Part shown: positions 1 to 40,208 of the stretch, one piece after another | Position numbering within the stretch: position 1 is the first letter of the stretch | How the letters are laid out: every line of letters begins with the position of its first letter | Program-made: the position numbers and the translations under genes | Source: a phage | Strand: one strand, 5' to 3' | Length of the DNA stretch: 40,208 nucleotides | Sequence record: QB023162.1 | The notes under the pieces: generated by a model | The model's input: only the letters and a program-made list of their open reading frames with translations | Told to the model about the DNA's origin: nothing | Database searches by the model: none

Positions 1-669
1 TTCTCCCGCTGGTTCGATGCCGCGTTTCAGAAAGCACCGGATGCGGGAACAGGAGTTATTAACCTGTTGGGGGACTTCGCACACTTCGATAGTCTGGATG
101 CGGTTACACCTGAGTCGCGCCATGTGTTGGACGCGGATACGCGCTACCAAAAACTTGTCCGCTACATGATTCGTATGGTCCGCCGTGTTGTTGATATGGC
201 GCTGGTTAAGCATAAGACAGTTAAACTTTTAATCGTTCAAGGAAATCACGACCCTGTAGGCTCTGTATGGCTCGCCGAAATGTTCTGTACATTGTACGAT
301 AACGAACCTCGCGTATTTGTGGACACCTCCCCCGACGTATACAAGATGGTCCAGCACGGGAAAACTACGCTATTCATGCATCATGGACACCGTGCGAGAT
401 TCGACGCCATAGAGTCAGTAATGATTTCTAAATTCCGTAAGGCTTTTGGAGAAAGCACATACAGCTACGCTCATGTAGGGCATCTACATCATCAGAAATT
501 AGTAGAAAGCCGCAATATGGTAGTCGAACAACACCGAACCCTGGCCGCGAAAGATGCTTACGCATCGCGAGGGGGCTGGATGTCAGGCCGTAGCGCAAAT
601 GTAATTACCTATAGCGCCGAATATGGTGAGGTAGCACGTTTAACTATTTCACCGGAGATGCTGGGATGA
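1..669 (+). CDS. calcineurin-like metallophosphoesterase domain protein, 5'-truncated by window edge (SbcD/Mre11- or phosphatase-like)
   Basis: Frame 1 is open from base 1 to the stop at 667..669. Translation carries GDFAHFD, GNHD, HHGH and GHLH motifs in canonical order. Table ORF 67..669 is only its TTG-initiated tail. Confidence 0.6.
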   Translation, partial: FSRWFDAAFQKAPDAGTGVINLLGDFAHFDSLDAVTPESRHVLDADTRYQKLVRYMIRMVRRVVDMALVKHKTVKLLIVQGNHDPVGSVWLAEMFCTLYDNEPRVFVDTSPDVYKMVQHGKTTLFMHHGHRARFDAIESVMISKFRKAFGESTYSYAHVGHLHHQKLVESRNMVVEQHRTLAAKDAYASRGGWMSGRSANVITYSAEYGEVARLTISPEMLG

Positions 670-896
670 CTTCAAAATACAACCGCGCAATGACAAACAC
701 TCACGGCAGCACTATGACTGTAGACGTTTATGATGTGCTACGTGCCTTCGACATCCGTGACCCGGCATTACAGCACGCATTGAAGAAGCTATTATGTATG
801 GGCTTGCGAGGGCACAAAGACACCGGAACAGACTTAGCGGAAGCAATTGAAAGTCTGGAGAAGTTACGAGAGTACCGAAGCAATATTGACGAGTAA
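666..896 (+). CDS. hypothetical protein (76 aa)
   Basis: ORF table. ATGA start/stop overlap with the upstream phosphoesterase ORF. Stop TAA 894..896 is followed directly by a terminator. Confidence 0.45.
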   Translation: MTSKYNRAMTNTHGSTMTVDVYDVLRAFDIRDPALQHALKKLLCMGLRGHKDTGTDLAEAIESLEKLREYRSNIDE

Positions 897-900
897 GAAA

Positions 901-929
901 AAAAGGCCCCTAACGGGGCCTTAGTTTTA
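901..929. terminator. bidirectional rho-independent terminator between convergent genes
   Basis: Stem GGCCCC (905..910), loop TAAC, stem GGGGCC (915..920), then TTAGTTTTA; an A-run on the 5' side gives a U-tract for the minus strand. Confidence 0.6.
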
Positions 930-2093
930 TGCGTAGGTGATACGCTGGATAACGATAGACGACTGGTACCGGTTGCCTGTGGACTGCCCTTCTATACTCT
1001 GGGTAATTGATTCCGGGCCAGATATTTCTGGTGTAACCGCCGTGAGTTCTGCGCGTTTCAGACTGAAAGACATAGCCCCGTTTACCCCCGCCAGAATAGA
1101 GTTAATCTCTACCTGCTGCTCGTTGATAAACTTCTGAATCATAGCCATGTCGTACAGCTTTCCAGAGATGGAGAAGGTGTTAGCCGCGCGGCTACGCTCC
1201 ACAAACGCCACATTAGTATTGCCGAGTTCGAACTGCGCGGACGCGCTGTTGTCGTTGGTGATGGTAAGGCTATCACAACGCAACGGCGTAGAGCCATCGA
1301 ACACGGAAACGTCAACCGAAGAGAACGGCTCATCACCAAAAGTAACAGATGAGAAGTTGGAACCGGTCGGCGGCGTAGTGAGAATCTCCTGACTGCGACC
1401 GATGAATGGGAAGCTGCCAGTTACCATCGCGTTAACAGCCTGTTCGATGGTAAAACCAGAAACTTCCACGCCTTTGGTTAACGTGTACGCGTCAGTACCG
1501 CCGCACTGGCCTTTGTACCAGGTAAGGATAGAGAACGTCTTACACGTGTTACCGGTTTCCAGCGTGTCGCCGGTTTTAGCCTTACTAGTTTTTGTCTCGG
1601 TGGTCAGGGTGTGTTGGATGCCTGCACCAGTAACAACCGTAGCCGTTACTGCAGTAACAATAAATGGTTTTGCGTTATCGCCTGTTAAATCGGTAAATGC
1701 AATCAGGTCGCCTACCCCAACTCCGTCAGTGATAAAACTGCCGGTAGCGCGTGTGAACGTCTTGCCCGCGGGTGCGACGGTAATCGACAGACTGGACAGG
1801 GAAACACCGGATTGCCACGTAGCGCCTAAAGCTCCGGCCAACCAGTCGTCCTGGCTTTTCGAGCTAAGCTCGATGGCGTATTCTCCGCTAACCTGTTTGT
1901 TACCTGTGCGGATGGATGTAGTTTCACGACTACCGTCCAGTTCATTGGAGGTAAGCGTGTCGCGAGTAATAGCCGGAACGCCACCTGTGTTACGCAACGG
2001 TGACCAGACCGGGTTAGTCGGTGTTACGCCCGGGGTGACTTCCGCCACATAGAATTGCGCGGTAGTCGCGCCCTTAAAAGGAGTTGTAGCCAT
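927..2093 (-). CDS. putative major tail protein (388 aa from ATG 2093; table start is GTG 2099)
   Basis: Last large gene of the connector/tail-completion series. Thr/Ser/Gly/Val-rich. SD AGAGG lies 9 nt upstream of ATG 2093. Confidence 0.45.
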   Translation of the reverse strand: MATTPFKGATTAQFYVAEVTPGVTPTNPVWSPLRNTGGVPAITRDTLTSNELDGSRETTSIRTGNKQVSGEYAIELSSKSQDDWLAGALGATWQSGVSLSSLSITVAPAGKTFTRATGSFITDGVGVGDLIAFTDLTGDNAKPFIVTAVTATVVTGAGIQHTLTTETKTSKAKTGDTLETGNTCKTFSILTWYKGQCGGTDAYTLTKGVEVSGFTIEQAVNAMVTGSFPFIGRSQEILTTPPTGSNFSSVTFGDEPFSSVDVSVFDGSTPLRCDSLTITNDNSASAQFELGNTNVAFVERSRAANTFSISGKLYDMAMIQKFINEQQVEINSILAGVNGAMSFSLKRAELTAVTPEISGPESITQSIEGQSTGNRYQSSIVIQRITYA

Positions 2094-2095
2094 AT

Positions 2096-2512
2096 TCACA
2101 GCCTCTTGGTGAATGCAATAAAGTTAATTGACAATGGTCTTTTGGCCCATCCGTTTTCTACAATCAGCGGCCCCAGGCTAACCGATTGAACCTCGGCGCA
2201 GATGTCGTTACGTGAAAATGACTTGCCTGCTTTAAATGCCGTGTTAAGTAAGTCTGCCATTTTATTGATTGGTGCGCTACCTCTCACCGATGCGTAGTTA
2301 ATGTCGACCTGATAAACACCGGCGCGTTGTTCCGTGAAGAACAAATCAGCCTGTTCCGTATCCGCCAGCAACATGTAACTCGCCAGATACGGCGTATCGG
2401 TCGAAGTCGGAGCGTCAATGTTTTCAAGCGCAACCTTGATGCCGTTGGCGGTTCCGAAGGCTACCAGCGGCACGTCAAACGCTTTTGTTAAGTCCTCAAA
2501 GTAGCCCATCAT
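2096..2512 (-). CDS. putative tail terminator / tail-tube joining protein (138 aa)
   Basis: Synteny only: between the gp10-like gene and the putative major tail gene; start/stop overlaps with neighbours. Confidence 0.3.
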   Translation of the reverse strand: MMGYFEDLTKAFDVPLVAFGTANGIKVALENIDAPTSTDTPYLASYMLLADTEQADLFFTEQRAGVYQVDINYASVRGSAPINKMADLLNTAFKAGKSFSRNDICAEVQSVSLGPLIVENGWAKRPLSINFIAFTKRL

Positions 2513-2904
2513 TTCACCTTGTTGGCTTCTTCGTTAATGAGTTGCTGGAAGCGAGACACATTAGTCCTTACCATACCTTGCGGGGCCTGTTGTGACCAGC
2601 CATACTCCAGCCGCTGTATATACGGCAGATTATTTGTCAGTGTGAACTCGTGCCAGTCTGTAGCTGTGTTTATGGCCGCAGTAACACGCTGGATAGTAGC
2701 CGTTCCTTGCGGTGCGCCGTAGGTGGTAGTTTCCTGTGACGGAGTACTGCCAGACGCAAACCAGTTATTTCTCGCACGACCGGTATCGACTGGCGTTGCC
2801 TTTATAATAGCGGAAAACAGCTTGATAGACACCTGACGCATAACCTTCTCAGGATTCTTCTTCGCCTTTTCCACGAACTTAGAGACGTCCAGCGCGAAAC
2901 TCAT
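2509..2904 (-). CDS. HK97 gp10-like tail completion protein (putative)
   Basis: DTGRARNNW motif resembles the DTGxLRNS signature of gp10-family proteins; size 131 aa; overlapping stops/starts on both sides. Confidence 0.45.
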   Translation of the reverse strand: MSFALDVSKFVEKAKKNPEKVMRQVSIKLFSAIIKATPVDTGRARNNWFASGSTPSQETTTYGAPQGTATIQRVTAAINTATDWHEFTLTNNLPYIQRLEYGWSQQAPQGMVRTNVSRFQQLINEEANKVK

Positions 2905-3260
2905 TTTCTCACCTGGATAAAGTATGCCACGACATCATCGTTAACCATCTTCTTCTCGATAGCTACGACGGGCCATTGCTCGCCGCCGAATTGCACCTTG
3001 TCTTCCATCTTAGGAACGACACTGCAATCGGCTTTAACAATCATGTCGCCCGCCTGAATCGTCGTACCGTTTACCAGTCCAACGTTTACCGGAACCGGAA
3101 CGGCCTTCAACGGCAGCACTTCATCGTCGGACCAGACGTACTCACCGAGAACTTCATCCCACGCTTTAGGGCCAGCACGAACAAGAGATACTGTGCTACC
3201 GAATTTGGTTAACAGGCGTGTACCAACGCCTTGCATACGTTTACTAAAGGCGGTGCTCAT
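2901..3260 (-). CDS. putative head closure / head-tail joining protein (119 aa)
   Basis: Synteny and size. SD AGAGAGGG upstream of ATG 3260. Confidence 0.3.
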   Translation of the reverse strand: MSTAFSKRMQGVGTRLLTKFGSTVSLVRAGPKAWDEVLGEYVWSDDEVLPLKAVPVPVNVGLVNGTTIQAGDMIVKADCSVVPKMEDKVQFGGEQWPVVAIEKKMVNDDVVAYFIQVRK

Positions 3261-3370
3261 TCTAGCCCTCTCTTAGTCGAAAGAATGTTGGCTAATTCCT
3301 TACTTGCATCAGACAACCGCTTCTTATGACCGTAACTACGTTTTATTACGCGGCGTTTTTTAACCTCCAT
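3257..3370 (-). CDS. unlisted 37-aa highly basic ORF (MEVKKRRVIKRSYGHKKRLSDASKELANILSTKRGLE)
   Basis: ATG at 3370 overlaps the TAA of the upstream gene (TAATG) and its TGA overlaps ATG 3260 (ATGA); it fills an otherwise empty 109-bp gap. Confidence 0.25.
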   Translation of the reverse strand: MEVKKRRVIKRSYGHKKRLSDASKELANILSTKRGLE

Positions 3371-3984
3371 TACGCGGCCTCCAGTCTCGATATAACCAGT
3401 AATGCTGACGGTGCAGTGCCCCATGCAGTTACGGTAGCCACTTGCGGGTATACGCCGCCGAAGTTGCTTCCGGCGCTATCCCGCATAATCTGAACGGCAA
3501 ATGTCTGGCCCGCGGTGGGGTTAATAACGACGCGAGATTCAATCGGGACTGTGGTGTCCGCGCTTACCAGTTTCGTGGCCGCGGGTGAGCCGTACTGAGC
3601 GCCGTTAAGAAGAATGCGTGATAAAAGGATTGATGTCCCACTAGCACCCGTACGCCCCGCCTGTAACTTGATGCGAACGGCGTAGTTACCCGCGGCGTTG
3701 AATGTAACCAGCCCTGCAGCATTAATCATTACCGGGTTAGACGCGCTTCCCTGGGCAGCACCGAAAGTTATTTGCAATGCTGTGCCCACTGCGGATGGTG
3801 CTTGTGCTACTGTCGACGCGGCACGGAGAACTTCAACCTCTTTAACCCCCGGAGTGGCATAGATAGGCGAGTCAGCCATCTGTGTCATTACCTCGCGCAA
3901 TGCGGCTGGGGTAATAAGTCCGGTGGTATTATCAGGGAGATTTGCGCCGATAAGAGTAAACATCTCTGATTTAGTCTTAGCCAT
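3370..3984 (-). CDS. virion structural protein, function unresolved (204 aa)
   Basis: ORF table; sits in the connector gene series; Ala/Gly/Thr-rich. Confidence 0.35.
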   Translation of the reverse strand: MAKTKSEMFTLIGANLPDNTTGLITPAALREVMTQMADSPIYATPGVKEVEVLRAASTVAQAPSAVGTALQITFGAAQGSASNPVMINAAGLVTFNAAGNYAVRIKLQAGRTGASGTSILLSRILLNGAQYGSPAATKLVSADTTVPIESRVVINPTAGQTFAVQIMRDSAGSNFGGVYPQVATVTAWGTAPSALLVISRLEAA

Positions 3985-3986
3985 TT

Positions 3987-4499
3987 TTAACCCCGGTACA
4001 CATTAAATGAGAAGCCGTTGTTAAGACCGCCGCACAGTAACGGACGTAAGGCGTCGTCAGCAGCGGTAATAGTGGTCGTGGCACCACTGCTGCCGTTGTT
4101 GAAGTATGTTACGGTTACTGCACCTTCTACGCGCTCGGTCTGCACGGAACGCCCATCAGAGTTGGCCCGCACTTCCGTACCTGCGCCATAGGTAACGGCG
4201 GCGATTACCTGCGCAAGAATCACCTGTTTCGGGATGGCATTGTTCGATACAGGGAACCCGTTTAACGTTACACCAGTGCGAGGGTACGCCAGAGACTGTT
4301 CAGCGGATACACGGTGACCGCACATCTGAGGTTCTGCAAGCCCAACATAAGTAGCACCGTTGCGCAGGGCCACCTCTGCGGTGGTATCGTCCGCAGGCAA
4401 CTCCAGACCATAATTAGCCGCTAACGCGCGGGCGTCAGCCAGACTGACGTAACTGTCGGCATTTGGGACTATTGCCCCCGTTTCCACGATTAGCGGCAT
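3987..4499 (-). CDS. putative head-tail connector/adaptor protein (170 aa)
   Basis: Position just downstream of the capsid gene; N-terminus YVSLADARALA resembles gp6-like connector N-termini; SD GAGGA before ATG 4499. Confidence 0.35.
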   Translation of the reverse strand: MPLIVETGAIVPNADSYVSLADARALAANYGLELPADDTTAEVALRNGATYVGLAEPQMCGHRVSAEQSLAYPRTGVTLNGFPVSNNAIPKQVILAQVIAAVTYGAGTEVRANSDGRSVQTERVEGAVTVTYFNNGSSGATTTITAADDALRPLLCGGLNNGFSFNVYRG

Positions 4500-4502
4500 A
4501 AA

Positions 4503-4670
4503 TTATTCCTCTGATTTCGCCCGGCGCTGGCGGCGCGGCGTCTCTTCTTTAGTCGATTCTACCACGGTGCCTTCTGGTGCGAAACGGGCATCTACCACAC
4601 GGAACCCCTGACGGTTATACTCGCGCTTCTGCTCGATGGTAATCGGCATTGGTACGTATTTAATTTCCAC
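4503..4670 (-). CDS. unlisted small ORF (55 aa from GTG 4670, or 48 aa from ATG 4649)
   Basis: SD AGGAGA 7 nt upstream of GTG 4670; stop TAA 4503..4505 sits 4 nt before ATG 4499 of the next gene. Confidence 0.25.
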   Translation of the reverse strand: MEIKYVPMPITIEQKREYNRQGFRVVDARFAPEGTVVESTKEETPRRQRRAKSEE

Positions 4671-4688
4671 TTTAATTTCTCCTAGTAA

Positions 4689-4715
4689 AAAGGGGCCGTA
4701 GCCCCTTTGTTTTTA
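4689..4715. terminator. stem-loop terminator downstream of the major capsid gene
   Basis: AGGGGC-cgta-GCCCCT stem-loop (4691..4706) with T-tract on plus (TTGTTTTT) and U-tract on minus; typical partial terminator after a capsid gene. Confidence 0.5.
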
Positions 4716-4726
4716 CTCCAACCGTA

Positions 4727-5695
4727 TTACTTGTCCGCGTCGGCGATTGCCAGAGTACCGAGGGTGTGTTTGTTCTCAGCAACAGCTTTGTCCCAGTTTG
4801 TCGCGGTGAACAGTTCTGCGTCCAGTGGAGATTTACCGCCGTTGGCAACATCCCAGCTATAGCCTTTCAGTTTCAGGCCGAAGCTGTAATCCGCCTGCCA
4901 GGTGGTCTGGATGCGGGTGTTACCGTTGCTGGTGTCAATGTTGCTGATAATGTCAGAAGCATTGTCAACGATGATGCCGTTTGCAACTACGGACAGGACC
5001 TTAGTCTTGTTCGGAGTACCGGCCTCGTACAGCGCGGGAATGTCAGAGATTACGTAACGCTTGCCGAGAACATCGACAACCATAACGTTACCAGCAACGA
5101 ACAGCTGGTTTGCGTTAGTCAGCGCTTTATCTACCAGCGTGTGATAAGCAGCACCAGTCATGATGTCGGTAATCAGCAGCTGAGACTGGTCGCCGAATTT
5201 AGCGTGGCTGTTGTTCAGCACGTTCAGGGACAGACCCACGGTTGCGGATACGTCGTTAACCAGCGCGGTCTGACCAGATACCGCCGCAACGGCTGCGCCA
5301 ACAGCGGTGTTGAGCTGGTCCGCTAACAGTGCGTCAGAGAAGCCTTCGGAAATAGCACGAATCGCGCTTGCCGGGTCTTCGTTAAGCCAGGTCATTTGCG
5401 CAGGCTCGAACAGTACCGGTCCGAAGCCGCCGGCGACTTTAACGCCTACATGCTCGCCCTGAGTCAGCGCGGTAGCTGCCTGAGACGCGATAGCGGCGTA
5501 ACGGTCAACGCGGCGTTTAGCGGAGGCAATCTGGTTAAAGAAAGACTCACGGGAGAAGTCACCGCGCCATGAAGCGGTAGACAGTACAATTGCGCCACCG
5601 GAGGCGGCGTTAAACTGGTCAGTTTTCTGGCCAAGCAGTTCGATAGTTGTACCGACGATATCGTCGTTATAAACCTTCATATCTGACAGAGACAT
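4727..5695 (-). CDS. major capsid protein
   Basis: 322 aa, immediately downstream of the scaffold gene; SD GAGGA 9 nt before ATG 5695; followed by a terminator. Confidence 0.7.
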   Translation of the reverse strand: MSLSDMKVYNDDIVGTTIELLGQKTDQFNAASGGAIVLSTASWRGDFSRESFFNQIASAKRRVDRYAAIASQAATALTQGEHVGVKVAGGFGPVLFEPAQMTWLNEDPASAIRAISEGFSDALLADQLNTAVGAAVAAVSGQTALVNDVSATVGLSLNVLNNSHAKFGDQSQLLITDIMTGAAYHTLVDKALTNANQLFVAGNVMVVDVLGKRYVISDIPALYEAGTPNKTKVLSVVANGIIVDNASDIISNIDTSNGNTRIQTTWQADYSFGLKLKGYSWDVANGGKSPLDAELFTATNWDKAVAENKHTLGTLAIADADK

Positions 5696-5701
5696 ATTCT
5701 G

Positions 5702-6328
5702 TTATCCTCGTTTGCCGTATTTGGCGTTAAGTTTTTGCTGGATTACGTCCGTACCACCGGCCCCGCCAGTAGAATTTTTGTTACCGGAAGCCCCGCCGCC
5801 GGTTGCTGCATCTGCTTTAATCAGATGCGAAAATGCTTTGTGCTCACGCAGATACTTTTTAAATTGCTCTGCGTCGGTGGTGATGACATTACCGTCCGCA
5901 CCTGTGAACTTGGTCACAACGTCATCGCCGTCAAATTCGGTCTTTACCATCATAGCGATGATATCTGCTGCGCTCTCATCAATCAACATGCCAGACAACT
6001 GGCTGATAACTGATTTACGTTCTGCGCCGAGGATACGCTCAGCCATTTTGCTAATCTTACCGTCTTTCTCGGCGAGTACTGGCTCATACTGACTGCGCAA
6101 CGTTTTCTCGAATGCCTCAAGTTCGCCGTTCTGTTTTGCGCGTTCCTGTTCGGCTTTCAGCTTCGCATCTGCGGCTTCTTTCGCAGCAGCGGCGGCAGCT
6201 TTCTTTTCAGACAAGAGTTTCTCGTTGTTAGCTTTAAGACCGGATACCAGCTCGTCAACTTCTTCTTTGGTAAACGTGGTCTTAGTCTCTTGTTGTTCGA
6301 TAGTTTCGTCTTTCACTTCTTCGCTCAT
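5702..6328 (-). CDS. scaffolding protein (208 aa from ATG 6328; table start is TTG 6379)
   Basis: Ala/Lys/Glu-rich coiled-coil composition; position between spanins and capsid gene; SD AGGGGA 6 nt before ATG 6328. Confidence 0.55.
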   Translation of the reverse strand: MSEEVKDETIEQQETKTTFTKEEVDELVSGLKANNEKLLSEKKAAAAAAKEAADAKLKAEQERAKQNGELEAFEKTLRSQYEPVLAEKDGKISKMAERILGAERKSVISQLSGMLIDESAADIIAMMVKTEFDGDDVVTKFTGADGNVITTDAEQFKKYLREHKAFSHLIKADAATGGGASGNKNSTGGAGGTDVIQQKLNAKYGKRG

Positions 6329-6407
6329 CAGTATGTCCCCTGGACGTTGGAATCCGGGCCACCCGGATTTACATGTCAAGAATAAATTATTCCAACATGC
6401 AAGGCAA

Positions 6408-6671
6408 CTATTCCAGAATATTCCTCACGTAATCCTGCAACATGAACACTTTCAGACGCAGTTTCCGTACACATTCAGCGTTCTGAACGTCGATAGCTAA
6501 ATCCTCGTCCGCGTCGCTACTTGGCGCGGCCAGTTTGCACGGTGGCTGCATCATCATCGTATCCGGGGATGGAATTGGCGTTTGCGACGGCGCGGGACTT
6601 AAGCTGCACGCGCTCAGGGTCAAAAGTGCACACGCTGCGACCAGGCGTTTTAATGTACTTAACGACTTCAC
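6408..6671 (-). CDS. Rz1: o-spanin (Rz1-like outer-membrane lipoprotein), GTG start
   Basis: Signal peptide with lipobox LTLSAC, then a Pro-rich segment (SPAPSQTPIPSP). Starts inside Rz in another frame and extends past its stop. SD CAGAGG before GTG 6671. Confidence 0.7.
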   Translation of the reverse strand: MKSLSTLKRLVAACALLTLSACSLSPAPSQTPIPSPDTMMMQPPCKLAAPSSDADEDLAIDVQNAECVRKLRLKVFMLQDYVRNILE

Positions 6672-6903
6672 GTGTAATTACCTCTGATTTCGTCTTGCCT
6701 TCGTTATCAGCGGCTGCGGCCTTCGACTCATCCTGCTGCTGCCGTTGTGTTTTCTTCGCTAACTCAGCCTGTGCTTTCTGCTGTTGCTGTGAAACGAGAT
6801 TACCCCGACCTTCGTTCCAGCCGCTGCGATACTGGTAGATGCCGTGTGCGTAGGCCAGGACTATGAAACATGCCCCCGCTACGACAGTTGCTTTAAGATT
6901 CAT
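6517..6903 (-). CDS. Rz: i-spanin (Rz-like)
   Basis: N-terminal transmembrane segment followed by a charged, Gln-rich coiled-coil periplasmic domain; SD GAAAGGGG before ATG 6903; overlaps Rz1. Confidence 0.7.
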   Translation of the reverse strand: MNLKATVVAGACFIVLAYAHGIYQYRSGWNEGRGNLVSQQQQKAQAELAKKTQRQQQDESKAAAADNEGKTKSEVITREVVKYIKTPGRSVCTFDPERVQLKSRAVANANSIPGYDDDAATVQTGRAK

Positions 6904-6927
6904 GTTTCCCCTTTCTCGATAAGTAAA

Positions 6928-6947
6928 GCCCCGCCTTAAAGCGGGGC
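6928..6947 (-). promoter_or_regulatory. GC stem-loop about 25 nt upstream of the Rz start
   Basis: GCCCCGC-cttaaa-GCGGGGC inverted repeat; on the minus strand it is followed by TTTACTT, so it is at most a weak terminator and possibly a 5' mRNA hairpin. Confidence 0.3.
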
Positions 6948-7223
6948 GCTAGTCCTTATCATTTAAACATAGAAACGGCGTAATCTCAGTAAACCCGTTA
7001 CTTTTTACACAAGCAATAGAGTACAGCCCTTCCGAACGCGTCAGCGTAACTACACTCGGACTTAACGTCCGGCTCCGTTACCTGCCCGCGCCGCGGTCGC
7101 TTGTTCATACTTCACAAGCTCAGGTGGAGCTTATCATATTTTTAGTGAAAAGTCAACTATTCGAATAGTGTATTCCAACATTTACAATTGAGTGGAATAA
7201 CTGGAATAATCACAGGCACTAAA

Positions 7224-7241
7224 AAGCCCCTTTCGGGGCTT
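7224..7241 (-). terminator. rho-independent terminator after the 153-aa gene
   Basis: AAGCCCC-tttc-GGGGCTT stem-loop directly after stop 7246..7248; U-tract TTTAGTG on the minus strand. Confidence 0.55.
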
Positions 7242-7245
7242 CAGT

Positions 7246-7707
7246 TTATTCTGGCTTAGTTACCTTCGCCGCTTTACTGACAGCCTCTACACCCTCGGCA
7301 TCGGTGACTTTAACGAAGTATCCACCTACCGCATTAACCGTCAGAGACAAAGCCTCTTCCGGGGCGTTTACCACTTCCTTACCGTCTTTGTACCAGGTCA
7401 GAGCATACGGCGCTTTGCCCGCCTTAACTTCGACAGCGATAGTTGCGCTGCCGTCTACCAGTTCAGCGTCCTGCGGTTGCACCGAGAAATACACATCGCC
7501 AGCATCAGCCAGATACGGAATTTCATAAAGCATGCCCGCCGCGGGTAACGCAATACCGGTTTTATCTGCAAACGGCATATCGTCTACGGGTGTACCGAGT
7601 ACACTTTCATCATCAATAAACACCACGTTCTCACCAGAGCCAGACACGCGGGCGTACTTGACTACGCGACGTGAAGGTACATCAGTTACTTTGAAAAAGC
7701 CCATCAT
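7246..7707 (-). CDS. hypothetical head-module protein (153 aa)
   Basis: ORF table; start overlaps the stop of the head morphogenesis gene; SD AGGGGA before the ATG pair at 7707/7704. Confidence 0.4.
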   Translation of the reverse strand: MMGFFKVTDVPSRRVVKYARVSGSGENVVFIDDESVLGTPVDDMPFADKTGIALPAAGMLYEIPYLADAGDVYFSVQPQDAELVDGSATIAVEVKAGKAPYALTWYKDGKEVVNAPEEALSLTVNAVGGYFVKVTDAEGVEAVSKAAKVTKPE

Positions 7708-8750
7708 TAATCCCCTTTCAGATAATCAGCAACACGTTTATCGAGTTCCGCCATCTGCTTAAGCGTGAGCGGATTCCCGAAACCATCTACAGATATTACG
7801 CGAAACTCTTCCGGCGATATACCGCTGTTACGGAAAATCTTACCTCGCACCGGGCCGAGCGCCTGGTCCTGAAACCACGCCGGTTGTTGTTTAAGGAACT
7901 CGTAGTAAGTGGTGTCTGCGCTTACCTGAGTGCCACCCTCCGCGCCTTTAGCCGCGCGTTTTGCGCCTTTATCGAGGAAGTCGAACTCGGAACTTATTAC
8001 GGGTGCGGTGGTACTTCGACAGTTCGGATGGGCGGGGGGCATCGGCCCTTTACCAATTTCCCACGTCATCCCATCCCTGGCTCTGCAAATTGTACTGGTA
8101 CGGCTGTCCAGCGTTGCCACCCATTCGTACTTCTCGATGATGTCGTCGTTCTGGCGGTACGTCTCATTACGCGCTTCGTTGGACACGTGGGACAGCGCGG
8201 TACGGATTACCGTAGCGGCGTATTTCTCTGATATGTCAGCCAACCCACCTTTACCGGCCACTTCTGTAACAATCTGCCGTGTTGTCTTACCCTGAACAAA
8301 GCCCATCTTAACGCCAGTCACGAGGCGCGCGACTTCGGTTTCGCCCCAACCTGACATCAGCTTAGTGAAGTCAACTGGCTTGTCGCTCAACGATAACGGT
8401 TGAAACTCGGCCGCGGCCCACACCTGTTCGGCGGTAGGAGTAACGAATTCCGCGTCTACGTTGGCTGTCAGGGTCTTCGCATTCCACTCAGCCTCATACG
8501 CCGCCAGTTCCTTAAGGTCTTCGGTCAGCTTTGTCCGCCAGTCACCAGTAAGCCCCGTCAGAGCTTCTTCAAGGTCACGTAACAGTTTATTCAGCCGTGC
8601 GGTGCTGCGGCCGTCGTCGCCGAATAGCAGCACCTGCCGTTTGATTTCGTCCCGCATTTCCTGAATGAATGGTGCGAGGTCTTTTACTTCACCGGATGCG
8701 GCGCGTTGCAGCCAAATCTGGTGGCTGATTAGTGATGTCAGTAAGCTCAT
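7707..8750 (-). CDS. head morphogenesis protein, SPP1 gp7/Mu F-like (start re-assigned to ATG 8750; table start is TTG 8807)
   Basis: About 347 aa, in the usual position next after the portal gene; SD AGGAGG 4 nt upstream of ATG 8750. Confidence 0.55.
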   Translation of the reverse strand: MSLLTSLISHQIWLQRAASGEVKDLAPFIQEMRDEIKRQVLLFGDDGRSTARLNKLLRDLEEALTGLTGDWRTKLTEDLKELAAYEAEWNAKTLTANVDAEFVTPTAEQVWAAAEFQPLSLSDKPVDFTKLMSGWGETEVARLVTGVKMGFVQGKTTRQIVTEVAGKGGLADISEKYAATVIRTALSHVSNEARNETYRQNDDIIEKYEWVATLDSRTSTICRARDGMTWEIGKGPMPPAHPNCRSTTAPVISSEFDFLDKGAKRAAKGAEGGTQVSADTTYYEFLKQQPAWFQDQALGPVRGKIFRNSGISPEEFRVISVDGFGNPLTLKQMAELDKRVADYLKGD

Positions 8751-8793
8751 ATGCCCTCCTGTGGTATCGCCAGTGTAACGCATAAAAATAATA

Positions 8794-8826
8794 TTTGCAG
8801 ACACCAATATAATAGGGTACTATTCA
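8794..8826 (+). promoter_or_regulatory. class A promoter with operator copy O1
   Basis: TTTGCA (8794..8799), then TATAAT (8808..8813) fused to palindrome ATAATAG-GGTA-CTATTCA (8809..8826); 38 nt upstream of ATG 8852. Confidence 0.5.
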
Positions 8827-8851
8827 GTTAACTTAAACAGGAGGCTGAAAA

Positions 8852-9055
8852 ATGTATGCAATTTGCGAAGTAGTTCCAGAGTTCGATGAAGAGTTCGACG
8901 GCGACCTGTACCGGGTTAAAAAGGTTCTTCAGGTTTTCCCTGACGTAAACTCTGCTGATAGAGCACTATACGTGTTTGACCCCGCAAGATACGGGGACTA
9001 CGACACTGTTCTGAGGGTTGTCCATGAGGATTACATAAACACAAGATTCCGTTGA
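8852..9055 (+). CDS. small acidic hypothetical protein (67 aa), antisense moron inside the late operon
   Basis: Own promoter and operator, SD CAGGAGG, and its own terminator; opposite strand to the flanking portal and head genes. Confidence 0.5.
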   Translation: MYAICEVVPEFDEEFDGDLYRVKKVLQVFPDVNSADRALYVFDPARYGDYDTVLRVVHEDYINTRFR

Positions 9056-9060
9056 AAACT

Positions 9061-9087
9061 AAGGCCCCAAACGGGGCCTTTTTCTTT
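9061..9087. terminator. bidirectional terminator
   Basis: AAGGCCCC-aaac-GGGGCCTT stem-loop with TTTTCTTT on plus and a U-rich tract on minus; lies between the moron stop and the portal stop. Confidence 0.6.
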
Positions 9088-10567
9088 ACCCCTGTTGCTG
9101 CGCCGACTGTGGAATTTCTCCCGCCACCTGAGCAACAGCACCCAACGGCAGCGGTGCATCCTCGATAGCGTTCTGAATGTCCTCGTCTGTCCAGTCAGTT
9201 ACCCCCGCTTTACGCAACGCAGCATAATAAGCGGTGGCTGGCAGCAAGCCGGCGTTAATGTCCGCCATCCACTGAGCGCGGTCCTGAGCTGTCATAGGTT
9301 GCAGGAAGAACTCCATATTCAGCTTGAACTCGATTTCAGTACCGTCACTAAGCCCCAGCATCGCTGCTACCCAGCGCAGCGCATCGGTATACGCCATGCT
9401 TACGTTGCGCGCTATTGTAGCCATAACGGACGTGTCAGCGCCGCGTTGCAGGCGGGCCGATTCTGCGGTGATTTGCTGCGTCGGGGTGATAAGCTGCGCG
9501 CCAATCTGGATGGCCTGATTCTCTTTATCCAGCATATTCTGTTTGGCGAGGTTGTTCTCCCCTGCCTGAACCAGAAACGCATTGCCGCCGTACCCGATGT
9601 TATGGCCAGAACGTGACCCCATACGCACTCCGTGCGGGTTGGCTTCTTTCCATTGCTCCATGCTCATGTTCTCACCAGGGGAGATGAACAGAGTCGGTTG
9701 GCCTACAACGAAGCTGGACTCCTCATTGTCCGCGCTGTTACGGAAGTGCCCGATATTAAGTTCAGCCAACGGCAACAAAGGGGCGTCGTCAGGGGTTGAG
9801 TCGTTATTCCCCGCGCCAATAAATGTGAAAGGAATCACCCCTACAGGAATATTACCGAGTTTCGGGAAGATTTCGATATAGCCACCTTCCATCAGTGCAC
9901 CTTTCTGGTTAAAGCGGTACAGACGCTGGCGATACTGGCCTTCGAAAATATCAAGAACGCGGTATTGCTCGCCGTAGTTGGGGCTGAACTCATCCGTGCC
10001 ATCGGTGTACTCGTATTCCTCACGCAATACAACCATAACCACACGATTAACAGACCCGACGCGCTGGATACGCCAGTTGATGATGTTCTCTGCGGTGTAG
10101 AAAGCGATTGTCGGGTTTAGTAAACCCTCGTTTTGCTCCGCCATAGTAGCGACGTCTACCGCGGGTGCATCTACAAGCAAGCCGCCGCGACCAACAGCAT
10201 CAATCTCATACAGAGTATCCTGTGCGTGCTGCCACAGGCCAACGCCCGACCCGTCACAGTTAGTGGTCAGGTATTCCATCTGAGACGGAATAATCATCTC
10301 GGGGTCTTTGCGCATTACGCTGCCGACCATGCCTGAAAGCGTTCGCTTGGTGAAGTTGTAGCAAATTGCCCCCGCTTCGTATTCAGCCTGACGCTGGCGA
10401 CCGTAAACCTGGTCCGGCTCATTCTTACCGACGTCACGTAGATACGATGTCAGGTCACCAGAAAGCGCATGTCGCACCTTCTGCCACTTAGGGAAATACT
10501 CTTCGTACTGGCGGTGGTGGGTTTTAACGTTCTGCCCTTGCCCTGCGTTAATGTTTGCGGAAACCAT
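9086..10567 (-). CDS. portal protein
   Basis: 493 aa immediately downstream of the large terminase; SD AGAGGA before ATG 10567. Confidence 0.8.
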   Translation of the reverse strand: MVSANINAGQGQNVKTHHRQYEEYFPKWQKVRHALSGDLTSYLRDVGKNEPDQVYGRQRQAEYEAGAICYNFTKRTLSGMVGSVMRKDPEMIIPSQMEYLTTNCDGSGVGLWQHAQDTLYEIDAVGRGGLLVDAPAVDVATMAEQNEGLLNPTIAFYTAENIINWRIQRVGSVNRVVMVVLREEYEYTDGTDEFSPNYGEQYRVLDIFEGQYRQRLYRFNQKGALMEGGYIEIFPKLGNIPVGVIPFTFIGAGNNDSTPDDAPLLPLAELNIGHFRNSADNEESSFVVGQPTLFISPGENMSMEQWKEANPHGVRMGSRSGHNIGYGGNAFLVQAGENNLAKQNMLDKENQAIQIGAQLITPTQQITAESARLQRGADTSVMATIARNVSMAYTDALRWVAAMLGLSDGTEIEFKLNMEFFLQPMTAQDRAQWMADINAGLLPATAYYAALRKAGVTDWTDEDIQNAIEDAPLPLGAVAQVAGEIPQSAQQQG

Positions 10568-10578
10568 TTGTTGTCCTC

Positions 10579-11829
10579 TTAAAGTGCGAAAGTCACCGGG
10601 ATGTTGATTACTGGTTTAACCACAGGCATCTCGTAAACTACAGGATAGCCGAGAGCATCCGCCATATGGTCAATGATGCCGTCTTTAGCTGGCTCTCCGT
10701 TATCATCGTATGCCTGCTGCTCCAGCGTCTTCGCTATCTCGGGGCATAAGTGGTCATTAACCCACAGCTTACCTTTTTCCAGCGCAGTATTCACCGCTAA
10801 AACACGGTCTTTAACTGGGGGGTTGGCGGATTTAGCGCGAACATCGAAACCGGCCTGCTGGAGTAACGCAATATCTGAGATTGATGCCGAGTTGGTTTTG
10901 CGGTTCTTGCCGCTGGCATCCGGGTAAACGACGATGCGGTGGCCTTGCGACTTCCACTTCTCAGTAATCACACGCACGGTGTCCGGCGTATCAAACAGAC
11001 CTTTCAGTTCTGATACCGCGTGCCAGCCGTCTTTACGTTGCACATACACGGCGCTGGCGTTCTTAGTAACGTTGAAGTCCTGCCCGATGTATAGCGTGTC
11101 GCCTGGTTGGATTGTCTCTTTGCTGCGGTGCTTGCGACGGTCATACGCATAATACACGCTGCCGGATGTCAGGTTAACGAACTCACCGTTCAGATATGCG
11201 TTAGTCAGTTGCGCAGGGTAAGTCTCTGTCAGTGAGCTAATGTAATCCGGCGGCAGGAACCGCGCATTCTCGTGAGAGGACGCCTGCACCATCGAGTAAC
11301 TTGGCGTCGGATTCTCTTTGAACTTGGCGTAAACGAACTTGAACCCTTCCGGCGTCGTGGTGACAGAGATGTGGTTAGTTACGCCCGGGATAACCAGACG
11401 CATACGGGCCACAATTTTGTTCCACGCCAGCTCGGCTTTCTCACGGCTCAATACGTCCAGTTCATCCACGACCGCGGCGGCGATTTTGAAACCCACAATC
11501 GAACCGGGGTTATCCATCGAACGGCAGATAACGGTCCCGAGCACCGTCTTACCGCGAGTAACCACGACTTCTTTGTCGCCAGATTTAACCAGCACATCGA
11601 GGCCGAGCAGGTTAGCGGCTTCCTCAAATGTCGGGTAGAAGATGTCACGGATAGCCGGGTATGTCGGGCCGAAGTAACCCAGGCGCGTACCTGGATGCTT
11701 GAGCATAAACGTAAGCAGGTCCAGACAGCCGACGAAGGTCTTACCGCTGCCAAAGCCTCCGACATATGCCTTATATTTGTTATCACAATTTAGGAACAGT
11801 GCCTGCGGGGCAGATAACTGAATACTCAT
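10579..11829 (-). CDS. terL: terminase large subunit
   Basis: Walker A GGFGSGKT near the N-terminus, C-terminal nuclease-type acidic residues, 416 aa; ATGA overlap with the upstream gene. Confidence 0.9.
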   Translation of the reverse strand: MSIQLSAPQALFLNCDNKYKAYVGGFGSGKTFVGCLDLLTFMLKHPGTRLGYFGPTYPAIRDIFYPTFEEAANLLGLDVLVKSGDKEVVVTRGKTVLGTVICRSMDNPGSIVGFKIAAAVVDELDVLSREKAELAWNKIVARMRLVIPGVTNHISVTTTPEGFKFVYAKFKENPTPSYSMVQASSHENARFLPPDYISSLTETYPAQLTNAYLNGEFVNLTSGSVYYAYDRRKHRSKETIQPGDTLYIGQDFNVTKNASAVYVQRKDGWHAVSELKGLFDTPDTVRVITEKWKSQGHRIVVYPDASGKNRKTNSASISDIALLQQAGFDVRAKSANPPVKDRVLAVNTALEKGKLWVNDHLCPEIAKTLEQQAYDDNGEPAKDGIIDHMADALGYPVVYEMPVVKPVINIPVTFAL

Positions 11830-12371
11830 TCCCCTACCTCGCCCATGTTCGTTGTTACGATTTTACCTACAGGCTCCGCGACACTGAAAATAATCTCAGT
11901 CGGTGCTGTTTCTTCGGTGGATTCAACTGGTTTCTCTTTGCCGAGGCCCAGCTTAGCGGCAGCGAACGTAGCGGAGATGCCCGCGGCCCCTGTCTCGGTG
12001 AAGTACGCCTCTTCCAGCGCCTGCGCCGTTTCGTATGCTTCTGCAAATGCGGGAATCTCACGCAACCACAGCTTAATAATCGGGATAGTGACGCCGATGT
12101 GTAAGGCAAAGCGTGCCAGTGACGGCGGTTTATCCTGAATCAGCGGGCGTTCGTCACCTTTGGACGTAGGTACGAGCTCCCATGACGTGCGGTCGAAGAA
12201 CTCGATTAACGCGTCGCAATAGTCCGGGTCCCACAACGCGGCGGAATTACGGGATGATTGATAAAGGCTCTGTTTACCGCGCGGTCGTTTACGGCGACGG
12301 TTTGCGCTAACAGCTTCTTCATGTGCAGCTTGCACCACCTCTGGCGATGGCTGCTTGAGTTTCAGCTTCAT
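11826..12371 (-). CDS. terS: putative terminase small subunit (start ATG 12371; table start is GTG 12410)
   Basis: Directly upstream of and coupled to terL; basic N-terminus; SD AGGGGA 4 nt before ATG 12371. Confidence 0.5.
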   Translation of the reverse strand: MKLKLKQPSPEVVQAAHEEAVSANRRRKRPRGKQSLYQSSRNSAALWDPDYCDALIEFFDRTSWELVPTSKGDERPLIQDKPPSLARFALHIGVTIPIIKLWLREIPAFAEAYETAQALEEAYFTETGAAGISATFAAAKLGLGKEKPVESTEETAPTEIIFSVAEPVGKIVTTNMGEVGE

Positions 12372-12411
12372 AGAATCCCCTTGCATATGCGTCTGACCAT
12401 CAGAGCGCACC

Positions 12412-12466
12412 AGACGCGCCCTACGCGTCTAAATGGATTATATAAGGGGATTGGGCGGGATGTACA
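12412..12466 (-). promoter_or_regulatory. candidate late promoter with 5' leader hairpin upstream of terS
   Basis: Minus strand: TGTACA, 18-nt spacer, TATAAT (12437..12466), then a 7-bp GC hairpin AGACGCG/CGCGTCT (12412..12430) at the predicted transcript 5' end. Confidence 0.3.
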
Positions 12467-12469
12467 GAA

Positions 12470-12489
12470 AAGCCCTCCGTAGAGGGCTT
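12470..12489 (-). terminator. terminator closing the leftward early small-gene block
   Basis: AGCCCTC-cgta-GAGGGCT stem-loop; on the minus strand it is followed by TTTTCTG. Confidence 0.45.
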
Positions 12490-12650
12490 GTTGGCGTGTT
12501 ATTCGGTTATATCGCCGTCGTCTACCAGTGCGATTGGTATTCTGACTTCGCCGTTGAATGTTTCTGCACACCAGAACTTCTCGCACTGAGTGACGCTGAA
12601 AACATCGAGTTATGACGTAGCCCCAGTTTTCCAGTAGACAGTTAACTTTT

Positions 12651-12887
12651 TCATTCCCCGCTCTCCTCTTTAGCAATGCGTTGCTCTGTTTTAGTGATAC
12701 CTCGGCGCGTGAATAGCACCGGGCTGGTCTTAACGTGCGTCATCAGACGGTTGTTATAAATTACGTGGCGCTCACAATCAACGTCTTTGCTGTACTTGGC
12801 AATCGTCATTTCGTTGATGCCAGTTCGCCGGCATGCCTCCGCCATCGTGCCAAATTCTTTTATAAGGTTCGGAATGCTGGTAATCAT
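12651..12887 (-). CDS. small HTH-like DNA-binding protein (78 aa from ATG 12887; table start is GTG 12911)
   Basis: Segment MAEACRRTGINEMTIAKYS looks helix-turn-helix; SD GAGGAA upstream of ATG 12887. Confidence 0.4.
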   Translation of the reverse strand: MITSIPNLIKEFGTMAEACRRTGINEMTIAKYSKDVDCERHVIYNNRLMTHVKTSPVLFTRRGITKTEQRIAKEESGE

Positions 12888-13054
12888 CCTAAGAAATTCC
12901 TCGTTGTCCACATCGCATTCTGATATTTGTTATCGCGGTCCTGTACTACGGCAATCATGTTTCCACGCTGCACAAGACAGAAGTGACGTTGTTGCTCGCC
13001 GTTGTATCGACGCCAGATTGCTTCTTCGATTGCTGCGTTAATGTCACTGAACAT
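12884..13054 (-). CDS. unlisted 56-aa ORF
   Basis: ATG 13054; its TGA overlaps ATG 12887 of the next gene (ATGA); weak SD. Confidence 0.25.
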   Translation of the reverse strand: MFSDINAAIEEAIWRRYNGEQQRHFCLVQRGNMIAVVQDRDNKYQNAMWTTRNFLG

Positions 13055-13304
13055 ATCCGATACCCCACATAACTAACACCCCAACCGCTACACCAATAAG
13101 AATTGATACTGTTGTATTCGTCCACGCCCGCGGGCTACGCAAAGCCTCGGCGTTCTCCATAATGTCGCGGACACGCGTTAAGTGCTCAATCTCCAGTCTT
13201 GCGGTGGTCAGTTCCTGAGTCGCTTTTGAATACTTACCGTTAATCTTATCAAGCGCCTTCTTAAGGTCTTTGTTGTTCTTCTTGAGTTGTTCAATCTGTT
13301 CCAT
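13044..13304 (-). CDS. coiled-coil protein with C-terminal transmembrane anchor (86 aa)
   Basis: ORF table; N-terminal heptad-like charged region and C-terminal hydrophobic stretch ILIGVAVGVLVMWGIGY. Confidence 0.4.
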   Translation of the reverse strand: MEQIEQLKKNNKDLKKALDKINGKYSKATQELTTARLEIEHLTRVRDIMENAEALRSPRAWTNTTVSILIGVAVGVLVMWGIGYVQ

Positions 13305-13306
13305 AA

Positions 13307-13489
13307 CTACCCCACTATCTCATCGCCTAACCACGCCGTTTCTCGTATATCGTTGACCACACAAGCGGCGTGCTCACGGCTAATTGCAAAAATGTAGAAA
13401 CTAAACTTCTTCCCGTCGGCGTCGATGTGGTTAACCGAGTAGGGTTTCCACAGGACGCCATCTATAACTACTGGCTCAGGCGCTTTCAC
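13307..13489 (-). CDS. hypothetical protein (60 aa, GTG start)
   Basis: ORF table; no ATG or SD, so the start is uncertain. Confidence 0.3.
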   Translation of the reverse strand: MKAPEPVVIDGVLWKPYSVNHIDADGKKFSFYIFAISREHAACVVNDIRETAWLGDEIVG

Positions 13490-13628
13490 TCTTCATGCGC
13501 TCAAGTAACAACTTAAACGCCTCCAGTTGAAACTCACCGTTAATTGACAATTGCCCGCCTAACGTCTGTTTCTCTGACTCAAGCACCATAATACGGCGCT
13601 CAAGTGATGCGATTGTGATTTTAGGCAT
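13476..13628 (-). CDS. unlisted 50-aa ORF
   Basis: ATG 13628 overlaps the TAA of the upstream gene; SD GAGGG; the translation has no internal stop. Confidence 0.25.
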   Translation of the reverse strand: MPKITIASLERRIMVLESEKQTLGGQLSINGEFQLEAFKLLLERMKSESA

Positions 13629-13864
13629 TATTCGGCACCCTCATAGAAATCACCATTTCGGTAATCGCCATCGAAATCATCAGAAATAGCGCGACCCTTG
13701 TTCAGGTTGAAGCGGTTAATCAGTTCACGGCGTGTCTCGTAAAGCGACTCTACCATTTGTTCAGCTACAGCGATTTTAGTGTTCAGGACGTGCATCACGT
13801 GGCTGATGTCTACGCCGCCGTTAACGGCCTCTACCATCATCTTTTCGTATTCACGGTCAGTCAT
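13628..13864 (-). CDS. hypothetical protein (78 aa from ATG 13864)
   Basis: ORF table; SD GGGGAGAG upstream of ATG 13864. Confidence 0.4.
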   Translation of the reverse strand: MTDREYEKMMVEAVNGGVDISHVMHVLNTKIAVAEQMVESLYETRRELINRFNLNKGRAISDDFDGDYRNGDFYEGAE

Positions 13865-14016
13865 TTCTTCTCTCCCCACATGCGATTGAGATACTTGTTC
13901 TTGTCCGGCCCAGGGAAACTGTTACGTTTCATCAGTTCCTCGCGTGTAGGGAACGGGGTGCGGTTGACTTTCTTGCCGGCTGATGGTGTCGTGATATTCC
14001 CTTCTGACTCGTTCAT
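13861..14016 (-). CDS. unlisted 51-aa ORF
   Basis: ATGA overlaps at both ends (14013..14016 and 13861..13864); SD AGGAGAG. Confidence 0.3.
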   Translation of the reverse strand: MNESEGNITTPSAGKKVNRTPFPTREELMKRNSFPGPDKNKYLNRMWGEKK

Positions 14017-14162
14017 TTCTTCTCTCCTGCGTAAGCTGCTTTCAGTGTTTGCATCGCAGCGAACCAGAACGCGTCAGCGGGGATACTGCTACTAAGGTTA
14101 CTAACGGCGATACGTGCCATCAGTTGTGCGTCTTTGAATGCTTCGATATCTGTGATTTTCAT
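14013..14162 (-). CDS. unlisted 49-aa ORF, first gene of a leftward transcription unit
   Basis: ATG 14162 with SD GGAG 8 nt upstream, about 30 nt downstream of a sigma70-like promoter. Confidence 0.3.
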   Translation of the reverse strand: MKITDIEAFKDAQLMARIAVSNLSSSIPADAFWFAAMQTLKAAYAGEKK

Positions 14163-14195
14163 CTTCTATACTCCGTTCTCGTTGTCGATGAAGTA

Positions 14196-14224
14196 AATAT
14201 AATAGGGTCTAAGGTAATAGTCAA
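14196..14224 (-). promoter_or_regulatory. sigma70-like promoter (TTGACT, 17 nt, TATATT) reading leftward
   Basis: Minus strand: -35 TTGACT is the reverse complement of 14219..14224 and -10 TATATT of 14196..14201, spacer 17 nt; overlaps a half operator TATAATAG (14198..14205). Confidence 0.5.
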
Positions 14225-14253
14225 CTAGTCATTACAGAAAATAGATAAAAAAA

Positions 14254-14278
14254 ATCCCGGCTGGGTCAGGGCCGGGAT
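14254..14278 (-). terminator. strong rho-independent terminator downstream of the lysis cassette
   Basis: ATCCCGGC/GCCGGGAT stem; on the minus strand it is followed by a run of eight to nine T. Confidence 0.65.
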
Positions 14279-14357
14279 AAAACTGGAGAGTAGAGGGATG
14301 AAGCAGGAGGTGATTTAAGTATCGTCGGATTAGTCTCAGGTGTCAATTGGTAAAATA

Positions 14358-14382
14358 AAACCCGGATTAGCGGTCCGGGTTT
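14358..14382 (-). terminator. second tandem terminator downstream of the endolysin
   Basis: AAACCCGGA-ttagcgg-TCCGGGTTT stem-loop; on the minus strand it is followed by TTTTATTTTA. Confidence 0.55.
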
Positions 14383-14509
14383 CAGTCATAAGCCCCTGAA
14401 CCCTACGCAGTCTCCACCGCTTGGGCTGCTGCTTCAGGTTTACCAGGGCTTAGTATGCAAGCACAAGCAGCGTGGAAGTAATTTTACTAAATGCCTTCGT
14501 ATTCGTCCA

Positions 14510-14995
14510 TCATTTAACGGCTCTCCCAATAGCCTCAGCCTCTTGCCACGGTTTACCGTCGAACAGCGCCAGACGCCCGGATGTACGGCGACGCAGGCCG
14601 AGTAACGGCTTGCCGTTCTGGTTGATGAACAGCGCCAGCTTGGCACGCAGTGTTGCAATATCTCCTGAGCGCAGGGCCTTGCCCGTGCCAGTAGTAGACG
14701 CAATCACGCCGGCGCCCGCGTTATAGACCAGGTCGCACACTGCATCAAACTGTGCCTGTGTCAGTGAATGGTGTCCTGCGGCATCGACCGCGGCTACTGC
14801 CTTAGCCATATCGCGATTCAGTAACAGCAAGCCCTGTCCAGGGGTGATGGTCTGTCCTGCCTTAACATGTGGGCCGTGGCTTCCGTACCCAATAGTAAGG
14901 TACTTCTCGTTCGGCGTAGCACGATACGCAGTTCCACGGAATCCCTCGAACGCGGCGGTAAAATGCAGTCCATTATCTGAAATGTTTCGAGACAC
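14510..14995 (-). CDS. endolysin, phage lysozyme (GH24-like, resembles P22 gp19)
   Basis: Recalled similarity to P22 gp19 around FEGFRGTAY...TIGYGSHG, QFDAVCDLVYNAG and the Arg-rich LLGLRRR region; GTG start with SD GGAGGA 7 nt upstream; no N-terminal transmembrane segment. Confidence 0.8.
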   Translation of the reverse strand: MSRNISDNGLHFTAAFEGFRGTAYRATPNEKYLTIGYGSHGPHVKAGQTITPGQGLLLLNRDMAKAVAAVDAAGHHSLTQAQFDAVCDLVYNAGAGVIASTTGTGKALRSGDIATLRAKLALFINQNGKPLLGLRRRTSGRLALFDGKPWQEAEAIGRAVK

Positions 14996-15245
14996 GCTTA
15001 TGTCCTCCGTATGACAGCCACGCCTGACGAATCTGGCGCAGCGCGACTAATGTGATTAATGTCCCAGGCAGCGTTGGCGACATGCCACCCTGTAACAGGT
15101 GGATACATCCGGCGGCGCAGACAATAGCGGTCAGGATATAGAGCACCCGACCGAATAGCCCGTCGTCCACGCTGGGATGATACACATTAAACAGCGATGT
15201 ACCCCCGATTGCCAGCATACCGCCGAACCAGAATAACTCATTCAT
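14973..15245 (-). CDS. holin-like / antiholin membrane protein (90 aa)
   Basis: Two to three predicted transmembrane helices; between holin and endolysin with overlaps on both sides; SD GAGGAGG. Confidence 0.45.
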   Translation of the reverse strand: MNELFWFGGMLAIGGTSLFNVYHPSVDDGLFGRVLYILTAIVCAAGCIHLLQGGMSPTLPGTLITLVALRQIRQAWLSYGGHKRVSKHFR

Positions 15246-15546
15246 CCGGGCCTCCTCGACGTGAGATGTATTCTCCGGCGACGATACCGGAGAGGCGGGA
15301 ATAGATGGGCATCCAGAGAATAGCGATAATGAATCCGAGGCCAGCTATCTCACGCTCCCCAGTAATGCCAAACCATTGCGCGGCAAGAGGTGCACCAAAC
15401 ACGGCACAGGTGAAACCAGTTGCAATAAAGCAGAAGCCATCGATAGGGCCAGAAATAACGGACTTATGTTGTCGTAGTCCGATTACCCCACCGGCTAGTG
15501 CGGCAGCCAGAAGCCAGCCTGTCACTGTTTCAGTAAATTTATCCAA
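15238..15546 (-). CDS. putative holin (102 aa, three hydrophobic segments), TTG start
   Basis: Three hydrophobic helices; first gene of the holin-endolysin cassette; SD GGAGGA 6 nt before TTG 15546, with no in-frame ATG nearby. Confidence 0.55.
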   Translation of the reverse strand: MDKFTETVTGWLLAAALAGGVIGLRQHKSVISGPIDGFCFIATGFTCAVFGAPLAAQWFGITGEREIAGLGFIIAILWMPIYSRLSGIVAGEYISRRGGPDE

Positions 15547-15552
15547 GATGAA

Positions 15553-15590
15553 TCCTCCAGGTGCGTATTAAGTATGCAGTAACTGGAGGA
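15553..15590 (-). promoter_or_regulatory. SD-sequestering stem-loop in the holin leader
   Basis: Perfect 8-bp inverted repeat TCCTCCAG (15553..15560) / CTGGAGGA (15583..15590); on the mRNA the holin SD pairs with an upstream anti-SD across a 22-nt loop. Confidence 0.4.
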
Positions 15591-15621
15591 TACCACGGGT
15601 AGGAATTATCCTAATAACGGT

Positions 15622-15903
15622 TTATTTATGACGCCAGATGTATTGTCGTCTCTGCGGTTTCGTCGGAATATCTTCATACCCCAGCGATTTCCAGTAATTA
15701 AATAACAGGTTAGCGATTGCTGCGCGTTCCTTTGTCTTGAACTCACCCAGATTCACGGCCTTCCCGCCCTGGAATCCACAGGCTCGTACCGCTTTACGCC
15801 GTTCTGCCAGCTCCTTATAAGTTGCGTTACGTGCTCGCGTCTTAACTTTCGGTGACAGCGGCGCAAGGCCGCTTCGTTTCAGGATGTCAGTTGCTAATGA
15901 CAT
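15622..15903 (-). CDS. hypothetical basic protein (93 aa)
   Basis: ORF table; SD AGGAGA upstream of ATG 15903; Lys/Arg-rich. Confidence 0.45.
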   Translation of the reverse strand: MSLATDILKRSGLAPLSPKVKTRARNATYKELAERRKAVRACGFQGGKAVNLGEFKTKERAAIANLLFNYWKSLGYEDIPTKPQRRQYIWRHK

Positions 15904-16121
15904 TATCTCTCCTGTTTACCAAGTCGCTTAGGTGAGCAGATAGCGCGTACCTCTGAATCGTTGGGCTTGTCACCCTGAAACAGGAAGTGCGCGTTCTCTG
16001 CGGCGCGTGCCGCCGACTGGCACGCCTCCATCGAATAAAACGTTTCGGATGCCGCTAGTTGCATCTGGCCCGCGGACAATACCCAGATAAATAAGATGCT
16101 GGTCATTTCTTTAACCCACAT
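15903..16121 (-). CDS. small secreted protein with N-terminal signal peptide (start at ATG 16121 or 16106)
   Basis: Hydrophobic N-terminus TSILFIWVLSAGQMQLAA followed by a polar domain with two Cys; ATGA coupling at 16103..16106. Confidence 0.4.
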   Translation of the reverse strand: MWVKEMTSILFIWVLSAGQMQLAASETFYSMEACQSAARAAENAHFLFQGDKPNDSEVRAICSPKRLGKQER

Positions 16122-16648
16122 TTAATGCACATACATGGAAACCCGACTCCGTAAAATTGCCATTCGTGTTCACACTCGCTGGATTTAGTCACGCCGCAAT
16201 TAATACAAACGGCGGGAGCCTTACCATTAACGAATCGCCAGTTATGGTGGCATTCCTGTGTATCTTCTTTGCGGCAACCAGATTGCTCAGGTCCGTGTTC
16301 ACCTACTACGTATCGCTGACCCACAGAAATGTAGCCGCCTTTGCGGATAAGTTTGTAGGCCTCTGCGTCACCTGTAGCTGTAGCAAGTCGTTTCACCAGG
16401 TCCTCAACTTGCGCTTGAAGGCGCAAAGCGTCATTACGATATGCGGACGATTGCCCGGTCATATGTGATATGTGCTCGGATTTCCTAATGTTGTCTTCCT
16501 GCAACTCCTTAATCTGTTTCGACGCATCGCGTAACCGATTCTTAAGTGCCTGCACCTCATGCGCCAGGTCTTCGCACCGGTTGTTACTTACCTGCTGCCG
16601 TAGCTGGTCAATCAGGTACTCGAATACTTCGTTTTTGTTACTCATCAT
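16103..16648 (-). CDS. coiled-coil protein with C-terminal Cys/His-rich zinc-finger-like domain (start ATG 16648; table start is TTG 16651)
   Basis: N-terminal half is heptad-rich; the C-terminal 50 aa contain nine Cys and several His, including CINCG and CIKCG. Confidence 0.5.
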   Translation of the reverse strand: MMSNKNEVFEYLIDQLRQQVSNNRCEDLAHEVQALKNRLRDASKQIKELQEDNIRKSEHISHMTGQSSAYRNDALRLQAQVEDLVKRLATATGDAEAYKLIRKGGYISVGQRYVVGEHGPEQSGCRKEDTQECHHNWRFVNGKAPAVCINCGVTKSSECEHEWQFYGVGFPCMCIKCGLKK

Positions 16649-16757
16649 CAACCCCCATTGTTATCGCTTTAGTGTCTCCGTTGCACACCGAAGTGCTGCC
16701 CATTATTTCGTAAGCATCTACCAGTTCGCCTAAAGTCCAGCTACCGTACCCGCCCAT
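16638..16757 (-). CDS. unlisted 39-aa ORF, first gene after class A promoter O2
   Basis: ATG 16757 with SD GAGAGGAGAG, 42 nt downstream of the -10 element. Confidence 0.3.
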   Translation of the reverse strand: MGGYGSWTLGELVDAYEIMGSTSVCNGDTKAITMGVDDE

Positions 16758-16785
16758 CTTCCGTCTCTCCTCTCGTTTGTGTAAA

Positions 16786-16817
16786 TGAATAGTAACCTAT
16801 TCTATCTCAGTGTACAA
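16786..16817 (-). promoter_or_regulatory. class A promoter with operator copy O2 (minus orientation)
   Basis: Palindrome TGAATAG-TAAC-CTATTCT (16786..16803); minus-strand -10 TAGAAT preceded by TTGTAC. Confidence 0.45.
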
Positions 16818-16824
16818 GTAAATT

Positions 16825-16995
16825 TTATTGGTGTTTTAAAGATAATCGTTCACCTCTAATCCAGTAGTACCTCGGGCGTCGCGCCCACTGACGCCATCGC
16901 ATAACACGGTACTTGTTGCCGTCTGACGCAACAATAAGCCCGAATCGCTTTTCTCCGTTTCTACCGGTCCAGGTTACGATGTCATTCAGTTTCAT
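16825..16995 (-). CDS. unlisted 56-aa ORF
   Basis: ATG 16995 with SD AGGAG; open frame to TAA at 16825..16827. Confidence 0.35.
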   Translation of the reverse strand: MKLNDIVTWTGRNGEKRFGLIVASDGNKYRVMRWRQWARRPRYYWIRGERLSLKHQ

Positions 16996-17065
16996 TGTTG
17001 CATCTCCTGCAATAGTCGCTTCGATTGTTGCGTTTGGTGAAATAGAACAAAAATGAGAAAAATGA

Positions 17066-17087
17066 TACGCTGCTGTGTAGCAGCGTA
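17066..17087 (-). terminator. rho-independent terminator within the leftward early block
   Basis: 9-bp stem TACGCTGCT/AGCAGCGTA with loop GTGT; on the minus strand it is followed by TCATTTTTCTCATTTTTG. Confidence 0.55.
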
Positions 17088-17098
17088 AGTCACAAAGC

Positions 17099-17116
17099 CA
17101 AATAGTAACCTATTGG
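17099..17116. promoter_or_regulatory. degenerate operator copy O3
   Basis: CAAATAG-TAAC-CTATTGG keeps the AATAG-N4-CTATT core but no usable -10; overlaps the stop of ORF 17110..17259. Confidence 0.3.
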
Positions 17117-17259
17117 CCTGTTACACCAGCACGAAATTGCACACCAGCTTTCCACGCCCGCCACGCGAGACGCGTCTTAACGTTCAGGTATTCTTTCTTT
17201 GAGCCCTTGTTAACCGACAGACCCTCGACAACGGCCCACCGTTCAAATGCTTCTCTCAT
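17110..17259 (-). CDS. unlisted 49-aa ORF
   Basis: ATG 17259 with SD GGAGGA 7 nt upstream; TAG stop at 17110..17112. Confidence 0.3.
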   Translation of the reverse strand: MREAFERWAVVEGLSVNKGSKKEYLNVKTRLAWRAWKAGVQFRAGVTGQ

Positions 17260-17262
17260 AAC

Positions 17263-17454
17263 TTAGTCCTCCAGAACTTCACATTCACGGTTACGCACGT
17301 ACAGCTCCTCGCCGCAGTGTTCGACGAAGTGTCCAAAATCATTACTTGACGTAACCTCGAACTCATCACCTATCGAAACTCCAAATTGGCGCAAAGAATG
17401 GTCGCCATACCCCGGCGGCAGCACATAATCAATATCAGTTATACGAATTCTCAT
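17263..17454 (-). CDS. hypothetical protein (63 aa from ATG 17454)
   Basis: ORF table; SD GGGAGG 8 nt before ATG 17454; TAATG overlap with the upstream gene. Confidence 0.45.
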   Translation of the reverse strand: MRIRITDIDYVLPPGYGDHSLRQFGVSIGDEFEVTSSNDFGHFVEHCGEELYVRNRECEVLED

Positions 17455-17705
17455 TAACGGCAACCTCCCTCAGAGTCGTCCGCACGAGCATCATGATTCG
17501 ATGCCGTTGTGAATGATGCGGAAACAACATTGAAGAAAATAACGGTTAAAGTCTCGCCCACAGTGTCCTCTAAATCCCATTCATCACCGTCTTCATCTAA
17601 AACGTATCGACGGCCGTCGTAATATACTCCTGACGAATATTTGTTACCTTTCACAAACCAATCCTGCACATCCTGGCTGGATTCAATACAAATTAATTCT
17701 TCCAT
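17454..17705 (-). CDS. hypothetical acidic protein (83 aa from ATG 17705)
   Basis: ORF table; ATGA overlap with the upstream gene. Confidence 0.45.
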   Translation of the reverse strand: MEELICIESSQDVQDWFVKGNKYSSGVYYDGRRYVLDEDGDEWDLEDTVGETLTVIFFNVVSASFTTASNHDARADDSEGGCR

Positions 17706-17890
17706 CACTTCGCCCCTTTGAATTTAAAATTGTTGCCGATGAGTTCTAAATTGTCGCGGAAAGCGTAACCATGTTTCTTTCGTACAAGGCCCCATATGTC
17801 TACAGCGATACTGTAGTCATCCTCGTCCTGGGTAACTATTACGTACTGTCCGCCGCGTTTCGTTTTCACCAACTGACCCTTCTTAAACAT
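17705..17890 (-). CDS. hypothetical protein (61 aa from ATG 17890), first gene after class A promoter O4
   Basis: SD AGAGGAG 8 nt upstream of ATG 17890; 44 nt downstream of the -10 element. Confidence 0.45.
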   Translation of the reverse strand: MFKKGQLVKTKRGGQYVIVTQDEDDYSIAVDIWGLVRKKHGYAFRDNLELIGNNFKFKGAK

Positions 17891-17921
17891 AACCCTCACT
17901 CCTCTGTCTCGTTCCGATAAG

Positions 17922-17953
17922 TGAATAGTATCCTATTATGTTGAGGTGTGCAA
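17922..17953 (-). promoter_or_regulatory. class A promoter with operator copy O4 (minus orientation)
   Basis: Palindrome TGAATAG-TATC-CTATTAT (17922..17939); minus-strand -10 CATAAT preceded by TTGCAC. Confidence 0.5.
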
Positions 17954-18323
17954 GAGATTAGTTACGCTGCCGTTGTGATTCTTTCGAAACTGTTGTGCCT
18001 TTATTCTTATTACTTGGTAACTAAAGGGCAGGCCTTAAGCCTGCCCAATAATCGTTACATTTTTACGGTTGCGAATCTACGGCATTTTAAGAAAATCAGA
18101 TACTTAAGAGATATGCTGCCGATGAGAATAGAGCTTGCCCAGGGCAACCGGAGATACTTAGGAAGGAAAGTTACGATAATTCTTATGTTCAGTAAGCCTG
18201 TGTTTAACCCTTTGCTTGTCGCACGGGTTAAACATTCTTACGAGGTGAACAGGAATCAAAGTAACTAAGATATAGAAGCACCTTAAACGAAGATTTTCAT
18301 AATGTCAATAGGTACGATTATGT

Positions 18324-18352
18324 TTGATTTCCCATTATTCGCAATGTATACT
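18324..18352 (+). promoter_or_regulatory. sigma70-like promoter for the rightward early operon
   Basis: TTGATT (18324..18329), 17-nt spacer, TATACT (18347..18352); 32 nt upstream of ATG 18385; no operator palindrome. Confidence 0.45.
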
Positions 18353-18384
18353 CGGTTTCGTTAACTGATAATGAGGGCTTTGGA

Positions 18385-18555
18385 ATGACACAGAATGAAG
18401 TAGCAGAGCGTATCGGGGTTACTCGTCGCACGCTGAATAACTGGTTAAAGAGTGGGAAGTTCCCGGATTGTTGTATTCGCATTATGGGCCGCCGGCAGCC
18501 AGGTACGTTTGACCCGGAGAAAGTGGAAGCGTGGATTAAGGAGAACGTAAAATGA
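18385..18555 (+). CDS. unlisted 56-aa HTH DNA-binding protein (excisionase/AlpA-like HTH)
   Basis: Translation MTQNEVAERIGVTRRTLNNWLKSGKFP... fits an Xis/MerR-type helix-turn-helix; SD GAGGG; ATGA coupling to the next gene. Confidence 0.5.
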   Translation: MTQNEVAERIGVTRRTLNNWLKSGKFPDCCIRIMGRRQPGTFDPEKVEAWIKENVK

Positions 18556-18785
18556 CCGAGTTCCAGTCACGTGTATTTACGGCGGTCGTTTCATTAACAC
18601 GTAAAAAAGGGTCGTGCAGCGTTATCGACTTGCGTCGTAGTTATTTTAAGTACTATAGTTCCGCCATTATTGAAGGGTCGTTGAAGGTGCTGGTTAAATC
18701 CGGTGTCGTGAAAAACACTGGCGGGAAATATAGCGCCGTTGCAGAAGTTCGCGGAATGACCGCTACTTTAGAAGACCTGGAATAA
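18552..18785 (+). CDS. hypothetical protein (77 aa)
   Basis: ORF table; translationally coupled to the upstream HTH gene. Confidence 0.45.
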   Translation: MTEFQSRVFTAVVSLTRKKGSCSVIDLRRSYFKYYSSAIIEGSLKVLVKSGVVKNTGGKYSAVAEVRGMTATLEDLE

Positions 18786-18843
18786 AAGAAAGCCCCGACG
18801 CGGTGAACGCCGAGGCCAAATTACTTGCTGAAGGAAATACAAC

Positions 18844-21084
18844 ATGTCCGATGTAATTTTATCCTACTCGTGGTCACGTCGCAACGCGCGGGCGGAGAAA
18901 AAGGATATAAACGTCAGAACCACACACACGGCAACACTAGACGACCTGAAAGGGTTAATCCAGCCGCTCGATGCCGTTCGTGATGGAATTAACCCGAAGA
19001 CCGCGCCGGGGTATATCACCGCCGCGTGCGACTCTACGCACAGCACTGTAAAAGACCCGGAAACAGGTGACTTTAAGCAAGCGCGTAAAGGCTTTTTCTA
19101 TCGCTGTGACGCGTCTGTAAGCAAATCGTCGCTGGCGTATCTGGACTTCGACAGCGCAACACCGGAGGAGTACCAGGAAGCGGTGCGCCTGGTTAAGCGC
19201 AGCCGCCTGGCGATGTGCCTCTACACTACGGCATCACATACCGACGAGTCCCCTCGCTTTCGCGTCGTTATGCCGCTGGGTTGCCCGGTCGAAGGTGGTG
19301 ACATCATCCGCGTTCGTCATGGATTGCTGGAGCACTTCTTCAAAGGTATGGGCGCTGACCGCAGCGGGTTCACCCTGTCGCAGCCGATGTACCTGCCGCC
19401 GGTTGGCTCTACCGTTATCTGGTCGCGCCGCAACGACCTGATTGACCCGGACGAGTTACTGGAGGGCATCCCCGCCGTTGACGTTAGTTGCGCATCTGAC
19501 TACCAGATACCGGAAGAACTGCGCACCGCGTTTACAGATGCGTTTGAGGCGCTGGCGTTCGAGTACGGCGGTGTCATGACACCGCGCGGCCTTAAGATGC
19601 CGGCTACACCGGAACACGCCGAAAACTACAGCGACCCGACCCCGCGCCCGGACGACTTCCTGTTGTGCTTCCCTCGCGAGGGATATGAAGCGCCTAACGT
19701 AACCATGATCCACGACACCGACATTACGGCAACCGAAGGCATGTCACCGAAGGAGGTGTGGAAGTATGCGTGCGATGCGACTGGGCTGCCGTTCAGTGAA
19801 GTGGCTGAGGCCATAGGTTGGGGTGCGCGTGAATCTGTCTCATGCAGCCTAGACGACCTGGAAGACGATGATGACTCAGAGGAGGGCGAGTTGCCGGAAC
19901 CGGTAAAGGCTGATTTCGTCGTTGAAGGGTACATGCCGTCAGATTGCATATGGGATATTGTCGGGGAATCTGGCACGTACAAATCGTTCTATACGCTTGG
20001 GATGATGTACCTTAGCGCTGCCGGATACCGGTTTGCGGGGGCAGATACCCAACGTTGTCACCATTTCTATATTGATGGCGAAGGTGGTGCCGCTACACGC
20101 ACCCGTATCGACGCACTCGCGGCTAAGTACGGCGAGGAAGGTAAAGATTATGTACATGTCATCGATATGGGCGAAGTCGGAAAACTGAAAAGCCTGATTA
20201 AGTTAATGCGCGAAACTGCGGGCGATGAACCTATTGGCATGGTTGCGTTCGACACCCTTAACCAGACCCTGGCCCTGACGATTGATAAGTTTGACGAGAA
20301 CAGCTCATCAACGACAATCGGTATGGGTAAAGTTATCGCCATCCTGAAAGAAGTGCGTGACGCGACTAAAGCCGCGGTAGGCGTCGTCCACCATACCCCG
20401 AAGGGGGGAAAGAAAGCCCGTGGCAGCGGGGCACTGTATGCAGGTGTCGACGTGGAACTGACGATTGAACGTGCAACCGACCGTCAAATAAACGTATACC
20501 ACTCTAAATTCAAGCACGGGCCGCAGCAGAAGACGGTTGGCATGGTTCTTGAGTCAGTACAGTTCCGTGAAGCGCCGCCGCCGAAAGAGTACCGTGCGGT
20601 TGAGTTCCTGGGTAGCACAGAAGAATACGGCACAATCGTAAACCTGGACCTTCCTGAGCCACACAAGGCGCTTGTGTTGATGCCGTGGGGCTTCGAGCCG
20701 TTCAAGACTGACGAGGAGAAAGAGCGAGAAGAAGGGCTGACAAAGGAAGGTAAAGAAAACGTAAAGAATGCTGTAAAACGCGGGAAGGATGAAGGGCGTA
20801 AGGAATCAATACTTGCAGCACTGGAAGACCTGCAACAGTCCGACGACACAGGCCGCGGTTTTACCCAACGGCAGATAGTAGCGAACTCGGGCGACCACGC
20901 CATCACCAACCACCATCTCGAGAAGATGCTGAAAGACGGGGAGTTGATGCTCGGGTGCGATGTTAACGGTGAAGTTATGCCAGGCACATACCGGATACCG
21001 GAAAAGATGGGTGACAGATTAAGGCCGAAGACAATATACGAACCAAATGAAATGCTGGTGGTTACAGAGGAGGATTTGGAATAG
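18844..21084 (+). CDS. putative replicative primase/helicase (P-loop NTPase in C-terminal half)
   Basis: 746 aa; Walker A-like GESGTYKS and Walker B-like MVAFD in the central/C-terminal region; SD GAAGGA; primase assignment of the N-terminal half is by analogy only. Confidence 0.55.
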   Translation: MSDVILSYSWSRRNARAEKKDINVRTTHTATLDDLKGLIQPLDAVRDGINPKTAPGYITAACDSTHSTVKDPETGDFKQARKGFFYRCDASVSKSSLAYLDFDSATPEEYQEAVRLVKRSRLAMCLYTTASHTDESPRFRVVMPLGCPVEGGDIIRVRHGLLEHFFKGMGADRSGFTLSQPMYLPPVGSTVIWSRRNDLIDPDELLEGIPAVDVSCASDYQIPEELRTAFTDAFEALAFEYGGVMTPRGLKMPATPEHAENYSDPTPRPDDFLLCFPREGYEAPNVTMIHDTDITATEGMSPKEVWKYACDATGLPFSEVAEAIGWGARESVSCSLDDLEDDDDSEEGELPEPVKADFVVEGYMPSDCIWDIVGESGTYKSFYTLGMMYLSAAGYRFAGADTQRCHHFYIDGEGGAATRTRIDALAAKYGEEGKDYVHVIDMGEVGKLKSLIKLMRETAGDEPIGMVAFDTLNQTLALTIDKFDENSSSTTIGMGKVIAILKEVRDATKAAVGVVHHTPKGGKKARGSGALYAGVDVELTIERATDRQINVYHSKFKHGPQQKTVGMVLESVQFREAPPPKEYRAVEFLGSTEEYGTIVNLDLPEPHKALVLMPWGFEPFKTDEEKEREEGLTKEGKENVKNAVKRGKDEGRKESILAALEDLQQSDDTGRGFTQRQIVANSGDHAITNHHLEKMLKDGELMLGCDVNGEVMPGTYRIPEKMGDRLRPKTIYEPNEMLVVTEEDLE

Positions 21085-21093
21085 GTAAAAAGA

Positions 21094-21112
21094 AAGGGGC
21101 GTTAAGCCCCTT
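21094..21112. terminator. bidirectional stem-loop between convergent primase/helicase and the XRE gene
   Basis: AAGGGGC-gttaa-GCCCCTT; the minus strand has TTCTTTTTACC downstream; includes the XRE stop codon. Confidence 0.5.
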
Positions 21113-21317
21113 CACCGAATGCCAGCCACTTGGCGTCTACTTGCAGCACTTCCGCCAGTTTAAACAGCGTCGCCGGGCGGACGTCTTGGGTTACCCCAAG
21201 TGCCAGCTGGTTAATTGCGCCCTGGGAAACCCCGGTCAGCACCGCCAGACGGCGCTGGGAGATGCCGAGTTCTTTACGGCGCTGTTCTACACGGATGCCT
21301 AGTTCAGATGGTTGCAT
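21102..21317 (-). CDS. XRE-family (Cro/CI-type) HTH transcriptional regulator, candidate operator-binding repressor
   Basis: 71 aa; segment ISQRRLAVLTGVSQGAINQL is a classic HTH_3 motif; SD AAGGAG; its own promoter carries operator O5. Confidence 0.75.
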   Translation of the reverse strand: MQPSELGIRVEQRRKELGISQRRLAVLTGVSQGAINQLALGVTQDVRPATLFKLAEVLQVDAKWLAFGEGA

Positions 21318-21345
21318 GTCAATTACTCCTTAGTTAGTTTATATG

Positions 21346-21363
21346 TGAATAGTACCATATTAA
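21346..21363 (-). promoter_or_regulatory. operator copy O5 with -10 TAATAT for the XRE gene (minus orientation)
   Basis: TGAATAG-TACC-ATATTAA; the -10 lies 40 nt upstream of ATG 21317. Confidence 0.45.
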
Positions 21364-21381
21364 TTATTTTAGAAAAGCCCA

Positions 21382-21410
21382 TTGACAAGTGAATAGCTCG
21401 CTATTATAGT
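21382..21410 (+). promoter_or_regulatory. class B promoter PB1 with operator O6 in the spacer
   Basis: TTGACA (21382..21387), 17 nt containing TGAATAG-CTCG-CTATTAT (21390..21407), TATAGT (21405..21410). Confidence 0.65.
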
Positions 21411-21441
21411 TAGCCCATACCAAATGAGAGGAGAGAAACAA

Positions 21442-21963
21442 ATGTTAGAACAATTCTTAAAATTACTGGAGCGTTTCGTAGTTGCCCATGAACTGATTGC
21501 GGCGAATAGTGCGAAACAAGTTGTCGTTGCCGAAGTAGATGGGTTAACCGCAGAGACTAAAGCAGACGTAGTTCGTGCCGTTGTAAAAGCTGAAGTAACG
21601 AAAGAAATCCCGGTAGAAGGTGAAGACACCGTTGACACTAAACCAGCAGAAGAAGAGAAGCCGAAGCGCAAGCCGCGTAAAGCTAAAGCAGAGGAACCGA
21701 CGCCAGAGCCGGAAGAAGAGAAGGAAGAAGAGAAGGAAGAAGAGAAGGAAGAAGTTGATTATCAGTCTCTGCGTGACCAGATTCAGGCCATCGACGATGC
21801 GATTAACGAAGGTCCTAGCGATGCTGCGTGCGATGATTCCGATGAACTGCTGGAAGAGTTCACCGGTAAGAAAATGAAGATTGCCGCGGTTAAAGACGAA
21901 GACCTGGCTGAATACCTGGAACGCCTGACGGCAATCAAGAACAAGTATTTCGAAGAAGAATAA
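21442..21963 (+). CDS. acidic low-complexity early protein (about 174 aa; start ATG 21442 rather than table 21424)
   Basis: SD GAGAGGAGAG before ATG 21442; strongly acidic with an (EEEK)n tract; the only gene between PB1 and the following terminator. Confidence 0.55.
   Translation: MLEQFLKLLERFVVAHELIAANSAKQVVVAEVDGLTAETKADVVRAVVKAEVTKEIPVEGEDTVDTKPAEEEKPKRKPRKAKAEEPTPEPEEEKEEEKEEEKEEVDYQSLRDQIQAIDDAINEGPSDAACDDSDELLEEFTGKKMKIAAVKDEDLAEYLERLTAIKNKYFEEE
21711..21754 (+). repeat. in-frame 12-bp tandem repeat (GGAAGAAGAGAA, about 3.7 copies)
   Basis: Three exact copies at 21711..21746 plus a partial copy; encodes the EEEK repeat. Confidence 0.8.
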
Positions 21964-21970
21964 CTATCCC

Positions 21971-21990
21971 GCGGCCTTCGGGCCGCTTTA
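21971..21990 (+). terminator. stem-loop terminator/attenuator after the acidic gene
   Basis: GCGGCC-ttcg-GGCCGC followed by TTTAACT; the U-tract is weak, so partial termination is likely. Confidence 0.4.
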
Positions 21991-22006
21991 ACTGAGGGTC
22001 GGAATT

Positions 22007-22210
22007 ATGGCTATTTTAGCTAAGAAAAGTGGTCTTATGATTTCAGGACGAGTAATAGAAGCAACAGATAACTTTGTATGCTTCCATGCGGTAGATAACA
22101 AACGTCCTACGTATGTACAAAAGTCTGATAAAACGCAAAAAGTTTTCGACGGTTATTTTTCTATGGATGACGTTTTTGCGTGGATGGATTCTGTGAGGGT
22201 AAAGAAATGA
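22007..22210 (+). CDS. hypothetical protein (67 aa)
   Basis: ORF table; SD GAGGG before ATG 22007. Confidence 0.45.
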   Translation: MAILAKKSGLMISGRVIEATDNFVCFHAVDNKRPTYVQKSDKTQKVFDGYFSMDDVFAWMDSVRVKK

Positions 22211-22479
22211 TTTACCAACTCTACCGCGCCGTAGACAGGCGGGATAACACAGAGGCGCTATGGCTGTTGCGTGCGCCGTCCGGTGCACACCAGATGGAAG
22301 AGATGGCGTACTTAGGCAAAGTACCGCGTCCTAAAGACATAGGCCGTCACGTGTCGCTGATTAAGCGCACGACTTTCGCAAAACCTGACTTTTATGTCTT
22401 CGAGTCGATGTATGGCTGGGCTATGCACTGCGACCATAAGACACGACATTTAATTGACCAGTGGGAGAACAGGGTATGA
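22207..22479 (+). CDS. hypothetical protein (90 aa from ATG 22207)
   Basis: ATGA coupling at both ends (22207..22210 and 22476..22479). Confidence 0.45.
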   Translation: MIYQLYRAVDRRDNTEALWLLRAPSGAHQMEEMAYLGKVPRPKDIGRHVSLIKRTTFAKPDFYVFESMYGWAMHCDHKTRHLIDQWENRV

Positions 22480-23717
22480 TTTTAAAGGAACGCGGCGGCA
22501 ATAACGATGTGCACGCCTTACTGTCGCCGTCAGGTGCTAAAAAGTGGCTAAGTTGCGCCGCATCACTGGCCTGTGAAAAAGATATCCCTAACACGTCCGG
22601 TAAAGCCGCTGTATTAGGCACAGCTATGCACACCATAGCGGAGATGCACCTAAACCAGTACATCAAAGGCACTGCGTTGCCGTTAGAGCGTGAGGTCGGA
22701 GCTTACGTACTGGATGAGGGTAAAGGCCAGATTAAGGCGCTAATCAGTCCGATGAAAGGCGCGGTACTGATTACGGCAGACATGATTGAGCAGGTGCGCA
22801 AGTACACCGACTACTGCAAAGCGATTATTGACGTAGCGACTTACGCCAAGCTGGAAATGCGCGTCAATCTTACTGAGGTATTGCATCCTGGTTACGAAGG
22901 TGTCGAGACGTTCGGAACCGCTGACCTTGTTGCCGTTCAGGAACTGGCTAACACCGACGAGCACATGCTCATTATCGGCGACCTTAAAACAGGACGGCAT
23001 CGTGTCGAAGCGAAAGAAAACAAGCAGCTTATGCTTTACGCTCTCGGTGTTTATCGCCGACTCAAGAGACGTTATAACATCACAGTAGTGCGCCTGGTCA
23101 TCTTCCAGCCGTACGCGGGAGGTGCGTCAGAGTGGGACATCTCGGTCGAAGGTCTGGAACTGTTCGCTAAGTTCGCACAGAAACGTGCCCTGTTAGCGTT
23201 AGATGCATATTTCCGCGGTAAGAAGAACCTGAAAGCGTCGGACTTCAGGCCGTCGGTCGATGGTTGCCAGTGGTGCCGGTTCTCAGAACAGTGCGCCGCG
23301 CGTACAAAAACCGTTAACTCTGTACTGGCGGAAGGACTTGAAGACGACTTTGCGCTTGAAATGACGCCGGAGCAACTCGTAGTTGAGTATGGGAAGTTGC
23401 CGCTGTTGCGCCTGCACATCGACAAGGTTGAGAAAGCGATGGCCGCCGCATTGCATTCTGGTAAGAAAGTTCCTGGGTACAAGCTGGTTGAAGGTAAGAT
23501 GGGCAATCGTGCGTGGAAAGACGCGGAGAAAGTAACAGAACTCTACGGCGACAAGCTGACTAAAGAAGTGCTCATGACGCCAACCGAAGCTGTTAAAGTG
23601 ATACCGGAAGAAGAACTGAAAGACTTCATCACACGTAAGCCAGGTGCCCCATGCATCACAAAGGCAGACGACAAACGGCCTGAGTGGAATCAGGTTAGTG
23701 AAGAAGATTTGGAATAA
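22476..23717 (+). CDS. PD-(D/E)XK nuclease, Cas4/RecB-like with Fe-S cysteine cluster (start ATG 22476; table start is GTG 22461)
   Basis: IGDLKTG (DxK) and QLMLY (QxxxY) RecB-type motifs; one N-terminal Cys plus a C-terminal C-x2-C-x5-C (CQWCRFSEQC); SD GGGAGAA. Confidence 0.65.
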   Translation: MILKERGGNNDVHALLSPSGAKKWLSCAASLACEKDIPNTSGKAAVLGTAMHTIAEMHLNQYIKGTALPLEREVGAYVLDEGKGQIKALISPMKGAVLITADMIEQVRKYTDYCKAIIDVATYAKLEMRVNLTEVLHPGYEGVETFGTADLVAVQELANTDEHMLIIGDLKTGRHRVEAKENKQLMLYALGVYRRLKRRYNITVVRLVIFQPYAGGASEWDISVEGLELFAKFAQKRALLALDAYFRGKKNLKASDFRPSVDGCQWCRFSEQCAARTKTVNSVLAEGLEDDFALEMTPEQLVVEYGKLPLLRLHIDKVEKAMAAALHSGKKVPGYKLVEGKMGNRAWKDAEKVTELYGDKLTKEVLMTPTEAVKVIPEEELKDFITRKPGAPCITKADDKRPEWNQVSEEDLE

Positions 23718-23721
23718 AGTG

Positions 23722-23750
23722 TTGACACCTGAATAGTTAGCTATTATAGT
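23722..23750 (+). promoter_or_regulatory. class B promoter PB2 with operator O7
   Basis: TTGACA (23722..23727), 17 nt containing TGAATAG-TTAG-CTATTAT (23730..23747), TATAGT (23745..23750). Confidence 0.65.
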
Positions 23751-23804
23751 TCTAATCACTGGCCGGGCAGCTTCCCGGAGTAAACTTAAAAGCGAGAAAT
23801 TAAG

Positions 23805-24431
23805 ATGGGACTGAAATTAAATCTGCGTAAAGTAAACACTGCCTGGGTTAACGTATTCGAACGCGAAAAAGACCGTGAAAACGATGATGGCTCAATCACT
23901 AAAGGCCAGTACAGCGCGACTATTATCCTGCCGTCTGACCATGCTCAAATCGACGCGCTATACGACACAGTCTACTCTGTAGTTGAGGAAGCGTTAGGTG
24001 CCGCCGCTGCCGAGAAATGGATGAAGTCCAACTACGGCGAAGGCAAGCACATGGATAAATGCGCGATTAAAGACATTGCCGAACGCGACAATCCGTTTGA
24101 AGACTTCCCGGAAGGCTTCTACTTCAAAGCTAAGGCCCAGAAACAGCCGCTGATTGTTACCTCTAAAAAAGGTGAGACTCAGGTAGAGCAGGACTTCAGC
24201 GTAGATGGTGAACAGATTGAAGGCGAACAGGTTTACAGCGGATGCGTCGCTAACGTAAGCGTTGAAATCTGGTTCAGCCAGAAATACAAAGTCCTCGGCG
24301 TTAACCTGTTGGCTATTAAATACGTTGGTGAAGGTAAAGCGTTCGGTGGTTCTAAAGTTGCTGCAAGTGTCGATGACCTGGAAGACGACGAAGAAGACGA
24401 AGCACCGCGCCGCGAACGTCGTCGCCGCTAA
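23805..24431 (+). CDS. putative ssDNA-binding / recombination-associated protein (208 aa)
   Basis: Position between the Cas4-like nuclease and the DNA polymerase; acidic Asp/Glu tract near the C-terminus; the assignment is by synteny and is tentative. Confidence 0.4.
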   Translation: MGLKLNLRKVNTAWVNVFEREKDRENDDGSITKGQYSATIILPSDHAQIDALYDTVYSVVEEALGAAAAEKWMKSNYGEGKHMDKCAIKDIAERDNPFEDFPEGFYFKAKAQKQPLIVTSKKGETQVEQDFSVDGEQIEGEQVYSGCVANVSVEIWFSQKYKVLGVNLLAIKYVGEGKAFGGSKVAASVDDLEDDEEDEAPRRERRRR

Positions 24432-24450
24432 TATCTGAATCAATTTAACT

Positions 24451-24476
24451 AAGGCCCTTCATTGGGCCTTTTTACT
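24451..24476 (+). terminator. rho-independent terminator/attenuator between the SSB-like gene and DNA polymerase
   Basis: AAGGCCC-ttcatt-GGGCCTT followed by TTTTT; the polymerase SD and ATG follow within 20 nt with no intervening promoter. Confidence 0.55.
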
Positions 24477-24490
24477 AAGGGTCAAAAATA

Positions 24491-26662
24491 ATGAGTTACC
24501 TGTTCTTGGACTTTGAAACATTCTCCGAGGCCGATTTAAAGAAAGTCGGCTCCTATGCTTACGCTGAACACCCGACTACCGAAGTGCTTATCTGTACCTA
24601 TGCTTTTGACGACGAGCCTGTACAGGTATGGGATTGCACCGACGGCAGCGACATGCCAGGGGATTTGCACCGCGCCTTGCGCCGCCTGGTTAAGCTGAAC
24701 AGCCGCATTAAGATGGTGTGGCACAACGGTGGACTTTTCGATCGTCTCATCATGAAACACTGCTGGGGCTTTGATATTCCGGTAAGCAACACCATTGATA
24801 CGATGATTTGGGCGTTTCGTCACGCGCTGCCGGGTTCACTCGATGCATTGTGCGAAGTGCTGGGAGTATCCGCCGACAATGCGAAAGATAAACGCGGGAA
24901 GGCGCTGATTCAGCGTTTCTCTAAGCCGACGCCAAAGAACTATAAAATTCGCCGCTACACTGCCGAAACGCACCAGGACGAGTGGGCGATGTTCATCAAG
25001 TACGCCGTGAGCGACATCACCGCGATGCGTGAAGTCTTCCATAAGCTGCCGCGTTGGGGTAACTCAGACTTCGAGGACCGTGTACTGGAGCTGGACCAGT
25101 TAATCAATGACCGCGGGTTTAAGGTTGACGTCGCACTGGCGGAAGCCGCGATTGAAGCCGTGGAGAAACACAAAGCGCAGTTACAGGAAGAAGCCCAACG
25201 TAAATACGGCGGCTCGCTTACCGGAAAGGACTTTCTGCCAATTCTGCGTGAACTCGCACCAGCGCACCGCATCCACAACGCGCAGAAGTCAACGCTTAAC
25301 GACCTGCTGGCTGACGATGATTTACCAGACGACGCGCGCACTATTATCGAAATGCGCCTCGGGGCCGCGTCCACCGCGTCAACGAAATATAACCCGCTGC
25401 TGTTGGGTCGCTCGTCTGACGACCGCCGTCGCGGTTGCATCCAGTATGGCGGGGCAAAGCGTACGCTACGGTTTGCTGGCAAAGGCTTCCAGCCGCAGAA
25501 CCTGGCACGCGGGTACTATCACGATGATGAACTGGATAAAGGGATTTCTGCGTTACTTAAGGGCCGCGCGCATCGCCGTTTCGATGTAGCCAAACTAACG
25601 GCATCGACGGTTCGTAGTTGCATCATACCGGAAGCTGGGCATAAGTTTGTTGTTGCCGATTACTCTAACGTTGAAGGCCGGGGGCTTGCGTGGCTGGCCG
25701 GGGAAGACGATTTAATCGAAGTATTTGTAAACGGGGTTGATGTGTACAAGAAACTCGCATCAACGGTGTTTAACGTGGCGTATGAAGCCGTAACAAAGGA
25801 CCAAAGACAAATAGCCAAAGCAATGGTTCTGGGACTCGGCTACGCGGGGGGTGTCGGTGCTTTCATCACTTTTGCTAAAAACTTAGGTCTTGATTTGAAC
25901 GATATGACCTGCACTTTAGACGGGACTTTCCCGGACCATATCTGGGCTGCTACTGCACGTGGATATGAGTGGGCCCGCATTCAGGAGGCCAAGAGACCGC
26001 CGCGTCCTGGTGAAAAGGATGACCGACCATCATATATTCTGGACAAGAAAGTGTGGCGAACCTGCGACGCTTTAAAACGCATGTATCGAGAAGCTAATCC
26101 CGCAATAGTCCAATTCTGGCGAGATATTGAAGACTCAGCTATGGCGGCTATCCGCAATCCAGGTAAAGAGTTCACTGCAGGGCCGCGCGGCGTTAAGTTT
26201 TCGCGTAACGTGGAGACCGACAACAACGGCAACAAAGTCGCCGGTTGGTGGTTGCGGATGACGTTGCCGTCGGGCCGCGTTATGTCTTATCCGGGTGTTG
26301 GGTTAAGCGTGTCGAAAGAGACAGACGAAGACGGGAAGGTGTCTACCAACGTGCGCATCAAGTACCAGGGCGAAAACCAGTTAACCCGCCAGTGGGGTTT
26401 CCAGTACACATATTCCGGTAAACTAGTGGAAAACTGCACACAGGCGCTGTGCCGTGATTTGCTGGCTAATGCGCTGCTGAACGTAGAGGCAAACGGCTAC
26501 CCGATTGTACTTCACGTACACGATGAGATTATCTGCGAGACACCAGATTTACCGGAATACAATGTCGCAGAACTGGAACGATTGATGTGCGAATTACCTG
26601 AATGGGCGGAGGGGTTCCCTCTTGTAGCAGAAGGTGCGGAGATGAAGCGTTATGCCAAGTAA
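24491..26662 (+). CDS. DNA polymerase, family A (Pol I-like) with N-terminal 3'-5' exonuclease domain
   Basis: Exo motif LFLDFETFS; PolA motif A DYSNVEGRGLAW, motif B RQIAKAMVLGLGYAGG, motif C VHDEI; 723 aa. Confidence 0.85.
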   Translation: MSYLFLDFETFSEADLKKVGSYAYAEHPTTEVLICTYAFDDEPVQVWDCTDGSDMPGDLHRALRRLVKLNSRIKMVWHNGGLFDRLIMKHCWGFDIPVSNTIDTMIWAFRHALPGSLDALCEVLGVSADNAKDKRGKALIQRFSKPTPKNYKIRRYTAETHQDEWAMFIKYAVSDITAMREVFHKLPRWGNSDFEDRVLELDQLINDRGFKVDVALAEAAIEAVEKHKAQLQEEAQRKYGGSLTGKDFLPILRELAPAHRIHNAQKSTLNDLLADDDLPDDARTIIEMRLGAASTASTKYNPLLLGRSSDDRRRGCIQYGGAKRTLRFAGKGFQPQNLARGYYHDDELDKGISALLKGRAHRRFDVAKLTASTVRSCIIPEAGHKFVVADYSNVEGRGLAWLAGEDDLIEVFVNGVDVYKKLASTVFNVAYEAVTKDQRQIAKAMVLGLGYAGGVGAFITFAKNLGLDLNDMTCTLDGTFPDHIWAATARGYEWARIQEAKRPPRPGEKDDRPSYILDKKVWRTCDALKRMYREANPAIVQFWRDIEDSAMAAIRNPGKEFTAGPRGVKFSRNVETDNNGNKVAGWWLRMTLPSGRVMSYPGVGLSVSKETDEDGKVSTNVRIKYQGENQLTRQWGFQYTYSGKLVENCTQALCRDLLANALLNVEANGYPIVLHVHDEIICETPDLPEYNVAELERLMCELPEWAEGFPLVAEGAEMKRYAK

Positions 26663-26783
26663 ACTGATTATCGCGGTACTGGCGGGATTCGCCGCCGGTG
26701 TCTACTGTCACGAGGGCCAATACGGCATGATGGTTGCTATATTGGGTATGTTCATCGCAATTTATCTGTGGGTGCTGGAATGA
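26652..26783 (+). CDS. unlisted 43-aa single-pass membrane mini-protein
   Basis: ATG 26652 overlaps the polymerase 3' end; hydrophobic helices LIIAVLAGFAAGV and MMVAILGMFIAIYLWVL; ATGA coupled to the next ORF. Confidence 0.35.
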   Translation: MPSKLIIAVLAGFAAGVYCHEGQYGMMVAILGMFIAIYLWVLE

Positions 26784-26869
26784 AAATTTACCGGTTCTAC
26801 GAAGAAGACTGTCGAATCTGTCCGCGCTGCGGGATTGAGCATACGAAACGTGAGGGGTGCGTGTTATGA
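26780..26869 (+). CDS. unlisted 29-aa zinc-ribbon-like mini-protein
   Basis: Translation MKIYRFYEEDCRICPRCGIEHTKREGCVL has C-x2-C-x2-C plus a fourth Cys; ATGA overlaps at both ends. Confidence 0.3.
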   Translation: MKIYRFYEEDCRICPRCGIEHTKREGCVL

Positions 26870-27018
26870 CAATGTTTGTATTTTGGACGATAGTAACCAT
26901 GCTCGCACTGCTACTCGGTGCGGGGATAGCTGCGATGTTCTGTTATGGTCTGTTCTTTAAGTTTGTTGGCGCTGCTGTTCTAGGCGGGGCTTTCCTTACC
27001 TGGATTCTGCGGCCATGA
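26866..27018 (+). CDS. unlisted 50-aa two-helix membrane mini-protein
   Basis: Two hydrophobic segments (FVFWTIVTMLALLLGAGIAAMF and FVGAAVLGGAFLTWIL); ATGA coupled to the VRR-NUC gene. Confidence 0.35.
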   Translation: MTMFVFWTIVTMLALLLGAGIAAMFCYGLFFKFVGAAVLGGAFLTWILRP

Positions 27019-27299
27019 CCCCGGAAGGCAAGATTCAGAAATACGCAAAAGAGAGATTCGAGGCCCTGGGCGGCCTCGTTCGAAAGCTGTCTTATGAGGG
27101 GCGTTCCGGCGCTCCTGACCTGCTGGTGATTCTCCCCGGCGGCATCGTATGGTTCGTCGAGGTGAAGAAAGACGAAAACACGAAGCCAGACCCGCACCAG
27201 TTACGGGAGCACGAGCGGATGAGCAAACGTGGTGCTAATGTTTTTGTCGTTGGTTCGTTCAAACAGGTTGACACCCTAATAGCGAGCTATTATAGTTAA
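27015..27299 (+). CDS. VRR-NUC domain nuclease
   Basis: 94 aa with GAPDLLVILPGGIVWFVEVKK, i.e. a PD...(E)VK PD-(D/E)XK core typical of VRR-NUC. Confidence 0.7.
   Translation: MTPEGKIQKYAKERFEALGGLVRKLSYEGRSGAPDLLVILPGGIVWFVEVKKDENTKPDPHQLREHERMSKRGANVFVVGSFKQVDTLIASYYS
27268..27296 (+). promoter_or_regulatory. class B promoter PB3 with operator O8, embedded in the 3' end of the VRR-NUC gene
   Basis: TTGACA (27268..27273), 17 nt containing CTAATAG-CGAG-CTATTAT (27276..27293), TATAGT (27291..27296). Confidence 0.65.
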
Positions 27300-27329
27300 T
27301 CACACACCAACAATATAAGGAATTGAGAA

Positions 27330-27521
27330 ATGAAACACGAATACGACCGCAAACCAGCACGTGACATCGTACCTGGCGACATGATTTTCAACGTTAAGAC
27401 TCGCCAGCCTGTTGCCGTTGATACGGTGTTCGTGGAGTCGAACGGTAAACTGGTTATCGAAGACGTAACAGGTAACGTTACGGCGTTCGGGCGTAAAGAG
27501 CTGGTGCTGGTGGCAAAATGA
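27330..27521 (+). CDS. hypothetical protein (63 aa)
   Basis: ORF table; SD AAGGAA; ATGA coupled to the helicase gene. Confidence 0.45.
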   Translation: MKHEYDRKPARDIVPGDMIFNVKTRQPVAVDTVFVESNGKLVIEDVTGNVTAFGRKELVLVAK

Positions 27522-28942
27522 GTAAGTTTCAAAGGCGCGAGTACCAGAAGCTCATGACTTCGTTCATGCTACAGCATCATCGCTGTAATATTTGGGCGAG
27601 CATGGGTGCCGGGAAGACTGGCAGCGTACTGTGGGCGTTAAACAGACTGTTCCGCAACGGCCAACTTAATGATGATGACCGCGTGTTAATCCTCGCGCCG
27701 TTGCGTGTTGCGTCCGGCACATGGCCGGCAGAACAAGAGAAATGGCAATTCCCATGTCTGCGTGTCGTTGATGCAACCGGTTCAGAGAAGCGCCGCATCG
27801 CGGCGCTGGAGTCTGATGCTAACGTGGTTTGCACGAACTACGAAGTTATCGAGTGGCTGATTGACTACTACGGCAAAGACGACTGGCCTTTTACCGTTAT
27901 CGTTGCCGATGAAAGCACGAAGCTGAAATCATTCCGCAGCCGTTCTGGTGGAAGCAAGCGGGCGAAGGCGCTTAGTAAAGTGGCGTTCGGTAAGGTTAAG
28001 CGTTTCATTAACCTTACCGGTACACCGTCACCGAACGGCCTTAAGGACTTGTGGGGTCAGAACTGGTTTATCGACGCTGGAGAGCGCCTCGGTTCTTCAT
28101 ACACAGCATTCACAGACCGCTGGTTTAACTCGGTACAGAAGGGCAAATCGGCGATGGCACGTGAATACCACGCCCGCCCTGGCGCAGATAATGAGATTCA
28201 TCAGAAGATGAAAGACATTAGTCTCACGATTGACGCGGCCGAGTGGTTTGGTTGTGAAGCGCCGATTATTGTACCGGTTGAAATCGACCTACCGAAGAAG
28301 GCGCGTCAGGCGTACATCGATATGGAGGAGAAGCTATTCGCAGAACTGGAGAGCGGGGAAGTGGAAGCGGCTAACGCTGCGGCGAAGACGTCGAAGTGCC
28401 TACAGATTGCATCCGGTGCCGTGTATGTATCGGGGCCAGACGGAGAAGCAACCAAAGACTGGGAGAAAGTTCACGACACGAAACTGGATGCGCTTGAGTC
28501 GATTGTTGAGGAGTTACAGGGCGCTCCGTTATTGGTGGCCTATCAGTTTAAGCACGAACTGGAGCGCATCCTTAAGCGATTCCCGCAGGCGCAGGCGTTT
28601 GCCAAAGGTGCGAAGGGTAATAAGCAGATGGAAGCGTGGAACCGCGGGGAAATCGAAATCTTATGCGTACATCCTGCGTCAGCCGGTCATGGTTTGAATT
28701 TACAGGACGGCGGGCATCATCTGGCATTCATCTCGCAAGGCTGGAACCTTGAGCACTATTTGCAGGTTGTCGAGCGTATAGGCCCGGTCCGCCAGAAACA
28801 GGCAGGGCACGAGCGACCAGTGTTCCTCTATCACATCGTTGCTAAAGACACGCTGGACGAGGTTGTTGCCGCGCGTACAGACGAGAAGAAATCGGTGCAG
28901 GAAGAATTGCTTAATTACATGAAGAGACGAGGTAAGAAATGA
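27518..28942 (+). CDS. SNF2/DEAD-like superfamily 2 helicase
   Basis: Walker A GAGKTGS, DExx-like VIVADEST, C-terminal helicase domain; typical partner of VRR-NUC in phage genomes. Confidence 0.7.
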   Translation: MSKFQRREYQKLMTSFMLQHHRCNIWASMGAGKTGSVLWALNRLFRNGQLNDDDRVLILAPLRVASGTWPAEQEKWQFPCLRVVDATGSEKRRIAALESDANVVCTNYEVIEWLIDYYGKDDWPFTVIVADESTKLKSFRSRSGGSKRAKALSKVAFGKVKRFINLTGTPSPNGLKDLWGQNWFIDAGERLGSSYTAFTDRWFNSVQKGKSAMAREYHARPGADNEIHQKMKDISLTIDAAEWFGCEAPIIVPVEIDLPKKARQAYIDMEEKLFAELESGEVEAANAAAKTSKCLQIASGAVYVSGPDGEATKDWEKVHDTKLDALESIVEELQGAPLLVAYQFKHELERILKRFPQAQAFAKGAKGNKQMEAWNRGEIEILCVHPASAGHGLNLQDGGHHLAFISQGWNLEHYLQVVERIGPVRQKQAGHERPVFLYHIVAKDTLDEVVAARTDEKKSVQEELLNYMKRRGKK

Positions 28943-29076
28943 ACATCATAGCCCCGATTCCGGCATTGCAAAAACGTATCAAGGAACTCGAAGAGGAGGT
29001 TCTGCGACTACGGCAACAGAGAGATGCCGCTAATGCGCAACTGGCGTTTGTACTGGAGAAGCTATCAGAAGAGTAG
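28939..29076 (+). CDS. unlisted 45-aa coiled-coil mini-protein
   Basis: ATGA coupled to the helicase stop; translation MNIIAPIPALQKRIKELEEEVLRLRQQRDAANAQLAFVLEKLSEE. Confidence 0.3.
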   Translation: MNIIAPIPALQKRIKELEEEVLRLRQQRDAANAQLAFVLEKLSEE

Positions 29077-29080
29077 AGAA

Positions 29081-29106
29081 AAGGCCCCGTTTGGGGCCTT
29101 ATTTTT
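29081..29106. terminator. bidirectional terminator between the replication module and the tailspike gene
   Basis: AAGGCCCC-gttt-GGGGCCTT followed by ATTTTT; a U-rich tract is also present for the minus strand. Confidence 0.6.
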
Positions 29107-29112
29107 AATTAA

Positions 29113-31257
29113 CTAAAAACCCGCACCTAAAGTACCAGCTACTGACCACCTACCCGGTGTTCCAGGGGTGACACAGTACCACAAATATGGGGTAGACTCG
29201 ACAGCATCCAGATTAAGCACCATATCACCACGTTTCCAAGCTCCACTACCATCAGGTCTTCCTGCGGCTGGCTTACCTGTTCCAAGCCAATTACCATTAT
29301 ACTGTTGATCCCCGTTTTGCGTGAATGACAGAACCTTTGGTTTAGCTCCTGAGTATCGCATCACTGATTTACATGACACCTCGCCAGTGATATAGCAGTC
29401 TGAAACAAACAGCCAAGCACGGTCTCCGCAGTTAACATCCCCCAGTATCGAGGAGCTAGTCAGATGAATTTCAGTGAATGTCGGTGCAAATAGCGCAGTA
29501 ATCCCGATGTTCCTCAACGAAGAGTTGGATATTCTCAGCTCTTTCGGTGCACCATCATCACTACCAAAATCAATAACGGAACCTGGCGCATCCGACGATA
29601 AGGTACACTGATTAAAGGTCAATGAGGCATTCCACGCACCCCACGCGCCTCCTGCATGAGATATAAGGCAACCATCAAATTCTACCAGCCCTGTACTCTC
29701 CGTTCCTGTTACGAAAATCGGCTCTGAACTGGATGTTTTATACACATTGCATTTTATAAATTTAGCTTTAGCACCAGAGTTCTTCATAAACCTCTTATCT
29801 GTTTTGAAAGTACAGTTTATAAAAGTTGAGGTTTCAAGGACATTCCAAACGGCAACAGCACATTGCAGCAGGTTGTGGGTATTAGAACCGGAGTTATACT
29901 CAAACACGCTATTCATTACAGTAACTACGCCACACAACTCTGTGTGTATCGGTCGGTCATATCCGTAAACATACGCATTATTAATGCTAATATTCCTGGG
30001 GTCTGGCTTGCCTGTCGGGCTATACCCATCAACAACTATGCCACATCTACCACCACGTGAATTATTCCCGGACTCAACACGAATGTTATCAATGGATACG
30101 TTAGTGCTCCCATACCATACAATCAACCCATCACCCCAATTCTCTAGCTGTGAGCTAGTAAATCCTTTATCAGACAAAGGAGAGCAATCTTTCAGGGTTA
30201 TTTGATTAATACACCCATTCTGGCAATTAGATACATTAATTCCTTGCCGTTGCGCTTTCTCAACATAGACATTCTCCAGAGAGAAATTAGTAGTGTTGCG
30301 CAGGTTTATACCGATTGCGTAATCGTTCGCTTTGATGCTTATGTTCTTTAAATGGACATTAGCGAGAGAACCAGATGTTCCACCGGCAAAATTCGGGGTG
30401 TTTATAGCCGCCATTTCGCTGCCGTTTGTTACATCTGAAAGGGTGAAAACCGGCCCCATCCAGTTGAGTGTAGAATCTCTAAAATCTATATTTGTGTTGG
30501 AAGATAAAACCCAATCGCTAGATATGTTAATTATAGATTTTTCTGGAAAATACAAATCTACAAACGGTGCCGATGCCATAGCATCAAGAACAGGCTTAGC
30601 ATCAGCCATGTTGTTTTCGAAGCCAAAGTTGTTTGCGCTTCTAACATCATTACCGTTTAAAAGACCAATATTGCGCCAGAGAACGTCAGATGTAGGGGCT
30701 GGGTCAATATTCTTAGGGAAATTTCCGGTCCAGACATACCAATACCCGTCGCTGGCCTGAACAGCTTCTCTGAATTCATTTACAACACCCCCCGTTGTAA
30801 ATGAGTATTTCTTAAGAAAATTCACGAAATACCCATCTGAAATTAAATTAACACCAAGCGGTGCTTCCAGTTCCTGCCTGAGATTTGGGTCCGTCTGCGG
30901 TTCCCAATCCGCGCCCCCTACTGGGTTAAAGGACGCTGGAACAACAACCGGCAACGTACCCGCGTACGAGTACCATGTTTTACTTACAGGGTCGTAGACA
31001 ACTTTATTGCGGTCGTTAACCGCTAACGTGCCCCCAGTGGAAAAGTCCCATGACACCGGAGAAAATCCAGCATCGCGCAACACGGCAGGGAGTGTCTTCT
31101 GCGTCTGCCCTGTAACCTGATTTGTTGCGTAATCGATATCAGCGCCCCCCGCAACCCCACCGGATTTACCAGTGATAACCTCGGCCTCGAAAATCTGGTG
31201 TTTCTTGGCGGTTTGTAAGTCCGCCAGGCTTAAAACGTCACCGCATCCGCTTGACAT
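29113..31257 (-). CDS. tailspike / receptor-binding depolymerase with predicted right-handed beta-helix
   Basis: 714 aa; last gene of the tail module; Asn/Gly/Ser/Thr-rich periodic segments typical of pectate-lyase-like beta-helices; SD AGAGGA. Confidence 0.6.
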   Translation of the reverse strand: MSSGCGDVLSLADLQTAKKHQIFEAEVITGKSGGVAGGADIDYATNQVTGQTQKTLPAVLRDAGFSPVSWDFSTGGTLAVNDRNKVVYDPVSKTWYSYAGTLPVVVPASFNPVGGADWEPQTDPNLRQELEAPLGVNLISDGYFVNFLKKYSFTTGGVVNEFREAVQASDGYWYVWTGNFPKNIDPAPTSDVLWRNIGLLNGNDVRSANNFGFENNMADAKPVLDAMASAPFVDLYFPEKSIINISSDWVLSSNTNIDFRDSTLNWMGPVFTLSDVTNGSEMAAINTPNFAGGTSGSLANVHLKNISIKANDYAIGINLRNTTNFSLENVYVEKAQRQGINVSNCQNGCINQITLKDCSPLSDKGFTSSQLENWGDGLIVWYGSTNVSIDNIRVESGNNSRGGRCGIVVDGYSPTGKPDPRNISINNAYVYGYDRPIHTELCGVVTVMNSVFEYNSGSNTHNLLQCAVAVWNVLETSTFINCTFKTDKRFMKNSGAKAKFIKCNVYKTSSSEPIFVTGTESTGLVEFDGCLISHAGGAWGAWNASLTFNQCTLSSDAPGSVIDFGSDDGAPKELRISNSSLRNIGITALFAPTFTEIHLTSSSILGDVNCGDRAWLFVSDCYITGEVSCKSVMRYSGAKPKVLSFTQNGDQQYNGNWLGTGKPAAGRPDGSGAWKRGDMVLNLDAVESTPYLWYCVTPGTPGRWSVAGTLGAGF

Positions 31258-31269
31258 ATAGAGTCCTCT

Positions 31270-33852
31270 TTAACTAAAACCGTTGCTGAATCCGCCGGAG
31301 AAACCGCTACCGAAAGGTGCGACGCCGTCGTATTTGTAGAAATCTGCTTCGTAGTTAATCCCAGTAATCTTAACCGTTCTGTCGTCTCCTGGGTCAACTG
31401 TGGAAACAAGAATCATCTGAGCATTATGCCTTGCTTCGTTGCCGAATGAAAACTCAGTTTTTAGCGCGCTATTACCAGTATAAATTGCTTCCTGCGGTGC
31501 CGATAACATAACCACTTCACGGTCGTGACTTCCAGGCACAACGGCAACACTTTGAACTCCGCCGTCTCGCCTCTTAAGGATGAGTGAATGGTCATCTCCG
31601 GGGGTAAATGTAACTGGTTGCGATAGCGTAAGCGTCAGGCCGTTAACGGCGATTATATAGCCATCTTGAGGGGCCATGCGGGAACCTTTCACCACACTTA
31701 CAGCACGTCCTGGCATCGCAAAAATCCCTTCTTCTGTTGCTGTGAAAGACACAGTTACCTTCTTCAACAGGTTTTTCTGGTAGCGGCGGTATGCGGCCCA
31801 GTACGCCTGTCTATAATTTCTAATCCCTTTAGAGTCATACGTTTCAGTATTAACTCCTCCTTCTGCTGGTATGCTGATAGTCTCTTTTACGTTGGTATCT
31901 GGGTCAATGTAGGAGAACTTGAGACTATCGTATACCTGAGCGTCGTTGAATGTACGTGTCCACTTCTCCGAAGCTGTGGTTTTACTACGATGCGTGAATA
32001 CCATCTCAGGGCCGATGCGAGGGCGCTCGAAGTCCAGAAGAATATCAGCGCCTCTGCGGTATGGGGTGCAGAAAATTGCTTCCGCTATCGTAGTTACTAT
32101 GTCCTGCATAGTGGTTTTATAGTCATCAAACGTATAGCAAAACTCTCCTGCGGATGTGCTGCCGAAATAACTTTCAATTTCGTTCTGCACGGCCAGCAGT
32201 TTATCCATATTTGTCGTTGTCAGGTTCAGTGCGCCAACTTCCGGGTCTCTGGCGAGGCGAATGAGGGACTGGGTGGCCTTCGTGTTCGGCGTGCGAACTG
32301 TGTCGAAAACTCCGTTACCGAGGTACTTAAATACCATCTCTGTTACCACCATGCGCAACTGAGGTTGTTTAACCTCCGCCGCTCGTGGTGTCTGTTTACG
32401 CGCGGAATGCACTGTCGTTCGGTTACCGTAGTGTGGGGTTCGGTCGACTAATTGCCCGTAAAGATTTATATAGGCCACTTCATCGACTACTGTACCCTCA
32501 AAATCAAGGTCCAGATTGGTGACACGACGCGCTCTCACTCTTACACGTGATACGGACGGCAGGTCCGCATATATAGTAGCCCCAGTATAATCGGCGGACC
32601 TTCCGGAAACTGTCCCTTGTTTAGTGTAAACAGGGCCGTAAGCGCTTCCCGTTTCATCTAAAAGCTGATATTGCAGTTCTACGGTAACCGCGGCCCTTGA
32701 TTTATTGTCCCCATTGTCTTTGTACATGCCGTTCGTAGCGCCAATGTTGGCCACGATTCTTTCTACTGCAATTCTGTTTATAGCAACCCAATCGGTGAGG
32801 CTGGCCGAGGTGGTATCTAGCGGGCCTATAGTTGACTCTGGCTCATTAGATTGTATTTTATAGCCGCCCACAGGCAACTTCTGCCATTGAGATAGTGCCG
32901 GTGTGGCATCTACCCTAATCTCCGTCTCGCTTACAGAAATGCATGTGTAATTCCCATCAAGAATGGCGTCCGTTGCTGGGTTTGGGCTGCCGGATACCCA
33001 GCAATGTATACCGATGAATTTAACGGCCATACCCACTTTGATAAAGTCACTAAACCCGGCGTCCCCAGTTGGGTCAGTTACTATGCCAGTTGTTCCCTCC
33101 AGTTTCGCAATAGATAGTTCTCTCGTTACAGGCGACGCAAGGTCGTTAGGCGCTTTCAGCACCACACCGTCCACTTCATTGGACGCAACAGTGATGTAAA
33201 GCCCTTGTGTAATGGGGCCTCCGACCATTAATTGTGGGGCGTTTGTGTTGTTCGGAGAGGTGTACGGAGCGTACACCGCCACAGACGTGCCGGTTATATC
33301 CCGGACCTTAGTATCGCCGTCGGTGATGTCTTCTGCTTTAACGTCAAGATACCCGCGCCCCGCATCATAATAACCGTACTCGATGATGCGACCAGCGTCA
33401 TTGAAGACTTTATATGTAGTCATAAGGTTATTAGGTATTGTCTGCACCCTGCCGCAGATGTCATAAGTTCGCTCGTAAGGGCGAGCCTTGTTATTTCGGT
33501 CTGTCAGACTGTTGTTCGGTGAGTCCGCTTGCTGGTTAGCAAGATTGTTAGACGCGCCCTTCGTTGACGGTGTGAGTAATTTAGCTAGCGGTTTAAGGAT
33601 GATGCTGAACACTTTCATCACACCCTTGATAGCACCGCCACCAGCACCTTCCAGGACGTGAAAAACGGCATCCTGTTTTAATGCGTCAAAATCTTCTGTT
33701 ACGTCGTTATCCTCTCCTATCTCTTCGAGGAAAACGCGAAACGGCACACCGTCAGGGATATGGTTTACGACGAAATTAAGCGGCGAGTCGTTATGCCGTT
33801 TTTGTGAGAACGTCCCGTCTTCATTGCGGGTGTAGTGGATGACTATCGCCAA
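31270..33852 (-). CDS. central tail fiber / host specificity protein (J-like), TTG start as listed
   Basis: 860 aa immediately downstream of the K-like NlpC/P60 gene; start codon uncertain (TTG 33852, overlapping the upstream stop). Confidence 0.45.
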   Translation of the reverse strand: MAIVIHYTRNEDGTFSQKRHNDSPLNFVVNHIPDGVPFRVFLEEIGEDNDVTEDFDALKQDAVFHVLEGAGGGAIKGVMKVFSIILKPLAKLLTPSTKGASNNLANQQADSPNNSLTDRNNKARPYERTYDICGRVQTIPNNLMTTYKVFNDAGRIIEYGYYDAGRGYLDVKAEDITDGDTKVRDITGTSVAVYAPYTSPNNTNAPQLMVGGPITQGLYITVASNEVDGVVLKAPNDLASPVTRELSIAKLEGTTGIVTDPTGDAGFSDFIKVGMAVKFIGIHCWVSGSPNPATDAILDGNYTCISVSETEIRVDATPALSQWQKLPVGGYKIQSNEPESTIGPLDTTSASLTDWVAINRIAVERIVANIGATNGMYKDNGDNKSRAAVTVELQYQLLDETGSAYGPVYTKQGTVSGRSADYTGATIYADLPSVSRVRVRARRVTNLDLDFEGTVVDEVAYINLYGQLVDRTPHYGNRTTVHSARKQTPRAAEVKQPQLRMVVTEMVFKYLGNGVFDTVRTPNTKATQSLIRLARDPEVGALNLTTTNMDKLLAVQNEIESYFGSTSAGEFCYTFDDYKTTMQDIVTTIAEAIFCTPYRRGADILLDFERPRIGPEMVFTHRSKTTASEKWTRTFNDAQVYDSLKFSYIDPDTNVKETISIPAEGGVNTETYDSKGIRNYRQAYWAAYRRYQKNLLKKVTVSFTATEEGIFAMPGRAVSVVKGSRMAPQDGYIIAVNGLTLTLSQPVTFTPGDDHSLILKRRDGGVQSVAVVPGSHDREVVMLSAPQEAIYTGNSALKTEFSFGNEARHNAQMILVSTVDPGDDRTVKITGINYEADFYKYDGVAPFGSGFSGGFSNGFS

Positions 33853-34208
33853 AATTCAATCTCCTGATATGTGTCGCGTAAATCGTCCAGGCGGTCGAGG
33901 CGCACTTGTCTGGACGCTAACTCGCAGTGGCTTACCATACCGTCATAATACACGCCAGCGTGCCACACTACACGCCCCCTGTGATAAGTACCAAGCAACA
34001 CGGCATCGTAATTCTGCGGACTGGCGGCTCGTTCCAGACCTTTAGGGTTGGAGTGGCCCGCGTCAAACGCCGCGTCTATAGCCGTCGGGGATGTTACGTC
34101 GAAAGCTGGCGTATATAGGCCAACATCGCCGCGCACCCTGCGCACGTGATGCCAGCAGTTATAACGACGGAAGTCATAAGGGGTGCCCGTATAATCGGTG
34201 ATACTCAT
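33843..34208 (-). CDS. tail assembly protein, NlpC/P60-family (lambda K-like), start ATG 34208
   Basis: Cys-His motif RYNCWHHV typical of NlpC/P60 peptidases; ATGA coupling to the upstream L-like gene; the table ORF 33843..34361 is an over-extension. Confidence 0.55.
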   Translation of the reverse strand: MSITDYTGTPYDFRRYNCWHHVRRVRGDVGLYTPAFDVTSPTAIDAAFDAGHSNPKGLERAASPQNYDAVLLGTYHRGRVVWHAGVYYDGMVSHCELASRQVRLDRLDDLRDTYQEIEFWR

Positions 34209-34720
34209 GACAAGAGTACCCCACGCAACAGCGGTATTTCTTCCGGTGTCATCAGGATTCCGGTCTGCCGTTGGTTGAGCATAGGCGTTCCGGTCTCTGC
34301 GGTGAACACGCCTTTCTCTTGTGTCAACGTCTGCAACTCGTATACCACTGGGCCGTCGCACGGGTACGACAGGTCTGTGCTTACGTAGCGCCGGAATATA
34401 AATTTAGGTAACTCCGTATTGCTATACGGGATGCGATCCATCTCTTCATCAAGAATGTTAAGGACATCCGGCAGCGAGAATGATGCTGTCTGGTCCATAT
34501 CATTATTGTTCGCGGCGTTCTTGGCGTCCATAGGCGTGGCCTCGAACGTAACAGTTTCGCCAGTTTCAAGTGTAGCGGTAAGGTCAGACGTACCGCGCAC
34601 AAGTAACCACCGCTTTGAGAGAAGCGGATGCGTTATTTCGAGCGTAATGTAGTCCAGTTCGCCGTCTGGGTTAGAGGCCAACTTACGGCGATAGGCTGCT
34701 TCTACTGATTCCTGGCTCAT
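34205..34720 (-). CDS. minor tail protein (L-like by position)
   Basis: 171 aa between M-like and K-like genes in lambda tail-tip order. Confidence 0.4.
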   Translation of the reverse strand: MSQESVEAAYRRKLASNPDGELDYITLEITHPLLSKRWLLVRGTSDLTATLETGETVTFEATPMDAKNAANNNDMDQTASFSLPDVLNILDEEMDRIPYSNTELPKFIFRRYVSTDLSYPCDGPVVYELQTLTQEKGVFTAETGTPMLNQRQTGILMTPEEIPLLRGVLLS

Positions 34721-34723
34721 AAA

Positions 34724-36106
34724 TTAACCGTCCACATTAAAGTCGATACGAGTGATATATTTACTACCCCACGCAGAATCGGCCTGCGAGATAGTCGCGT
34801 AACCGTCAACCGCTGGAACGTTTACTACAGAGCCGTCTGAATAGGTAATGCCGATACTGGTTGCCTCACCCATTGCTACTTTTGCCCTGGCGGCGGTACG
34901 GTTGGCGGGAGTGGTAGGGGTGGCAATATACGAGGTGTTAAGGCTTCCGACCTCTAATTGCATCATTTGAGCCTTAAATACCGTCCCTACCGGAATCATG
35001 TCGTCGCCGCCTGTCGCAAATCTACATCGTACTTGCAGTAAGTACACATCGTCAGACGGGGCTGTAAATGTTGCATTAAATCTTATGTAACCATCACTAT
35101 CTCTTACAGCGTTTGCTGTAAAGTTGCTTGTGTGGACCTCGGTTCCGTTATCAAGTTTTATGTCGCAAGAATCACTATACGCCTCTGATTTTGCAACACG
35201 TAGACGTATTCGGCCGTAGTCACCGCCGACTCTCCCCGAGAATGTGACTTTATCCCCAGCGACCATTTGCTTCTCGTACGCTAAAAACTCTACGTCCTGC
35301 CGATTAGCCGCCACGACGGTGACAAAACCAGTTACAGCATTAGTAATACCGTCAGTTACTGCAGTAACTGACGCCTGTGCTGTGCGGTAAGGCCAAGCGG
35401 TGGGTGTGTTACTCTCGTTATAAAGGTTAACGCTGGCGTTTTCCGGCGGCACACGGCCTGCGGCAACTCCGTCAATAAATGTAAGAGGCCATTCATTAGC
35501 GGCGGACTGCACAAGATTGCCGTTTCGGTTGATGTAATAGACCTGTGGCCCGTCATACACAATGCGGCTATCAAGAGTCGACGCCAGAAGGTTAATCGGC
35601 GGGTATCCGGCAGGGCCTTCATTGCTCCAGATGCGCGGGAACGTCGTCTCGTAGTTCGCGTATATTTTCAGGAAACTACCCAGGCGATCCCCGTAACAAC
35701 CGTACAAATCGGGAAGATTCTTCGTAAGGCATGTATCTTCCTGGATAGCTGTTCTCTCTGCCGTAGCAGTGAACGTGATTACCCAGTTCTTACCGTCGTC
35801 GGTGCTATCACTAATCGTCGATGTGATGAGTATCTGGTGGTCCTCAATACCCATACCTGTATCATGCGGCATGATAAACGAGGACGCCCCGCCGTCGATG
35901 TTGTTCAGGAAGCTATAAAACGCCTGACGCCCGAGAGACGACACGACGAGCGTCACACTAATCGGCACCGGTTCGAAGTACGTGTCTCGCCCCTGGCGCG
36001 GCAAGCCGCCCTGAACCTCGGTGCGCCAGATATTACTCCCCCTGGTCTGGGAGTACCCCTTCGACACTATCGGGCGAAGGGACATAGGGAATCTCAAATC
36101 ACTCAT
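34724..36106 (-). CDS. minor tail protein M-like N-terminal domain with about 340-aa C-terminal extension
   Basis: N-terminus (GYSQT...SVTL...FLNNIDGG) resembles recalled lambda gpM (GYSQR...SVTLS...FLEEHGG); directly downstream of the tape measure gene. Confidence 0.45.
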   Translation of the reverse strand: MSDLRFPMSLRPIVSKGYSQTRGSNIWRTEVQGGLPRQGRDTYFEPVPISVTLVVSSLGRQAFYSFLNNIDGGASSFIMPHDTGMGIEDHQILITSTISDSTDDGKNWVITFTATAERTAIQEDTCLTKNLPDLYGCYGDRLGSFLKIYANYETTFPRIWSNEGPAGYPPINLLASTLDSRIVYDGPQVYYINRNGNLVQSAANEWPLTFIDGVAAGRVPPENASVNLYNESNTPTAWPYRTAQASVTAVTDGITNAVTGFVTVVAANRQDVEFLAYEKQMVAGDKVTFSGRVGGDYGRIRLRVAKSEAYSDSCDIKLDNGTEVHTSNFTANAVRDSDGYIRFNATFTAPSDDVYLLQVRCRFATGGDDMIPVGTVFKAQMMQLEVGSLNTSYIATPTTPANRTAARAKVAMGEATSIGITYSDGSVVNVPAVDGYATISQADSAWGSKYITRIDFNVDG

Positions 36107-36109
36107 TAA

Positions 36110-38419
36110 TTAATACCCCGGCTGACCGCGGGTAGCGCGGCGAGCTTTAGAAATCGGCGAGTTGTTATCCTGTAACTGCGACGCTACTGTTTCACTGATT
36201 ATAATACGTAATCGCCCTTCGTCATCACGTTCTGTTACAGCAGAATCTACGCGCCCGGTGGTGTTGTTGACTATGGTTACATTGTCTCCGCCGGACGTGC
36301 TGCCGTTTTGGCCCATAATCTCTTTCATCTGCTGCGCGGTGCGCACACGCGATGCTCCCGCTGGCATGATAACTTCTGGTTTACCGCGCTCAGCGATGGT
36401 GGAAGCCTGTCCCGCGGATAACTGACCGCCCTGCTCACGCGCTGACCGGATTTTGGCGATATTAGCCAGCCCCGCAGCAACGGCAGTAGCTGCGGCAACC
36501 GGCGCCAGGAATGGGCCAACAACAGGGATCGCAGCCGTTGCCTTATATGCCTCAATAGCCGATGTGTACGTGGCGATAGTGGCCTGCGCAATAGCAAACG
36601 CTTTATACGCGGTGGACGCCTCGCCAAATGCTGTTTTAGCATTAGCCGCCATGTCTCCGAAAGAACTACCTAAAGCATCGGCGCGCTTCGTGGCATACTG
36701 CTCATTGATAGCGTTAAGCGCCGCCTGATACTGTTCCTCATTAATCAGCCCCTGCTCACGGTACTTATCCGCTACCGCCAGTTTCTGCTGCTCCTGGATG
36801 TCGAGAAGCTCAAGCTCGGCGGCATTCTGACCCATAATCTGAGCCATGAAGTCGTCGCCTTTCTGCTGCTTTTCCTGGGCTTCTTTTCTTTTCTTATCTA
36901 GTTCTTCCTGTCTGGCCTGCTCGGCAGATAGCATAATCTGAGTTTTTGCGTTTTCGTATTGCTGCTGACTTATCGTTCCTGCGCGGTTGAACTCTTCAAG
37001 TTTCGCCAGTTTCTGTTCTTCCGCCGCTGTAATACGTGAAATTTCGTCTCCAGTAGTGCGGTCGACAGTAGCGAGGAAATCTTCCGCTGCTTTTTTCTGA
37101 CGTTCAGCCGCCGTTTCTTCACGTTTGGCCTGCGCCGCCAGACGTTTCTCGTTCGATTTAGCCTCGCGGTCTGCCTTCTCTTTCTCGGTCTTGTCAATGC
37201 GAGCTATGTCTTGCTGCGCTTCCGCGTCACGGGCGGCGTTATACGCGGCTATCTGTTCTTTGGTGACAGCTTCACGTTTAGCGAACGCCTGCTTATCCAG
37301 TTCAGCCTGCGCCCGGATGCGCTCACGGTCGCTTAAGATGGCGATTTGCTGATTCTTGACGATAGCTTCGTTCTGTTCCTGGAATCTCTGCGTGGTTGAG
37401 TTAACGTTACGACCAAGATTCTTTTGGGCCTCTGCCGCCGCGTTTGCTGACTTCTCCGCGTTCTCCAGTGCTGTGGCGTTCTTGTTGGCGTTGTCCGTCA
37501 GGCGGATAAGTTCCGGGTTCAACTGTTTTGTGTTGCCCAGCCAGTCGGTAAACACATCGGCGATGCGACGGGCATTCTCAGCGGTCGGCTCTTTATTAAA
37601 CGCGCTCTGCGCCGCTATCATCTCCAGCGCCTGGTCACGGTTAACCCCGAACTTACTGCTAAGCTCTGCGATATTCTGCGCCAGCATGTTGACGCCTACG
37701 ATGTTACCCTCGTAAGTGCCACCGAGTTTTTCTAACGTGTCGCCTACATCCGCACCTTTAGAGACCAATGCATCGTACTGGCTGATAGCTGATGCTGTGG
37801 ATGCCTTCCATGTCTCCCATGATTCTGCGTCCTCACGAACAGCTTTAGCTGTTTGCTGTGCGATAAGGTCCGCGTTAGCCTTAGCCAGCGCAAGCTGAGT
37901 CTCCGCCGCTTCTCTGCTGATTTGGGTAAGCTGGATAAGGCCGTCTGTCAGTTCGAGAGAGCCGGACGCCGTTTGCTGGAAAGTATCTTTTAACTGTTTC
38001 TGTGCGGCTTCCAGGTCTTTTGAGCTACCCTCAGCCTCAGTTAATGATTTGTAAAGAACGCCACCAACCGCTGACGCTAGCGCGATTACAGCCCCAAGCA
38101 CCGCACCACCGGGGCCGAAAGCACCCGCAAGCTGCGAACCTTGCTGACCGATTGCCACAAATGCCGACGTACCGGATTGCAGCTGGACAACCATGTCCTG
38201 CACCTGGAAGCCAACCTGCCCGGCGGCGTTACGGAACTTAGCGAAACCGTCAGAGGCTGCTTTAGAGGTAGCTGTGTTAACTTTATTGACATCCGGAGTC
38301 AGCTTGTTTACTGCGGTATCCGCCCGGTCTGCGGATGCCGCCATAGCGTCAAGCTGTTTGGCGGCTACGTCAGCGCCTTCTGTTTTTACTCTGGCAATTA
38401 GGGAAGCCGTATCAGCCAT
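36110..38419 (-). CDS. tail tape measure protein (start ATG 38419; table start is TTG 38434)
   Basis: About 769 aa, Ala/Gln/Glu/Lys-rich coiled coil; downstream of the chaperone pair; SD GAGGG before ATG 38419. Confidence 0.8.
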   Translation of the reverse strand: MADTASLIARVKTEGADVAAKQLDAMAASADRADTAVNKLTPDVNKVNTATSKAASDGFAKFRNAAGQVGFQVQDMVVQLQSGTSAFVAIGQQGSQLAGAFGPGGAVLGAVIALASAVGGVLYKSLTEAEGSSKDLEAAQKQLKDTFQQTASGSLELTDGLIQLTQISREAAETQLALAKANADLIAQQTAKAVREDAESWETWKASTASAISQYDALVSKGADVGDTLEKLGGTYEGNIVGVNMLAQNIAELSSKFGVNRDQALEMIAAQSAFNKEPTAENARRIADVFTDWLGNTKQLNPELIRLTDNANKNATALENAEKSANAAAEAQKNLGRNVNSTTQRFQEQNEAIVKNQQIAILSDRERIRAQAELDKQAFAKREAVTKEQIAAYNAARDAEAQQDIARIDKTEKEKADREAKSNEKRLAAQAKREETAAERQKKAAEDFLATVDRTTGDEISRITAAEEQKLAKLEEFNRAGTISQQQYENAKTQIMLSAEQARQEELDKKRKEAQEKQQKGDDFMAQIMGQNAAELELLDIQEQQKLAVADKYREQGLINEEQYQAALNAINEQYATKRADALGSSFGDMAANAKTAFGEASTAYKAFAIAQATIATYTSAIEAYKATAAIPVVGPFLAPVAAATAVAAGLANIAKIRSAREQGGQLSAGQASTIAERGKPEVIMPAGASRVRTAQQMKEIMGQNGSTSGGDNVTIVNNTTGRVDSAVTERDDEGRLRIIISETVASQLQDNNSPISKARRATRGQPGY

Positions 38420-39190
38420 CTTCTCTGCCCTCAAATATTCCGTCTAAGCCCATGATAACCTCGGCTTCGAACAAACTTATGCCGTAACCGGCGACATCAC
38501 GAAACGCTACCAAATCTTGCCATTTGAGCGCATCGCGCGGGATTATGACGATAGTATCATCTGTTTCGCGCTGTAGGAATTTAATGGCGCGGTATTTCTC
38601 GAACACGTCGATAAGAGAAACGGGGCATTCAGGCCCCGTCGCTTCTTTCATCTGCGGTTCTTTAATCACGCCCATTGCAATCAAAGCCGCCTGGTGGCCT
38701 GCCGCTATGTCGTCGAATTGCTTACGTTTGTGGCGGTCGACAAAGCACCATTGCGCAAATTCATACAGCGCTTTTACTTTTCCGAGAGTTTCTCGCGACT
38801 GTCGGTGTGATGCTTAACTACGGCCTCCGCCAGCCCACTGTACTGGTCGAACAGGTTAGCCAGTGCCTCTTTGCTGAAAGGTTCGTCGAACGACCAACCG
38901 GTGACGATTTCAACGGCAAGCTGCTTGTTCAAGTCCACCACCCGCCAGCCCTTCTCATCGTTATAGCGCGCCCAGTTATTCAGCGCCTCGCACTCTTTAT
39001 CTAACGGCGCAAGTTCTTCCGTAAGGCGTCGAATTGCCGTTGTATAGGCCCGGCCAGCACGAACGCCAGCGTCACAATCAGGGCCGATGACTTGCAACCA
39101 TTCACCGGAATCTTTACCGCTAGGCAGAAGGATGGGCATTTTAGTGCCAGCAGCATGGCGGTCCGCAAAATAAAAATCAGAGAGTTTCAT
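38412..39190 (-). CDS. tail assembly chaperone G-T fusion product (predicted -1 programmed frameshift near 38777..38783)
   Basis: The -1 frame is open from 38813 through ORF 38412..38684; heptamer GGAAAAG sits at the last two codons of G just before its TAA; the arrangement matches the conserved G/GT pair upstream of tape measure genes. Confidence 0.4.
38774..39190 (-). CDS. tail assembly chaperone (G-like)
   Basis: 138 aa directly upstream of the tape measure gene, with an overlapping -1 frame extension. Confidence 0.55.
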   Translation of the reverse strand: MKLSDFYFADRHAAGTKMPILLPSGKDSGEWLQVIGPDCDAGVRAGRAYTTAIRRLTEELAPLDKECEALNNWARYNDEKGWRVVDLNKQLAVEIVTGWSFDEPFSKEALANLFDQYSGLAEAVVKHHTDSREKLSEK

Positions 39191-39297
39191 TATTTAATCC
39201 TTTGGTTAAGAGGTTACAAGTTAAGGTTGACGCGCCAGACGGGAACCACCCGCTTTTCGTGTGCGACACTAGGCGCAAACTTATTCTAACACACTAC

Positions 39298-39329
39298 TTG
39301 CGCACCCCAATATAATAGAGTACTATTCA
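39298..39329 (+). promoter_or_regulatory. class A promoter with operator copy O9
   Basis: TTGCGC (39298..39303), then TATAAT (39311..39316) fused to palindrome ATAATAG-AGTA-CTATTCA (39312..39329); 38 nt upstream of ATG 39355. Confidence 0.5.
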
Positions 39330-39354
39330 CCTGTAACTTACTGAGGAAATAATT

Positions 39355-39681
39355 ATGCGTAAATTAGTATTAGCTCTGGGGTTTATGTCTTTTGCCGCTT
39401 TTGGGTCCCCGTGCGAACAGGTATTTAGTGAATCTGTTCTTATGACTTCTGGTGTGCTCGATAAAGCCGACCCTACTATTGTAAAGGCATTTAAGGACTC
39501 TACCGTTCGCGAGTGTGAGGCTGCCGTAGGGGTTGGTAAATCGGGCCTGCCTCCGCAAGCCGTAACATACTCTGTAATACGTTCGGTAGAGAAAAACGGA
39601 GACGCGTTTTACAGCCTACTGACAGCCACCCGCCTGCAAATGGTTATGACCGGGTGGGCGATAGGTGCGGAAAGTAAATAG
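39355..39681 (+). CDS. small secreted/periplasmic protein (108 aa) with signal peptide
   Basis: N-terminus MRKLVLALGFMSFAAFG is a typical Sec signal; SD GAGGAA; first gene of the plus-strand island. Confidence 0.5.
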   Translation: MRKLVLALGFMSFAAFGSPCEQVFSESVLMTSGVLDKADPTIVKAFKDSTVRECEAAVGVGKSGLPPQAVTYSVIRSVEKNGDAFYSLLTATRLQMVMTGWAIGAESK

Positions 39682-39746
39682 TCGCCTTTATTTAAATGAA
39701 TGCACTGTGGTTAAATAGGACAAATCCTAAACACGAGGAAGTAAGC

Positions 39747-40208
39747 ATGGCCAGGAAGAAAATAACCGACGAACAGTTACAGGAAGAATTGAACGCCGGG
39801 GTGAAGAATATCGATATAGCCCGTAAATACGGCATCTCGGACCGCGTAATTCGCATCCGTAAAGCGAAGTTGGCTAAGAAAGGTGTGGGCCACGGGCGTG
39901 ATGTTAGCCATCTTGTGCCCGACGGCTACAAGATTAAAGGGACGTCATCCCTGGTGGACGAGTTCGGCAACACTAAGTTGCAATGGGTTAAGACCGACAC
40001 TGATGCCGAACGTCAGGTAGAGTTGATGAAAGCCGTAATCGAAGGCATGAAGTCAGAGATTACACCAGTCGCCCCTGTTAAAGCCGTTCGCGCCAAACGA
40101 GACGACAAGCTACTCAATCTTTACACTGTGTCTGATTTCCATCTCGGTATGCTGGCCTGGGCTGACGAGAGCGGCGACGACTGGGATATGAAGATTGCAG
40201 AAGACCTG
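39747..40208 (+). CDS. N-terminal part of an HTH-domain plus metallophosphoesterase protein, 3'-truncated by window edge
   Basis: SD GAGGAAG before ATG 39747; HTH-like NIDIARKYGISDRVIRIRKAK; phosphoesterase motif I SDFHLG near the window end; frame open to base 40208. Confidence 0.55.
   Translation, partial: MARKKITDEQLQEELNAGVKNIDIARKYGISDRVIRIRKAKLAKKGVGHGRDVSHLVPDGYKIKGTSSLVDEFGNTKLQWVKTDTDAERQVELMKAVIEGMKSEITPVAPVKAVRAKRDDKLLNLYTVSDFHLGMLAWADESGDDWDMKIAEDL

What the first reader, a model, noticed from the sequence alone, without database searches (positions are those of the whole stretch)
15544..15590. Holin with TTG start codon and SD-sequestering hairpin
The first lysis gene starts at TTG 15546 with no in-frame ATG nearby. 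Its SD GGAGGA (15553..15558) is the 3' arm of a perfect 8-bp inverted repeat, paired with TCCTCCAG read from 15583..15590 across a 22-nt loop. That structure would occlude the ribosome binding site. The combination suggests tight translational throttling of the holin and could set lysis timing.
Basis: seen in the sequence. Interest (0 to 1): 0.5.

Follow-up and report, generated by a model that had tools for sequence, protein, structure and literature searches.

The report
Conserved hairpin masking holin ribosome site
The first lysis gene of this Kagunavirus phage starts with TTG and its ribosome-binding site is locked in an RNA hairpin conserved across four phage genera, probably so that only transcripts started inside the hairpin can make the holin, much as in the classic T4 lysozyme gene.

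Summary
On the minus strand the class-I holin (15546..15238) starts at TTG. Its SD GGAGGA (15558..15553) lies in the 3' arm of a perfect inverted repeat, which is 9 bp rather than 8 (15591..15583 / 15560..15552, 22-nt loop, -14.2 kcal/mol).

A 9-bp repeat alone is not rare (about 5 seeds expected per window), but comparison shows it is real. The leader is about 10-20 times less variable than holin synonymous sites. TTG is invariant in about 120 Kagunavirus loci. Homologous holin genes (phrog_2359) of Jerseyvirus, Cornellvirus, a Klebsiella Guernseyvirinae phage and Dhillonvirus keep a hairpin with the SD in the 3' arm. These hairpins carry compensatory and G.U changes (5 of 10 pairs changed on both sides; 0/500 shuffles reach the covariation score).

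The "throttle" reading is only partly supported. Stability ranges from -9.7 to -21 kcal/mol, which fits an on/off block better than a tuner. In sister genera the hairpin is also a canonical terminator.

A -10-like motif (TGnTAnnnT in four genera, TATACT in the Klebsiella phage) overlaps or abuts the 5' arm, so a transcript from it would lack the anti-SD. My best model is therefore T4 gene-e-type insulation against read-through transcripts, with TTG as a modest extra brake. The promoter is inferred, not shown.

The parts
15238..15546 (-). Class-I holin gene (102 aa), first gene of the lysis cassette
   Evidence: ORF. phrog_2359 holin, E 3.5e-29. Same CDS annotated in phage K1G.
15544..15546 (-). 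TTG start codon
   Evidence: In-frame TAA 8 codons upstream with no start codon between. TTG in all 41 IMG/VR and K1G loci, and in all 38 metagenome loci found with a pattern that also allowed ATG or GTG. Aligns with the ATG of Dhillonvirus homologues.
15553..15558 (-). Shine-Dalgarno GGAGGA, 6 nt upstream of the TTG
   Evidence: Sequence. Paired with probability about 1.0 in the full leader.
15552..15560 (-). 3' arm of the hairpin (CUGGAGGAU), containing the SD
   Evidence: Nucleotide diversity 0.0 among 41 distinct contigs.
15561..15582 (-). 22-nt loop (UUACUGCAUACUUAAUACGCAC); forms most of the predicted 5' UTR if transcription starts at about 15580
   Evidence: Diversity 0.046 within Kagunavirus, yet a different sequence in L057, LSPA1, Jersey and Cornellvirus.
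15583..15591 (-). 5' arm of the hairpin (AUCCUCCAG), the anti-SD
   Evidence: Covariation with the 3' arm across genera. G.U-preserving changes in L039 and L057.
15587..15595 (-). Extended -10-like motif TGGTATCCT overlapping the 5' arm; predicted +1 at about 15580 (inferred, not shown)
   Evidence: TGnTAnnnT in register in every complete locus of four genera. TGATATAGT or TGATATAAT in Dhillonvirus.
15600..15614 (-). Upstream conserved block with the small palindrome TAGGATAATTCCTA; includes the -35-like TTAGGA (15614..15609, 16-nt spacer)
   Evidence: Related GGATAAATCC block in Jersey and Cornellvirus leaders. Function not tested.
15547..15621 (-). Whole 75-nt intergenic leader
   Evidence: Present in 121 phage records whichever gene lies upstream. 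Far less variable than holin synonymous sites.
15622..15903 (-). Upstream same-strand gene (93 aa, unknown function); possible source of read-through transcripts
   Evidence: phrog_9632. Replaced by an HslV-like peptidase gene in some Kagunaviruses.
14973..15245 (-). Second holin-like gene (90 aa), overlapping the end of the first holin gene by 8 nt
   Evidence: phrog_2508.
14510..14995 (-). Endolysin (GTG start)
   Evidence: PF00959, E 9.6e-26.
14358..14382 (-). Intrinsic-terminator-like hairpin closing the lysis cassette (AAACCCGGA..TCCGGGTTT, then TATTTT)

Best explanation
The leader of the holin gene encodes a conserved RNA hairpin. Its 5' arm (AUCCUCCAG) is an anti-SD that pairs with the holin SD.

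Any transcript that enters from the upstream same-strand genes carries both arms. On such RNA the holin ribosome-binding site is shut. In sister genera, where a U tract follows the hairpin, the RNA is also terminated just before the start codon.

A weak sigma-70-type extended -10 element (TGGTATCCT) overlaps the 5' arm. It would start transcription at about 15580, just past the anti-SD. That would give a 34-nt leader with a free SD, from which the holin, holin-II and endolysin are translated.

The hairpin is therefore an insulator that keeps the lysis cassette silent on read-through RNA. The logic is the one established for T4 gene e (lysozyme). The genus-wide TTG start adds a modest constitutive brake on the productive mRNA.

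Status of each step:
- Shown: the hairpin, its conservation and covariation, SD occlusion by thermodynamic prediction, and the TTG start.
- Inferred: the promoter and its start site, the existence of read-through transcripts, and the size of the effects.
For: 1. Structure. The repeat is a 9-bp perfect stem of -14.2 kcal/mol. The SD is paired with p about 1.0. Opening the SD-to-start region costs 13.9 kcal/mol in the full leader and 4.9 if the RNA starts after the 5' arm.

2. Purifying selection. Diversity is 0.016 in the 5' arm, 0.046 in the loop and 0.0 in the 3' arm, against 0.357 at holin third-codon positions.

3. Covariation.
- On a structure-blind MAFFT alignment of Kagunavirus, L057, Jerseyvirus and Cornellvirus leaders, 89.2% of cells are paired.
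- 5 of 10 pairs are changed on both sides.
- The covariation score is 0.406, against 0.159 +/- 0.031 in shuffles (0/500 reach it). Slid controls give at most 0.153.
- The holins themselves have diverged to 22% identity but belong to the same phrog_2359 family.
- Klebsiella phage VLCpiS11a has CCCCCGAAU/AUUCGGGGG. Dhillonvirus has GUCCCAGUGAG/CUUACUGGGAC.

4. RNA rather than DNA. L039, L057 and Cornellvirus variants keep pairing through G.U. On the other strand these would be C.A mismatches.

5. In all nine representatives the SD is paired with p >= 0.91 in the full leader.

6. Promoter-like element.
- T, G, T, A of TGnTA and the final T are invariant in alignment A3, while the n position shows all four bases.
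- TGnTAnnnT is in register in every complete locus.
- Dhillonvirus has TGATATAGT, and one lineage has the perfect TGATATAAT at the cost of a stem pair.
- VLCpiS11a has TATACT.
- In Cornellvirus, TAAT is kept although it lies outside the stem.
- In every lineage the C-rich anti-SD core lies upstream of the predicted +1.

7. Context.
- The cassette is bracketed. Same-strand genes lie upstream, and the scan found no terminator-like site between 17066 and the leader. A terminator follows the endolysin.
- The conserved block starts right after whichever gene lies upstream.

8. The T4 gene e precedent is documented in PMC3014915.
Against: - No transcription start-site or expression data exist for these genera.
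- The Kagunavirus -10 (TATCCT, 4/6) and -35 (TTAGGA, 3/6) are weak, and the consensus scan did not call them.
- TGnTAnnnT with at least 4/6 matches occurs 28 times on the two strands of the window.
- Part of the -10-like hexamer is simply the complement of the SD.
- The predicted gain in RBS accessibility is small in Jersey (11.5 vs 8.4 kcal/mol) and L057 (4.2 vs 3.4).
- The holin RBS is only 3rd of 60 in the window for opening cost.
- The independent lineages are few, so shuffle statistics overstate significance.
- The high loop conservation within Kagunavirus is not explained.
Confidence: 0.5

Rival explanations
1. Constitutive translational throttle. All holin mRNA carries the hairpin. Breathing of the stem plus the weak TTG start sets a low, tuned rate of holin synthesis that times lysis.
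For: The SD is sequestered. TTG is invariant in the genus. Holin translation rate is known to shift lambda lysis time (abstract of 10.1101/2025.05.14.654169).
Against: Stability varies from -9.7 to -21.2 kcal/mol among Kagunaviruses with an identical SD and TTG, and reaches -19.8 in HK578. That is too strong and too variable for a tuner, and would nearly abolish translation. It leaves unexplained the conserved TGnTA outside the stem and the U tracts in sister genera.
Confidence: 0.2
2. The hairpin is primarily an intrinsic terminator or attenuator ending the upstream operon. The SD overlap is incidental, and late expression needs antitermination or partial read-through.
For: In HK578 the consensus scan flags the element as terminator-like: 12 pairs, 6-nt loop, U tract. 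Jersey (UUUUUAUU), L057 (UUUAUUUU) and VLCpiS11a (UCCUUUUU) also have U-rich tails. More distant relatives (MED16, Scapp) have a separate terminator upstream of the holin.
Against: In the window the loop is 22 nt and the tail is UUCAUCUU. Cornellvirus has no U tract at all (UCCUCUCACCG), yet keeps the hairpin with the SD in its 3' arm. The feature common to all lineages is SD pairing, not the U tract. Read-through RNA would still have a closed RBS.
Confidence: 0.17
3. Activation by a leader mini-ORF. Translation starting at the GTG or ATG that contains the TG of TGnTA would run through the 5' arm and melt the hairpin, coupling holin translation to it.
For: An NTG sits at this position: GTG in Kagunavirus and Dhillonvirus, ATG in L057 and Jersey.
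Against: There is no SD before it. In Cornellvirus it is CTG. In Dhillonvirus the ORF is GTG-ATA-TAG and stops before the stem. VLCpiS11a has none.
Confidence: 0.04
4. A DNA palindrome bound by a regulatory protein (an operator), or a chance repeat.
For: It is a perfect palindrome, and 9-bp repeats are not rare.
Against: Substitutions preserve pairing through G.U, which has meaning only in RNA of the holin-sense strand. Arm sequences differ completely between genera while complementarity and position relative to the SD are kept. Conservation is far above neutral.
Confidence: 0.04

Closest known systems
Bacteriophage T4 gene e (lysozyme) leader; also T4 soc, 49 and I-TevI
   Same: A lysis-gene RBS is sequestered in a hairpin on long early or read-through transcripts. 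[quoted passage not shown] The geometry predicted here is the same in five lineages.
   Different: The gene is a holin, not an endolysin. The putative promoter is a host sigma-70 extended -10 type, not a T4 late promoter (TATAAATA with gp55). In sister genera the hairpin doubles as an intrinsic terminator. Nothing here is experimentally shown. There is no sequence homology.
Lambda S holin translation-initiation region (sdi stem-loop, dual start)
   Same: RNA structure at a holin initiation region influences holin translation and hence lysis timing (own knowledge; for the link between translation rate and timing).
   Different: Lambda's structure partitions ribosomes between two closely spaced Met codons, giving antiholin or holin. 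Here there is a single TTG start, no Met-Lys-Met motif (the protein begins MDKFTETV), and the whole SD is buried.
Rho-independent terminators, including promoter-coupled terminators (bioRxiv 10.64898/2026.08.19.745784)
   Same: A stem-loop plus U tract sits between tandem transcription units, with terminator and promoter sharing DNA. The Dhillonvirus and Jersey versions fit a terminator.
   Different: In that work the -10 lies downstream of the T tract and the start site is about 10 bp after the termination site. Here the -10 overlaps the 5' arm and the start falls inside the hairpin. The window's own version has a 22-nt loop and a broken U tract.
General SD-occluding hairpins (for example the MS2 coat-gene RBS hairpin series of de Smit and van Duin; RNA thermometers)
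   Same: Expression depends on the free energy of a hairpin that contains the SD (own knowledge).
   Different: No Rfam family matches. A stability of -14 to -21 kcal/mol is far beyond thermometer or tuner ranges.

Membership tests
T4 gene-e-type insulation (RBS hairpin with a promoter inside its 5' strand) | SD and/or start codon paired in a stable helix on transcripts that include the full leader | tested here: met
   SD paired with p about 1.0; opening cost 13.9 kcal/mol; covariation support.
T4 gene-e-type insulation (RBS hairpin with a promoter inside its 5' strand) | A promoter positioned so that its transcripts lack the 5' strand of the helix | tested here: inconclusive
   TGnTAnnnT is conserved in register in four genera and TATACT in a fifth lineage, with the predicted +1 after the anti-SD core. 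The motif is weak in the window and there are no start-site data.
T4 gene-e-type insulation (RBS hairpin with a promoter inside its 5' strand) | Longer transcripts from upstream promoters actually read into the gene | not testable with these tools
   There are same-strand upstream genes, and no terminator-like site between 17066 and the leader. No RNA data.
T4 gene-e-type insulation (RBS hairpin with a promoter inside its 5' strand) | Measured difference in translation between long and short transcripts | not testable with these tools
   Only a predicted difference in opening energy: 13.9 vs 4.9 kcal/mol.
Intrinsic (Rho-independent) terminator | G+C-rich stem with a short loop (3-8 nt) | tested here: not met
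   Window: 9-bp stem but a 22-nt loop, not called by the scan. Met in HK578 (12 pairs, loop 6).
Intrinsic (Rho-independent) terminator | Uninterrupted U tract immediately after the stem | tested here: inconclusive
   Window tail is UUCAUCUU, 5 U of 8 but interrupted. Clear U tracts in HK578, Jersey, L057 and VLCpiS11a. None in Cornellvirus.
Lambda-type dual-start holin/antiholin motif | Two in-frame start codons 1-3 codons apart, with a basic residue between them | tested here: not met
   The N-terminus is M(TTG)-D-K-F-T-E-T-V. The next candidate is a GTG at codon 8 without an SD.
Holin family phrog_2359 | Profile match over the full length | tested here: met
   E 3.5e-29, residues 1-93. Jersey, Cornellvirus and HK578 holins match the same family.
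Curated RNA families (riboswitch, thermometer, leader) | Covariance-model match in Rfam 15 | tested here: not met
   No match at E <= 1 in 14400-18600.

The most novel reading that the evidence does not exclude
A compact, portable three-in-one control module sits in front of phrog_2359 holin genes across Guernseyvirinae and Dhillonvirus. One 40-50-nt element would act as terminator of the upstream operon, as anti-SD lock on any RNA that reads through, and as promoter whose start lies inside its own hairpin. The lysis cassette would then be expressed only from its own promoter. The start codon (TTG, GTG or ATG) and the U tract would be retuned genus by genus.
Probability: 0.4. Interest if true: 0.6.

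Novelty: new member of a known kind. Interest (0 to 1): 0.45.

Why it matters
Holin timing decides burst size and phage fitness. Kagunavirus, Jerseyvirus and Dhillonvirus phages are among the most often isolated candidates for E. coli and Salmonella phage therapy.

If the model is right, it has three consequences:
- It explains how a virulent siphovirus that uses host RNA polymerase keeps a lethal membrane protein silent on read-through RNA.
- It extends a mechanism known from T4 to unrelated phages and to holins.
- It gives a small, well-defined element (about 50 nt) for engineering lysis time or for insulating toxic genes in synthetic constructs.

It also warns annotators that the holin in these genera really does start at TTG or GTG.

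Tried and rejected
- Chance. A single 9-bp repeat is not significant. Chance was rejected only because of conservation and covariation.
- Rfam. No family matches.
- A repeated late-promoter motif elsewhere in the window. The leader block is unique. TGNTATCCT occurs 3 times against 0.73 expected, and the other two copies are on the other strand.
- Prophage or bacterial copies. None found in genome contigs.
- One structure string covering both Kagunavirus and Dhillonvirus. MAFFT put the two stems one column out of register. The formal pair count was therefore done on Guernseyvirinae only, and Dhillonvirus and VLCpiS11a were compared by eye.
It is a 22%-identical member of the same PHROG.
- Leader mini-ORF coupling. 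Rejected (see rivals).
- Coupling to the upstream gene. Its stop codon (15624..15622) lies 31 nt before the 5' arm, too far for a terminating ribosome to open the stem (inference).
- Promoter-coupled-terminator geometry of the 2026 preprint. It does not fit.
- Literature searches for start-site or transcriptome data, or for any earlier description of this leader. Nothing found.

Full report
WHAT IS THERE

The window is a Kagunavirus (K1G-like siphovirus, Guernseyvirinae), about 90% identical to Escherichia phage vB_EcoS_XY1 over the lysis region.

The lysis cassette is on the minus strand:
- holin-I, 15546..15238 (phrog_2359)
- holin-II, 15245..14973 (phrog_2508)
- endolysin, 14995..14510 (PF00959)

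Upstream on the same strand lies a 93-aa gene that ends at 15622. This leaves a 75-nt leader, 15621..15547.

Read on the minus strand, the end of the leader is:
...CCGTGGT[ATCCTCCAG]TTACTGCATACTTAATACGCAC[CTGGAGGAT]TCATC-TTG-GAT-AAA.

The repeat is 9 bp rather than 8.

THE START CODON

- An in-frame TAA lies 8 codons upstream of the TTG, with no start codon between.
- The protein N-terminus MDK aligns with the ATG-started MDK of Dhillonvirus homologues.
- TTG is present in all 41 IMG/VR and K1G loci.
- It is also present in all 38 metagenome loci retrieved with a pattern that allowed ATG, GTG or TTG.

IS IT MORE THAN CHANCE?

From one sequence, only weakly:
- The window holds 16 seeds (9 distinct repeats) of perfect 9-bp inverted repeats with loops of 3-30 nt, against 4.8 +/- 2.9 in shuffles.
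- The holin RBS is 3rd of 60 rough gene starts in opening cost: 11.9 kcal/mol against a mean of 6.4, sd 3.05.

The hairpin alone folds at -14.2 to -14.3 kcal/mol, z -4.15. In the read-through leader the SD is paired with probability about 1.0.

COMPARATIVE EVIDENCE

The leader block occurs in 121 phage records, all Kagunavirus-like. It starts immediately after whichever gene lies upstream, either the 93-aa gene or an HslV-like peptidase gene.

Among 41 distinct contigs, nucleotide diversity is as follows:

| Region | Diversity |
|---|---|
| 5' arm | 0.016 |
| Loop | 0.046 |
| 3' arm | 0.0 |
| Spacer | 0.029 |
| Holin third-codon positions | 0.357 |

Variants within the genus mostly preserve or extend the stem:
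- L039: A-U becomes G.U.
- L025: the stem grows to 11 bp.
- LSPA1: 13-14 bp, -21.2 kcal/mol.
- L057 (holin 68% identical): the loop is replaced and two pairs become G.U, at -13.9 kcal/mol.
- L147: the one exception, which breaks pair 8 (-9.7 kcal/mol).

The holins of Jerseyvirus, Cornellvirus (FSL SP-031), the Klebsiella phage VLCpiS11a and Dhillonvirus belong to the same PHROG, although identity falls to 22%. All have a hairpin at the same place with the SD in the 3' arm:

| Lineage | Stem (5' arm / 3' arm) | Tail and start codon |
|---|---|---|
| Jerseyvirus | AAUCUCCGAA / UUCGGAGAUU | UUUUAUU-GUG |
| Cornellvirus | CUCCGUAUG / UAUACGGAG | UCCUCUCACCG-AUG |
| VLCpiS11a | CCCCCGAAU / AUUCGGGGG | UCCUUUUUG-AUG |
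| Dhillonvirus | GUCCCAGUGAG / CUUACUGGGAC | UUUUUU-AUG |

On a structure-blind MAFFT alignment of 12 Guernseyvirinae leaders:
- The ten-pair helix has 89.2% of cells paired.
- Five pairs are changed on both sides.
- The covariation score is 0.406, against 0.159 +/- 0.031 in shuffles (0 of 500 reach it).
- Slid registers give at most 0.153.

One column pair shows G-C, A-U and U-A in the three genera. The G.U variants mean the structure is selected in RNA of the holin-sense strand, not as a DNA palindrome.

More distant relatives (Pantoea phage MED16, Serratia phage Scapp) instead have a separate terminator about 45-60 nt upstream.

WHAT THE HAIRPIN DOES

In all nine representatives the SD is paired with p >= 0.91 in the full leader.

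The stabilities, -9.7 to -21.2 kcal/mol, differ widely between phages that share the same SD and start codon. By the established relation between RBS-hairpin stability and expression (de Smit and van Duin; my own knowledge), they correspond to near-complete silencing. That argues for an on/off block rather than a calibrated throttle.

Three points bear on termination:
- In HK578 the consensus scan flags the element as terminator-like, and it abuts the ATG.
- Jersey, L057 and VLCpiS11a also have U-rich tails.
- Cornellvirus has none, and the window's tail (UUCAUCUU after a 22-nt loop) is poor.

What all lineages share is therefore SD occlusion, not termination.

If every holin mRNA carried such a hairpin, little holin could be made. 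A route to hairpin-free mRNA is needed.

THE PROMOTER INFERENCE

Just 5' of, and overlapping, the 5' arm every lineage has a -10-like element:

| Lineage | Element |
|---|---|
| Kagunavirus | TGG/TGC-TATCCT |
| Jerseyvirus | TGC/TGT-TAATCT |
| Cornellvirus | TGA-TAATCT, TGC-TAACCT |
| Dhillonvirus | TGA-TATAGT |
| VLCpiS11a | TATACT (no TG) |

Supporting observations:
- One Dhillonvirus lineage has the perfect TGA-TATAAT, at the cost of the outermost stem pair.
- In alignment A3, T, G, T, A and the final T are invariant, while the n position shows all four bases. That is the pattern expected of an extended -10.
- In Cornellvirus, Dhillonvirus and VLCpiS11a these bases lie outside the stem, so pairing does not explain them.
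- A start 7 nt downstream of the hexamer falls at or just after the anti-SD core in every lineage. In the window this is 15580, giving a 34-nt 5' UTR.

Starting there lowers the SD-to-start opening cost:

| Representative | Full leader (kcal/mol) | From predicted +1 (kcal/mol) |
|---|---|---|
| Window | 13.9 | 4.9 |
| HK578 | 18.4 | 3.4 |
| Jersey | 11.5 | 8.4 |
| L057 | 4.2 | 3.4 |

The cassette is also closed by a terminator at 14382..14358, so it looks like a self-contained unit. This is the design shown experimentally for T4 gene e and inferred for soc, 49 and I-TevI (PMC3014915).

CAVEATS

- The Kagunavirus hexamers are weak. The scan does not call them, and similar 9-mers occur 28 times in the window.
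- Part of the hexamer is simply the complement of the SD.
- No start-site or transcriptome data were found.
- The loop's high conservation within the genus remains unexplained.
- The independent lineages are few.

VERDICT

- The hairpin and the TTG start are real, conserved features.
- The "translational throttle" reading is partly right but probably misses the main logic.
- The closest known system is the T4 lysozyme leader. Membership in that class is met for RBS occlusion and unproven for the internal promoter.
- Novelty: a new member of a known kind. It is interesting mainly because the module spans four genera and appears to merge terminator, anti-SD and promoter in about 50 nt.

Noticed in passing
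window 14382..14198 (minus strand): Downstream of the endolysin there is an alternating array. First a terminator-like hairpin (AAACCCGGA..TCCGGGTTT, then TATTTT). Next a near-consensus promoter, TTGACA-17-GATACT (about 14346..14318). About 45 nt later a second strong terminator (ATCCCGGC..GCCGGGAT, then T8; about 14275..14245). Finally TTGACT-17-TATATT (about 14226..14198), ahead of the ATG at 14162. A promoter followed so closely by a terminator recalls lambda pR'-tR'. Jersey has the same layout, with an annotated promoter.
   Followed up: partly
window 15600..15613 (minus strand); L159-L172 about 60-75 nt upstream of the holin start: A small palindromic block sits at the 5' edge of the leader: TAGGATAATTCCTA in the window, GGATAAATCC in Jerseyvirus and Cornellvirus, GATTAATCC in VLCpiS11a. 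It is conserved across genera although its distance to the hairpin varies. It could be a regulator binding site or a promoter-upstream element.
   Followed up: no
window 15561..15582: The 22-nt hairpin loop is almost invariant within Kagunavirus (diversity 0.046 against 0.357 at synonymous sites) but is freely replaced in L057, LSPA1 and other genera. The first 12 holin codons also show reduced third-position diversity (0.114). No explanation tested.
   Followed up: partly
L057 (ENA contig, holin at 1501-1812): A divergent Kagunavirus-like phage (holin 68% identical) lacks the second holin-like gene. Its endolysin follows the holin directly.
   Followed up: no
window 15622..15903 and relatives: The gene immediately upstream of the leader is mosaic. 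It is a 93-aa protein of unknown function (phrog_9632) in the window and an HslV-family peptidase gene in other Kagunaviruses, with the conserved leader starting right at the junction.
   Followed up: no
window 14973..15245 and 14510..14995: The holin-II ATG overlaps the end of holin-I by 8 nt. The endolysin uses a GTG start that overlaps holin-II by 23 nt. The holin-II RBS also has a high predicted opening cost (10.85 kcal/mol), which suggests translational coupling along the cassette.
   Followed up: no
window 27988..28019, 30776..30804, 18201..18234, 17066..17087: Other perfect inverted repeats: a 12-bp repeat (CGGTAAGGTTAA/TTAACCTTACCG) inside the 474-aa ORF; an 11-bp repeat at 30776; a 10-bp repeat (TGTTTAACCC/GGGTTAAACA) near the divergent early region, a possible operator; and a terminator-like 9-bp stem at 17066-17087.
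   Followed up: no
L175 (Serratia phage Scapp) 420-482: A distant phrog_2359-like holin is also annotated with a TTG start. It follows a C-rich tract (CCCCCTCCCCCC) that could pair with its GGGG SD, and a separate annotated terminator lies upstream.
   Followed up: no

What the first reader, a model, noticed from the sequence alone, without database searches (positions are those of the whole stretch)
21318..21441. Divergent switch-like region: XRE gene and acidic early gene back to back with two operators
The 124-bp region holds operator O5 with -10 TAATAT driving the XRE gene leftward, and 19 bp away the -35 of PB1 (TTGACA, O6, TATAGT) driving the acidic gene rightward. The geometry resembles a lambdoid Cro/CI switch, but there is no integrase or CI-sized repressor. 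It therefore looks like an early-to-middle timing switch in a virulent phage.
Basis: partly seen in the sequence, partly recalled or inferred. Interest (0 to 1): 0.5.

Follow-up and report, generated by a model that had tools for sequence, protein, structure and literature searches.

The report
Cro-like repressor hub in virulent phage
This 124-bp stretch of a virulent Kagunavirus (E. coli siphophage) holds two back-to-back host-type promoters, each overlapped by a 14-bp palindrome; the palindromes are two of at least nine copies that sit on the phage's early and middle promoters and are most likely bound by the neighbouring 71-residue relative of phage 434 Cro, so it is one node of a genome-wide shut-down circuit and not a two-gene switch.

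Summary
The window is a Kagunavirus (Guernseyvirinae). The XRE protein is a full-length homologue of phage 434 Cro by both sequence and fold. The two operators are not a local switch. They belong to a set of at least 9 sites placed in two fixed registers on sigma-70-type promoters: the three replication operons, several accessory operons and the XRE gene itself. Orthologous sites occur in K1G and in the Jerseyvirus SETP7. Across 37 relatives the half-sites never change, while the central 4 bp and the linker do. XRE's own operator is always the imperfect one. PB1 also carries a near-consensus UP element that overlaps the upstream part of the XRE promoter. The best reading is a CI-less, Cro-only feedback repressor that turns down early and middle transcription, with weak autoregulation. 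There is no second repressor, no integrase and no prophage copies, so bistability is not supported. Binding by XRE is inferred, not shown. Interest is moderate.

The parts
21102..21317 (-). XRE gene: 71 aa, pI 9.7, 434 Cro-like HTH_3 protein. The predicted recognition helix is residues 31-38, SQGAINQL.
   Evidence: ORF. Pfam HTH_3 E=1e-12. Best solved-structure match is 434 Cro, E=1.9e-6 over residues 6-68. The AlphaFold model has five helices and pLDDT 77. Foldseek top hits are 2cro, 1pra and 3cro. The helix is invariant in 12 Kagunavirus orthologues.
21093..21113 (-). Intrinsic terminator ending the monocistronic XRE transcript. The hairpin is shared with the convergent primase gene.
   Evidence: 8-bp stem with 5 GC pairs, followed by CTTTTTACC.
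21326..21331 (-). Shine-Dalgarno sequence AAGGAG of the XRE gene, 8 nt before the ATG.
   Evidence: It is conserved as CTAAGGAG in Kaguna-, Jersey- and Cornellviruses.
21349..21357 (-). Proposed XRE promoter core: an extended -10, TGgTACTAT, with no usable -35 (CTTTTC). The predicted start is near 21342.
   Evidence: Geometry. TACTAT is the -10 of all class B promoters. TACTAT/TATACT lies 14-15 nt from the RBS in three genera. In SETP7 it has TTGCAC at 17 bp, and in St162 TTGTGC at 18 bp. This is an inference; no start-site data exist.
21357..21362 (-).
   Evidence: It is present and invariant within Kagunaviruses. It is not conserved at the equivalent place in Jerseyvirus, and no -35 lies at 16-18 bp.
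21348..21361 (.). O5: imperfect operator AATAGTACCATATT, with one half-site ATATT instead of CTATT. It is centred near -12.5 of P_xre and near -62.5 of PB1.
   Evidence: (20.7 bits). The mismatch is invariant in 37 unique relatives and supplies the T of the TGn element.
21360..21376 (+). A/T-rich UP-element-like tract of PB1 (TTAATTATTTTAGAAAA) at -57..-41. It occupies the zone where P_xre would need a -35.
   Evidence: Sequence. It matches 13 of 15 specified positions of the Estrem/Gourse UP consensus, which is recalled from memory and was not computed by a tool. It is nearly invariant in relatives.
21382..21410 (+). PB1: TTGACA, 17 bp, TATAGT (11 of 12 consensus positions). The predicted start is near 21417.
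   Evidence: The hexamers are invariant in 37 relatives.
21392..21405 (.). O6: perfect operator AATAGCTCGCTATT filling the PB1 spacer and touching the -10. It is centred at -18.5.
   Evidence: (23.6 bits). Half-sites are invariant. Only the central 4 bp and the 3-4 nt linker to the -35 vary.
21426..21435 (+). Shine-Dalgarno tract GAGAGGAGAG for the first PB1 gene.
21442..21963 (+). Acidic 173-aa protein (pI 4.4, EEEK repeats) of unknown function; first gene after PB1 in this phage.
   Evidence: PHROG 3127, E=2e-62, full length, function unknown. No Pfam match. It is replaced as first gene in about 15 of 38 relatives.
23722..23750 (+). Second class A promoter, TTGACA-17-TATAGT, with operator AATAGTTAGCTATT (23732-23745). 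It drives the SSB and DNA polymerase genes.
   Evidence: The footprint shows conserved half-sites.
27268..27296 (+). Third class A promoter, TTGACA-17-TATAGT, with operator AATAGCGAGCTATT (27278-27291). It drives the SNF2 helicase block.
17924..17953 (-). Class B promoter, TTGCAC-17-TACTAT, with operator at 17924-17937. It drives three small genes.
   Evidence: (24.8 bits). Orthologous sites: K1G 37059 and SETP7 36800.
16788..16817 (-). Class B promoter, TTGTAC-17-TACTAT, with operator at 16788-16801. It drives small genes running toward the lysis cassette.
   Evidence: Orthologous sites: K1G 38382 and SETP7 37671.
17101..17114 (.). Orphan operator copy, a 14-mer identical to the one at 16788. 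It has no -35 and sits just upstream of a terminator.
   Evidence: 16.4 bits. It is absent from K1G.
8795..8824 (+). Class B promoter, TTGCAG-17-TACTAT, with operator at 8811-8824. It drives a lone 67-aa gene.
39298..39337 (.). Operator 39314-39327 shared by a class B promoter (rightward, TTGCGC-17-TACTAT, accessory genes) and a class A-like promoter (leftward, GTTACA-17-TATATT, tail genes).
   Evidence: Orthologous sites: K1G 14752 and SETP7 14330.
18385..18555 (+). 56-aa HTH_17 protein, the rival candidate for binding the palindrome.
   Evidence: Pfam HTH_17. Present in Kaguna- and Jerseyviruses, absent from Cornellviruses. Its putative recognition helix varies (at least 5 versions) among phages that have identical operators.

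Best explanation
The region is a pair of back-to-back sigma-70 promoters, each with an operator.

PB1 points rightward. It has a UP-like tract, TTGACA, a 17-bp spacer and TATAGT, and should be very strong. It should fire as soon as the DNA enters the cell and transcribe the first replication/recombination operon. P_xre points leftward. It is a weak, -35-less, extended -10 promoter (TGgTACTAT) that makes a monocistronic mRNA for a 71-aa 434-Cro-like protein.

I infer that XRE binds as a dimer to the 14-bp dyad AATAG-N4-CTATT. The dyad fills the spacer of the three class A replication promoters (centre -18.5). It covers the -10 of the class B promoters (centre -12.5). Bound XRE would therefore exclude RNA polymerase.

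As XRE accumulates it would turn down all operator-bearing early and middle operons together. That is the job Cro does at PR and PL in a lytic lambda or 434 infection, here without a CI partner.

XRE's own operator, O5, has one crippled half-site in every relative. The XRE promoter would therefore be the last to be repressed, giving homeostatic autoregulation. The PB1 polymerase and UP-element footprint overlaps P_xre. Repression of PB1 at O6 should therefore first free P_xre and sharpen the transition.

Shown here: the sequence elements, their statistics, their conservation and the protein's family.
Inferred: who binds the dyad, the sign of regulation, the transcription start sites and the timing.
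For: - Statistics: 8 exact palindromes plus O5 against 0.9 expected. Nine sites score 16-25 bits.
- Fixed registers: all three 11-of-12 promoters carry the dyad at the same place. Five more promoters use its right half as their -10, TACTAT, 17 bp from TTGCAC-like -35s. Two registers 6 bp apart, in opposite orientation, argue for a separate protein site and not a polymerase element.
- Phylogenetic footprint: in 37 unique Kagunavirus sequences the half-sites of O5, O6 and the 23732 site are invariant (one variant base in one sequence). The central 4 bp and the -35/operator linker vary, including a 1-nt indel.
- Orthologous sites: 7 in K1G and 6 in the Jerseyvirus SETP7.
- Cornellviruses: a dyad of the same 6-4-6 form (TAWTAS-N4-STAWTA) is enriched in Cornellviruses (5 and 3 copies against 0.05 expected). 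They lack the HTH_17 gene, so XRE is the only small HTH protein shared by all three genera.
- Protein family: XRE is homologous to 434 Cro and the 434 repressor DNA-binding domain. Those proteins bind 14-bp dyads with conserved outer bases and a variable centre.
- Nearest outside homologue: the Hafnia phage Meifeng protein (44% identity) sits in the Cro position next to 14-bp ACAG-N6-CTGT dyads.
- Helix conservation: the XRE recognition helix is invariant within Kagunaviruses. The HTH_17 helix has at least 5 versions among the same phages.
- Flank base: the base flanking the dyad follows the XRE clade (G/T in Kaguna, T/T in Jersey) and not the HTH_17 type.
- Own promoter: the XRE promoter carries a degenerate dyad in all three genera.
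Against: - There are no binding or expression data for XRE.
- Simple covariation fails. Kaguna and Jersey XRE proteins are only 50% identical and differ at four helix positions (SQGAINQL against SQSLITHL), yet they share the AATAG half-site. The Jersey helix is closer to the Cornell helix (TQSAISHL), whose sites differ.
- HTH_17 is 87.5% identical between this phage and SETP7 and is missing exactly where the AATAG motif is missing.
- The half-sites resemble -10 hexamers, so part of their conservation could come from promoter function.
- The one RNA-seq study places XRE in a broad "middle" class together with primase, and DNA polymerase in "late". That neither fits nor refutes the model.
- Some presumptive late promoters carry one-mismatch operator-like sequences over their -35. 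"Early/middle only" may therefore be too neat.
Confidence: 0.6

Rival explanations
1. The dyads are real regulatory sites, but something other than XRE binds them. Candidates are the 56-aa HTH_17 protein (18385-18555), another phage protein or a host factor. Alternatively they are a phage-specific promoter signature, as a PHIRE analysis labelled them. XRE would then regulate something else or only itself.
For: - HTH_17 co-occurs with the AATAG motif: it is present in Kaguna- and Jerseyviruses and absent from Cornellviruses. It is 87.5% identical between genera that share the motif.
- XRE helix residues do not covary simply with the half-site.
- The HTH_17 orthologue is one of only four "early" genes in the K1B4 RNA-seq study.
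- The fBC-Eco01 paper reports the same consensus, tgAATAGTa-ccTATTat-T, as seven "phage promoters".
Against: - The putative HTH_17 recognition helix has at least 5 versions (for example VTRRTLNNW and VSPMTLNRW) among phages with identical operators.
- Cornellviruses lack HTH_17 yet have an enriched dyad of the same 6-4-6 form.
- Characterised HTH_17 relatives such as AlpA bind short asymmetric sites as monomers. AlpA also needs a large N-terminal part that is absent here.
- No phage RNA polymerase gene is annotated in any relative, so a "phage RNAP promoter" cannot apply.
- The dyad sits in two different registers relative to -35/-10, and one copy has no promoter (17101).
Confidence: 0.17
2. 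One reading: a local, lambda-like bistable switch confined to the 124-bp region. It would choose between XRE expression and expression of the acidic-gene operon.
For: - Back-to-back promoters about 75 bp apart, each with an operator.
- One perfect and one imperfect site.
- A Cro homologue next door.
- Promoter competition could add some sharpness.
Against: - There is only one regulator. No CI-sized or S24 repressor and no integrase are annotated in five relatives.
- There are two sites 44-45 bp apart, with a 1-nt spacing polymorphism, instead of a tripartite cooperative operator.
- Seven further operators lie elsewhere in the genome.
- The acidic gene is not a fixed partner.
Confidence: 0.08
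3. XRE is a maintenance (immunity-type) repressor. It would let these supposedly virulent phages persist as a silent, non-integrated episome, that is, a carrier state or pseudolysogeny. All lytic promoters would be shut while the weakly operated XRE promoter stays on.
For: - The circuit logic fits. There are consensus operators on every replication promoter and a crippled operator on the repressor's own promoter. The gene lies in the CI-like divergent position.
- One complete Kagunavirus genome is deposited as a circular 44-kb "plasmid" of a clinical E. coli isolate, CP088689.1.
Against: - No partition, integration or anti-repressor genes are annotated in relatives.
- The papers read here report no lysogeny-associated genes and describe these phages as lytic or virulent.
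- There are no copies in 5,426 complete E. coli genomes, and homologue-bearing contigs are all 45 kb or smaller.
- One "plasmid" record among 72,556 may simply be phage carried over into an assembly.
Confidence: 0.06

Closest known systems
Phage 434 Cro and its 14-bp operators (OR1-OR3, ACAA-N6-TTGT)
   Same: - Same length (71 aa).
- Best sequence match (E=1.9e-6) and best fold match among solved structures.
- The glutamine at the start of the recognition helix is conserved.
- Operators are 14-bp dyads with conserved outer bases and a variable centre, and they overlap promoters.
   Different: - The half-site differs: AATAG with a 4-bp centre.
- There is no partner CI repressor and no tripartite OR.
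- The gene is divergent from the replication operon (the CI position) and is not its first gene.
- Operators are dispersed over at least 8 promoters in a virulent phage.
Lambda and P22 Cro as turn-down repressors of PR and PL during lytic growth
   Same: A small dimeric repressor made early. It feeds back on strong early promoters, so early transcription declines as infection proceeds.
   Different: Lambda Cro has a different fold. The lambdoid circuits are bistable through CI and tied to lysogeny; here there is no lysogeny module.
Repressors with operators scattered across the genome (P1 C1; mycobacteriophage L5 gp71 "stoperators"; phiC31 c repressor), cited from general knowledge
   Same: One repressor and many dispersed copies of one site, controlling several operons.
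   Different: Those are immunity repressors of temperate phages and mostly use asymmetric sites. Here the phage is virulent and the sites are symmetric dyads locked into promoter cores.
Restriction-modification controller (C) proteins (C.AhdI, C.BclI, C.Esp1396I)
   Same: A small HTH_3 protein. Structural hits appear in the fold search. A strong distal and a weak proximal dyad near the protein's own promoter produce a delay and an autoregulatory timing device.
   Different: - There are no R-M genes.
- The dyads are 44 bp apart, not an adjacent C-box pair.
- Most sites lie far from the gene.
Hafnia phage vB_HpaM_Meifeng Cro-position protein (MIFENG_29)
   Same: It is the nearest homologue outside the Guernseyvirinae (44% identity). 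It is 74 aa long and flanked by 14-bp dyads in a divergent promoter region.
   Different: - It faces a 226-aa CI-like regulator and heads the replication operon, a classical lambdoid layout.
- Its helix is QQS, as in 434.
- Its operators are ACAG-N6-CTGT.

Membership tests
XRE / Cro-CI type HTH (Pfam HTH_3) | Significant match to the HTH_3 profile above the curated cut-off | tested here: met
   48.2 bits against a cut-off of 23, E=1.1e-12, residues 11-65.
XRE / Cro-CI type HTH (Pfam HTH_3) | Five-helix lambda-repressor-like fold with helix 3 as the recognition helix | tested here: met
   The AlphaFold model has helices at 5-17, 21-28, 32-39, 48-57 and 62-66, with pLDDT 77. Foldseek top hits are 434 Cro and the 434 repressor, TM about 0.72-0.77.
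434-type Cro/operator module | Cro-sized single-domain protein homologous to 434 Cro | tested here: met
   71 aa. phmmer E=1.9e-6 to 434 Cro over residues 6-68.
434-type Cro/operator module | 14-bp dyad operators with conserved outer bases and an uncontacted variable centre, overlapping promoters | tested here: met
   AATAG-N4-CTATT at 9 sites. Half-sites are invariant and the centre is variable in 37 relatives. Sites are centred at -18.5 or -12.5.
434-type Cro/operator module | The protein binds these operators as a dimer and represses | not testable with these tools
   Needs EMSA or footprinting and reporter assays. Comparative evidence favours XRE over HTH_17 but is indirect.
Lambdoid bistable immunity switch (CI/Cro) | A second, antagonistic CI-type repressor (HTH plus oligomerisation/S24 domain) transcribed divergently | tested here: not met
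   The divergent partner is an acidic protein with no HTH. No CI-like gene is annotated in phiSD1, SETP7, St162, VSiP or K1G. The window's own ORFs were only partly scanned.
Lambdoid bistable immunity switch (CI/Cro) | Tripartite, closely spaced operators allowing cooperative and differential occupancy | tested here: not met
   There are two sites 44 bp apart centre to centre, and 45 bp in some relatives.
Lambdoid bistable immunity switch (CI/Cro) | Integrase or lysogeny module, and existence as prophages | tested here: not met
   No integrase is annotated in relatives. There are 0 matches in 5,426 complete E. coli genomes. No enterobacterial chromosomal locus was found in one genome per species. 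Homologue-bearing contigs are 45 kb or smaller.
R-M controller (C) protein | The gene is adjacent to, or co-transcribed with, a restriction endonuclease, and a C-box lies upstream | tested here: not met
   The XRE gene is monocistronic, lying between a terminator and the promoter region. Its neighbours are primase and the acidic protein.
Toxin-antitoxin antitoxin (HigA/HipB-like XRE) | An adjacent co-transcribed toxin gene | tested here: not met
   There is no second ORF in the transcription unit 21093-21357.
AlpA/Q-type antiterminator loading site (rival reading for HTH_17) | A short asymmetric binding element between -35 and -10, and a protein with an N-terminal segment that enters the RNA exit channel | tested here: not met
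   The sites are symmetric 14-bp dyads, and in class B they cover the -10. The HTH_17 protein is only 56 aa. In AlpA the DNA-contact residues lie at positions 128-142, so the protein is far longer, and it binds a 6-bp GGGACG element as a monomer.

The most novel reading that the evidence does not exclude
The Cro-sized XRE protein acts as a minimal immunity repressor. Every replication and accessory promoter carries a consensus operator. The repressor's own promoter carries a deliberately weakened operator and is unmasked when PB1 is shut. XRE could therefore hold the whole genome silent as a non-integrated episome. That would give these therapeutically used "strictly virulent" Guernseyvirinae a cryptic carrier or pseudolysogenic state and superinfection immunity, without CI, integrase or partition genes.
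Probability: 0.06. Interest if true: 0.75.

Novelty: new variant of a known kind. Interest (0 to 1): 0.4.

Why it matters
Kaguna- and Jerseyviruses number more than 450 sequenced genomes in the collection searched here. They are among the phages most often proposed for E. coli and Salmonella therapy and food biocontrol.

- **Safety annotation.** The XRE gene is variously annotated as "transcriptional repressor", "repressor" or "hypothetical", and in K1G it is not annotated at all. A repressor label raises lysogeny flags in safety screens. If it is a Cro-type lytic feedback regulator with a defined regulon, that concern is removed.
- **Earlier literature.** The repeated "phage promoter" motif was attributed in print to a phage RNA polymerase that these phages do not encode. 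The regulon reading explains that motif.
- **Transcription map.** It gives the first testable transcription map for the subfamily.
- **Synthetic biology.** It offers a compact repressor/operator pair with natural operator variants in two promoter registers.
- **Concept.** A CI-less, Cro-only circuit conserved across a whole virulent subfamily is a useful case of what remains of lambdoid logic when lysogeny is absent.

Tried and rejected
- **Operator/helix covariation across genera as proof that XRE is the binder.** Inconclusive. Kaguna and Jersey share the half-site despite different helices.
- **SS3e as a natural XRE swap.** Its low identity comes from a frameshift in an old sequence; it is the ordinary Jersey type.
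- **Exact-pattern scan of IMG/VR for TGAATAG-N4-CTATTAT.** Multi-copy hits occur only in Kagunavirus contigs.
- **Search for prophage relatives.** Nothing was found in E. coli genomes. The only close hit in GTDB species genomes is a Jerseyvirus-like contig in a Bacteroidota assembly, presumably contamination.
- **HTH_17 as an AlpA/Q-like antiterminator loading at the dyads.** Rejected on protein size, site symmetry and overlap with the -10.
- **Known RNA families.** No Rfam match anywhere in the window.
- **Host transcription-factor sites recalled from memory (ArgR, Fur, LexA, IHF).** None resembles the dyad. This was not tested with a tool.
- **K1B4 RNA-seq for timing.** Too coarse and asynchronous to test the model.
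- **Repeat search in the large intergenic region 16600-18900.** Nothing bore on the finding.
Full report
**What the window is.** A 3-kb query around the finding matches 446 phage records at 80-95% identity, mostly Escherichia Kagunavirus and Salmonella Jerseyvirus (Guernseyvirinae). Gene order around the finding is as follows:
- a 56-aa HTH_17 protein, a 77-aa protein and primase-helicase, all rightward;
- the XRE gene, leftward;
- the acidic protein, PD-(D/E)XK/DUF2800 nuclease, SSB-like DUF2815, DNA polymerase A and SNF2 helicase, all rightward.

**Check of the observation.** All coordinates hold:
- XRE ORF at 21102-21317 on the minus strand;
- a 124-bp intergenic region at 21318-21441;
- ATG at 21442 preceded by GAGAGGAGAG;
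- O5 = AATAGTACCATATT at 21348-21361;
- TAATAT on the minus strand at 21362..21357, then 19 nt, then TTGACA at 21382-21387;
- O6 = AATAGCTCGCTATT at 21392-21405;
- TATAGT at 21405-21410.

The downstream protein is acidic (pI 4.4, 50 D+E of 173 residues). It belongs to a PHROG of unknown function. The motif is not a chance feature. AATAG-N4-CTATT with up to 1 mismatch occurs 11 times against 0.93 expected, and none of 100 shuffles reaches that count. It is the most frequent 5+N+5 palindrome in the window. A position weight matrix (PWM) separates nine sites at 16-25 bits from everything else.

**The protein.** XRE matches Pfam HTH_3 (E=1e-12). Among all solved structures its best sequence match is phage 434 Cro, also 71 aa, aligned over residues 6-68 (E=1.9e-6). 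The 434 repressor DNA-binding domain follows. An AlphaFold model built from 12 orthologues has the expected five helices (pLDDT 77). Its best Foldseek hits are 2cro, 1pra and 3cro. The protein has no C-terminal domain, so it is Cro-sized and not CI-sized. The nearest homologue outside the subfamily is in Hafnia phage Meifeng (44% identity). It occupies a classical Cro position opposite a 226-aa HTH regulator and is flanked by 14-bp ACAG-N6-CTGT dyads.

**The operators form a regulon.** Printing every site in context and computing the geometry shows two fixed registers.
- *Class A.* Three promoters start at 21382, 23722 and 27268. All are TTGACA-17-TATAGT, the only 11-of-12 promoters in the window. 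The dyad fills the spacer and is centred at -18.5. They head the nuclease, SSB/polymerase and helicase blocks.
- *Class B.* These promoters use operators at 8811 (plus), 39314 (plus), 17924 (minus), 16788 (minus) and O5 (minus). The right half of the dyad supplies the -10, TACTAT, 17 bp from a TTGCAC-like -35. The dyad is centred at -12.5.
- *Other copies.* The 39314 dyad also lies in the spacer of a leftward GTTACA-17-TATATT promoter facing the tail genes. One copy (17101) has no promoter.

The same dyad thus occurs in two registers 6 bp apart and in opposite orientation relative to transcription. That argues that it is a separate protein-binding site and not part of polymerase recognition.

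**Conservation.**
- Thirty-seven unique Kagunavirus sequences of the intergenic region were aligned. The half-sites of O5 and O6, both hexamers of PB1 and the A/T tract between them are invariant. Variation is confined to the central 4 bp of the dyads and to the 3-4 nt linker between the -35 and O6, which even changes length.
- The 23732 site behaves the same way.
- Orthologous sites are present in K1G (7) and in the Jerseyvirus SETP7 (6).
- The Cornellviruses St162 and VSiP lack the AATAG form. They are still enriched for a dyad of the same 6-4-6 architecture, TAWTAS-N4-STAWTA: 5 and 3 copies against 0.05 expected. These again overlap -10 hexamers.

**Who binds the dyad?** There are two small HTH proteins.

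Points in favour of HTH_17:
- It is 87.5% identical between this phage and SETP7, which share the motif.
- It is absent from Cornellviruses, which do not have the AATAG form.
- XRE is only 50% identical to its Jersey orthologue, with a different recognition helix.

Points in favour of XRE:
- Its helix, SQGAINQL, is invariant in Kagunaviruses. The putative HTH_17 recognition helix has at least five versions among phages with identical operators.
- The base flanking the dyad follows the XRE clade (G/T in the window and K1G, T/T in SETP7) and not the HTH_17 type.
- Cornellviruses have a dyad regulon without any HTH_17 gene.
- A symmetric 14-bp site matches 434-type dimers. The characterised HTH_17 relative AlpA binds a 6-bp asymmetric element as a monomer and needs a large extra domain.
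- Two of the sites flank the XRE gene itself.

I put XRE as the binder at about 0.7.

**The XRE promoter.** Within Kagunaviruses both TAATAT and TACTAT lie in an invariant block, so that comparison cannot choose between them. Across genera, TACTAT (TATACT in St162) keeps a constant 14-15 nt distance from the conserved CTAAGGAG ribosome-binding site. It has a proper -35 in SETP7 (TTGCAC, 17 bp) and in St162 (TTGTGC, 18 bp). Kagunaviruses have no -35 there. However, the single "mismatch" of O5 (AATAT instead of AATAG on the XRE-sense strand) creates TGgTACTAT, a textbook extended -10. The imperfection of O5 therefore looks functional, and it is fixed in all 37 relatives. In all three genera the XRE promoter carries the most degenerate dyad: Kaguna has one mismatch, SETP7 has TATTACTGTACTATTA and St162 has TATTAGTAGAGTATAC. 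This suggests weak autoregulation.

**Additional anatomy.** The tract at 21360-21376 (TTAATTATTTTAGAAAA) lies at -57..-41 of PB1. It matches 13 of 15 positions of the UP-element consensus, which I recalled from Estrem et al. 1998 and did not compute with a tool. The same tract is where P_xre would need its -35. The predicted starts (about 21342 and 21417) are 75 bp apart, so the two polymerase footprints overlap. This supports a model in which strong PB1 initially occludes weak P_xre. Repression at O6 would then free P_xre, and O5 would cap XRE levels. All of this is inferred.

**Lifestyle.** No integrase or CI-like gene is annotated in phiSD1, SETP7, St162, VSiP or K1G. The 6.2-kb module has no match in 5,426 complete E. 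coli genomes. Close XRE homologues occur only on contigs of 45 kb or less. One Kagunavirus genome is deposited as a circular "plasmid" of a clinical isolate. That is an anecdote, not evidence of lysogeny.

**Literature.**
- The motif has been seen before. PHIRE analysis of the Kagunavirus fBC-Eco01 reported seven "phage promoters" with consensus tgAATAGTa-ccTATTat-T and attributed them to a phage-encoded RNA polymerase. No such gene is annotated in these genomes.
- The Golestan paper lists seven PHIRE promoters.
- GenBank records call the gene "transcriptional repressor" or similar.
- I found no paper that links the protein to the motif or tests either.
- The K1B4 RNA-seq study classes the HTH_17 orthologue as early and the XRE orthologue as middle. 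It uses very coarse time classes.

**Verdict.** It is too narrow in treating the region as a local switch. The region is the home node of a dispersed, subfamily-wide regulon run by a single Cro-type protein without a CI partner. This is a variant of a well-known kind of circuit, and it remains experimentally untested.

Noticed in passing
window 14194-14229 and 7140-7165 (minus strand): Two presumptive late-operon promoters: TTGACT-17-TATATT upstream of the terminase genes, and TTGACT-17-TGnTAAGCT upstream of the spanin/scaffold/capsid genes. Both have a one-mismatch operator-like sequence (ACTAGTTGACTATT and AATAGTTGACTTTT) laid over the -35, a possible third, weak register. The first is conserved in SETP7 (41001) and the second in K1G (4404).
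   Followed up: partly
window 17101-17114 and 17066-17087: An orphan operator whose 14-mer is identical to the one at 16788. It lies at the end of a small ORF, immediately upstream of an intrinsic terminator, and has no -35. It is absent from K1G. SETP7 has a degenerate copy just after the equivalent terminator. It could be a roadblock or a remnant.
   Followed up: partly
window 39298-39337: A single dyad appears to serve two divergent promoters: class B rightward into the accessory block, and class A-like leftward (GTTACA-17-TATATT) into the tail genes.
   Followed up: partly
window 21411-21441, and the leaders at about 16740-16782, 17900-17918 and 14170-14195: The 5' leaders of several operons share an (A)ACGAGAGGAG-type tract just before the start codon, for example ccaaaTGAGAGGAGAG, cacaaACGAGAGGAGAG, ggAACGAGACAGAGGAG and gacAACGAGAACGGAG. 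This may be a common translation-initiation cassette.
   Followed up: no
downstream of window 21441; loci L002-L038: The conserved promoter-operator-leader cassette is followed by at least six different first genes in 38 relatives. The acidic gene comes first in only about 23 of them. This suggests the cassette acts as a recombination junction for gene shuffling.
   Followed up: partly
window 17938-18384: An approximately 450-bp stretch with no convincing gene lies between the leftward 17924 promoter and the HTH_17 gene. It contains a terminator-like hairpin (18026-18046) and short repeats. The equivalent gap exists in K1B4 (6490-6973). It may be an origin or another regulatory region.
   Followed up: no
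L182 (CP088689.1, E. coli C16EC0033 "plasmid" pC16EC0033-2, 44,086 bp circular): A complete Kagunavirus genome, with XRE, RepA-family helicase, DUF2800, DUF2815 and polymerase genes, is deposited as a non-mobilisable plasmid of a human blood isolate. This could be a carrier state or carry-over of phage into the assembly.
   Followed up: partly
L040 (St162) 9600-12700 and L041 (VSiP) 34300-37200: In Cornellviruses the XRE gene is co-directional with primase-helicase and heads its operon, and the HTH_17 and 77-aa genes are missing. The divergent XRE/acidic-gene junction is nevertheless kept in all three genera.
   Followed up: partly
L181 (K1G, NC_027993.1) 33428-33640: The XRE gene (97% identical to the window's) is not annotated at all in the RefSeq record of the type Kagunavirus K1G.
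   Followed up: no
PMC9825357 (fBC-Eco01 paper): The palindrome consensus was published as the promoter of a "phage-encoded RNA polymerase". No RNA polymerase gene is annotated in any of the five relatives examined, so that attribution looks mistaken.
   Followed up: partly
window 903-922, 9061-9080, 29081-29100 (also 7224-7241, 24452): Near-identical GC-rich hairpins, AAGGCCCC-N4-GGGGCCTT, recur between convergent or tandem operons. They score as terminators on both strands and appear to be a shared bidirectional terminator cassette.
   Followed up: no
L162 (NZ_JACVEL010000022.1, Taishania pollutisoli scaffold): A scaffold of a Bacteroidota genome assembly carries a Jerseyvirus-type XRE region that is nearly the same as SETP7's, including the operators. 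This is probably phage contamination of the assembly.
   Followed up: no

What the first reader, a model, noticed from the sequence alone, without database searches (positions are those of the whole stretch)
26652..27018. Three translationally coupled mini-genes between DNA polymerase and VRR-NUC
Three consecutive ORFs of 43, 29 and 50 aa are each linked by ATGA overlaps, at 26652..26783, 26780..26869 and 26866..27018. The first and third are hydrophobic membrane peptides; the middle one has four Cys in a zinc-ribbon-like arrangement. None reaches the 60-aa table cutoff. Membrane mini-proteins inside a replication operon are candidates for superinfection exclusion, membrane anchoring of replication, or inhibition of host membrane sensors.
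Basis: partly seen in the sequence, partly recalled or inferred. Interest (0 to 1): 0.45.

Follow-up and report, generated by a model that had tools for sequence, protein, structure and literature searches.

The report
Three coupled phage micro-genes, function unknown
Between the DNA polymerase and nuclease genes of this E. coli phage lie three real, tiny, overlapping genes (two membrane peptides and one cysteine-rich 29-residue peptide); close relatives already list them as hypothetical proteins and their function is still unknown.

Summary
ORFs of 43, 29 and 50 aa lie exactly at 26652-26783, 26780-26869 and 26866-27018. They are chained by ATGA overlaps, by an 11-nt overlap with polA and by a third ATGA into VRR-NUC.

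The window is a Kagunavirus (Guernseyvirinae). All three ORFs are under purifying selection in the called frame only (dN/dS 0.20, 0.13, 0.19), so they are genes.

They are not new. Relatives annotate them as hypothetical proteins, and they match PHROGs 10404, 38225 and 14925, all of unknown function.

They are not one unit:
- The Cys-rich peptide mg2 is encoded in about 446 GenBank Guernseyvirinae records.
- The membrane peptide mg1 is in 224 records. It was lost by an in-frame deletion that keeps mg2 translated.
- The membrane peptide mg3 is in 121 records, and other small genes replace it at the same site.

mg2 is not a canonical zinc ribbon. Its motif is C-x2-C-x2-C-x3-H-x5-C, and at least four of these five candidate metal ligands are always kept.

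Function is untested. My best guess is that mg2 is a cytoplasmic metal-knuckle micro-protein of the replication/recombination operon, and that mg1 and mg3 are dispensable inner-membrane accessory micro-proteins. Interest is modest.

The parts
23722..23750 (+). Sigma-70-like promoter (TTGACA-17-TATAGT, 11 of 12 matches). Likely start of the transcription unit DUF2815-polA-mg1-mg2-mg3-VRR-NUC.
   Evidence: Consensus scan only. The total number of promoter-like sites does not exceed the shuffled expectation, so this is an inference.
24491..26662 (+). Family A DNA polymerase gene (723 aa). Its last 11 nt overlap the start of mg1.
   Evidence: ORF list; annotated as DNA polymerase in relatives.
26638..26641 (+). 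GGAG Shine-Dalgarno motif for mg1, inside the polA coding sequence, 10 nt before the ATG.
   Evidence: Anti-SD duplex energy -6.6 kcal/mol against a background mean of -2.1. A GGAG or GAGG lies upstream of mg1 in 53 of the 55 copies listed, including the copies that follow a homing-endonuclease insertion.
26652..26783 (+). mg1: 43-aa, two-helix hydrophobic micro-protein (PHROG 10404). It has a conserved G12xxxG16 and a conserved polar turn, Y18-C-H-E-G-Q-Y24.
   Evidence: Present in 224 GenBank phage records. It forms a single 50%-identity cluster among 1.84 billion representative proteins.
26780..26869 (+). mg2: 29-aa Cys/His peptide (PHROG 38225) with candidate ligands C11, C14, C17, H21 and C27. 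Its weak own SD and ATGA overlap point to translation by termination-reinitiation after mg1.
   Evidence: Encoded in about 446 GenBank Guernseyvirinae records (444 with at least 80% coverage) and in 65 of 65 close loci.
26852..26857 (+). GAGGGG Shine-Dalgarno motif for mg3, formed by mg2 codons E25-G26, 8 nt before the mg3 ATG. In relatives that lack mg3, the same motif lies upstream of the VRR-NUC start.
   Evidence: Anti-SD energy -8.5 kcal/mol; junction table.
26866..27018 (+). mg3: 50-aa, very hydrophobic micro-protein (PHROG 14925). It is an accessory cassette.
   Evidence: Present in 121 GenBank phage records. In relatives, other small genes replace or accompany it at the same site.
27015..27299 (+). 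VRR-NUC nuclease gene (94 aa). Its start overlaps the mg3 stop (ATGA) and it has no usable SD of its own, so its translation is inferred to depend on mg3.
   Evidence: PHROG 93/5702; the Pfam VRR_NUC match is below threshold. Anti-SD energy is -3.1 kcal/mol, about background.
27268..27296 (+). Second sigma-70-like promoter (11 of 12 matches), inside the 3' end of VRR-NUC. It marks the next transcription unit.
   Evidence: The equivalent site is annotated as a promoter in phages Jersey, AG11 and fBC-Eco01.

Best explanation
The three ORFs are genuine, lineage-restricted micro-genes of the middle (replication) operon of Guernseyvirinae phages.

Shown:
- They sit in a chain of overlapping stop/start codons: polA, 11-nt overlap, mg1, ATGA, mg2, ATGA, mg3, ATGA, VRR-NUC.
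- Each evolves under purifying selection at the amino-acid level.
- They are three independent cassettes. mg2 is encoded in virtually every member of the subfamily. mg1 and mg3 are dispensable and patchily distributed.

Inferred (translation): ribosomes reach mg1 and mg3 through Shine-Dalgarno motifs embedded in the preceding gene. They reach mg2 and VRR-NUC mainly by termination-reinitiation. The micro-genes would therefore also act as a relay that ties nuclease output to polymerase translation.

Inferred (function), low confidence, about 0.3 each:
- mg2 is a cytoplasmic, metal-stabilised Cys/His knuckle peptide. It acts with the replication/recombination proteins it is co-translated with, by binding nucleic acid or a protein partner.
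- mg1 and mg3 are inner-membrane helical micro-proteins. They modulate a host inner-membrane target as accessory, host-dependent fitness factors (exclusion, anti-defence or host takeover). They are not parts of the replisome.
For: Coding:
- dN/dS is 0.20, 0.13 and 0.19 in the called frame and at least 0.85 in the other frames. The flanking polA C-terminus (0.10) and VRR-NUC (0.14) are similar.
- Fisher tests counting each variant once give p = 1.7e-9, 3.4e-11 and 7e-8 in the called frame only.
- In mg2 the Cys, His, Gly, Thr and Arg codons vary synonymously (TGT/TGC, CAT/CAC, four codons each for G18, T22 and R24) while the residue stays fixed.

Coupling:
- The mg1/mg2 overlap is ATGA or GTGA in 55 of 55 copies.
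- The mg3 start sits in ATGA or GTGA in 31 of 31 copies.
- Anti-SD energies are -6.6 (mg1), -3.7 (mg2), -8.5 (mg3) and -3.1 kcal/mol (VRR-NUC), against a background of -2.1 +/- 2.5.

mg2 is core:
- It is found in 65 of 65 close loci and in about 446 GenBank phage records, all Guernseyvirinae; the other roughly 19 hits are noise at E >= 2.
- A natural 116-nt deletion removes the mg1 helices but fuses the mg1 start to mg2 in frame.
- At least four of the five candidate ligands are kept in 65 of 65 copies.

mg1 and mg3 are accessory:
- mg1 is in 224 GenBank records and mg3 in 121.
- There are 14 local architectures among 65 loci. The site after mg2 alternatively holds a 64-aa gene, a 25-aa hydrophobic peptide, or an HNH gene or its remnant.
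- mg1 is found in 103 Escherichia-named records, the same number that carry mg2, but in only 106 of 324 Salmonella-named records.

Membrane character: GRAVY is 1.35 and 1.69 with negative summed insertion free energies. AlphaFold2 models mg1 as two helices, and the best, non-significant structural superpositions are transmembrane hairpins.

Operon context: promoter-like sites at 23722 and 27268 and a terminator-like site at 29081.
Against: - There is no direct evidence of translation, metal binding, membrane insertion or any phenotype.
- The AlphaFold2 model of mg2 was uninformative (pLDDT 58).
- Sister-clade phages with about 70% identical polA C-termini and about 50% identical VRR-NUC have no mg2. 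Some have only an 82-nt gap there. PolA and VRR-NUC therefore do not generally need such a peptide.
- The GAGGGG inside mg2 doubles as a ribosome-binding site, so part of mg2's conservation could be at the RNA level.
- The window already has a separate lysis cassette, and the close relative fKuEco01 has a separate Imm-type superinfection gene. This reduces the need for mg1 and mg3 in those roles.
- The GenBank counts are inflated by many near-identical Salmonella Enteritidis phage isolates, so the host correlation of mg1 may simply reflect phylogeny.
Confidence: 0.6

Rival explanations
1. Chance ORFs in a non-coding spacer, or a structured or regulatory RNA, between polA and VRR-NUC.
For: The ORFs are very short. 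RefSeq records of K1G and K1ind phages leave the stretch unannotated.
Against: Frame-specific purifying selection is seen in all three ORFs. No copy among 150 has a premature stop. Synonymous diversity is as high as in VRR-NUC for mg2 (pS 0.39 against 0.41). Folding energy is no better than shuffles (z = +0.32). There is no Rfam match and there are no repeats.
Confidence: 0.02
2. Pure translational relay: only the act of translating the ORFs matters, because it delivers ribosomes to VRR-NUC. The peptides themselves have no function.
For: mg2 and VRR-NUC have background-level SD strength and ATGA overlaps. The SD for the downstream gene lies inside mg2.
Against: A relay needs only an open frame, not a sequence. 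Yet amino-acid sequence is conserved (dN/dS 0.13-0.20) with free synonymous change, including at every Cys and His codon. Architectures without mg1 or mg3 place VRR-NUC directly behind mg2's SD, so the relay works without them.
Confidence: 0.07
3. One reading: mg1 and/or mg3 are superinfection-exclusion proteins or inhibitors of host membrane-bound defence sensors.
For: They are small hydrophobic hairpin-type peptides. Their distribution is patchy and cassette-like, as is typical of accessory host-interaction genes. The window lacks the Imm_superinfect gene that the close relative fKuEco01 carries.
Against: There is no similarity to Imm or to any PHROG, Pfam, NCBIfam or PADLOC family of known function. 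No experiment exists. Expression from a replication operon of a virulent phage is not diagnostic.
Confidence: 0.2
4. Membrane anchoring of replication: mg1 and mg3 tether the replisome to the inner membrane, with mg2 as adaptor, as p1 and p16.7 do in phage phi29 (that comparison rests on my own knowledge).
For: The genes sit inside the replication operon and are co-translated with polA. Some distant PolA/VRR-NUC modules encode single small proteins that combine a Cys-rich segment with a transmembrane helix at the same position (L084, L092, L078).
Against: mg1 and mg3 are absent from half or more of viable isolates, whereas mg2 is always kept. The natural deletion removes the membrane part and keeps mg2. 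mg1 and mg3 are far smaller than p16.7 and have no soluble domain.
Confidence: 0.08
5. Holin-, antiholin- or other lysis-related small membrane proteins.
For: Two-helix hydrophobic peptides resemble class II holins in general outline.
Against: A complete lysis cassette (two holin-like genes, endolysin) lies elsewhere in the window at 14513-15546 on the other strand, and the spanin gene at 6520-6903. mg1 and mg3 lack the charged C-terminal tail of holins and are not next to an endolysin.
Confidence: 0.03
6. mg2 is a C-terminal extension of PolA made by stop-codon read-through. mg2 is in the polA frame, and in the window that frame is open from the polA TAA through to the mg2 stop.
For: Frame analysis of the window. 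The frame is open from the polA stop in 43 of 50 relatives.
Against: Seven of 50 relatives have stops in the linker. In the fused variants mg2 is out of frame with polA, and endonuclease insertions separate the two genes. The linker evolves as non-coding in that frame (dN/dS about 2). TAA is an efficient stop codon (my own knowledge).
Confidence: 0.01

Closest known systems
Orthologous 'hypothetical protein' genes of Guernseyvirinae phages, for example fKuEco01 KE1_038/037/036 and Bas70_0041/0040/0039, and PHROG families 10404, 38225 and 14925
   Same: Same genes at the same position. mg1 is 100% identical to the fKuEco01 and K1G copies, mg2 is 100% identical to the Bas70 copy, and mg3 is 96% identical to the UTI-CM001 copy. 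PHROG E-values are 4.5e-32, 4.1e-20 and 8.6e-33.
   Different: Nothing of substance differs. All are of unknown function. mg2 is often left unannotated: in 13 of 40 sampled records no feature lies under it. The 29-aa form is almost absent from the protein collection searched.
Small bacterial and phage inner-membrane micro-proteins that modulate larger membrane proteins, such as AcrZ, MgrB, KdpF and Pf4 PfsE (PfsE is cited in PMC11323111; the others are from my own knowledge)
   Same: Size of 30-50 aa, one or two hydrophobic helices, no soluble domain. mg1 has a conserved GxxxG-type packing motif (G12 and G16).
   Different: There is no sequence or family relationship. No target is known, and topology and membrane insertion are untested.
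Small superinfection-exclusion membrane proteins (T4 Imm / Pfam Imm_superinfect, HK97 gp15; from my own knowledge)
   Same: Small phage-encoded transmembrane proteins made before lysis, non-essential and patchily distributed.
   Different: Neither mg1 nor mg3 matches Imm_superinfect. The relative fKuEco01 carries a separate Imm-type gene elsewhere in its genome.
CCHC zinc knuckle (C-x2-C-x4-H-x4-C), RanBP2-type zinc finger, and the C-x3-H-x5-C-x2-C motif of T4 gp32 (the last from my own knowledge)
   Same: A short Cys/His cluster flanked by aromatic and basic residues. C14-x2-C17-x3-H21-x5-C27 spans the same total length as a CCHC knuckle. The best, non-significant PDB sequence match is the RBM10 RanBP2 finger (E = 0.83).
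   Different: The spacing is x3/x5, not x4/x4. There is no Pfam zf-CCHC, zf-RanBP or zinc-ribbon hit. A fifth candidate ligand, C11, is present in 58 of 65 copies. mg2 is a free-standing 29-aa protein, not a domain.
Phage phi29 membrane proteins p1 and p16.7, which organise membrane-associated replication (from my own knowledge)
   Same: Small membrane proteins encoded among early/replication genes.
   Different: Those proteins have soluble DNA- or protein-binding domains and belong to a protein-primed replication system. mg1 and mg3 are almost entirely hydrophobic and are dispensable in nature.

Membership tests
PHROG 10404 (mg1), 38225 (mg2), 14925 (mg3) | Significant full-length match to the family profile | tested here: met
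   E = 4.5e-32 (positions 1-43 of 43), 4.1e-20 (5-32 of 36) and 8.6e-33 (1-49 of 50).
Zinc ribbon | Two CxxC (or CxxH) knuckles separated by a beta-hairpin-forming spacer | tested here: not met
   The sequence has C11-x2-C14-x2-C17, then H21 and a single C27, with no second CxxC pair. No zinc-ribbon Pfam hit at E <= 10.
Zinc ribbon | Three-stranded ribbon fold around the metal | tested here: inconclusive
   AlphaFold2 model has pLDDT 57.9 and no secondary structure assigned.
CCHC zinc knuckle (Pfam zf-CCHC) | C-x2-C-x4-H-x4-C spacing and a profile match | tested here: not met
   The spacing is C-x2-C-x3-H-x5-C. There is no zf-CCHC hit.
Metal-binding Cys/His peptide (generic) | At least four invariant candidate ligands under amino-acid-level selection | tested here: met
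   The residues at positions 11, 14, 17, 21 and 27 read CCCHC in 55 copies, RCCHC in 6, and FCCHC, CCYHC, CCCQC and CCCYC in 1 each. No copy has fewer than four. Cys and His codons vary synonymously.
Metal-binding Cys/His peptide (generic) | Stoichiometric Zn(II) binding | not testable with these tools
   Needs a synthetic peptide with Co(II)/Zn(II) titration or ICP-MS.
Holin (class II / pinholin) | Gene located in the lysis cassette next to the endolysin | tested here: not met
   The lysis cassette lies at 14513-15546 on the other strand. mg1 and mg3 lie between polA and VRR-NUC.
Holin (class II / pinholin) | Two transmembrane domains followed by a charged cytoplasmic C-terminal tail | tested here: not met
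   mg1 ends ...WVLE and mg3 ends ...WILRP, so there is no charged tail.
Imm-type superinfection immunity protein (Pfam Imm_superinfect) | Profile match to the family | tested here: not met
   No hit for mg1 or mg3 at E <= 10. The annotated Imm-type gene of fKuEco01 is a different gene, KE1_020.
Translationally coupled operon genes | Overlapping stop/start codons conserved across relatives | tested here: met
   ATGA or GTGA in 55 of 55 copies (mg1/mg2) and 31 of 31 (mg3 start).
Translationally coupled operon genes | Downstream translation depends on upstream translation | not testable with these tools
   Only inferred, from background-level SD energies of mg2 (-3.7) and VRR-NUC (-3.1 kcal/mol). 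Needs reporter fusions with upstream nonsense mutations.
Integral membrane micro-protein | Hydrophobic segments long enough to span a bilayer | tested here: met
   GRAVY is 1.35 and 1.69. Summed Hessa-scale free energies are negative for 15-19-residue windows in mg1 and 15-21-residue windows in mg3. AlphaFold2 gives mg1 helices 2-20 and 22-42.
Integral membrane micro-protein | Experimental membrane localisation and topology | not testable with these tools
   Needs fractionation and PhoA/GFP fusions.

The most novel reading that the evidence does not exclude
mg2 is an essential 29-residue metallopeptide subunit or cofactor of the Guernseyvirinae replication/recombination machinery. It would be one of the smallest universally conserved phage core genes, and annotation misses it systematically because it sits at the 90-nt gene-calling limit. 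mg1, mg3 and the other cassettes at that site would be interchangeable membrane or soluble partners that adapt its activity or location to the host. The Cys-rich-plus-transmembrane single proteins at the same position in distant PolA/VRR-NUC modules (L078, L084, L092) would then be fused analogues of the mg1+mg2 pair.
Probability: 0.15. Interest if true: 0.55.

Novelty: already known. Interest (0 to 1): 0.27.

Why it matters
As found, this is ordinary. Small hypothetical genes are common in phage genomes, and these three are already deposited and clustered in PHROGs.

Two points have some value.
- mg2 shows that a 29-codon gene can be as conserved as the neighbouring enzymes across about 446 phage genomes. 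It is still unannotated in about a third of sampled records and nearly absent from the protein collection searched. That is a concrete case for lowering length cut-offs in phage annotation.
- The site after mg2 is a natural swap site for micro-genes and homing endonucleases. Isolates with and without mg1 and mg3 already exist, so their function could be tested without engineering. Many of these phages (K1-specific coliphages, Salmonella Enteritidis phages) are therapy or biocontrol candidates, so knowing what their membrane micro-proteins do to the host has some practical relevance.

Tried and rejected
- **PolA read-through into mg2.** Same frame, open in the window. Rejected because 7 of 50 relatives have stops, the fused forms are out of frame, and the linker evolves as non-coding.
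- **mg1 and mg3 as paralogues.** Profile-profile comparison gives probability 0.4%.
- **RNA element.** Folding z-score is +0.32, there is no Rfam hit and there are no repeats.
- **Known protein families.** Pfam gave nothing above threshold. The sub-threshold hits to EMC6 and PufX look compositional, which is my judgement. NCBIfam and PADLOC gave nothing.
- **PDB sequence search of mg2.** The best hit has E = 0.83.
- **AlphaFold2 on mg2.** Uninformative, pLDDT 58.
- **Foldseek of the mg1 model against the PDB.** No hit below E = 5; the best superpositions are generic transmembrane hairpins.
- **Remote homologues.**
  - Word-indexed searches for mg1 and mg3 found only relatives of at least 73% identity, in contigs of up to about 46 kb.
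  - An exhaustive profile search with mg1 against 1.84 billion representatives found one cluster, its fragments and three spurious repetitive proteins.
An artificial concatenation of two mg2 variants found only 11 proteins, all fused or frameshifted forms.
- **Literature.** Searches on Guernseyvirinae/Kagunavirus returned genome descriptions only, judged from titles and abstracts. None appeared to address these genes. A review of phage small proteins, searched for five terms, offered only general analogies.
- **Positional analogues in distant modules.** Several small Cys-rich or Cys-plus-transmembrane ORFs lie next to VRR-NUC. None has an annotated PHROG, and there is no baseline for how often such ORFs occur by chance, so I keep this only as a lead.


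Full report
**1. What is in the sequence**

- mg1: 26652-26783, 43 aa.
- mg2: 26780-26869, 29 aa.
- mg3: 26866-27018, 50 aa.

ATGA stop/start overlaps lie at 26780-26783, 26866-26869 and 27015-27018. The last one joins mg3 to the VRR-NUC gene (27015-27299). The chain also extends upstream: the mg1 ATG at 26652 lies inside the last codons of polA (24491-26662, stop TAA at 26660-26662).

A consensus scan places strong sigma-70-like promoters at 23722-23750 and 27268-27296, and a terminator-like hairpin at 29081-29100. The micro-genes therefore appear to belong to a unit DUF2815-polA-mg1-mg2-mg3-VRR-NUC. This is an inference from consensus matches. The second site is annotated as a promoter in phages Jersey, AG11 and fBC-Eco01.

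**2. Where the window comes from**

The region is 90-93% identical to Escherichia phages of the genus Kagunavirus, subfamily Guernseyvirinae (fKuEco01, K1G, K1H, Bas70). It matches 445-447 phage records in all, almost all of them Salmonella or Escherichia phages.

Several of these records already annotate all three ORFs as hypothetical proteins:
- fKuEco01 KE1_038/037/036.
- Bas70_0041/0040/0039.
- SE124_1FR, TU03 and Bas73.

Others annotate none (K1G RefSeq) or only some (Jersey, E19, EM1).

All three match PHROG families of unknown function: 10404, 38225 and 14925, with E = 4.5e-32, 4.1e-20 and 8.6e-33. As sequence features they are therefore already known.

**3. Are they genes?**

I assembled 94 related loci: 15 GenBank regions and 79 IMG/VR contigs retrieved with the VRR-NUC protein, so the sampling did not depend on the micro-genes.

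- *Stops.* Among ungapped copies (54 of mg1, 65 of mg2, 31 of mg3) none has a premature stop, apart from one mg3 copy whose stop lies one codon early.
- *dN/dS.* Pooled Nei-Gojobori dN/dS is 0.20, 0.13 and 0.19 in the called frames, against 0.85-2.2 in the other two frames of the same DNA. The flanking polA C-terminus (0.10) and VRR-NUC (0.14) are similar. Third-position diversity is 2-4 times that of positions 1 and 2.
- *Variant counts.* To avoid weighting by phylogeny, I counted each observed variant once. Synonymous changes are enriched only in the called frame: odds ratios 4.8, 9.9 and 3.8, with p = 1.7e-9, 3.4e-11 and 7e-8. The other frames are not significant.
- *Codon detail in mg2.* The Cys codons alternate TGT/TGC and His21 alternates CAT/CAC. 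G18, T22 and R24 each use four codons while the residue never changes.
- *RNA alternatives.* The region folds no better than shuffled sequence (z = +0.32). It has no Rfam match and no repeats.

The non-coding explanation is refuted.

**4. Translation signals**

mg1 has a GGAG motif 10 nt upstream, inside polA (anti-SD duplex -6.6 kcal/mol). mg3 has GAGGGG 8 nt upstream, formed by mg2 codons E25-G26 (-8.5 kcal/mol). mg2 (-3.7) and VRR-NUC (-3.1) are near the background of -2.1 +/- 2.5.

Across relatives:
- The mg1/mg2 overlap is ATGA or GTGA in 55 of 55 copies.
- The mg3 start sits in ATGA or GTGA in 31 of 31 copies.
- Where a homing endonuclease gene separates polA from mg1, the new upstream sequence again carries GAGG or GGAG.
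- Where mg3 is absent, the VRR-NUC ATG sits behind the same GAGGGG of mg2.

I infer that mg2 and VRR-NUC are translated mainly by termination-reinitiation. The chain would then also work as a relay that ties nuclease output to polymerase translation. This step is inferred, not shown.

**5. The three genes are independent cassettes**

Searching 50,697 GenBank phage records by tblastn:
- mg2 is encoded in about 446 records, all Guernseyvirinae. The roughly 19 remaining hits have E >= 2.
- mg1 is in 224 records: 103 Escherichia-named, the same number that carry mg2, but only 106 of 324 Salmonella-named.
- mg3 is in 121 records.

Among 65 close loci there are 14 local architectures:
- mg1-mg2-mg3 in 20, plus 3 more with an endonuclease insertion upstream.
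- mg1-mg2 in 13.
- Forms with an unrelated 64-aa gene (PHROG 25645), with or without mg3, in 12.
- Forms with an HNH gene or its remnant.
- Two loci with a different 25-aa hydrophobic peptide at the mg3 site.

Nine loci, including the isolates AG11 and Ent2, carry a 116-nt deletion between short direct repeats. It removes both helices of mg1 and fuses mg1 codons 1-7 in frame to mg2 codon 3. mg2 thus keeps a start codon and an SD. This is a single event, but it fits selection to keep mg2 translated while mg1 is dispensable.

Outside the subfamily the genes have no detectable relatives.
- Word-indexed searches gave only hits of at least 73% identity, in contigs of up to about 46 kb.
- An exhaustive profile search with mg1 against 1.84 billion representatives found one cluster, its fragments and three spurious repetitive proteins.
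- The 29-aa form of mg2 is almost absent from the protein collection searched. Only the 36-aa fused form and frameshift artefacts were found.

Sister-clade contigs with about 70% identical polA C-termini lack all three genes. Some have only 82 nt between polA and VRR-NUC.

**6. What the peptides look like**

*mg1.* It has two hydrophobic stretches around a conserved polar turn, Y18-C-H-E-G-Q-Y24, and a conserved G12xxxG16. AlphaFold2 gives helices 2-20 and 22-42 at pLDDT 80. The best structural superpositions, none significant, are transmembrane hairpins.

*mg3.* It is hydrophobic almost throughout (GRAVY 1.69) with only K32 and R49 charged. Its topology cannot be decided from sequence. mg1 and mg3 are not detectably related.

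*mg2.* It is hydrophilic (six basic and five acidic residues) with an aromatic N-terminus and the motif C11-x2-C14-x2-C17-x3-H21-x5-C27.
- Across 65 copies these five positions read CCCHC in 55, RCCHC in 6, and FCCHC, CCYHC, CCCQC and CCCYC in 1 each. At least four candidate ligands always remain. This pattern suggests one tetrahedral metal site with a spare ligand.
- It is neither a canonical zinc ribbon nor a canonical CCHC knuckle, and Pfam finds neither.
- The closest PDB sequence match is a RanBP2-type finger at E = 0.83.
- The AlphaFold2 model was uninformative.

**7. Function**

Nothing tested here assigns a function.
- Lysis is covered elsewhere in the window: holin-like genes at 14976-15546, endolysin at 14513-14995 and spanin at 6520-6903, all on the other strand.
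- The relative fKuEco01 has a separate Imm-type gene.
- No defence-related, NCBIfam or Pfam family matches.
- The literature retrieved consisted of genome descriptions. Judged from titles and abstracts, none addresses these genes.

My working model, at low confidence, has two parts.
- mg2 is the universally kept member and is co-translated with PolA and VRR-NUC. I take it to be a metal-stabilised knuckle micro-protein acting in the cytoplasm on nucleic acid or on one of the replication/recombination proteins.
- mg1 and mg3 are dispensable, host-correlated and swapped with unrelated micro-genes at one site. I take them to be accessory inner-membrane modulators of a host target (exclusion, anti-defence or takeover), not replisome parts.

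Two facts count against an obligatory replisome role for mg2. The sister clade lacks it. Part of its conservation could also serve the embedded SD, although synonymous diversity in mg2 is as high as in VRR-NUC.

One lead is worth recording. In distant PolA/VRR-NUC modules, small ORFs next to VRR-NUC are often Cys-rich:
- L078 has a canonical CX2CX4HX4C knuckle followed by a hydrophobic tail.
- L084 and L092 have a Cys-rich segment plus a transmembrane helix.
- L073 has a 51-aa CxxC protein.
- L066, L068 and L069 have zinc-ribbon ORFs just downstream.

I have no baseline for how often such ORFs occur by chance, and none has an annotated family.

**8. Verdict**

The genes are already annotated in relatives and remain of unknown function. 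Interest is modest. The most useful points are that mg2 is a core 29-codon gene that annotation often misses, and that natural isolates differing in mg1 and mg3 are already available for experiments.

Noticed in passing
L007 1067-1261; L013 1767-1961; L010 1067-1258; L065 1927-2001; L008 1764-1886: The site immediately after mg2 is a cassette swap site. Relatives carry mg3, an unrelated 64-aa Cys-containing gene (PHROG 25645), both together, a 25-aa hydrophobic peptide (MTMLTFIMVIVAVFLGVAVLCKVTD), or an HNH endonuclease gene or its 40-aa remnant.
   Followed up: partly
L011 879-1377; L012 516-1211; L013 1958-2455: Free-standing homing endonuclease genes (HNH-like, endonuclease VII-like) are inserted at the polA/mg1 boundary or before VRR-NUC in some relatives. 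AG11 and Ent2 also carry inteins in polA and in the helicase.
   Followed up: partly
L009 851-961; L015 1553-1663; L025 about 1754-1852: A 116-nt deletion between short direct repeats (ACTTATTAT / ACTATTTATTAT) fuses mg1 codons 1-7 in frame to mg2 codon 3. The result is the 36-aa ORF on which the PHROG 38225 profile is built.
   Followed up: yes
window 26660-26869: mg2 is in the same reading frame as polA, and in the window no stop separates the polA TAA from the mg2 stop. Seven of 50 relatives have stops there, so the read-through idea was rejected.
   Followed up: yes
window 27330-27521 and 27518-28942: The window lacks the DNA cytosine methyltransferase gene that lies between the 63-aa PHROG 4879 gene and the SNF2-type helicase in K1G, fKuEco01 and Bas70. 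Here the 63-aa gene overlaps the helicase start directly.
   Followed up: partly
window 39355-39681: A 108-aa ORF with a hydrophobic, signal-like N-terminus sits next to the homologue of fKuEco01 KE1_021, where fKuEco01 has its Imm_superinfect gene. That Imm gene has no match in the window, and the 108-aa ORF has no Pfam hit.
   Followed up: partly
window 29113-31257 (- strand): The 714-aa tailspike has a Tail_spike_N domain and a sub-threshold beta-helix match (24.2 bits against a cut-off of 25.9). It resembles the fKuEco01 endosialidase only over about 170 N-terminal residues (58% identity). This suggests a different receptor specificity from the K1-capsule phages.
   Followed up: partly
window 19918-21081: The primase-helicase region is only 31% identical in protein to that of fKuEco01, although flanking replication genes are over 90% identical. 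This points to a module replacement.
   Followed up: no
L078 1831-1980; L084 1515-1760; L092 1793-2002; L073 1837-1992; L066 1012-1224; L069 2312-2494: Distant PolA/VRR-NUC modules carry other small Cys-rich ORFs next to VRR-NUC. They include a canonical CX2CX4HX4C knuckle with a hydrophobic tail, Cys-rich-plus-transmembrane proteins, and 60-70-aa CxxC...CxxC proteins just downstream. None has an annotated PHROG.
   Followed up: partly
proteins P0069, P0071-P0075, P0178, P0079, P0142, P0138: Metagenome assemblies contain rare frameshifted fusions, either the 5' part of mg1 joined to mg2 or mg2 joined to mg3. They have one to three member sequences each and may be sequencing errors or natural frameshift mutants.
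   Followed up: partly
window 28939-29076: A 45-aa coiled-coil-like ORF overlaps the helicase stop and is followed by the terminator-like hairpin at 29081-29100. Its Pfam matches (DUF1192, ZapB-like) are all below threshold. It is annotated as a hypothetical protein in fKuEco01.
   Followed up: no

What the first reader, a model, noticed from the sequence alone, without database searches (positions are those of the whole stretch)
39298..40208. Plus-strand accessory island between tail genes: secreted protein plus HTH-metallophosphoesterase
A class A promoter with operator (39298..39329) drives a 108-aa signal-peptide protein and then an ORF that begins with an HTH-like domain and runs into phosphoesterase motif I (SDFHLG) at the window edge. 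Its apparent continuation at 1..669 supplies motifs II to V, followed by a coupled 76-aa gene and a terminator. The cassette is antisense to the flanking tail genes and under the early operator. That placement suggests host takeover, anti-defence (for example a nuclease or nucleotide-signal phosphodiesterase) or superinfection exclusion rather than virion assembly. An HTH fused to an SbcD/Mre11-like or phosphatase-like domain is unusual.
Basis: partly seen in the sequence, partly recalled or inferred. Interest (0 to 1): 0.6.

Follow-up and report, generated by a model that had tools for sequence, protein, structure and literature searches.

The report
Conserved phage HTH-nuclease-like phosphoesterase operon
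This is a real three-gene operon of a Kagunavirus phage whose central gene encodes a DNA-binding domain fused to a complete Mre11/SbcD-like metallophosphoesterase; that protein family is common and already annotated in phages, but nobody has characterised it.

Summary
The window is a circularly permuted Kagunavirus (Guernseyvirinae) genome. ORF 39747..40208 continues in frame at 1..669 and gives a 376-aa protein that is contiguous in relatives.

The protein has an N-terminal three-helix HTH, a beta-hairpin/helix linker and a complete binuclear metallophosphoesterase (MPE) domain. All metal ligands are invariant. The closest folds are PolD-DP1, Mre11 and SbcD.

The promoter with its 14-bp palindrome, the 108-aa signal-peptide gene, the overlapping 76-aa gene and the bidirectional terminator are all present.

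- **HTH-MPE fusion:** it is not unusual. It is PHROG 704 ("DNA repair exonuclease"), found in about 2,000 of 50,697 phage records. It was constant in the 25 Guernseyvirinae loci sampled, and a paper reports it as persistent in Drexlerviridae.
- **Accessory parts:** the variable genes are the two slots on either side of the MPE. The 108-aa gene alternates with a T4 Imm-like superinfection-immunity gene. The 76-aa gene alternates with a HAD phosphatase plus dNMP kinase pair.
- **Regulation:** the same palindrome marks the replication-gene promoters and flanks a Cro-like repressor gene.

The most likely role of the MPE is a metal-dependent DNA nuclease tied to replication and nucleotide supply, analogous to T5 A1. 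The 108-aa protein is probably an envelope or superinfection-exclusion factor. No function was shown. This is a new member of a known but uncharacterised kind.

The parts
39298..39326 (+). Sigma-70-like promoter, TTGCGC (39298-39303), 17-nt spacer, TACTAT (39321-39326).
   Evidence: Read directly from the sequence. There are five near-identical copies in the window: 8811+, 39314+, 17924-, 16788- and 21348-. It is conserved in K1H and SCS44. The generic scan did not call it because the -35 hexamer matches only 3 of 6.
39314..39327 (.). 14-bp palindromic operator AATAGAGTACTATT, overlapping the spacer and the -10 hexamer.
   Evidence: There are 8 exact copies and 11 with at most 1 mismatch in the window, against 0.93 expected by chance. 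All exact copies but one (17101) lie at promoter-like sites upstream of early or replication genes.
39355..39681 (+). Gene for a 108-aa secreted (signal-peptide) protein with two invariant Cys. It occupies the variable first slot.
   Evidence: ORF with a GAGGA ribosome-binding site. Full-length hit to PHROG 14165, function unknown. Only 22 clusters in 5.8 billion proteins, all on phage-size contigs. Found in 99 phage records. AF2 gives a helical model, pLDDT 74.5, with no PDB fold match. The same slot holds an Imm_superinfect gene in other Guernseyvirinae.
39747..40208 (+). 5' part (codons 1-154) of the HTH-metallophosphoesterase gene: HTH residues 8-44, beta-hairpin 61-85, helix 87-102, and the start of the MPE domain with motif I (D130/H132 at 40134-40142).
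1..669 (+). 3' part (codons 155-376 plus stop) of the same gene, carrying motifs II to V.
666..896 (+). 76-aa gene whose start overlaps the MPE stop codon (ATGA). It occupies the variable downstream slot.
   Evidence: It is a stand-alone small gene in 774 phage records. It matches only the C-terminal third of PHROG 2452 and 17613. K1H carries a HAD phosphatase plus dNMP kinase here instead.
903..922 (.). Bidirectional intrinsic terminator between the convergent 76-aa gene and major tail protein gene.
   Evidence: 8-bp stem with 6 GC pairs, called on both strands. It is one of five near-identical hairpins in the genome.
38774..39190 (-). Flanking tail assembly chaperone gene.
927..2099 (-). Flanking major tail (tube) protein gene.
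21102..21317 (-). Cro/CI-type HTH repressor gene lying between two copies of the operator. It is the candidate protein that binds the operator at 39314-39327.
   Evidence: Pfam HTH_3, E = 1.1e-12. PHROG transcriptional repressor families. Operator copies at 21348 and 21392.

Best explanation
The finding is the promoter-proximal two thirds of a three-gene plus-strand operon. In Guernseyvirinae phages this operon sits between the tail assembly chaperone gene and the major tail protein gene.

**Regulation.** A sigma-70-type promoter overlapped by a 14-bp palindrome drives the operon. The same palindrome marks the promoters of the replication genes. It is most simply read as the binding site of the phage's 71-aa Cro-like repressor. 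On that reading the operon is switched on and off together with the early/replication genes (inferred).

**The constant gene.** It encodes a 376-aa protein with three parts:
- a LuxR/sigma-region-4-like three-helix HTH;
- a beta-hairpin plus helix linker;
- a complete binuclear metallophosphoesterase domain whose closest structural relatives are the DNA nucleases PolD-DP1, Mre11 and SbcD.

I take it to be a metal-dependent DNA nuclease or phosphodiesterase that the HTH tethers to DNA (inferred). It would work as an outlying part of the replication and nucleotide-supply module. Its most likely job is to break down host DNA, or to process DNA ends, so that dNMPs enter phage DNA synthesis (inferred). 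This parallels the predicted metallophosphatase A1 of T5 and the MPE Gp48 of mycobacteriophage A10ZJ24.

**The first gene.** The 108-aa secreted, disulfide-capable helical protein is an exchangeable moron. It occupies the slot that other family members fill with a T4 Imm-like superinfection-immunity protein. It most likely acts in the envelope, for example in superinfection exclusion (inferred from position only).

**The last gene.** The 76-aa gene is a widespread small early gene of unknown role.
For: **Anatomy and the join:**

**MPE domain.**
- The metal ligands D130, H132, D179, N236, H282 and H317 are invariant and H315 is at least 90% conserved across 60 diverse homologues; H237, G178 and G314 are also invariant.
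- The AF2 model has pLDDT 91 and pTM 0.78.
- A profile search of PDB sequences returns only SbcD, Mre11 and P. putida nuclease MPE for the catalytic part. These hits are weak (E 0.6-2).
- Motif II is GDFxH, as in Mre11.

**HTH.** The model shows three helices at residues 8-44. The only N-terminal sequence hits are HTH regulators, mostly LuxR/GerE-type (GerE, DesR, RhlR, FixJ), all sub-threshold.

**Family size and core status.** PHROG 704 matches full length. The family is in 2,017 phage records and 4,571 representatives. It is the constant gene in all 25 Guernseyvirinae loci sampled. It is reported as persistent in 508 of 522 Drexlerviridae (PMC13164509).

**Link to DNA and nucleotide metabolism.**
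- A PNKP-type HAD phosphatase and a dNMP kinase directly follow the MPE in K1H, in 9 of 25 Guernseyvirinae loci and in phages whose MPE is only 52% identical.
- The same two genes are the most frequent genes right after it in Drexlerviridae lacking the SH3 gene (PMC13164509).
- Neighbours elsewhere include nucleoside 2-deoxyribosyltransferase, a MazG-like pyrophosphohydrolase, a 5'-3' exonuclease, endonuclease VII, dCMP deaminase and thymidylate synthase.

**Co-regulation.**

**Analogues.** T5 A1 is reported as the sole pre-early factor necessary and sufficient for host DNA degradation, and as sharing structural features with double-strand-break-repair nucleases and polymerase proofreading subunits (bioRxiv 10.64898/2026.04.02.716235). 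Gp48 is an MPE that disrupts host DNA (PMC12287305).

**108-aa protein.** Signal-peptide features and invariant Cys20/Cys54 come. The positional exchange with Pfam Imm_superinfect genes (E 1e-13 to 1e-15) comes.
Against: - No activity, substrate, expression time or phenotype is known for any member of this family. None was found in the literature searches.
- Pfam Metallophos and Metallophos_2 hits are below the gathering score.
- No sequence homology to T5 A1 could be shown beyond a 20-residue stretch around motif III (hhalign probability 17%).
- The protein lacks the Mre11/SbcD capping domain, and the phage annotation shows no Rad50/SbcC partner.
- Nothing explains how a host-degrading nuclease would spare phage DNA, and this window lacks the methyltransferase that Bas71 carries.
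- In several lineages the gene sits next to the lysis cassette or a Q-like antiterminator, which does not point to nucleotide salvage.
- This particular phage lacks the HAD and dNMP kinase genes.
- The role proposed for the 108-aa protein rests on position alone, and its fold matches nothing known.
- 'Early' timing is inferred from shared promoter and operator sequence, not measured.
Confidence: 0.5

Rival explanations
1. The protein is a recombination or replication end-processing nuclease, not a host-DNA degrader. It would work like a Rad50-independent Mre11/SbcD or a DP1-type 3'-5' exonuclease that trims ends, hairpins or flaps on phage replication and recombination intermediates or concatemers.
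For: The top structural neighbours are exactly these enzymes. The phage has a T7-like replication and recombination set, with a Gp2.5-like annealing protein, exonuclease, Holliday-junction resolvase, DNA polymerase and primase-helicase, under the same operator family. In L048 the gene sits beside a 5'-3' exonuclease and endonuclease VII. The gene is persistent in families with very different replication modules, which fits a generic DNA-processing role.
Against: There is no capping domain and no SbcC/Rad50-like partner. T1 has the gene but no DNA polymerase, so a polymerase-subunit role cannot be general. The gene is physically separate from the replication module in Guernseyvirinae. The recurrent linkage is to a dNMP kinase and a phosphatase rather than to recombinases.
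Confidence: 0.22
2. The protein is a nucleic-acid end-healing phosphoesterase (2',3'-cyclic phosphodiesterase or 3'-phosphatase). It would act with the PNKP-type phosphatase and a kinase to repair tRNA or DNA cut by host anticodon nucleases or other defences, as the MPE module of Clostridium thermocellum Pnkp does.
For: The next gene in many relatives is a HAD_PNKP domain protein (E = 6.7e-20) that annotators call polynucleotide kinase. MPE domains act as healing enzymes in bacterial Pnkp (own knowledge).
Against: The P-loop gene that follows is PHROG 139, a dNMP kinase (E = 2.6e-46), not a polynucleotide 5'-kinase. The annotated Bas71 genome lists no ligase gene. The window itself lacks both partner genes yet keeps the MPE. 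The closest folds are DNA nucleases.
Confidence: 0.08
3. The protein is an anti-defence phosphodiesterase that destroys nucleotide second messengers (cyclic oligonucleotides, cAMP/cGMP-type signals).
Against: Cyclic-nucleotide phosphodiesterases rank below the nucleases. A conserved DNA-binding-type N-terminal domain has no obvious use for a small-molecule substrate. The gene is core rather than patchy, unlike known anti-defence genes. There is no PADLOC hit, and this library holds defence systems, not anti-defence genes, so the result is weak. BASEL Kagunavirus isolates were scored mainly against restriction-modification and Old systems, with nothing reported that bears on signalling defences.
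Confidence: 0.07
4. The protein is a regulatory protein phosphatase or transcription factor. It would be a positional analogue of lambda NinI (lambda Ser/Thr phosphatase, also an MPE encoded just upstream of Q and the lysis genes), with the HTH acting as a gene regulator that might even bind the AATAG-N4-CTATT operator.
For: In many lineages the gene lies immediately upstream of a Q-like antiterminator (9 loci) or of the lysis cassette, as ninI does in lambda (own knowledge). The N-terminal domain looks like LuxR/sigma-4 regulators. One record annotates a piece of it as 'transcriptional regulator'.
Confidence: 0.08

Closest known systems
PHROG 704 'DNA repair exonuclease' (T1 ORF16/ST16, K1H gp19, Bas71_0022; also annotated as calcineurin-like phosphoesterase, DNA polymerase II small subunit, or HTH-type regulator/nuclease SbcD)
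   Same: The HMM matches full length (residues 4-375 to profile 2-389 of 390, E = 1.5e-162). Length, HTH + linker + MPE architecture and invariant residues are the same. The protein is 94-98% identical to other Kagunavirus proteins and 40-45% identical to Drexlerviridae proteins.
   Different: Nothing of substance; it is a member. In Guernseyvirinae the gene sits between tail genes. In Drexlerviridae and Dhillonvirus it sits beside the lysis cassette or near the genome end.
Mre11 / SbcD nucleases and the PolD DP1 proofreading exonuclease
   Different: Sequence identity is only 12-17%. There is no capping domain (Mre11/SbcD) and no OB fold (DP1). No Rad50/SbcC or DP2 partner is encoded. The N-terminal HTH plus beta-hairpin module is absent from those families.
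Bacteriophage T5 A1 (pre-early predicted metallophosphatase, reported as necessary and sufficient for host DNA degradation) with its DNA-binding partner A2
   Same: Both are phage MPE-type predicted nucleases that appear to be expressed early. T5 A1 is described as having the same class of structural neighbours (double-strand-break-repair nucleases and polymerase proofreading subunits). Both are associated with a DNA-binding function and with dNMP-handling enzymes: Dmp in T5, and HAD phosphatase plus dNMP kinase here.
   Different: No demonstrable sequence homology exists beyond 20 residues at motif III (hhalign probability 17%), and none to A2. A1 is 556 aa. The DNA-binding function is a separate protein in T5 and a fused domain here. 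The link is functional analogy only.
Mycobacteriophage A10ZJ24 Gp48 (cluster A MPE)
   Same: It is a phage MPE with all five motifs, expressed early. It has phosphodiesterase activity and disrupts host genomic DNA (PMC12287305).
   Different: It belongs to a different phage lineage and host. Its sequence was not compared here, and no N-terminal HTH is described for it. Relatedness beyond the superfamily was not tested.
T4 Imm-type superinfection immunity proteins (Pfam PF14373), as a comparison for the 108-aa protein
   Same: Both occupy the same slot, as first gene after the same promoter/operator and directly upstream of the MPE gene. Both are targeted to the envelope.
   Different: There is no sequence or fold similarity. 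Imm is a roughly 60-aa membrane protein. The 108-aa protein has a cleavable-type signal peptide and a soluble helical body with two Cys. It is not a member.

Membership tests
Binuclear metallophosphoesterase (calcineurin-like) superfamily | Five motifs that supply the metal ligands: DxH, GD, GNH(D/E), H, GHxH. | tested here: met
   D130, H132, G178, D179, N236, H237, H282, G314 and H317 are invariant, and H284 and H315 are at least 90% conserved, in 60 homologues.
Binuclear metallophosphoesterase (calcineurin-like) superfamily | The MPE beta-sandwich fold. | tested here: met
Binuclear metallophosphoesterase (calcineurin-like) superfamily | Pfam Metallophos or Metallophos_2 at the gathering threshold. 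| tested here: not met
   Scores are 22.8 bits against a cut-off of 27, and 18.5 against 21.5. This is a divergent branch, and one homologue cluster carries a precomputed PF12850 hit.
PHROG 704 'DNA repair exonuclease' | A full-length match to the family profile. | tested here: met
   E = 1.5e-162, residues 4-375 aligned to profile positions 2-389 of 390.
Mre11/SbcD nuclease family | A nuclease-type MPE core with motif II GDLFH-like and motif III GNHD. | tested here: met
Mre11/SbcD nuclease family | A C-terminal capping domain. | tested here: not met
   The model ends with the MPE domain at residue 376, and the extra module is N-terminal.
Mre11/SbcD nuclease family | A Rad50/SbcC ATPase partner. 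| tested here: not met
   No such gene appears in the fully annotated relative Bas71.
Mre11/SbcD nuclease family | DNA exo- or endonuclease activity. | not testable with these tools
   This needs biochemistry.
Archaeal PolD DP1 small subunit | An OB fold plus MPE domain that binds DP2. | tested here: not met
T5 A1-like host-DNA-degradation protein | Sequence homology to A1. | tested here: inconclusive
   hhalign of the family profile against the single A1 sequence gave probability 17% over 20 columns around NHD..S.WL. No A1 family profile could be built.
PPP-type Ser/Thr phosphatase (lambda NinI) | Motifs GDxVDRG and GNHE. | tested here: not met
LuxR/GerE-type or sigma-region-4-type HTH | A significant profile match and a helix-turn-helix fold. 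| tested here: inconclusive
   The model has three helices at residues 8-44 with pLDDT 75-92. Sequence hits to GerE, FixJ, DesR and RhlR are all sub-threshold, at E 0.006-0.4. DNA binding was not tested.
Sec signal peptide (108-aa protein) | A basic n-region, a hydrophobic h-region and small residues at -3 and -1. | tested here: met
   The sequence MRK-LVLALGFMSFAAF-G|SP fits, with hydropathy 2.3 over residues 4-14. The N-terminus varies while the mature part is conserved. There is no lipobox. No dedicated predictor was available.
T4 Imm superinfection immunity family (PF14373) | A Pfam match. | tested here: not met
   The 108-aa protein has no Pfam hit. The positional alleles in SCS44 and templet do match, at E 1e-13 to 1e-15.
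Intrinsic (rho-independent) terminator | A GC-rich hairpin followed by a T-run. | tested here: met
   The 903-922 hairpin has 8 pairs, 6 of them GC. The T-run is stronger on the minus strand (TTTTTCTT) than on the plus strand (AGTTTTAT).
Sigma-70 promoter with repressor operator | -35 and -10 hexamers at 17-nt spacing, a recurrent palindrome, and measured transcription and binding. | tested here: inconclusive
   The hexamers match 3 of 6 and 4 of 6 at 17-nt spacing. The element has five copies, and the palindrome is enriched roughly 12-fold over chance and conserved in relatives. Function was not measured.

The most novel reading that the evidence does not exclude
The HTH-MPE family may be the missing host-takeover nuclease of the small virulent siphoviruses. 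The family was constant in the Guernseyvirinae loci sampled, is reported as persistent in Drexlerviridae, and is present in about 4% of sequenced phages. On this reading it is a DNA-tethered, Rad50-independent Mre11-like enzyme that degrades the host chromosome and feeds a phosphatase/dNMP-kinase salvage route, as T5 A1 is thought to do, but with the DNA-binding partner fused. In parallel, the 108-aa secreted protein would be a new, structurally unprecedented superinfection-exclusion factor that is allelic with T4 Imm-like proteins.
Probability: 0.3. Interest if true: 0.5.

Novelty: new member of a known kind. Interest (0 to 1): 0.3.

Why it matters
The gene family is large. It appears in 2,017 phage records and 4,571 clusters at 50% identity, and it is core in two common groups of coliphages and Salmonella phages used for therapy and as models. 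Yet it carries only guessed labels such as "DNA repair exonuclease", "DNA polymerase II small subunit" and "phosphatase".

This analysis gives three concrete, testable hypotheses for an abundant protein of unknown function:
- it is a full-length HTH + Mre11/DP1-like MPE with an intact active site;
- it shares an operator with the replication genes;
- it is recurrently linked to a dNMP kinase and a PNKP-type phosphatase.

The analysis also shows which parts of the island are the true morons. The slot alternating between Imm and the 108-aa protein is a good place to look for new superinfection-exclusion proteins.

For the scan itself, the result is mostly a correction. The feature is real but ordinary for this phage group.

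Tried and rejected
- **Structure of the window's own protein.** I used P0001 instead, which is 95% identical and identical across the junction.
- **76-aa gene as a deletion remnant.** I tested whether it is left over from the K1H HAD/dNMP-kinase genes. It is not. The DNA alignment shows a clean replacement, not a deletion. The 76-aa protein is a stand-alone gene in 774 phage records. It is not next to the MPE in phiKP26 and is unrelated to aaroes gp02.
- **A second MPE paralogue.** The 418-aa 'exonuclease' at 22461..23717 is PHROG 69, a different family.
- **Homology to T5 A1 and A2.** Results were not significant.
- **BFVD fold search.** It returned only other uncharacterised phage MPEs of about 400 aa.
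- **PDB fold search for the 108-aa model.** There was no match; the best E was 3.1.
- **PADLOC.** No hits for any of the three proteins.
- **NCBIfam.** Nothing above the cut-off.
- **PDB sequence search with the single protein.** Nothing useful.
- **Rfam on the whole window.** No family matched.
- **Conserved 39230-39280 element.** Folding the intergenic stretch 39191-39300 that contains it gave z = 0.11, so there is no evidence of structure.
- **Literature.** Searches for Guernseyvirinae or Kagunavirus or SECphi18 with phosphoesterase or exonuclease found no functional study. The STAND-receptor preprint does not mention this protein. The BASEL paper describes Kagunavirus biology but not this gene.
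- **The search for related loci.** It failed with the 60-sequence alignment because no conserved stretch was found. It worked with an 11-sequence subset.
Full report
**What the window is.** The region 39200-40208 matches 217 phage records. The best are Escherichia phages M01 and CR01 at 95.7%, then K1H, NTEC3 and BASEL Bas71-75, all Kagunavirus (Guernseyvirinae). The 40,208-bp window behaves as a circularly permuted complete genome of this group.

**Checking the observation.**
- The ORF starting at 39747 is exactly 154 codons to the last base of the window. Frame 1 at base 1 is open to the stop at 667-669. Joining the two gives 1131 nt, 376 aa.
- K1H and Bas71 carry the same gene as one uninterrupted 1131-nt CDS.
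- A 376-aa homologue is 95% identical without gaps and identical across the junction (…KIAEDL|FSRWFD…).
- 585 nt spanning the junction align to K1H and Bas71 with no gap. The two halves are therefore one gene.
- The other elements are as described: a 108-aa ORF 39355..39681 with a GAGGA ribosome-binding site, a 76-aa ORF 666..896 whose ATG overlaps the MPE stop (ATGA), and an 8-bp, 6-GC hairpin at 903-922 scored as a terminator on both strands.
- The neighbours on the minus strand are the tail assembly chaperone (38774..39190, followed by the frameshift partner and the tape-measure gene) and the major tail protein (927..2099).

**The promoter and operator.**
- The generic sigma-70 scan did not call 39298-39329. 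The sequence reads TTGCGC, 17 nt, TACTAT, and it is one of five near-identical elements in the window (8811+, 39314+, 17924-, 16788-, 21348-). Each lies 20-35 nt upstream of a ribosome-binding site and start codon.
- Their common core is the palindrome AATAG-N4-CTATT. It occurs 8 times exactly and 11 times with at most one mismatch, against 0.93 expected; no shuffle out of 100 reached 11.
- Three further copies sit in a second promoter type, TTGACA, 17 nt, TATAGT. These lie upstream of the exonuclease operon, the Gp2.5-like SSB gene and the helicase operon.
- A 71-aa Cro/CI-type HTH protein (Pfam HTH_3, E = 1.1e-12) is encoded at 21102..21317(-), between two operator copies. It is the obvious candidate for binding the operator.
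- The promoter and palindrome upstream of the cassette are conserved in K1H and SCS44, and the palindrome also in a Jerseyvirus.
- The cassette therefore carries the same regulatory signal as the replication genes. That this means "early" is an inference.

**The 376-aa protein.**
- Pfam gives only sub-threshold Metallophos and Metallophos_2 hits and a weak GerE HTH hit.
- PHROGs gives a full-length hit to PHROG 704, "DNA repair exonuclease" (E = 1.5e-162).
- An exhaustive HMMER search of 1.84 billion representatives found 4,571 clusters (1,131 at E ≤ 1e-30). Nearly all are 370-420 aa and align from about residue 5-60 to the C-terminus.
- tblastn finds the protein in 2,017 of 50,697 phage records: Guernseyvirinae, Dhillonvirus, Drexlerviridae (including T1 ORF16), Klebsiella phages, Vibrio siphoviruses, N4-like roseophages, Campylobacter CP8-type phages and Rhodobacter RcKeef.
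- In an alignment of 60 members at 33-95% identity, the invariant columns are D130, H132, G178, D179, N236, H237, H282, G314 and H317. H284 and H315 are at least 90% conserved. This is the complete ligand set of a binuclear metallophosphoesterase plus the extra His of motif III.
- The AlphaFold model of a 95%-identical homologue (P0001, identical across the junction) has pLDDT 91 and pTM 0.78. It shows three helices (8-16, 21-28, 32-44), a disordered stretch (45-58), a long beta-hairpin (61-85), a helix (87-102) and the MPE sandwich (119-376).
- A family-profile search of PDB sequences gives only weak hits. They fall into two groups: HTH regulators, mostly LuxR/GerE-type, for residues 9-58, and SbcD, Mre11 and P. 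putida nuclease MPE for the catalytic part.
- The protein has no capping domain and no OB fold. The annotated relative Bas71 encodes no Rad50/SbcC-like partner. It is thus Mre11/DP1-like in its core but is not a member of those families.

**Core or accessory?**
- I fetched 80 related loci from IMG/VR, called ORFs, and classified the genes between the chaperone and the major tail protein in the 25 Guernseyvirinae loci.
- The MPE gene is always there.
- The gene before it is either an Imm_superinfect family membrane protein (15 loci; Pfam E 1e-13 to 1e-15 in SCS44 and templet) or the 108-aa protein (6 loci).
- The genes after it are either HAD phosphatase plus dNMP kinase (9 loci), the 76-aa gene (13 loci), or the 76-aa gene preceded by an HNH endonuclease or a small membrane protein.
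- The two slots combine freely.
- In public phage records the 108-aa protein is found in only 99. About 495 records carry a Guernseyvirinae-type major tail protein at 60% identity or more. The 108-aa protein has only 22 clusters in 5.8 billion proteins.
[quoted passage not shown] - So the MPE is a core gene and the flanking slots are the accessory part. The position between tail genes is peculiar to Guernseyvirinae. In Drexlerviridae, Dhillonvirus, a Vibrio phage and RcKeef the gene lies by the lysis cassette. In a roseophage it follows dCMP deaminase and thymidylate synthase.

**What it most likely does.**
- K1H's "polynucleotide kinase" is only the PNKP-type HAD phosphatase domain (PF25109, E = 6.7e-20). 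Its "ATP-binding protein" is PHROG 139, a dNMP kinase (E = 2.6e-46).
- The same triplet occurs in phages whose MPE is only 52% identical (L048/L049), there next to a 5'-3' exonuclease and endonuclease VII.
- Other neighbours are a nucleoside 2-deoxyribosyltransferase and a MazG-like pyrophosphohydrolase.
- Taken together, the nuclease-like fold, the DNA-binding-type N-terminal domain and the shared operator point to a DNA-directed phosphodiesterase attached to the replication and nucleotide-supply functions.
- The nearest studied analogues are T5 A1 and mycobacteriophage A10ZJ24 Gp48. A1 is a predicted metallophosphatase reported as the sole pre-early factor necessary and sufficient for host DNA degradation. 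It is described as resembling double-strand-break-repair nucleases and polymerase proofreading subunits, and it works with the DNA-binding protein A2 (bioRxiv 10.64898/2026.04.02.716235). Gp48 is an early MPE with phosphodiesterase activity that disrupts host DNA (PMC12287305).
- Homology to A1 could not be shown; hhalign gave probability 17% over 20 columns at motif III. This is a functional analogy only.
- Rival readings cannot be excluded, because no member of the family has been studied. These are an end-processing nuclease for replication or recombination, an RNA/DNA end-healing enzyme, a nucleotide-signal phosphodiesterase, and a lambda-NinI-like phosphatase or regulator. The last is suggested by the frequent position upstream of Q-like antiterminators and lysis genes.

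**The 108-aa protein.**
- It has a typical signal peptide whose sequence drifts while the mature part is conserved. It has no lipobox and two invariant cysteines.
- The model is helical with moderate confidence (pLDDT 74.5) and has no PDB fold match.
- Its only functional clue is that it replaces an Imm-type superinfection-immunity gene at the same promoter-proximal slot. This makes an envelope or exclusion role plausible but unproven.

**The 76-aa protein.** It belongs to a widespread family of small phage genes found in 774 records. It also aligns to the C-terminal third of some proteins of about 240 aa (PHROG 2452 and 17613). It is not a remnant of the K1H genes.

**Verdict.** The "unusual fusion" and "accessory island" claims do not hold. 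It is a member of a very common, already annotated but uncharacterised phage family, in its usual Guernseyvirinae context. Interest is modest. The open question is the real function of this abundant HTH-MPE, which is directly testable in available model phages (T1, SECphi18, Bas71-75).

Noticed in passing
window 8795-9083: There is a second antisense mini-island inside the head gene cluster. It has a class A promoter/operator (8795-8826, 81% identical to the one at 39288-39329), a 67-aa ORF at 8852..9055(+) with only a marginal PHROG hit, and a hairpin terminator at 9057-9083. The homologue in Bas71 is Bas71_0006.
   Followed up: partly
window 21102-21411: A Cro/CI-type 71-aa HTH repressor gene (21102..21317, minus strand) sits at a divergent promoter region with two copies of the AATAG-N4-CTATT palindrome (21348 and 21392). 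This is probably the regulatory switch of the phage, although Guernseyvirinae are regarded as virulent.
   Followed up: partly
window 39230-39280: A stretch of about 50 nt (GCGCCAGACGGGAACCACCCGCTTTTCGTGTGCGACACTAGGCGCAAA) lies between the tail-chaperone start codon and the promoter. It is conserved from Kagunavirus to Jerseyvirus more strongly than the flanking intergenic DNA. It has no Rfam match and no significant fold (z = 0.11). It may be the promoter or leader for the downstream tail genes, which are cut off from the major tail gene by the antisense cassette and its terminator. A weak minus-strand promoter-like match (39337 to 39309) overlaps the same operator.
   Followed up: partly
window 903-922, 7223-7247, 9061-9081, 24449-24471, 29081-29103: Five near-identical GC-rich hairpins (AAGGCCCC-N4-GGGGCCTT with flanking A/T runs) lie at gene-cluster boundaries. 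They form a repeated, probably bidirectional terminator family.
   Followed up: no
window 26662-28942 and 666-926, compared with L005 (Bas71) and L001 (K1H): This genome (40.2 kb) is smaller than its relatives (41-45 kb). It appears to lack the DNA methyltransferase gene that Bas71 has next to the helicase gene. It also lacks the HAD phosphatase and dNMP kinase genes that K1H has after the MPE.
   Followed up: partly
window 21705-21752: A tandem 12-nt repeat (AGAGAAGGAAGA, 3-4 copies) lies inside ORF 21424..21963 (179 aa, PHROG 3127, function unknown). It encodes a short Glu/Lys-rich repeat.
   Followed up: no
window 38412-39190 (minus strand): The tail assembly chaperone ORF (38774..39190) is followed by an overlapping ORF (38412..38684). 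K1H annotates the pair as a two-piece joined CDS, which is the usual programmed -1 frameshift of siphovirus chaperones.
   Followed up: no
loci L054-L089 (IMG/VR contigs with an MPE about 50% identical): In nine diverse loci the gene immediately downstream of the MPE homologue is a Q-like antiterminator (PHROG 79, E = 7e-14). This recalls the ninI-Q-lysis order of lambda and suggests that this MPE family often marks the boundary before late or lysis genes.
   Followed up: partly
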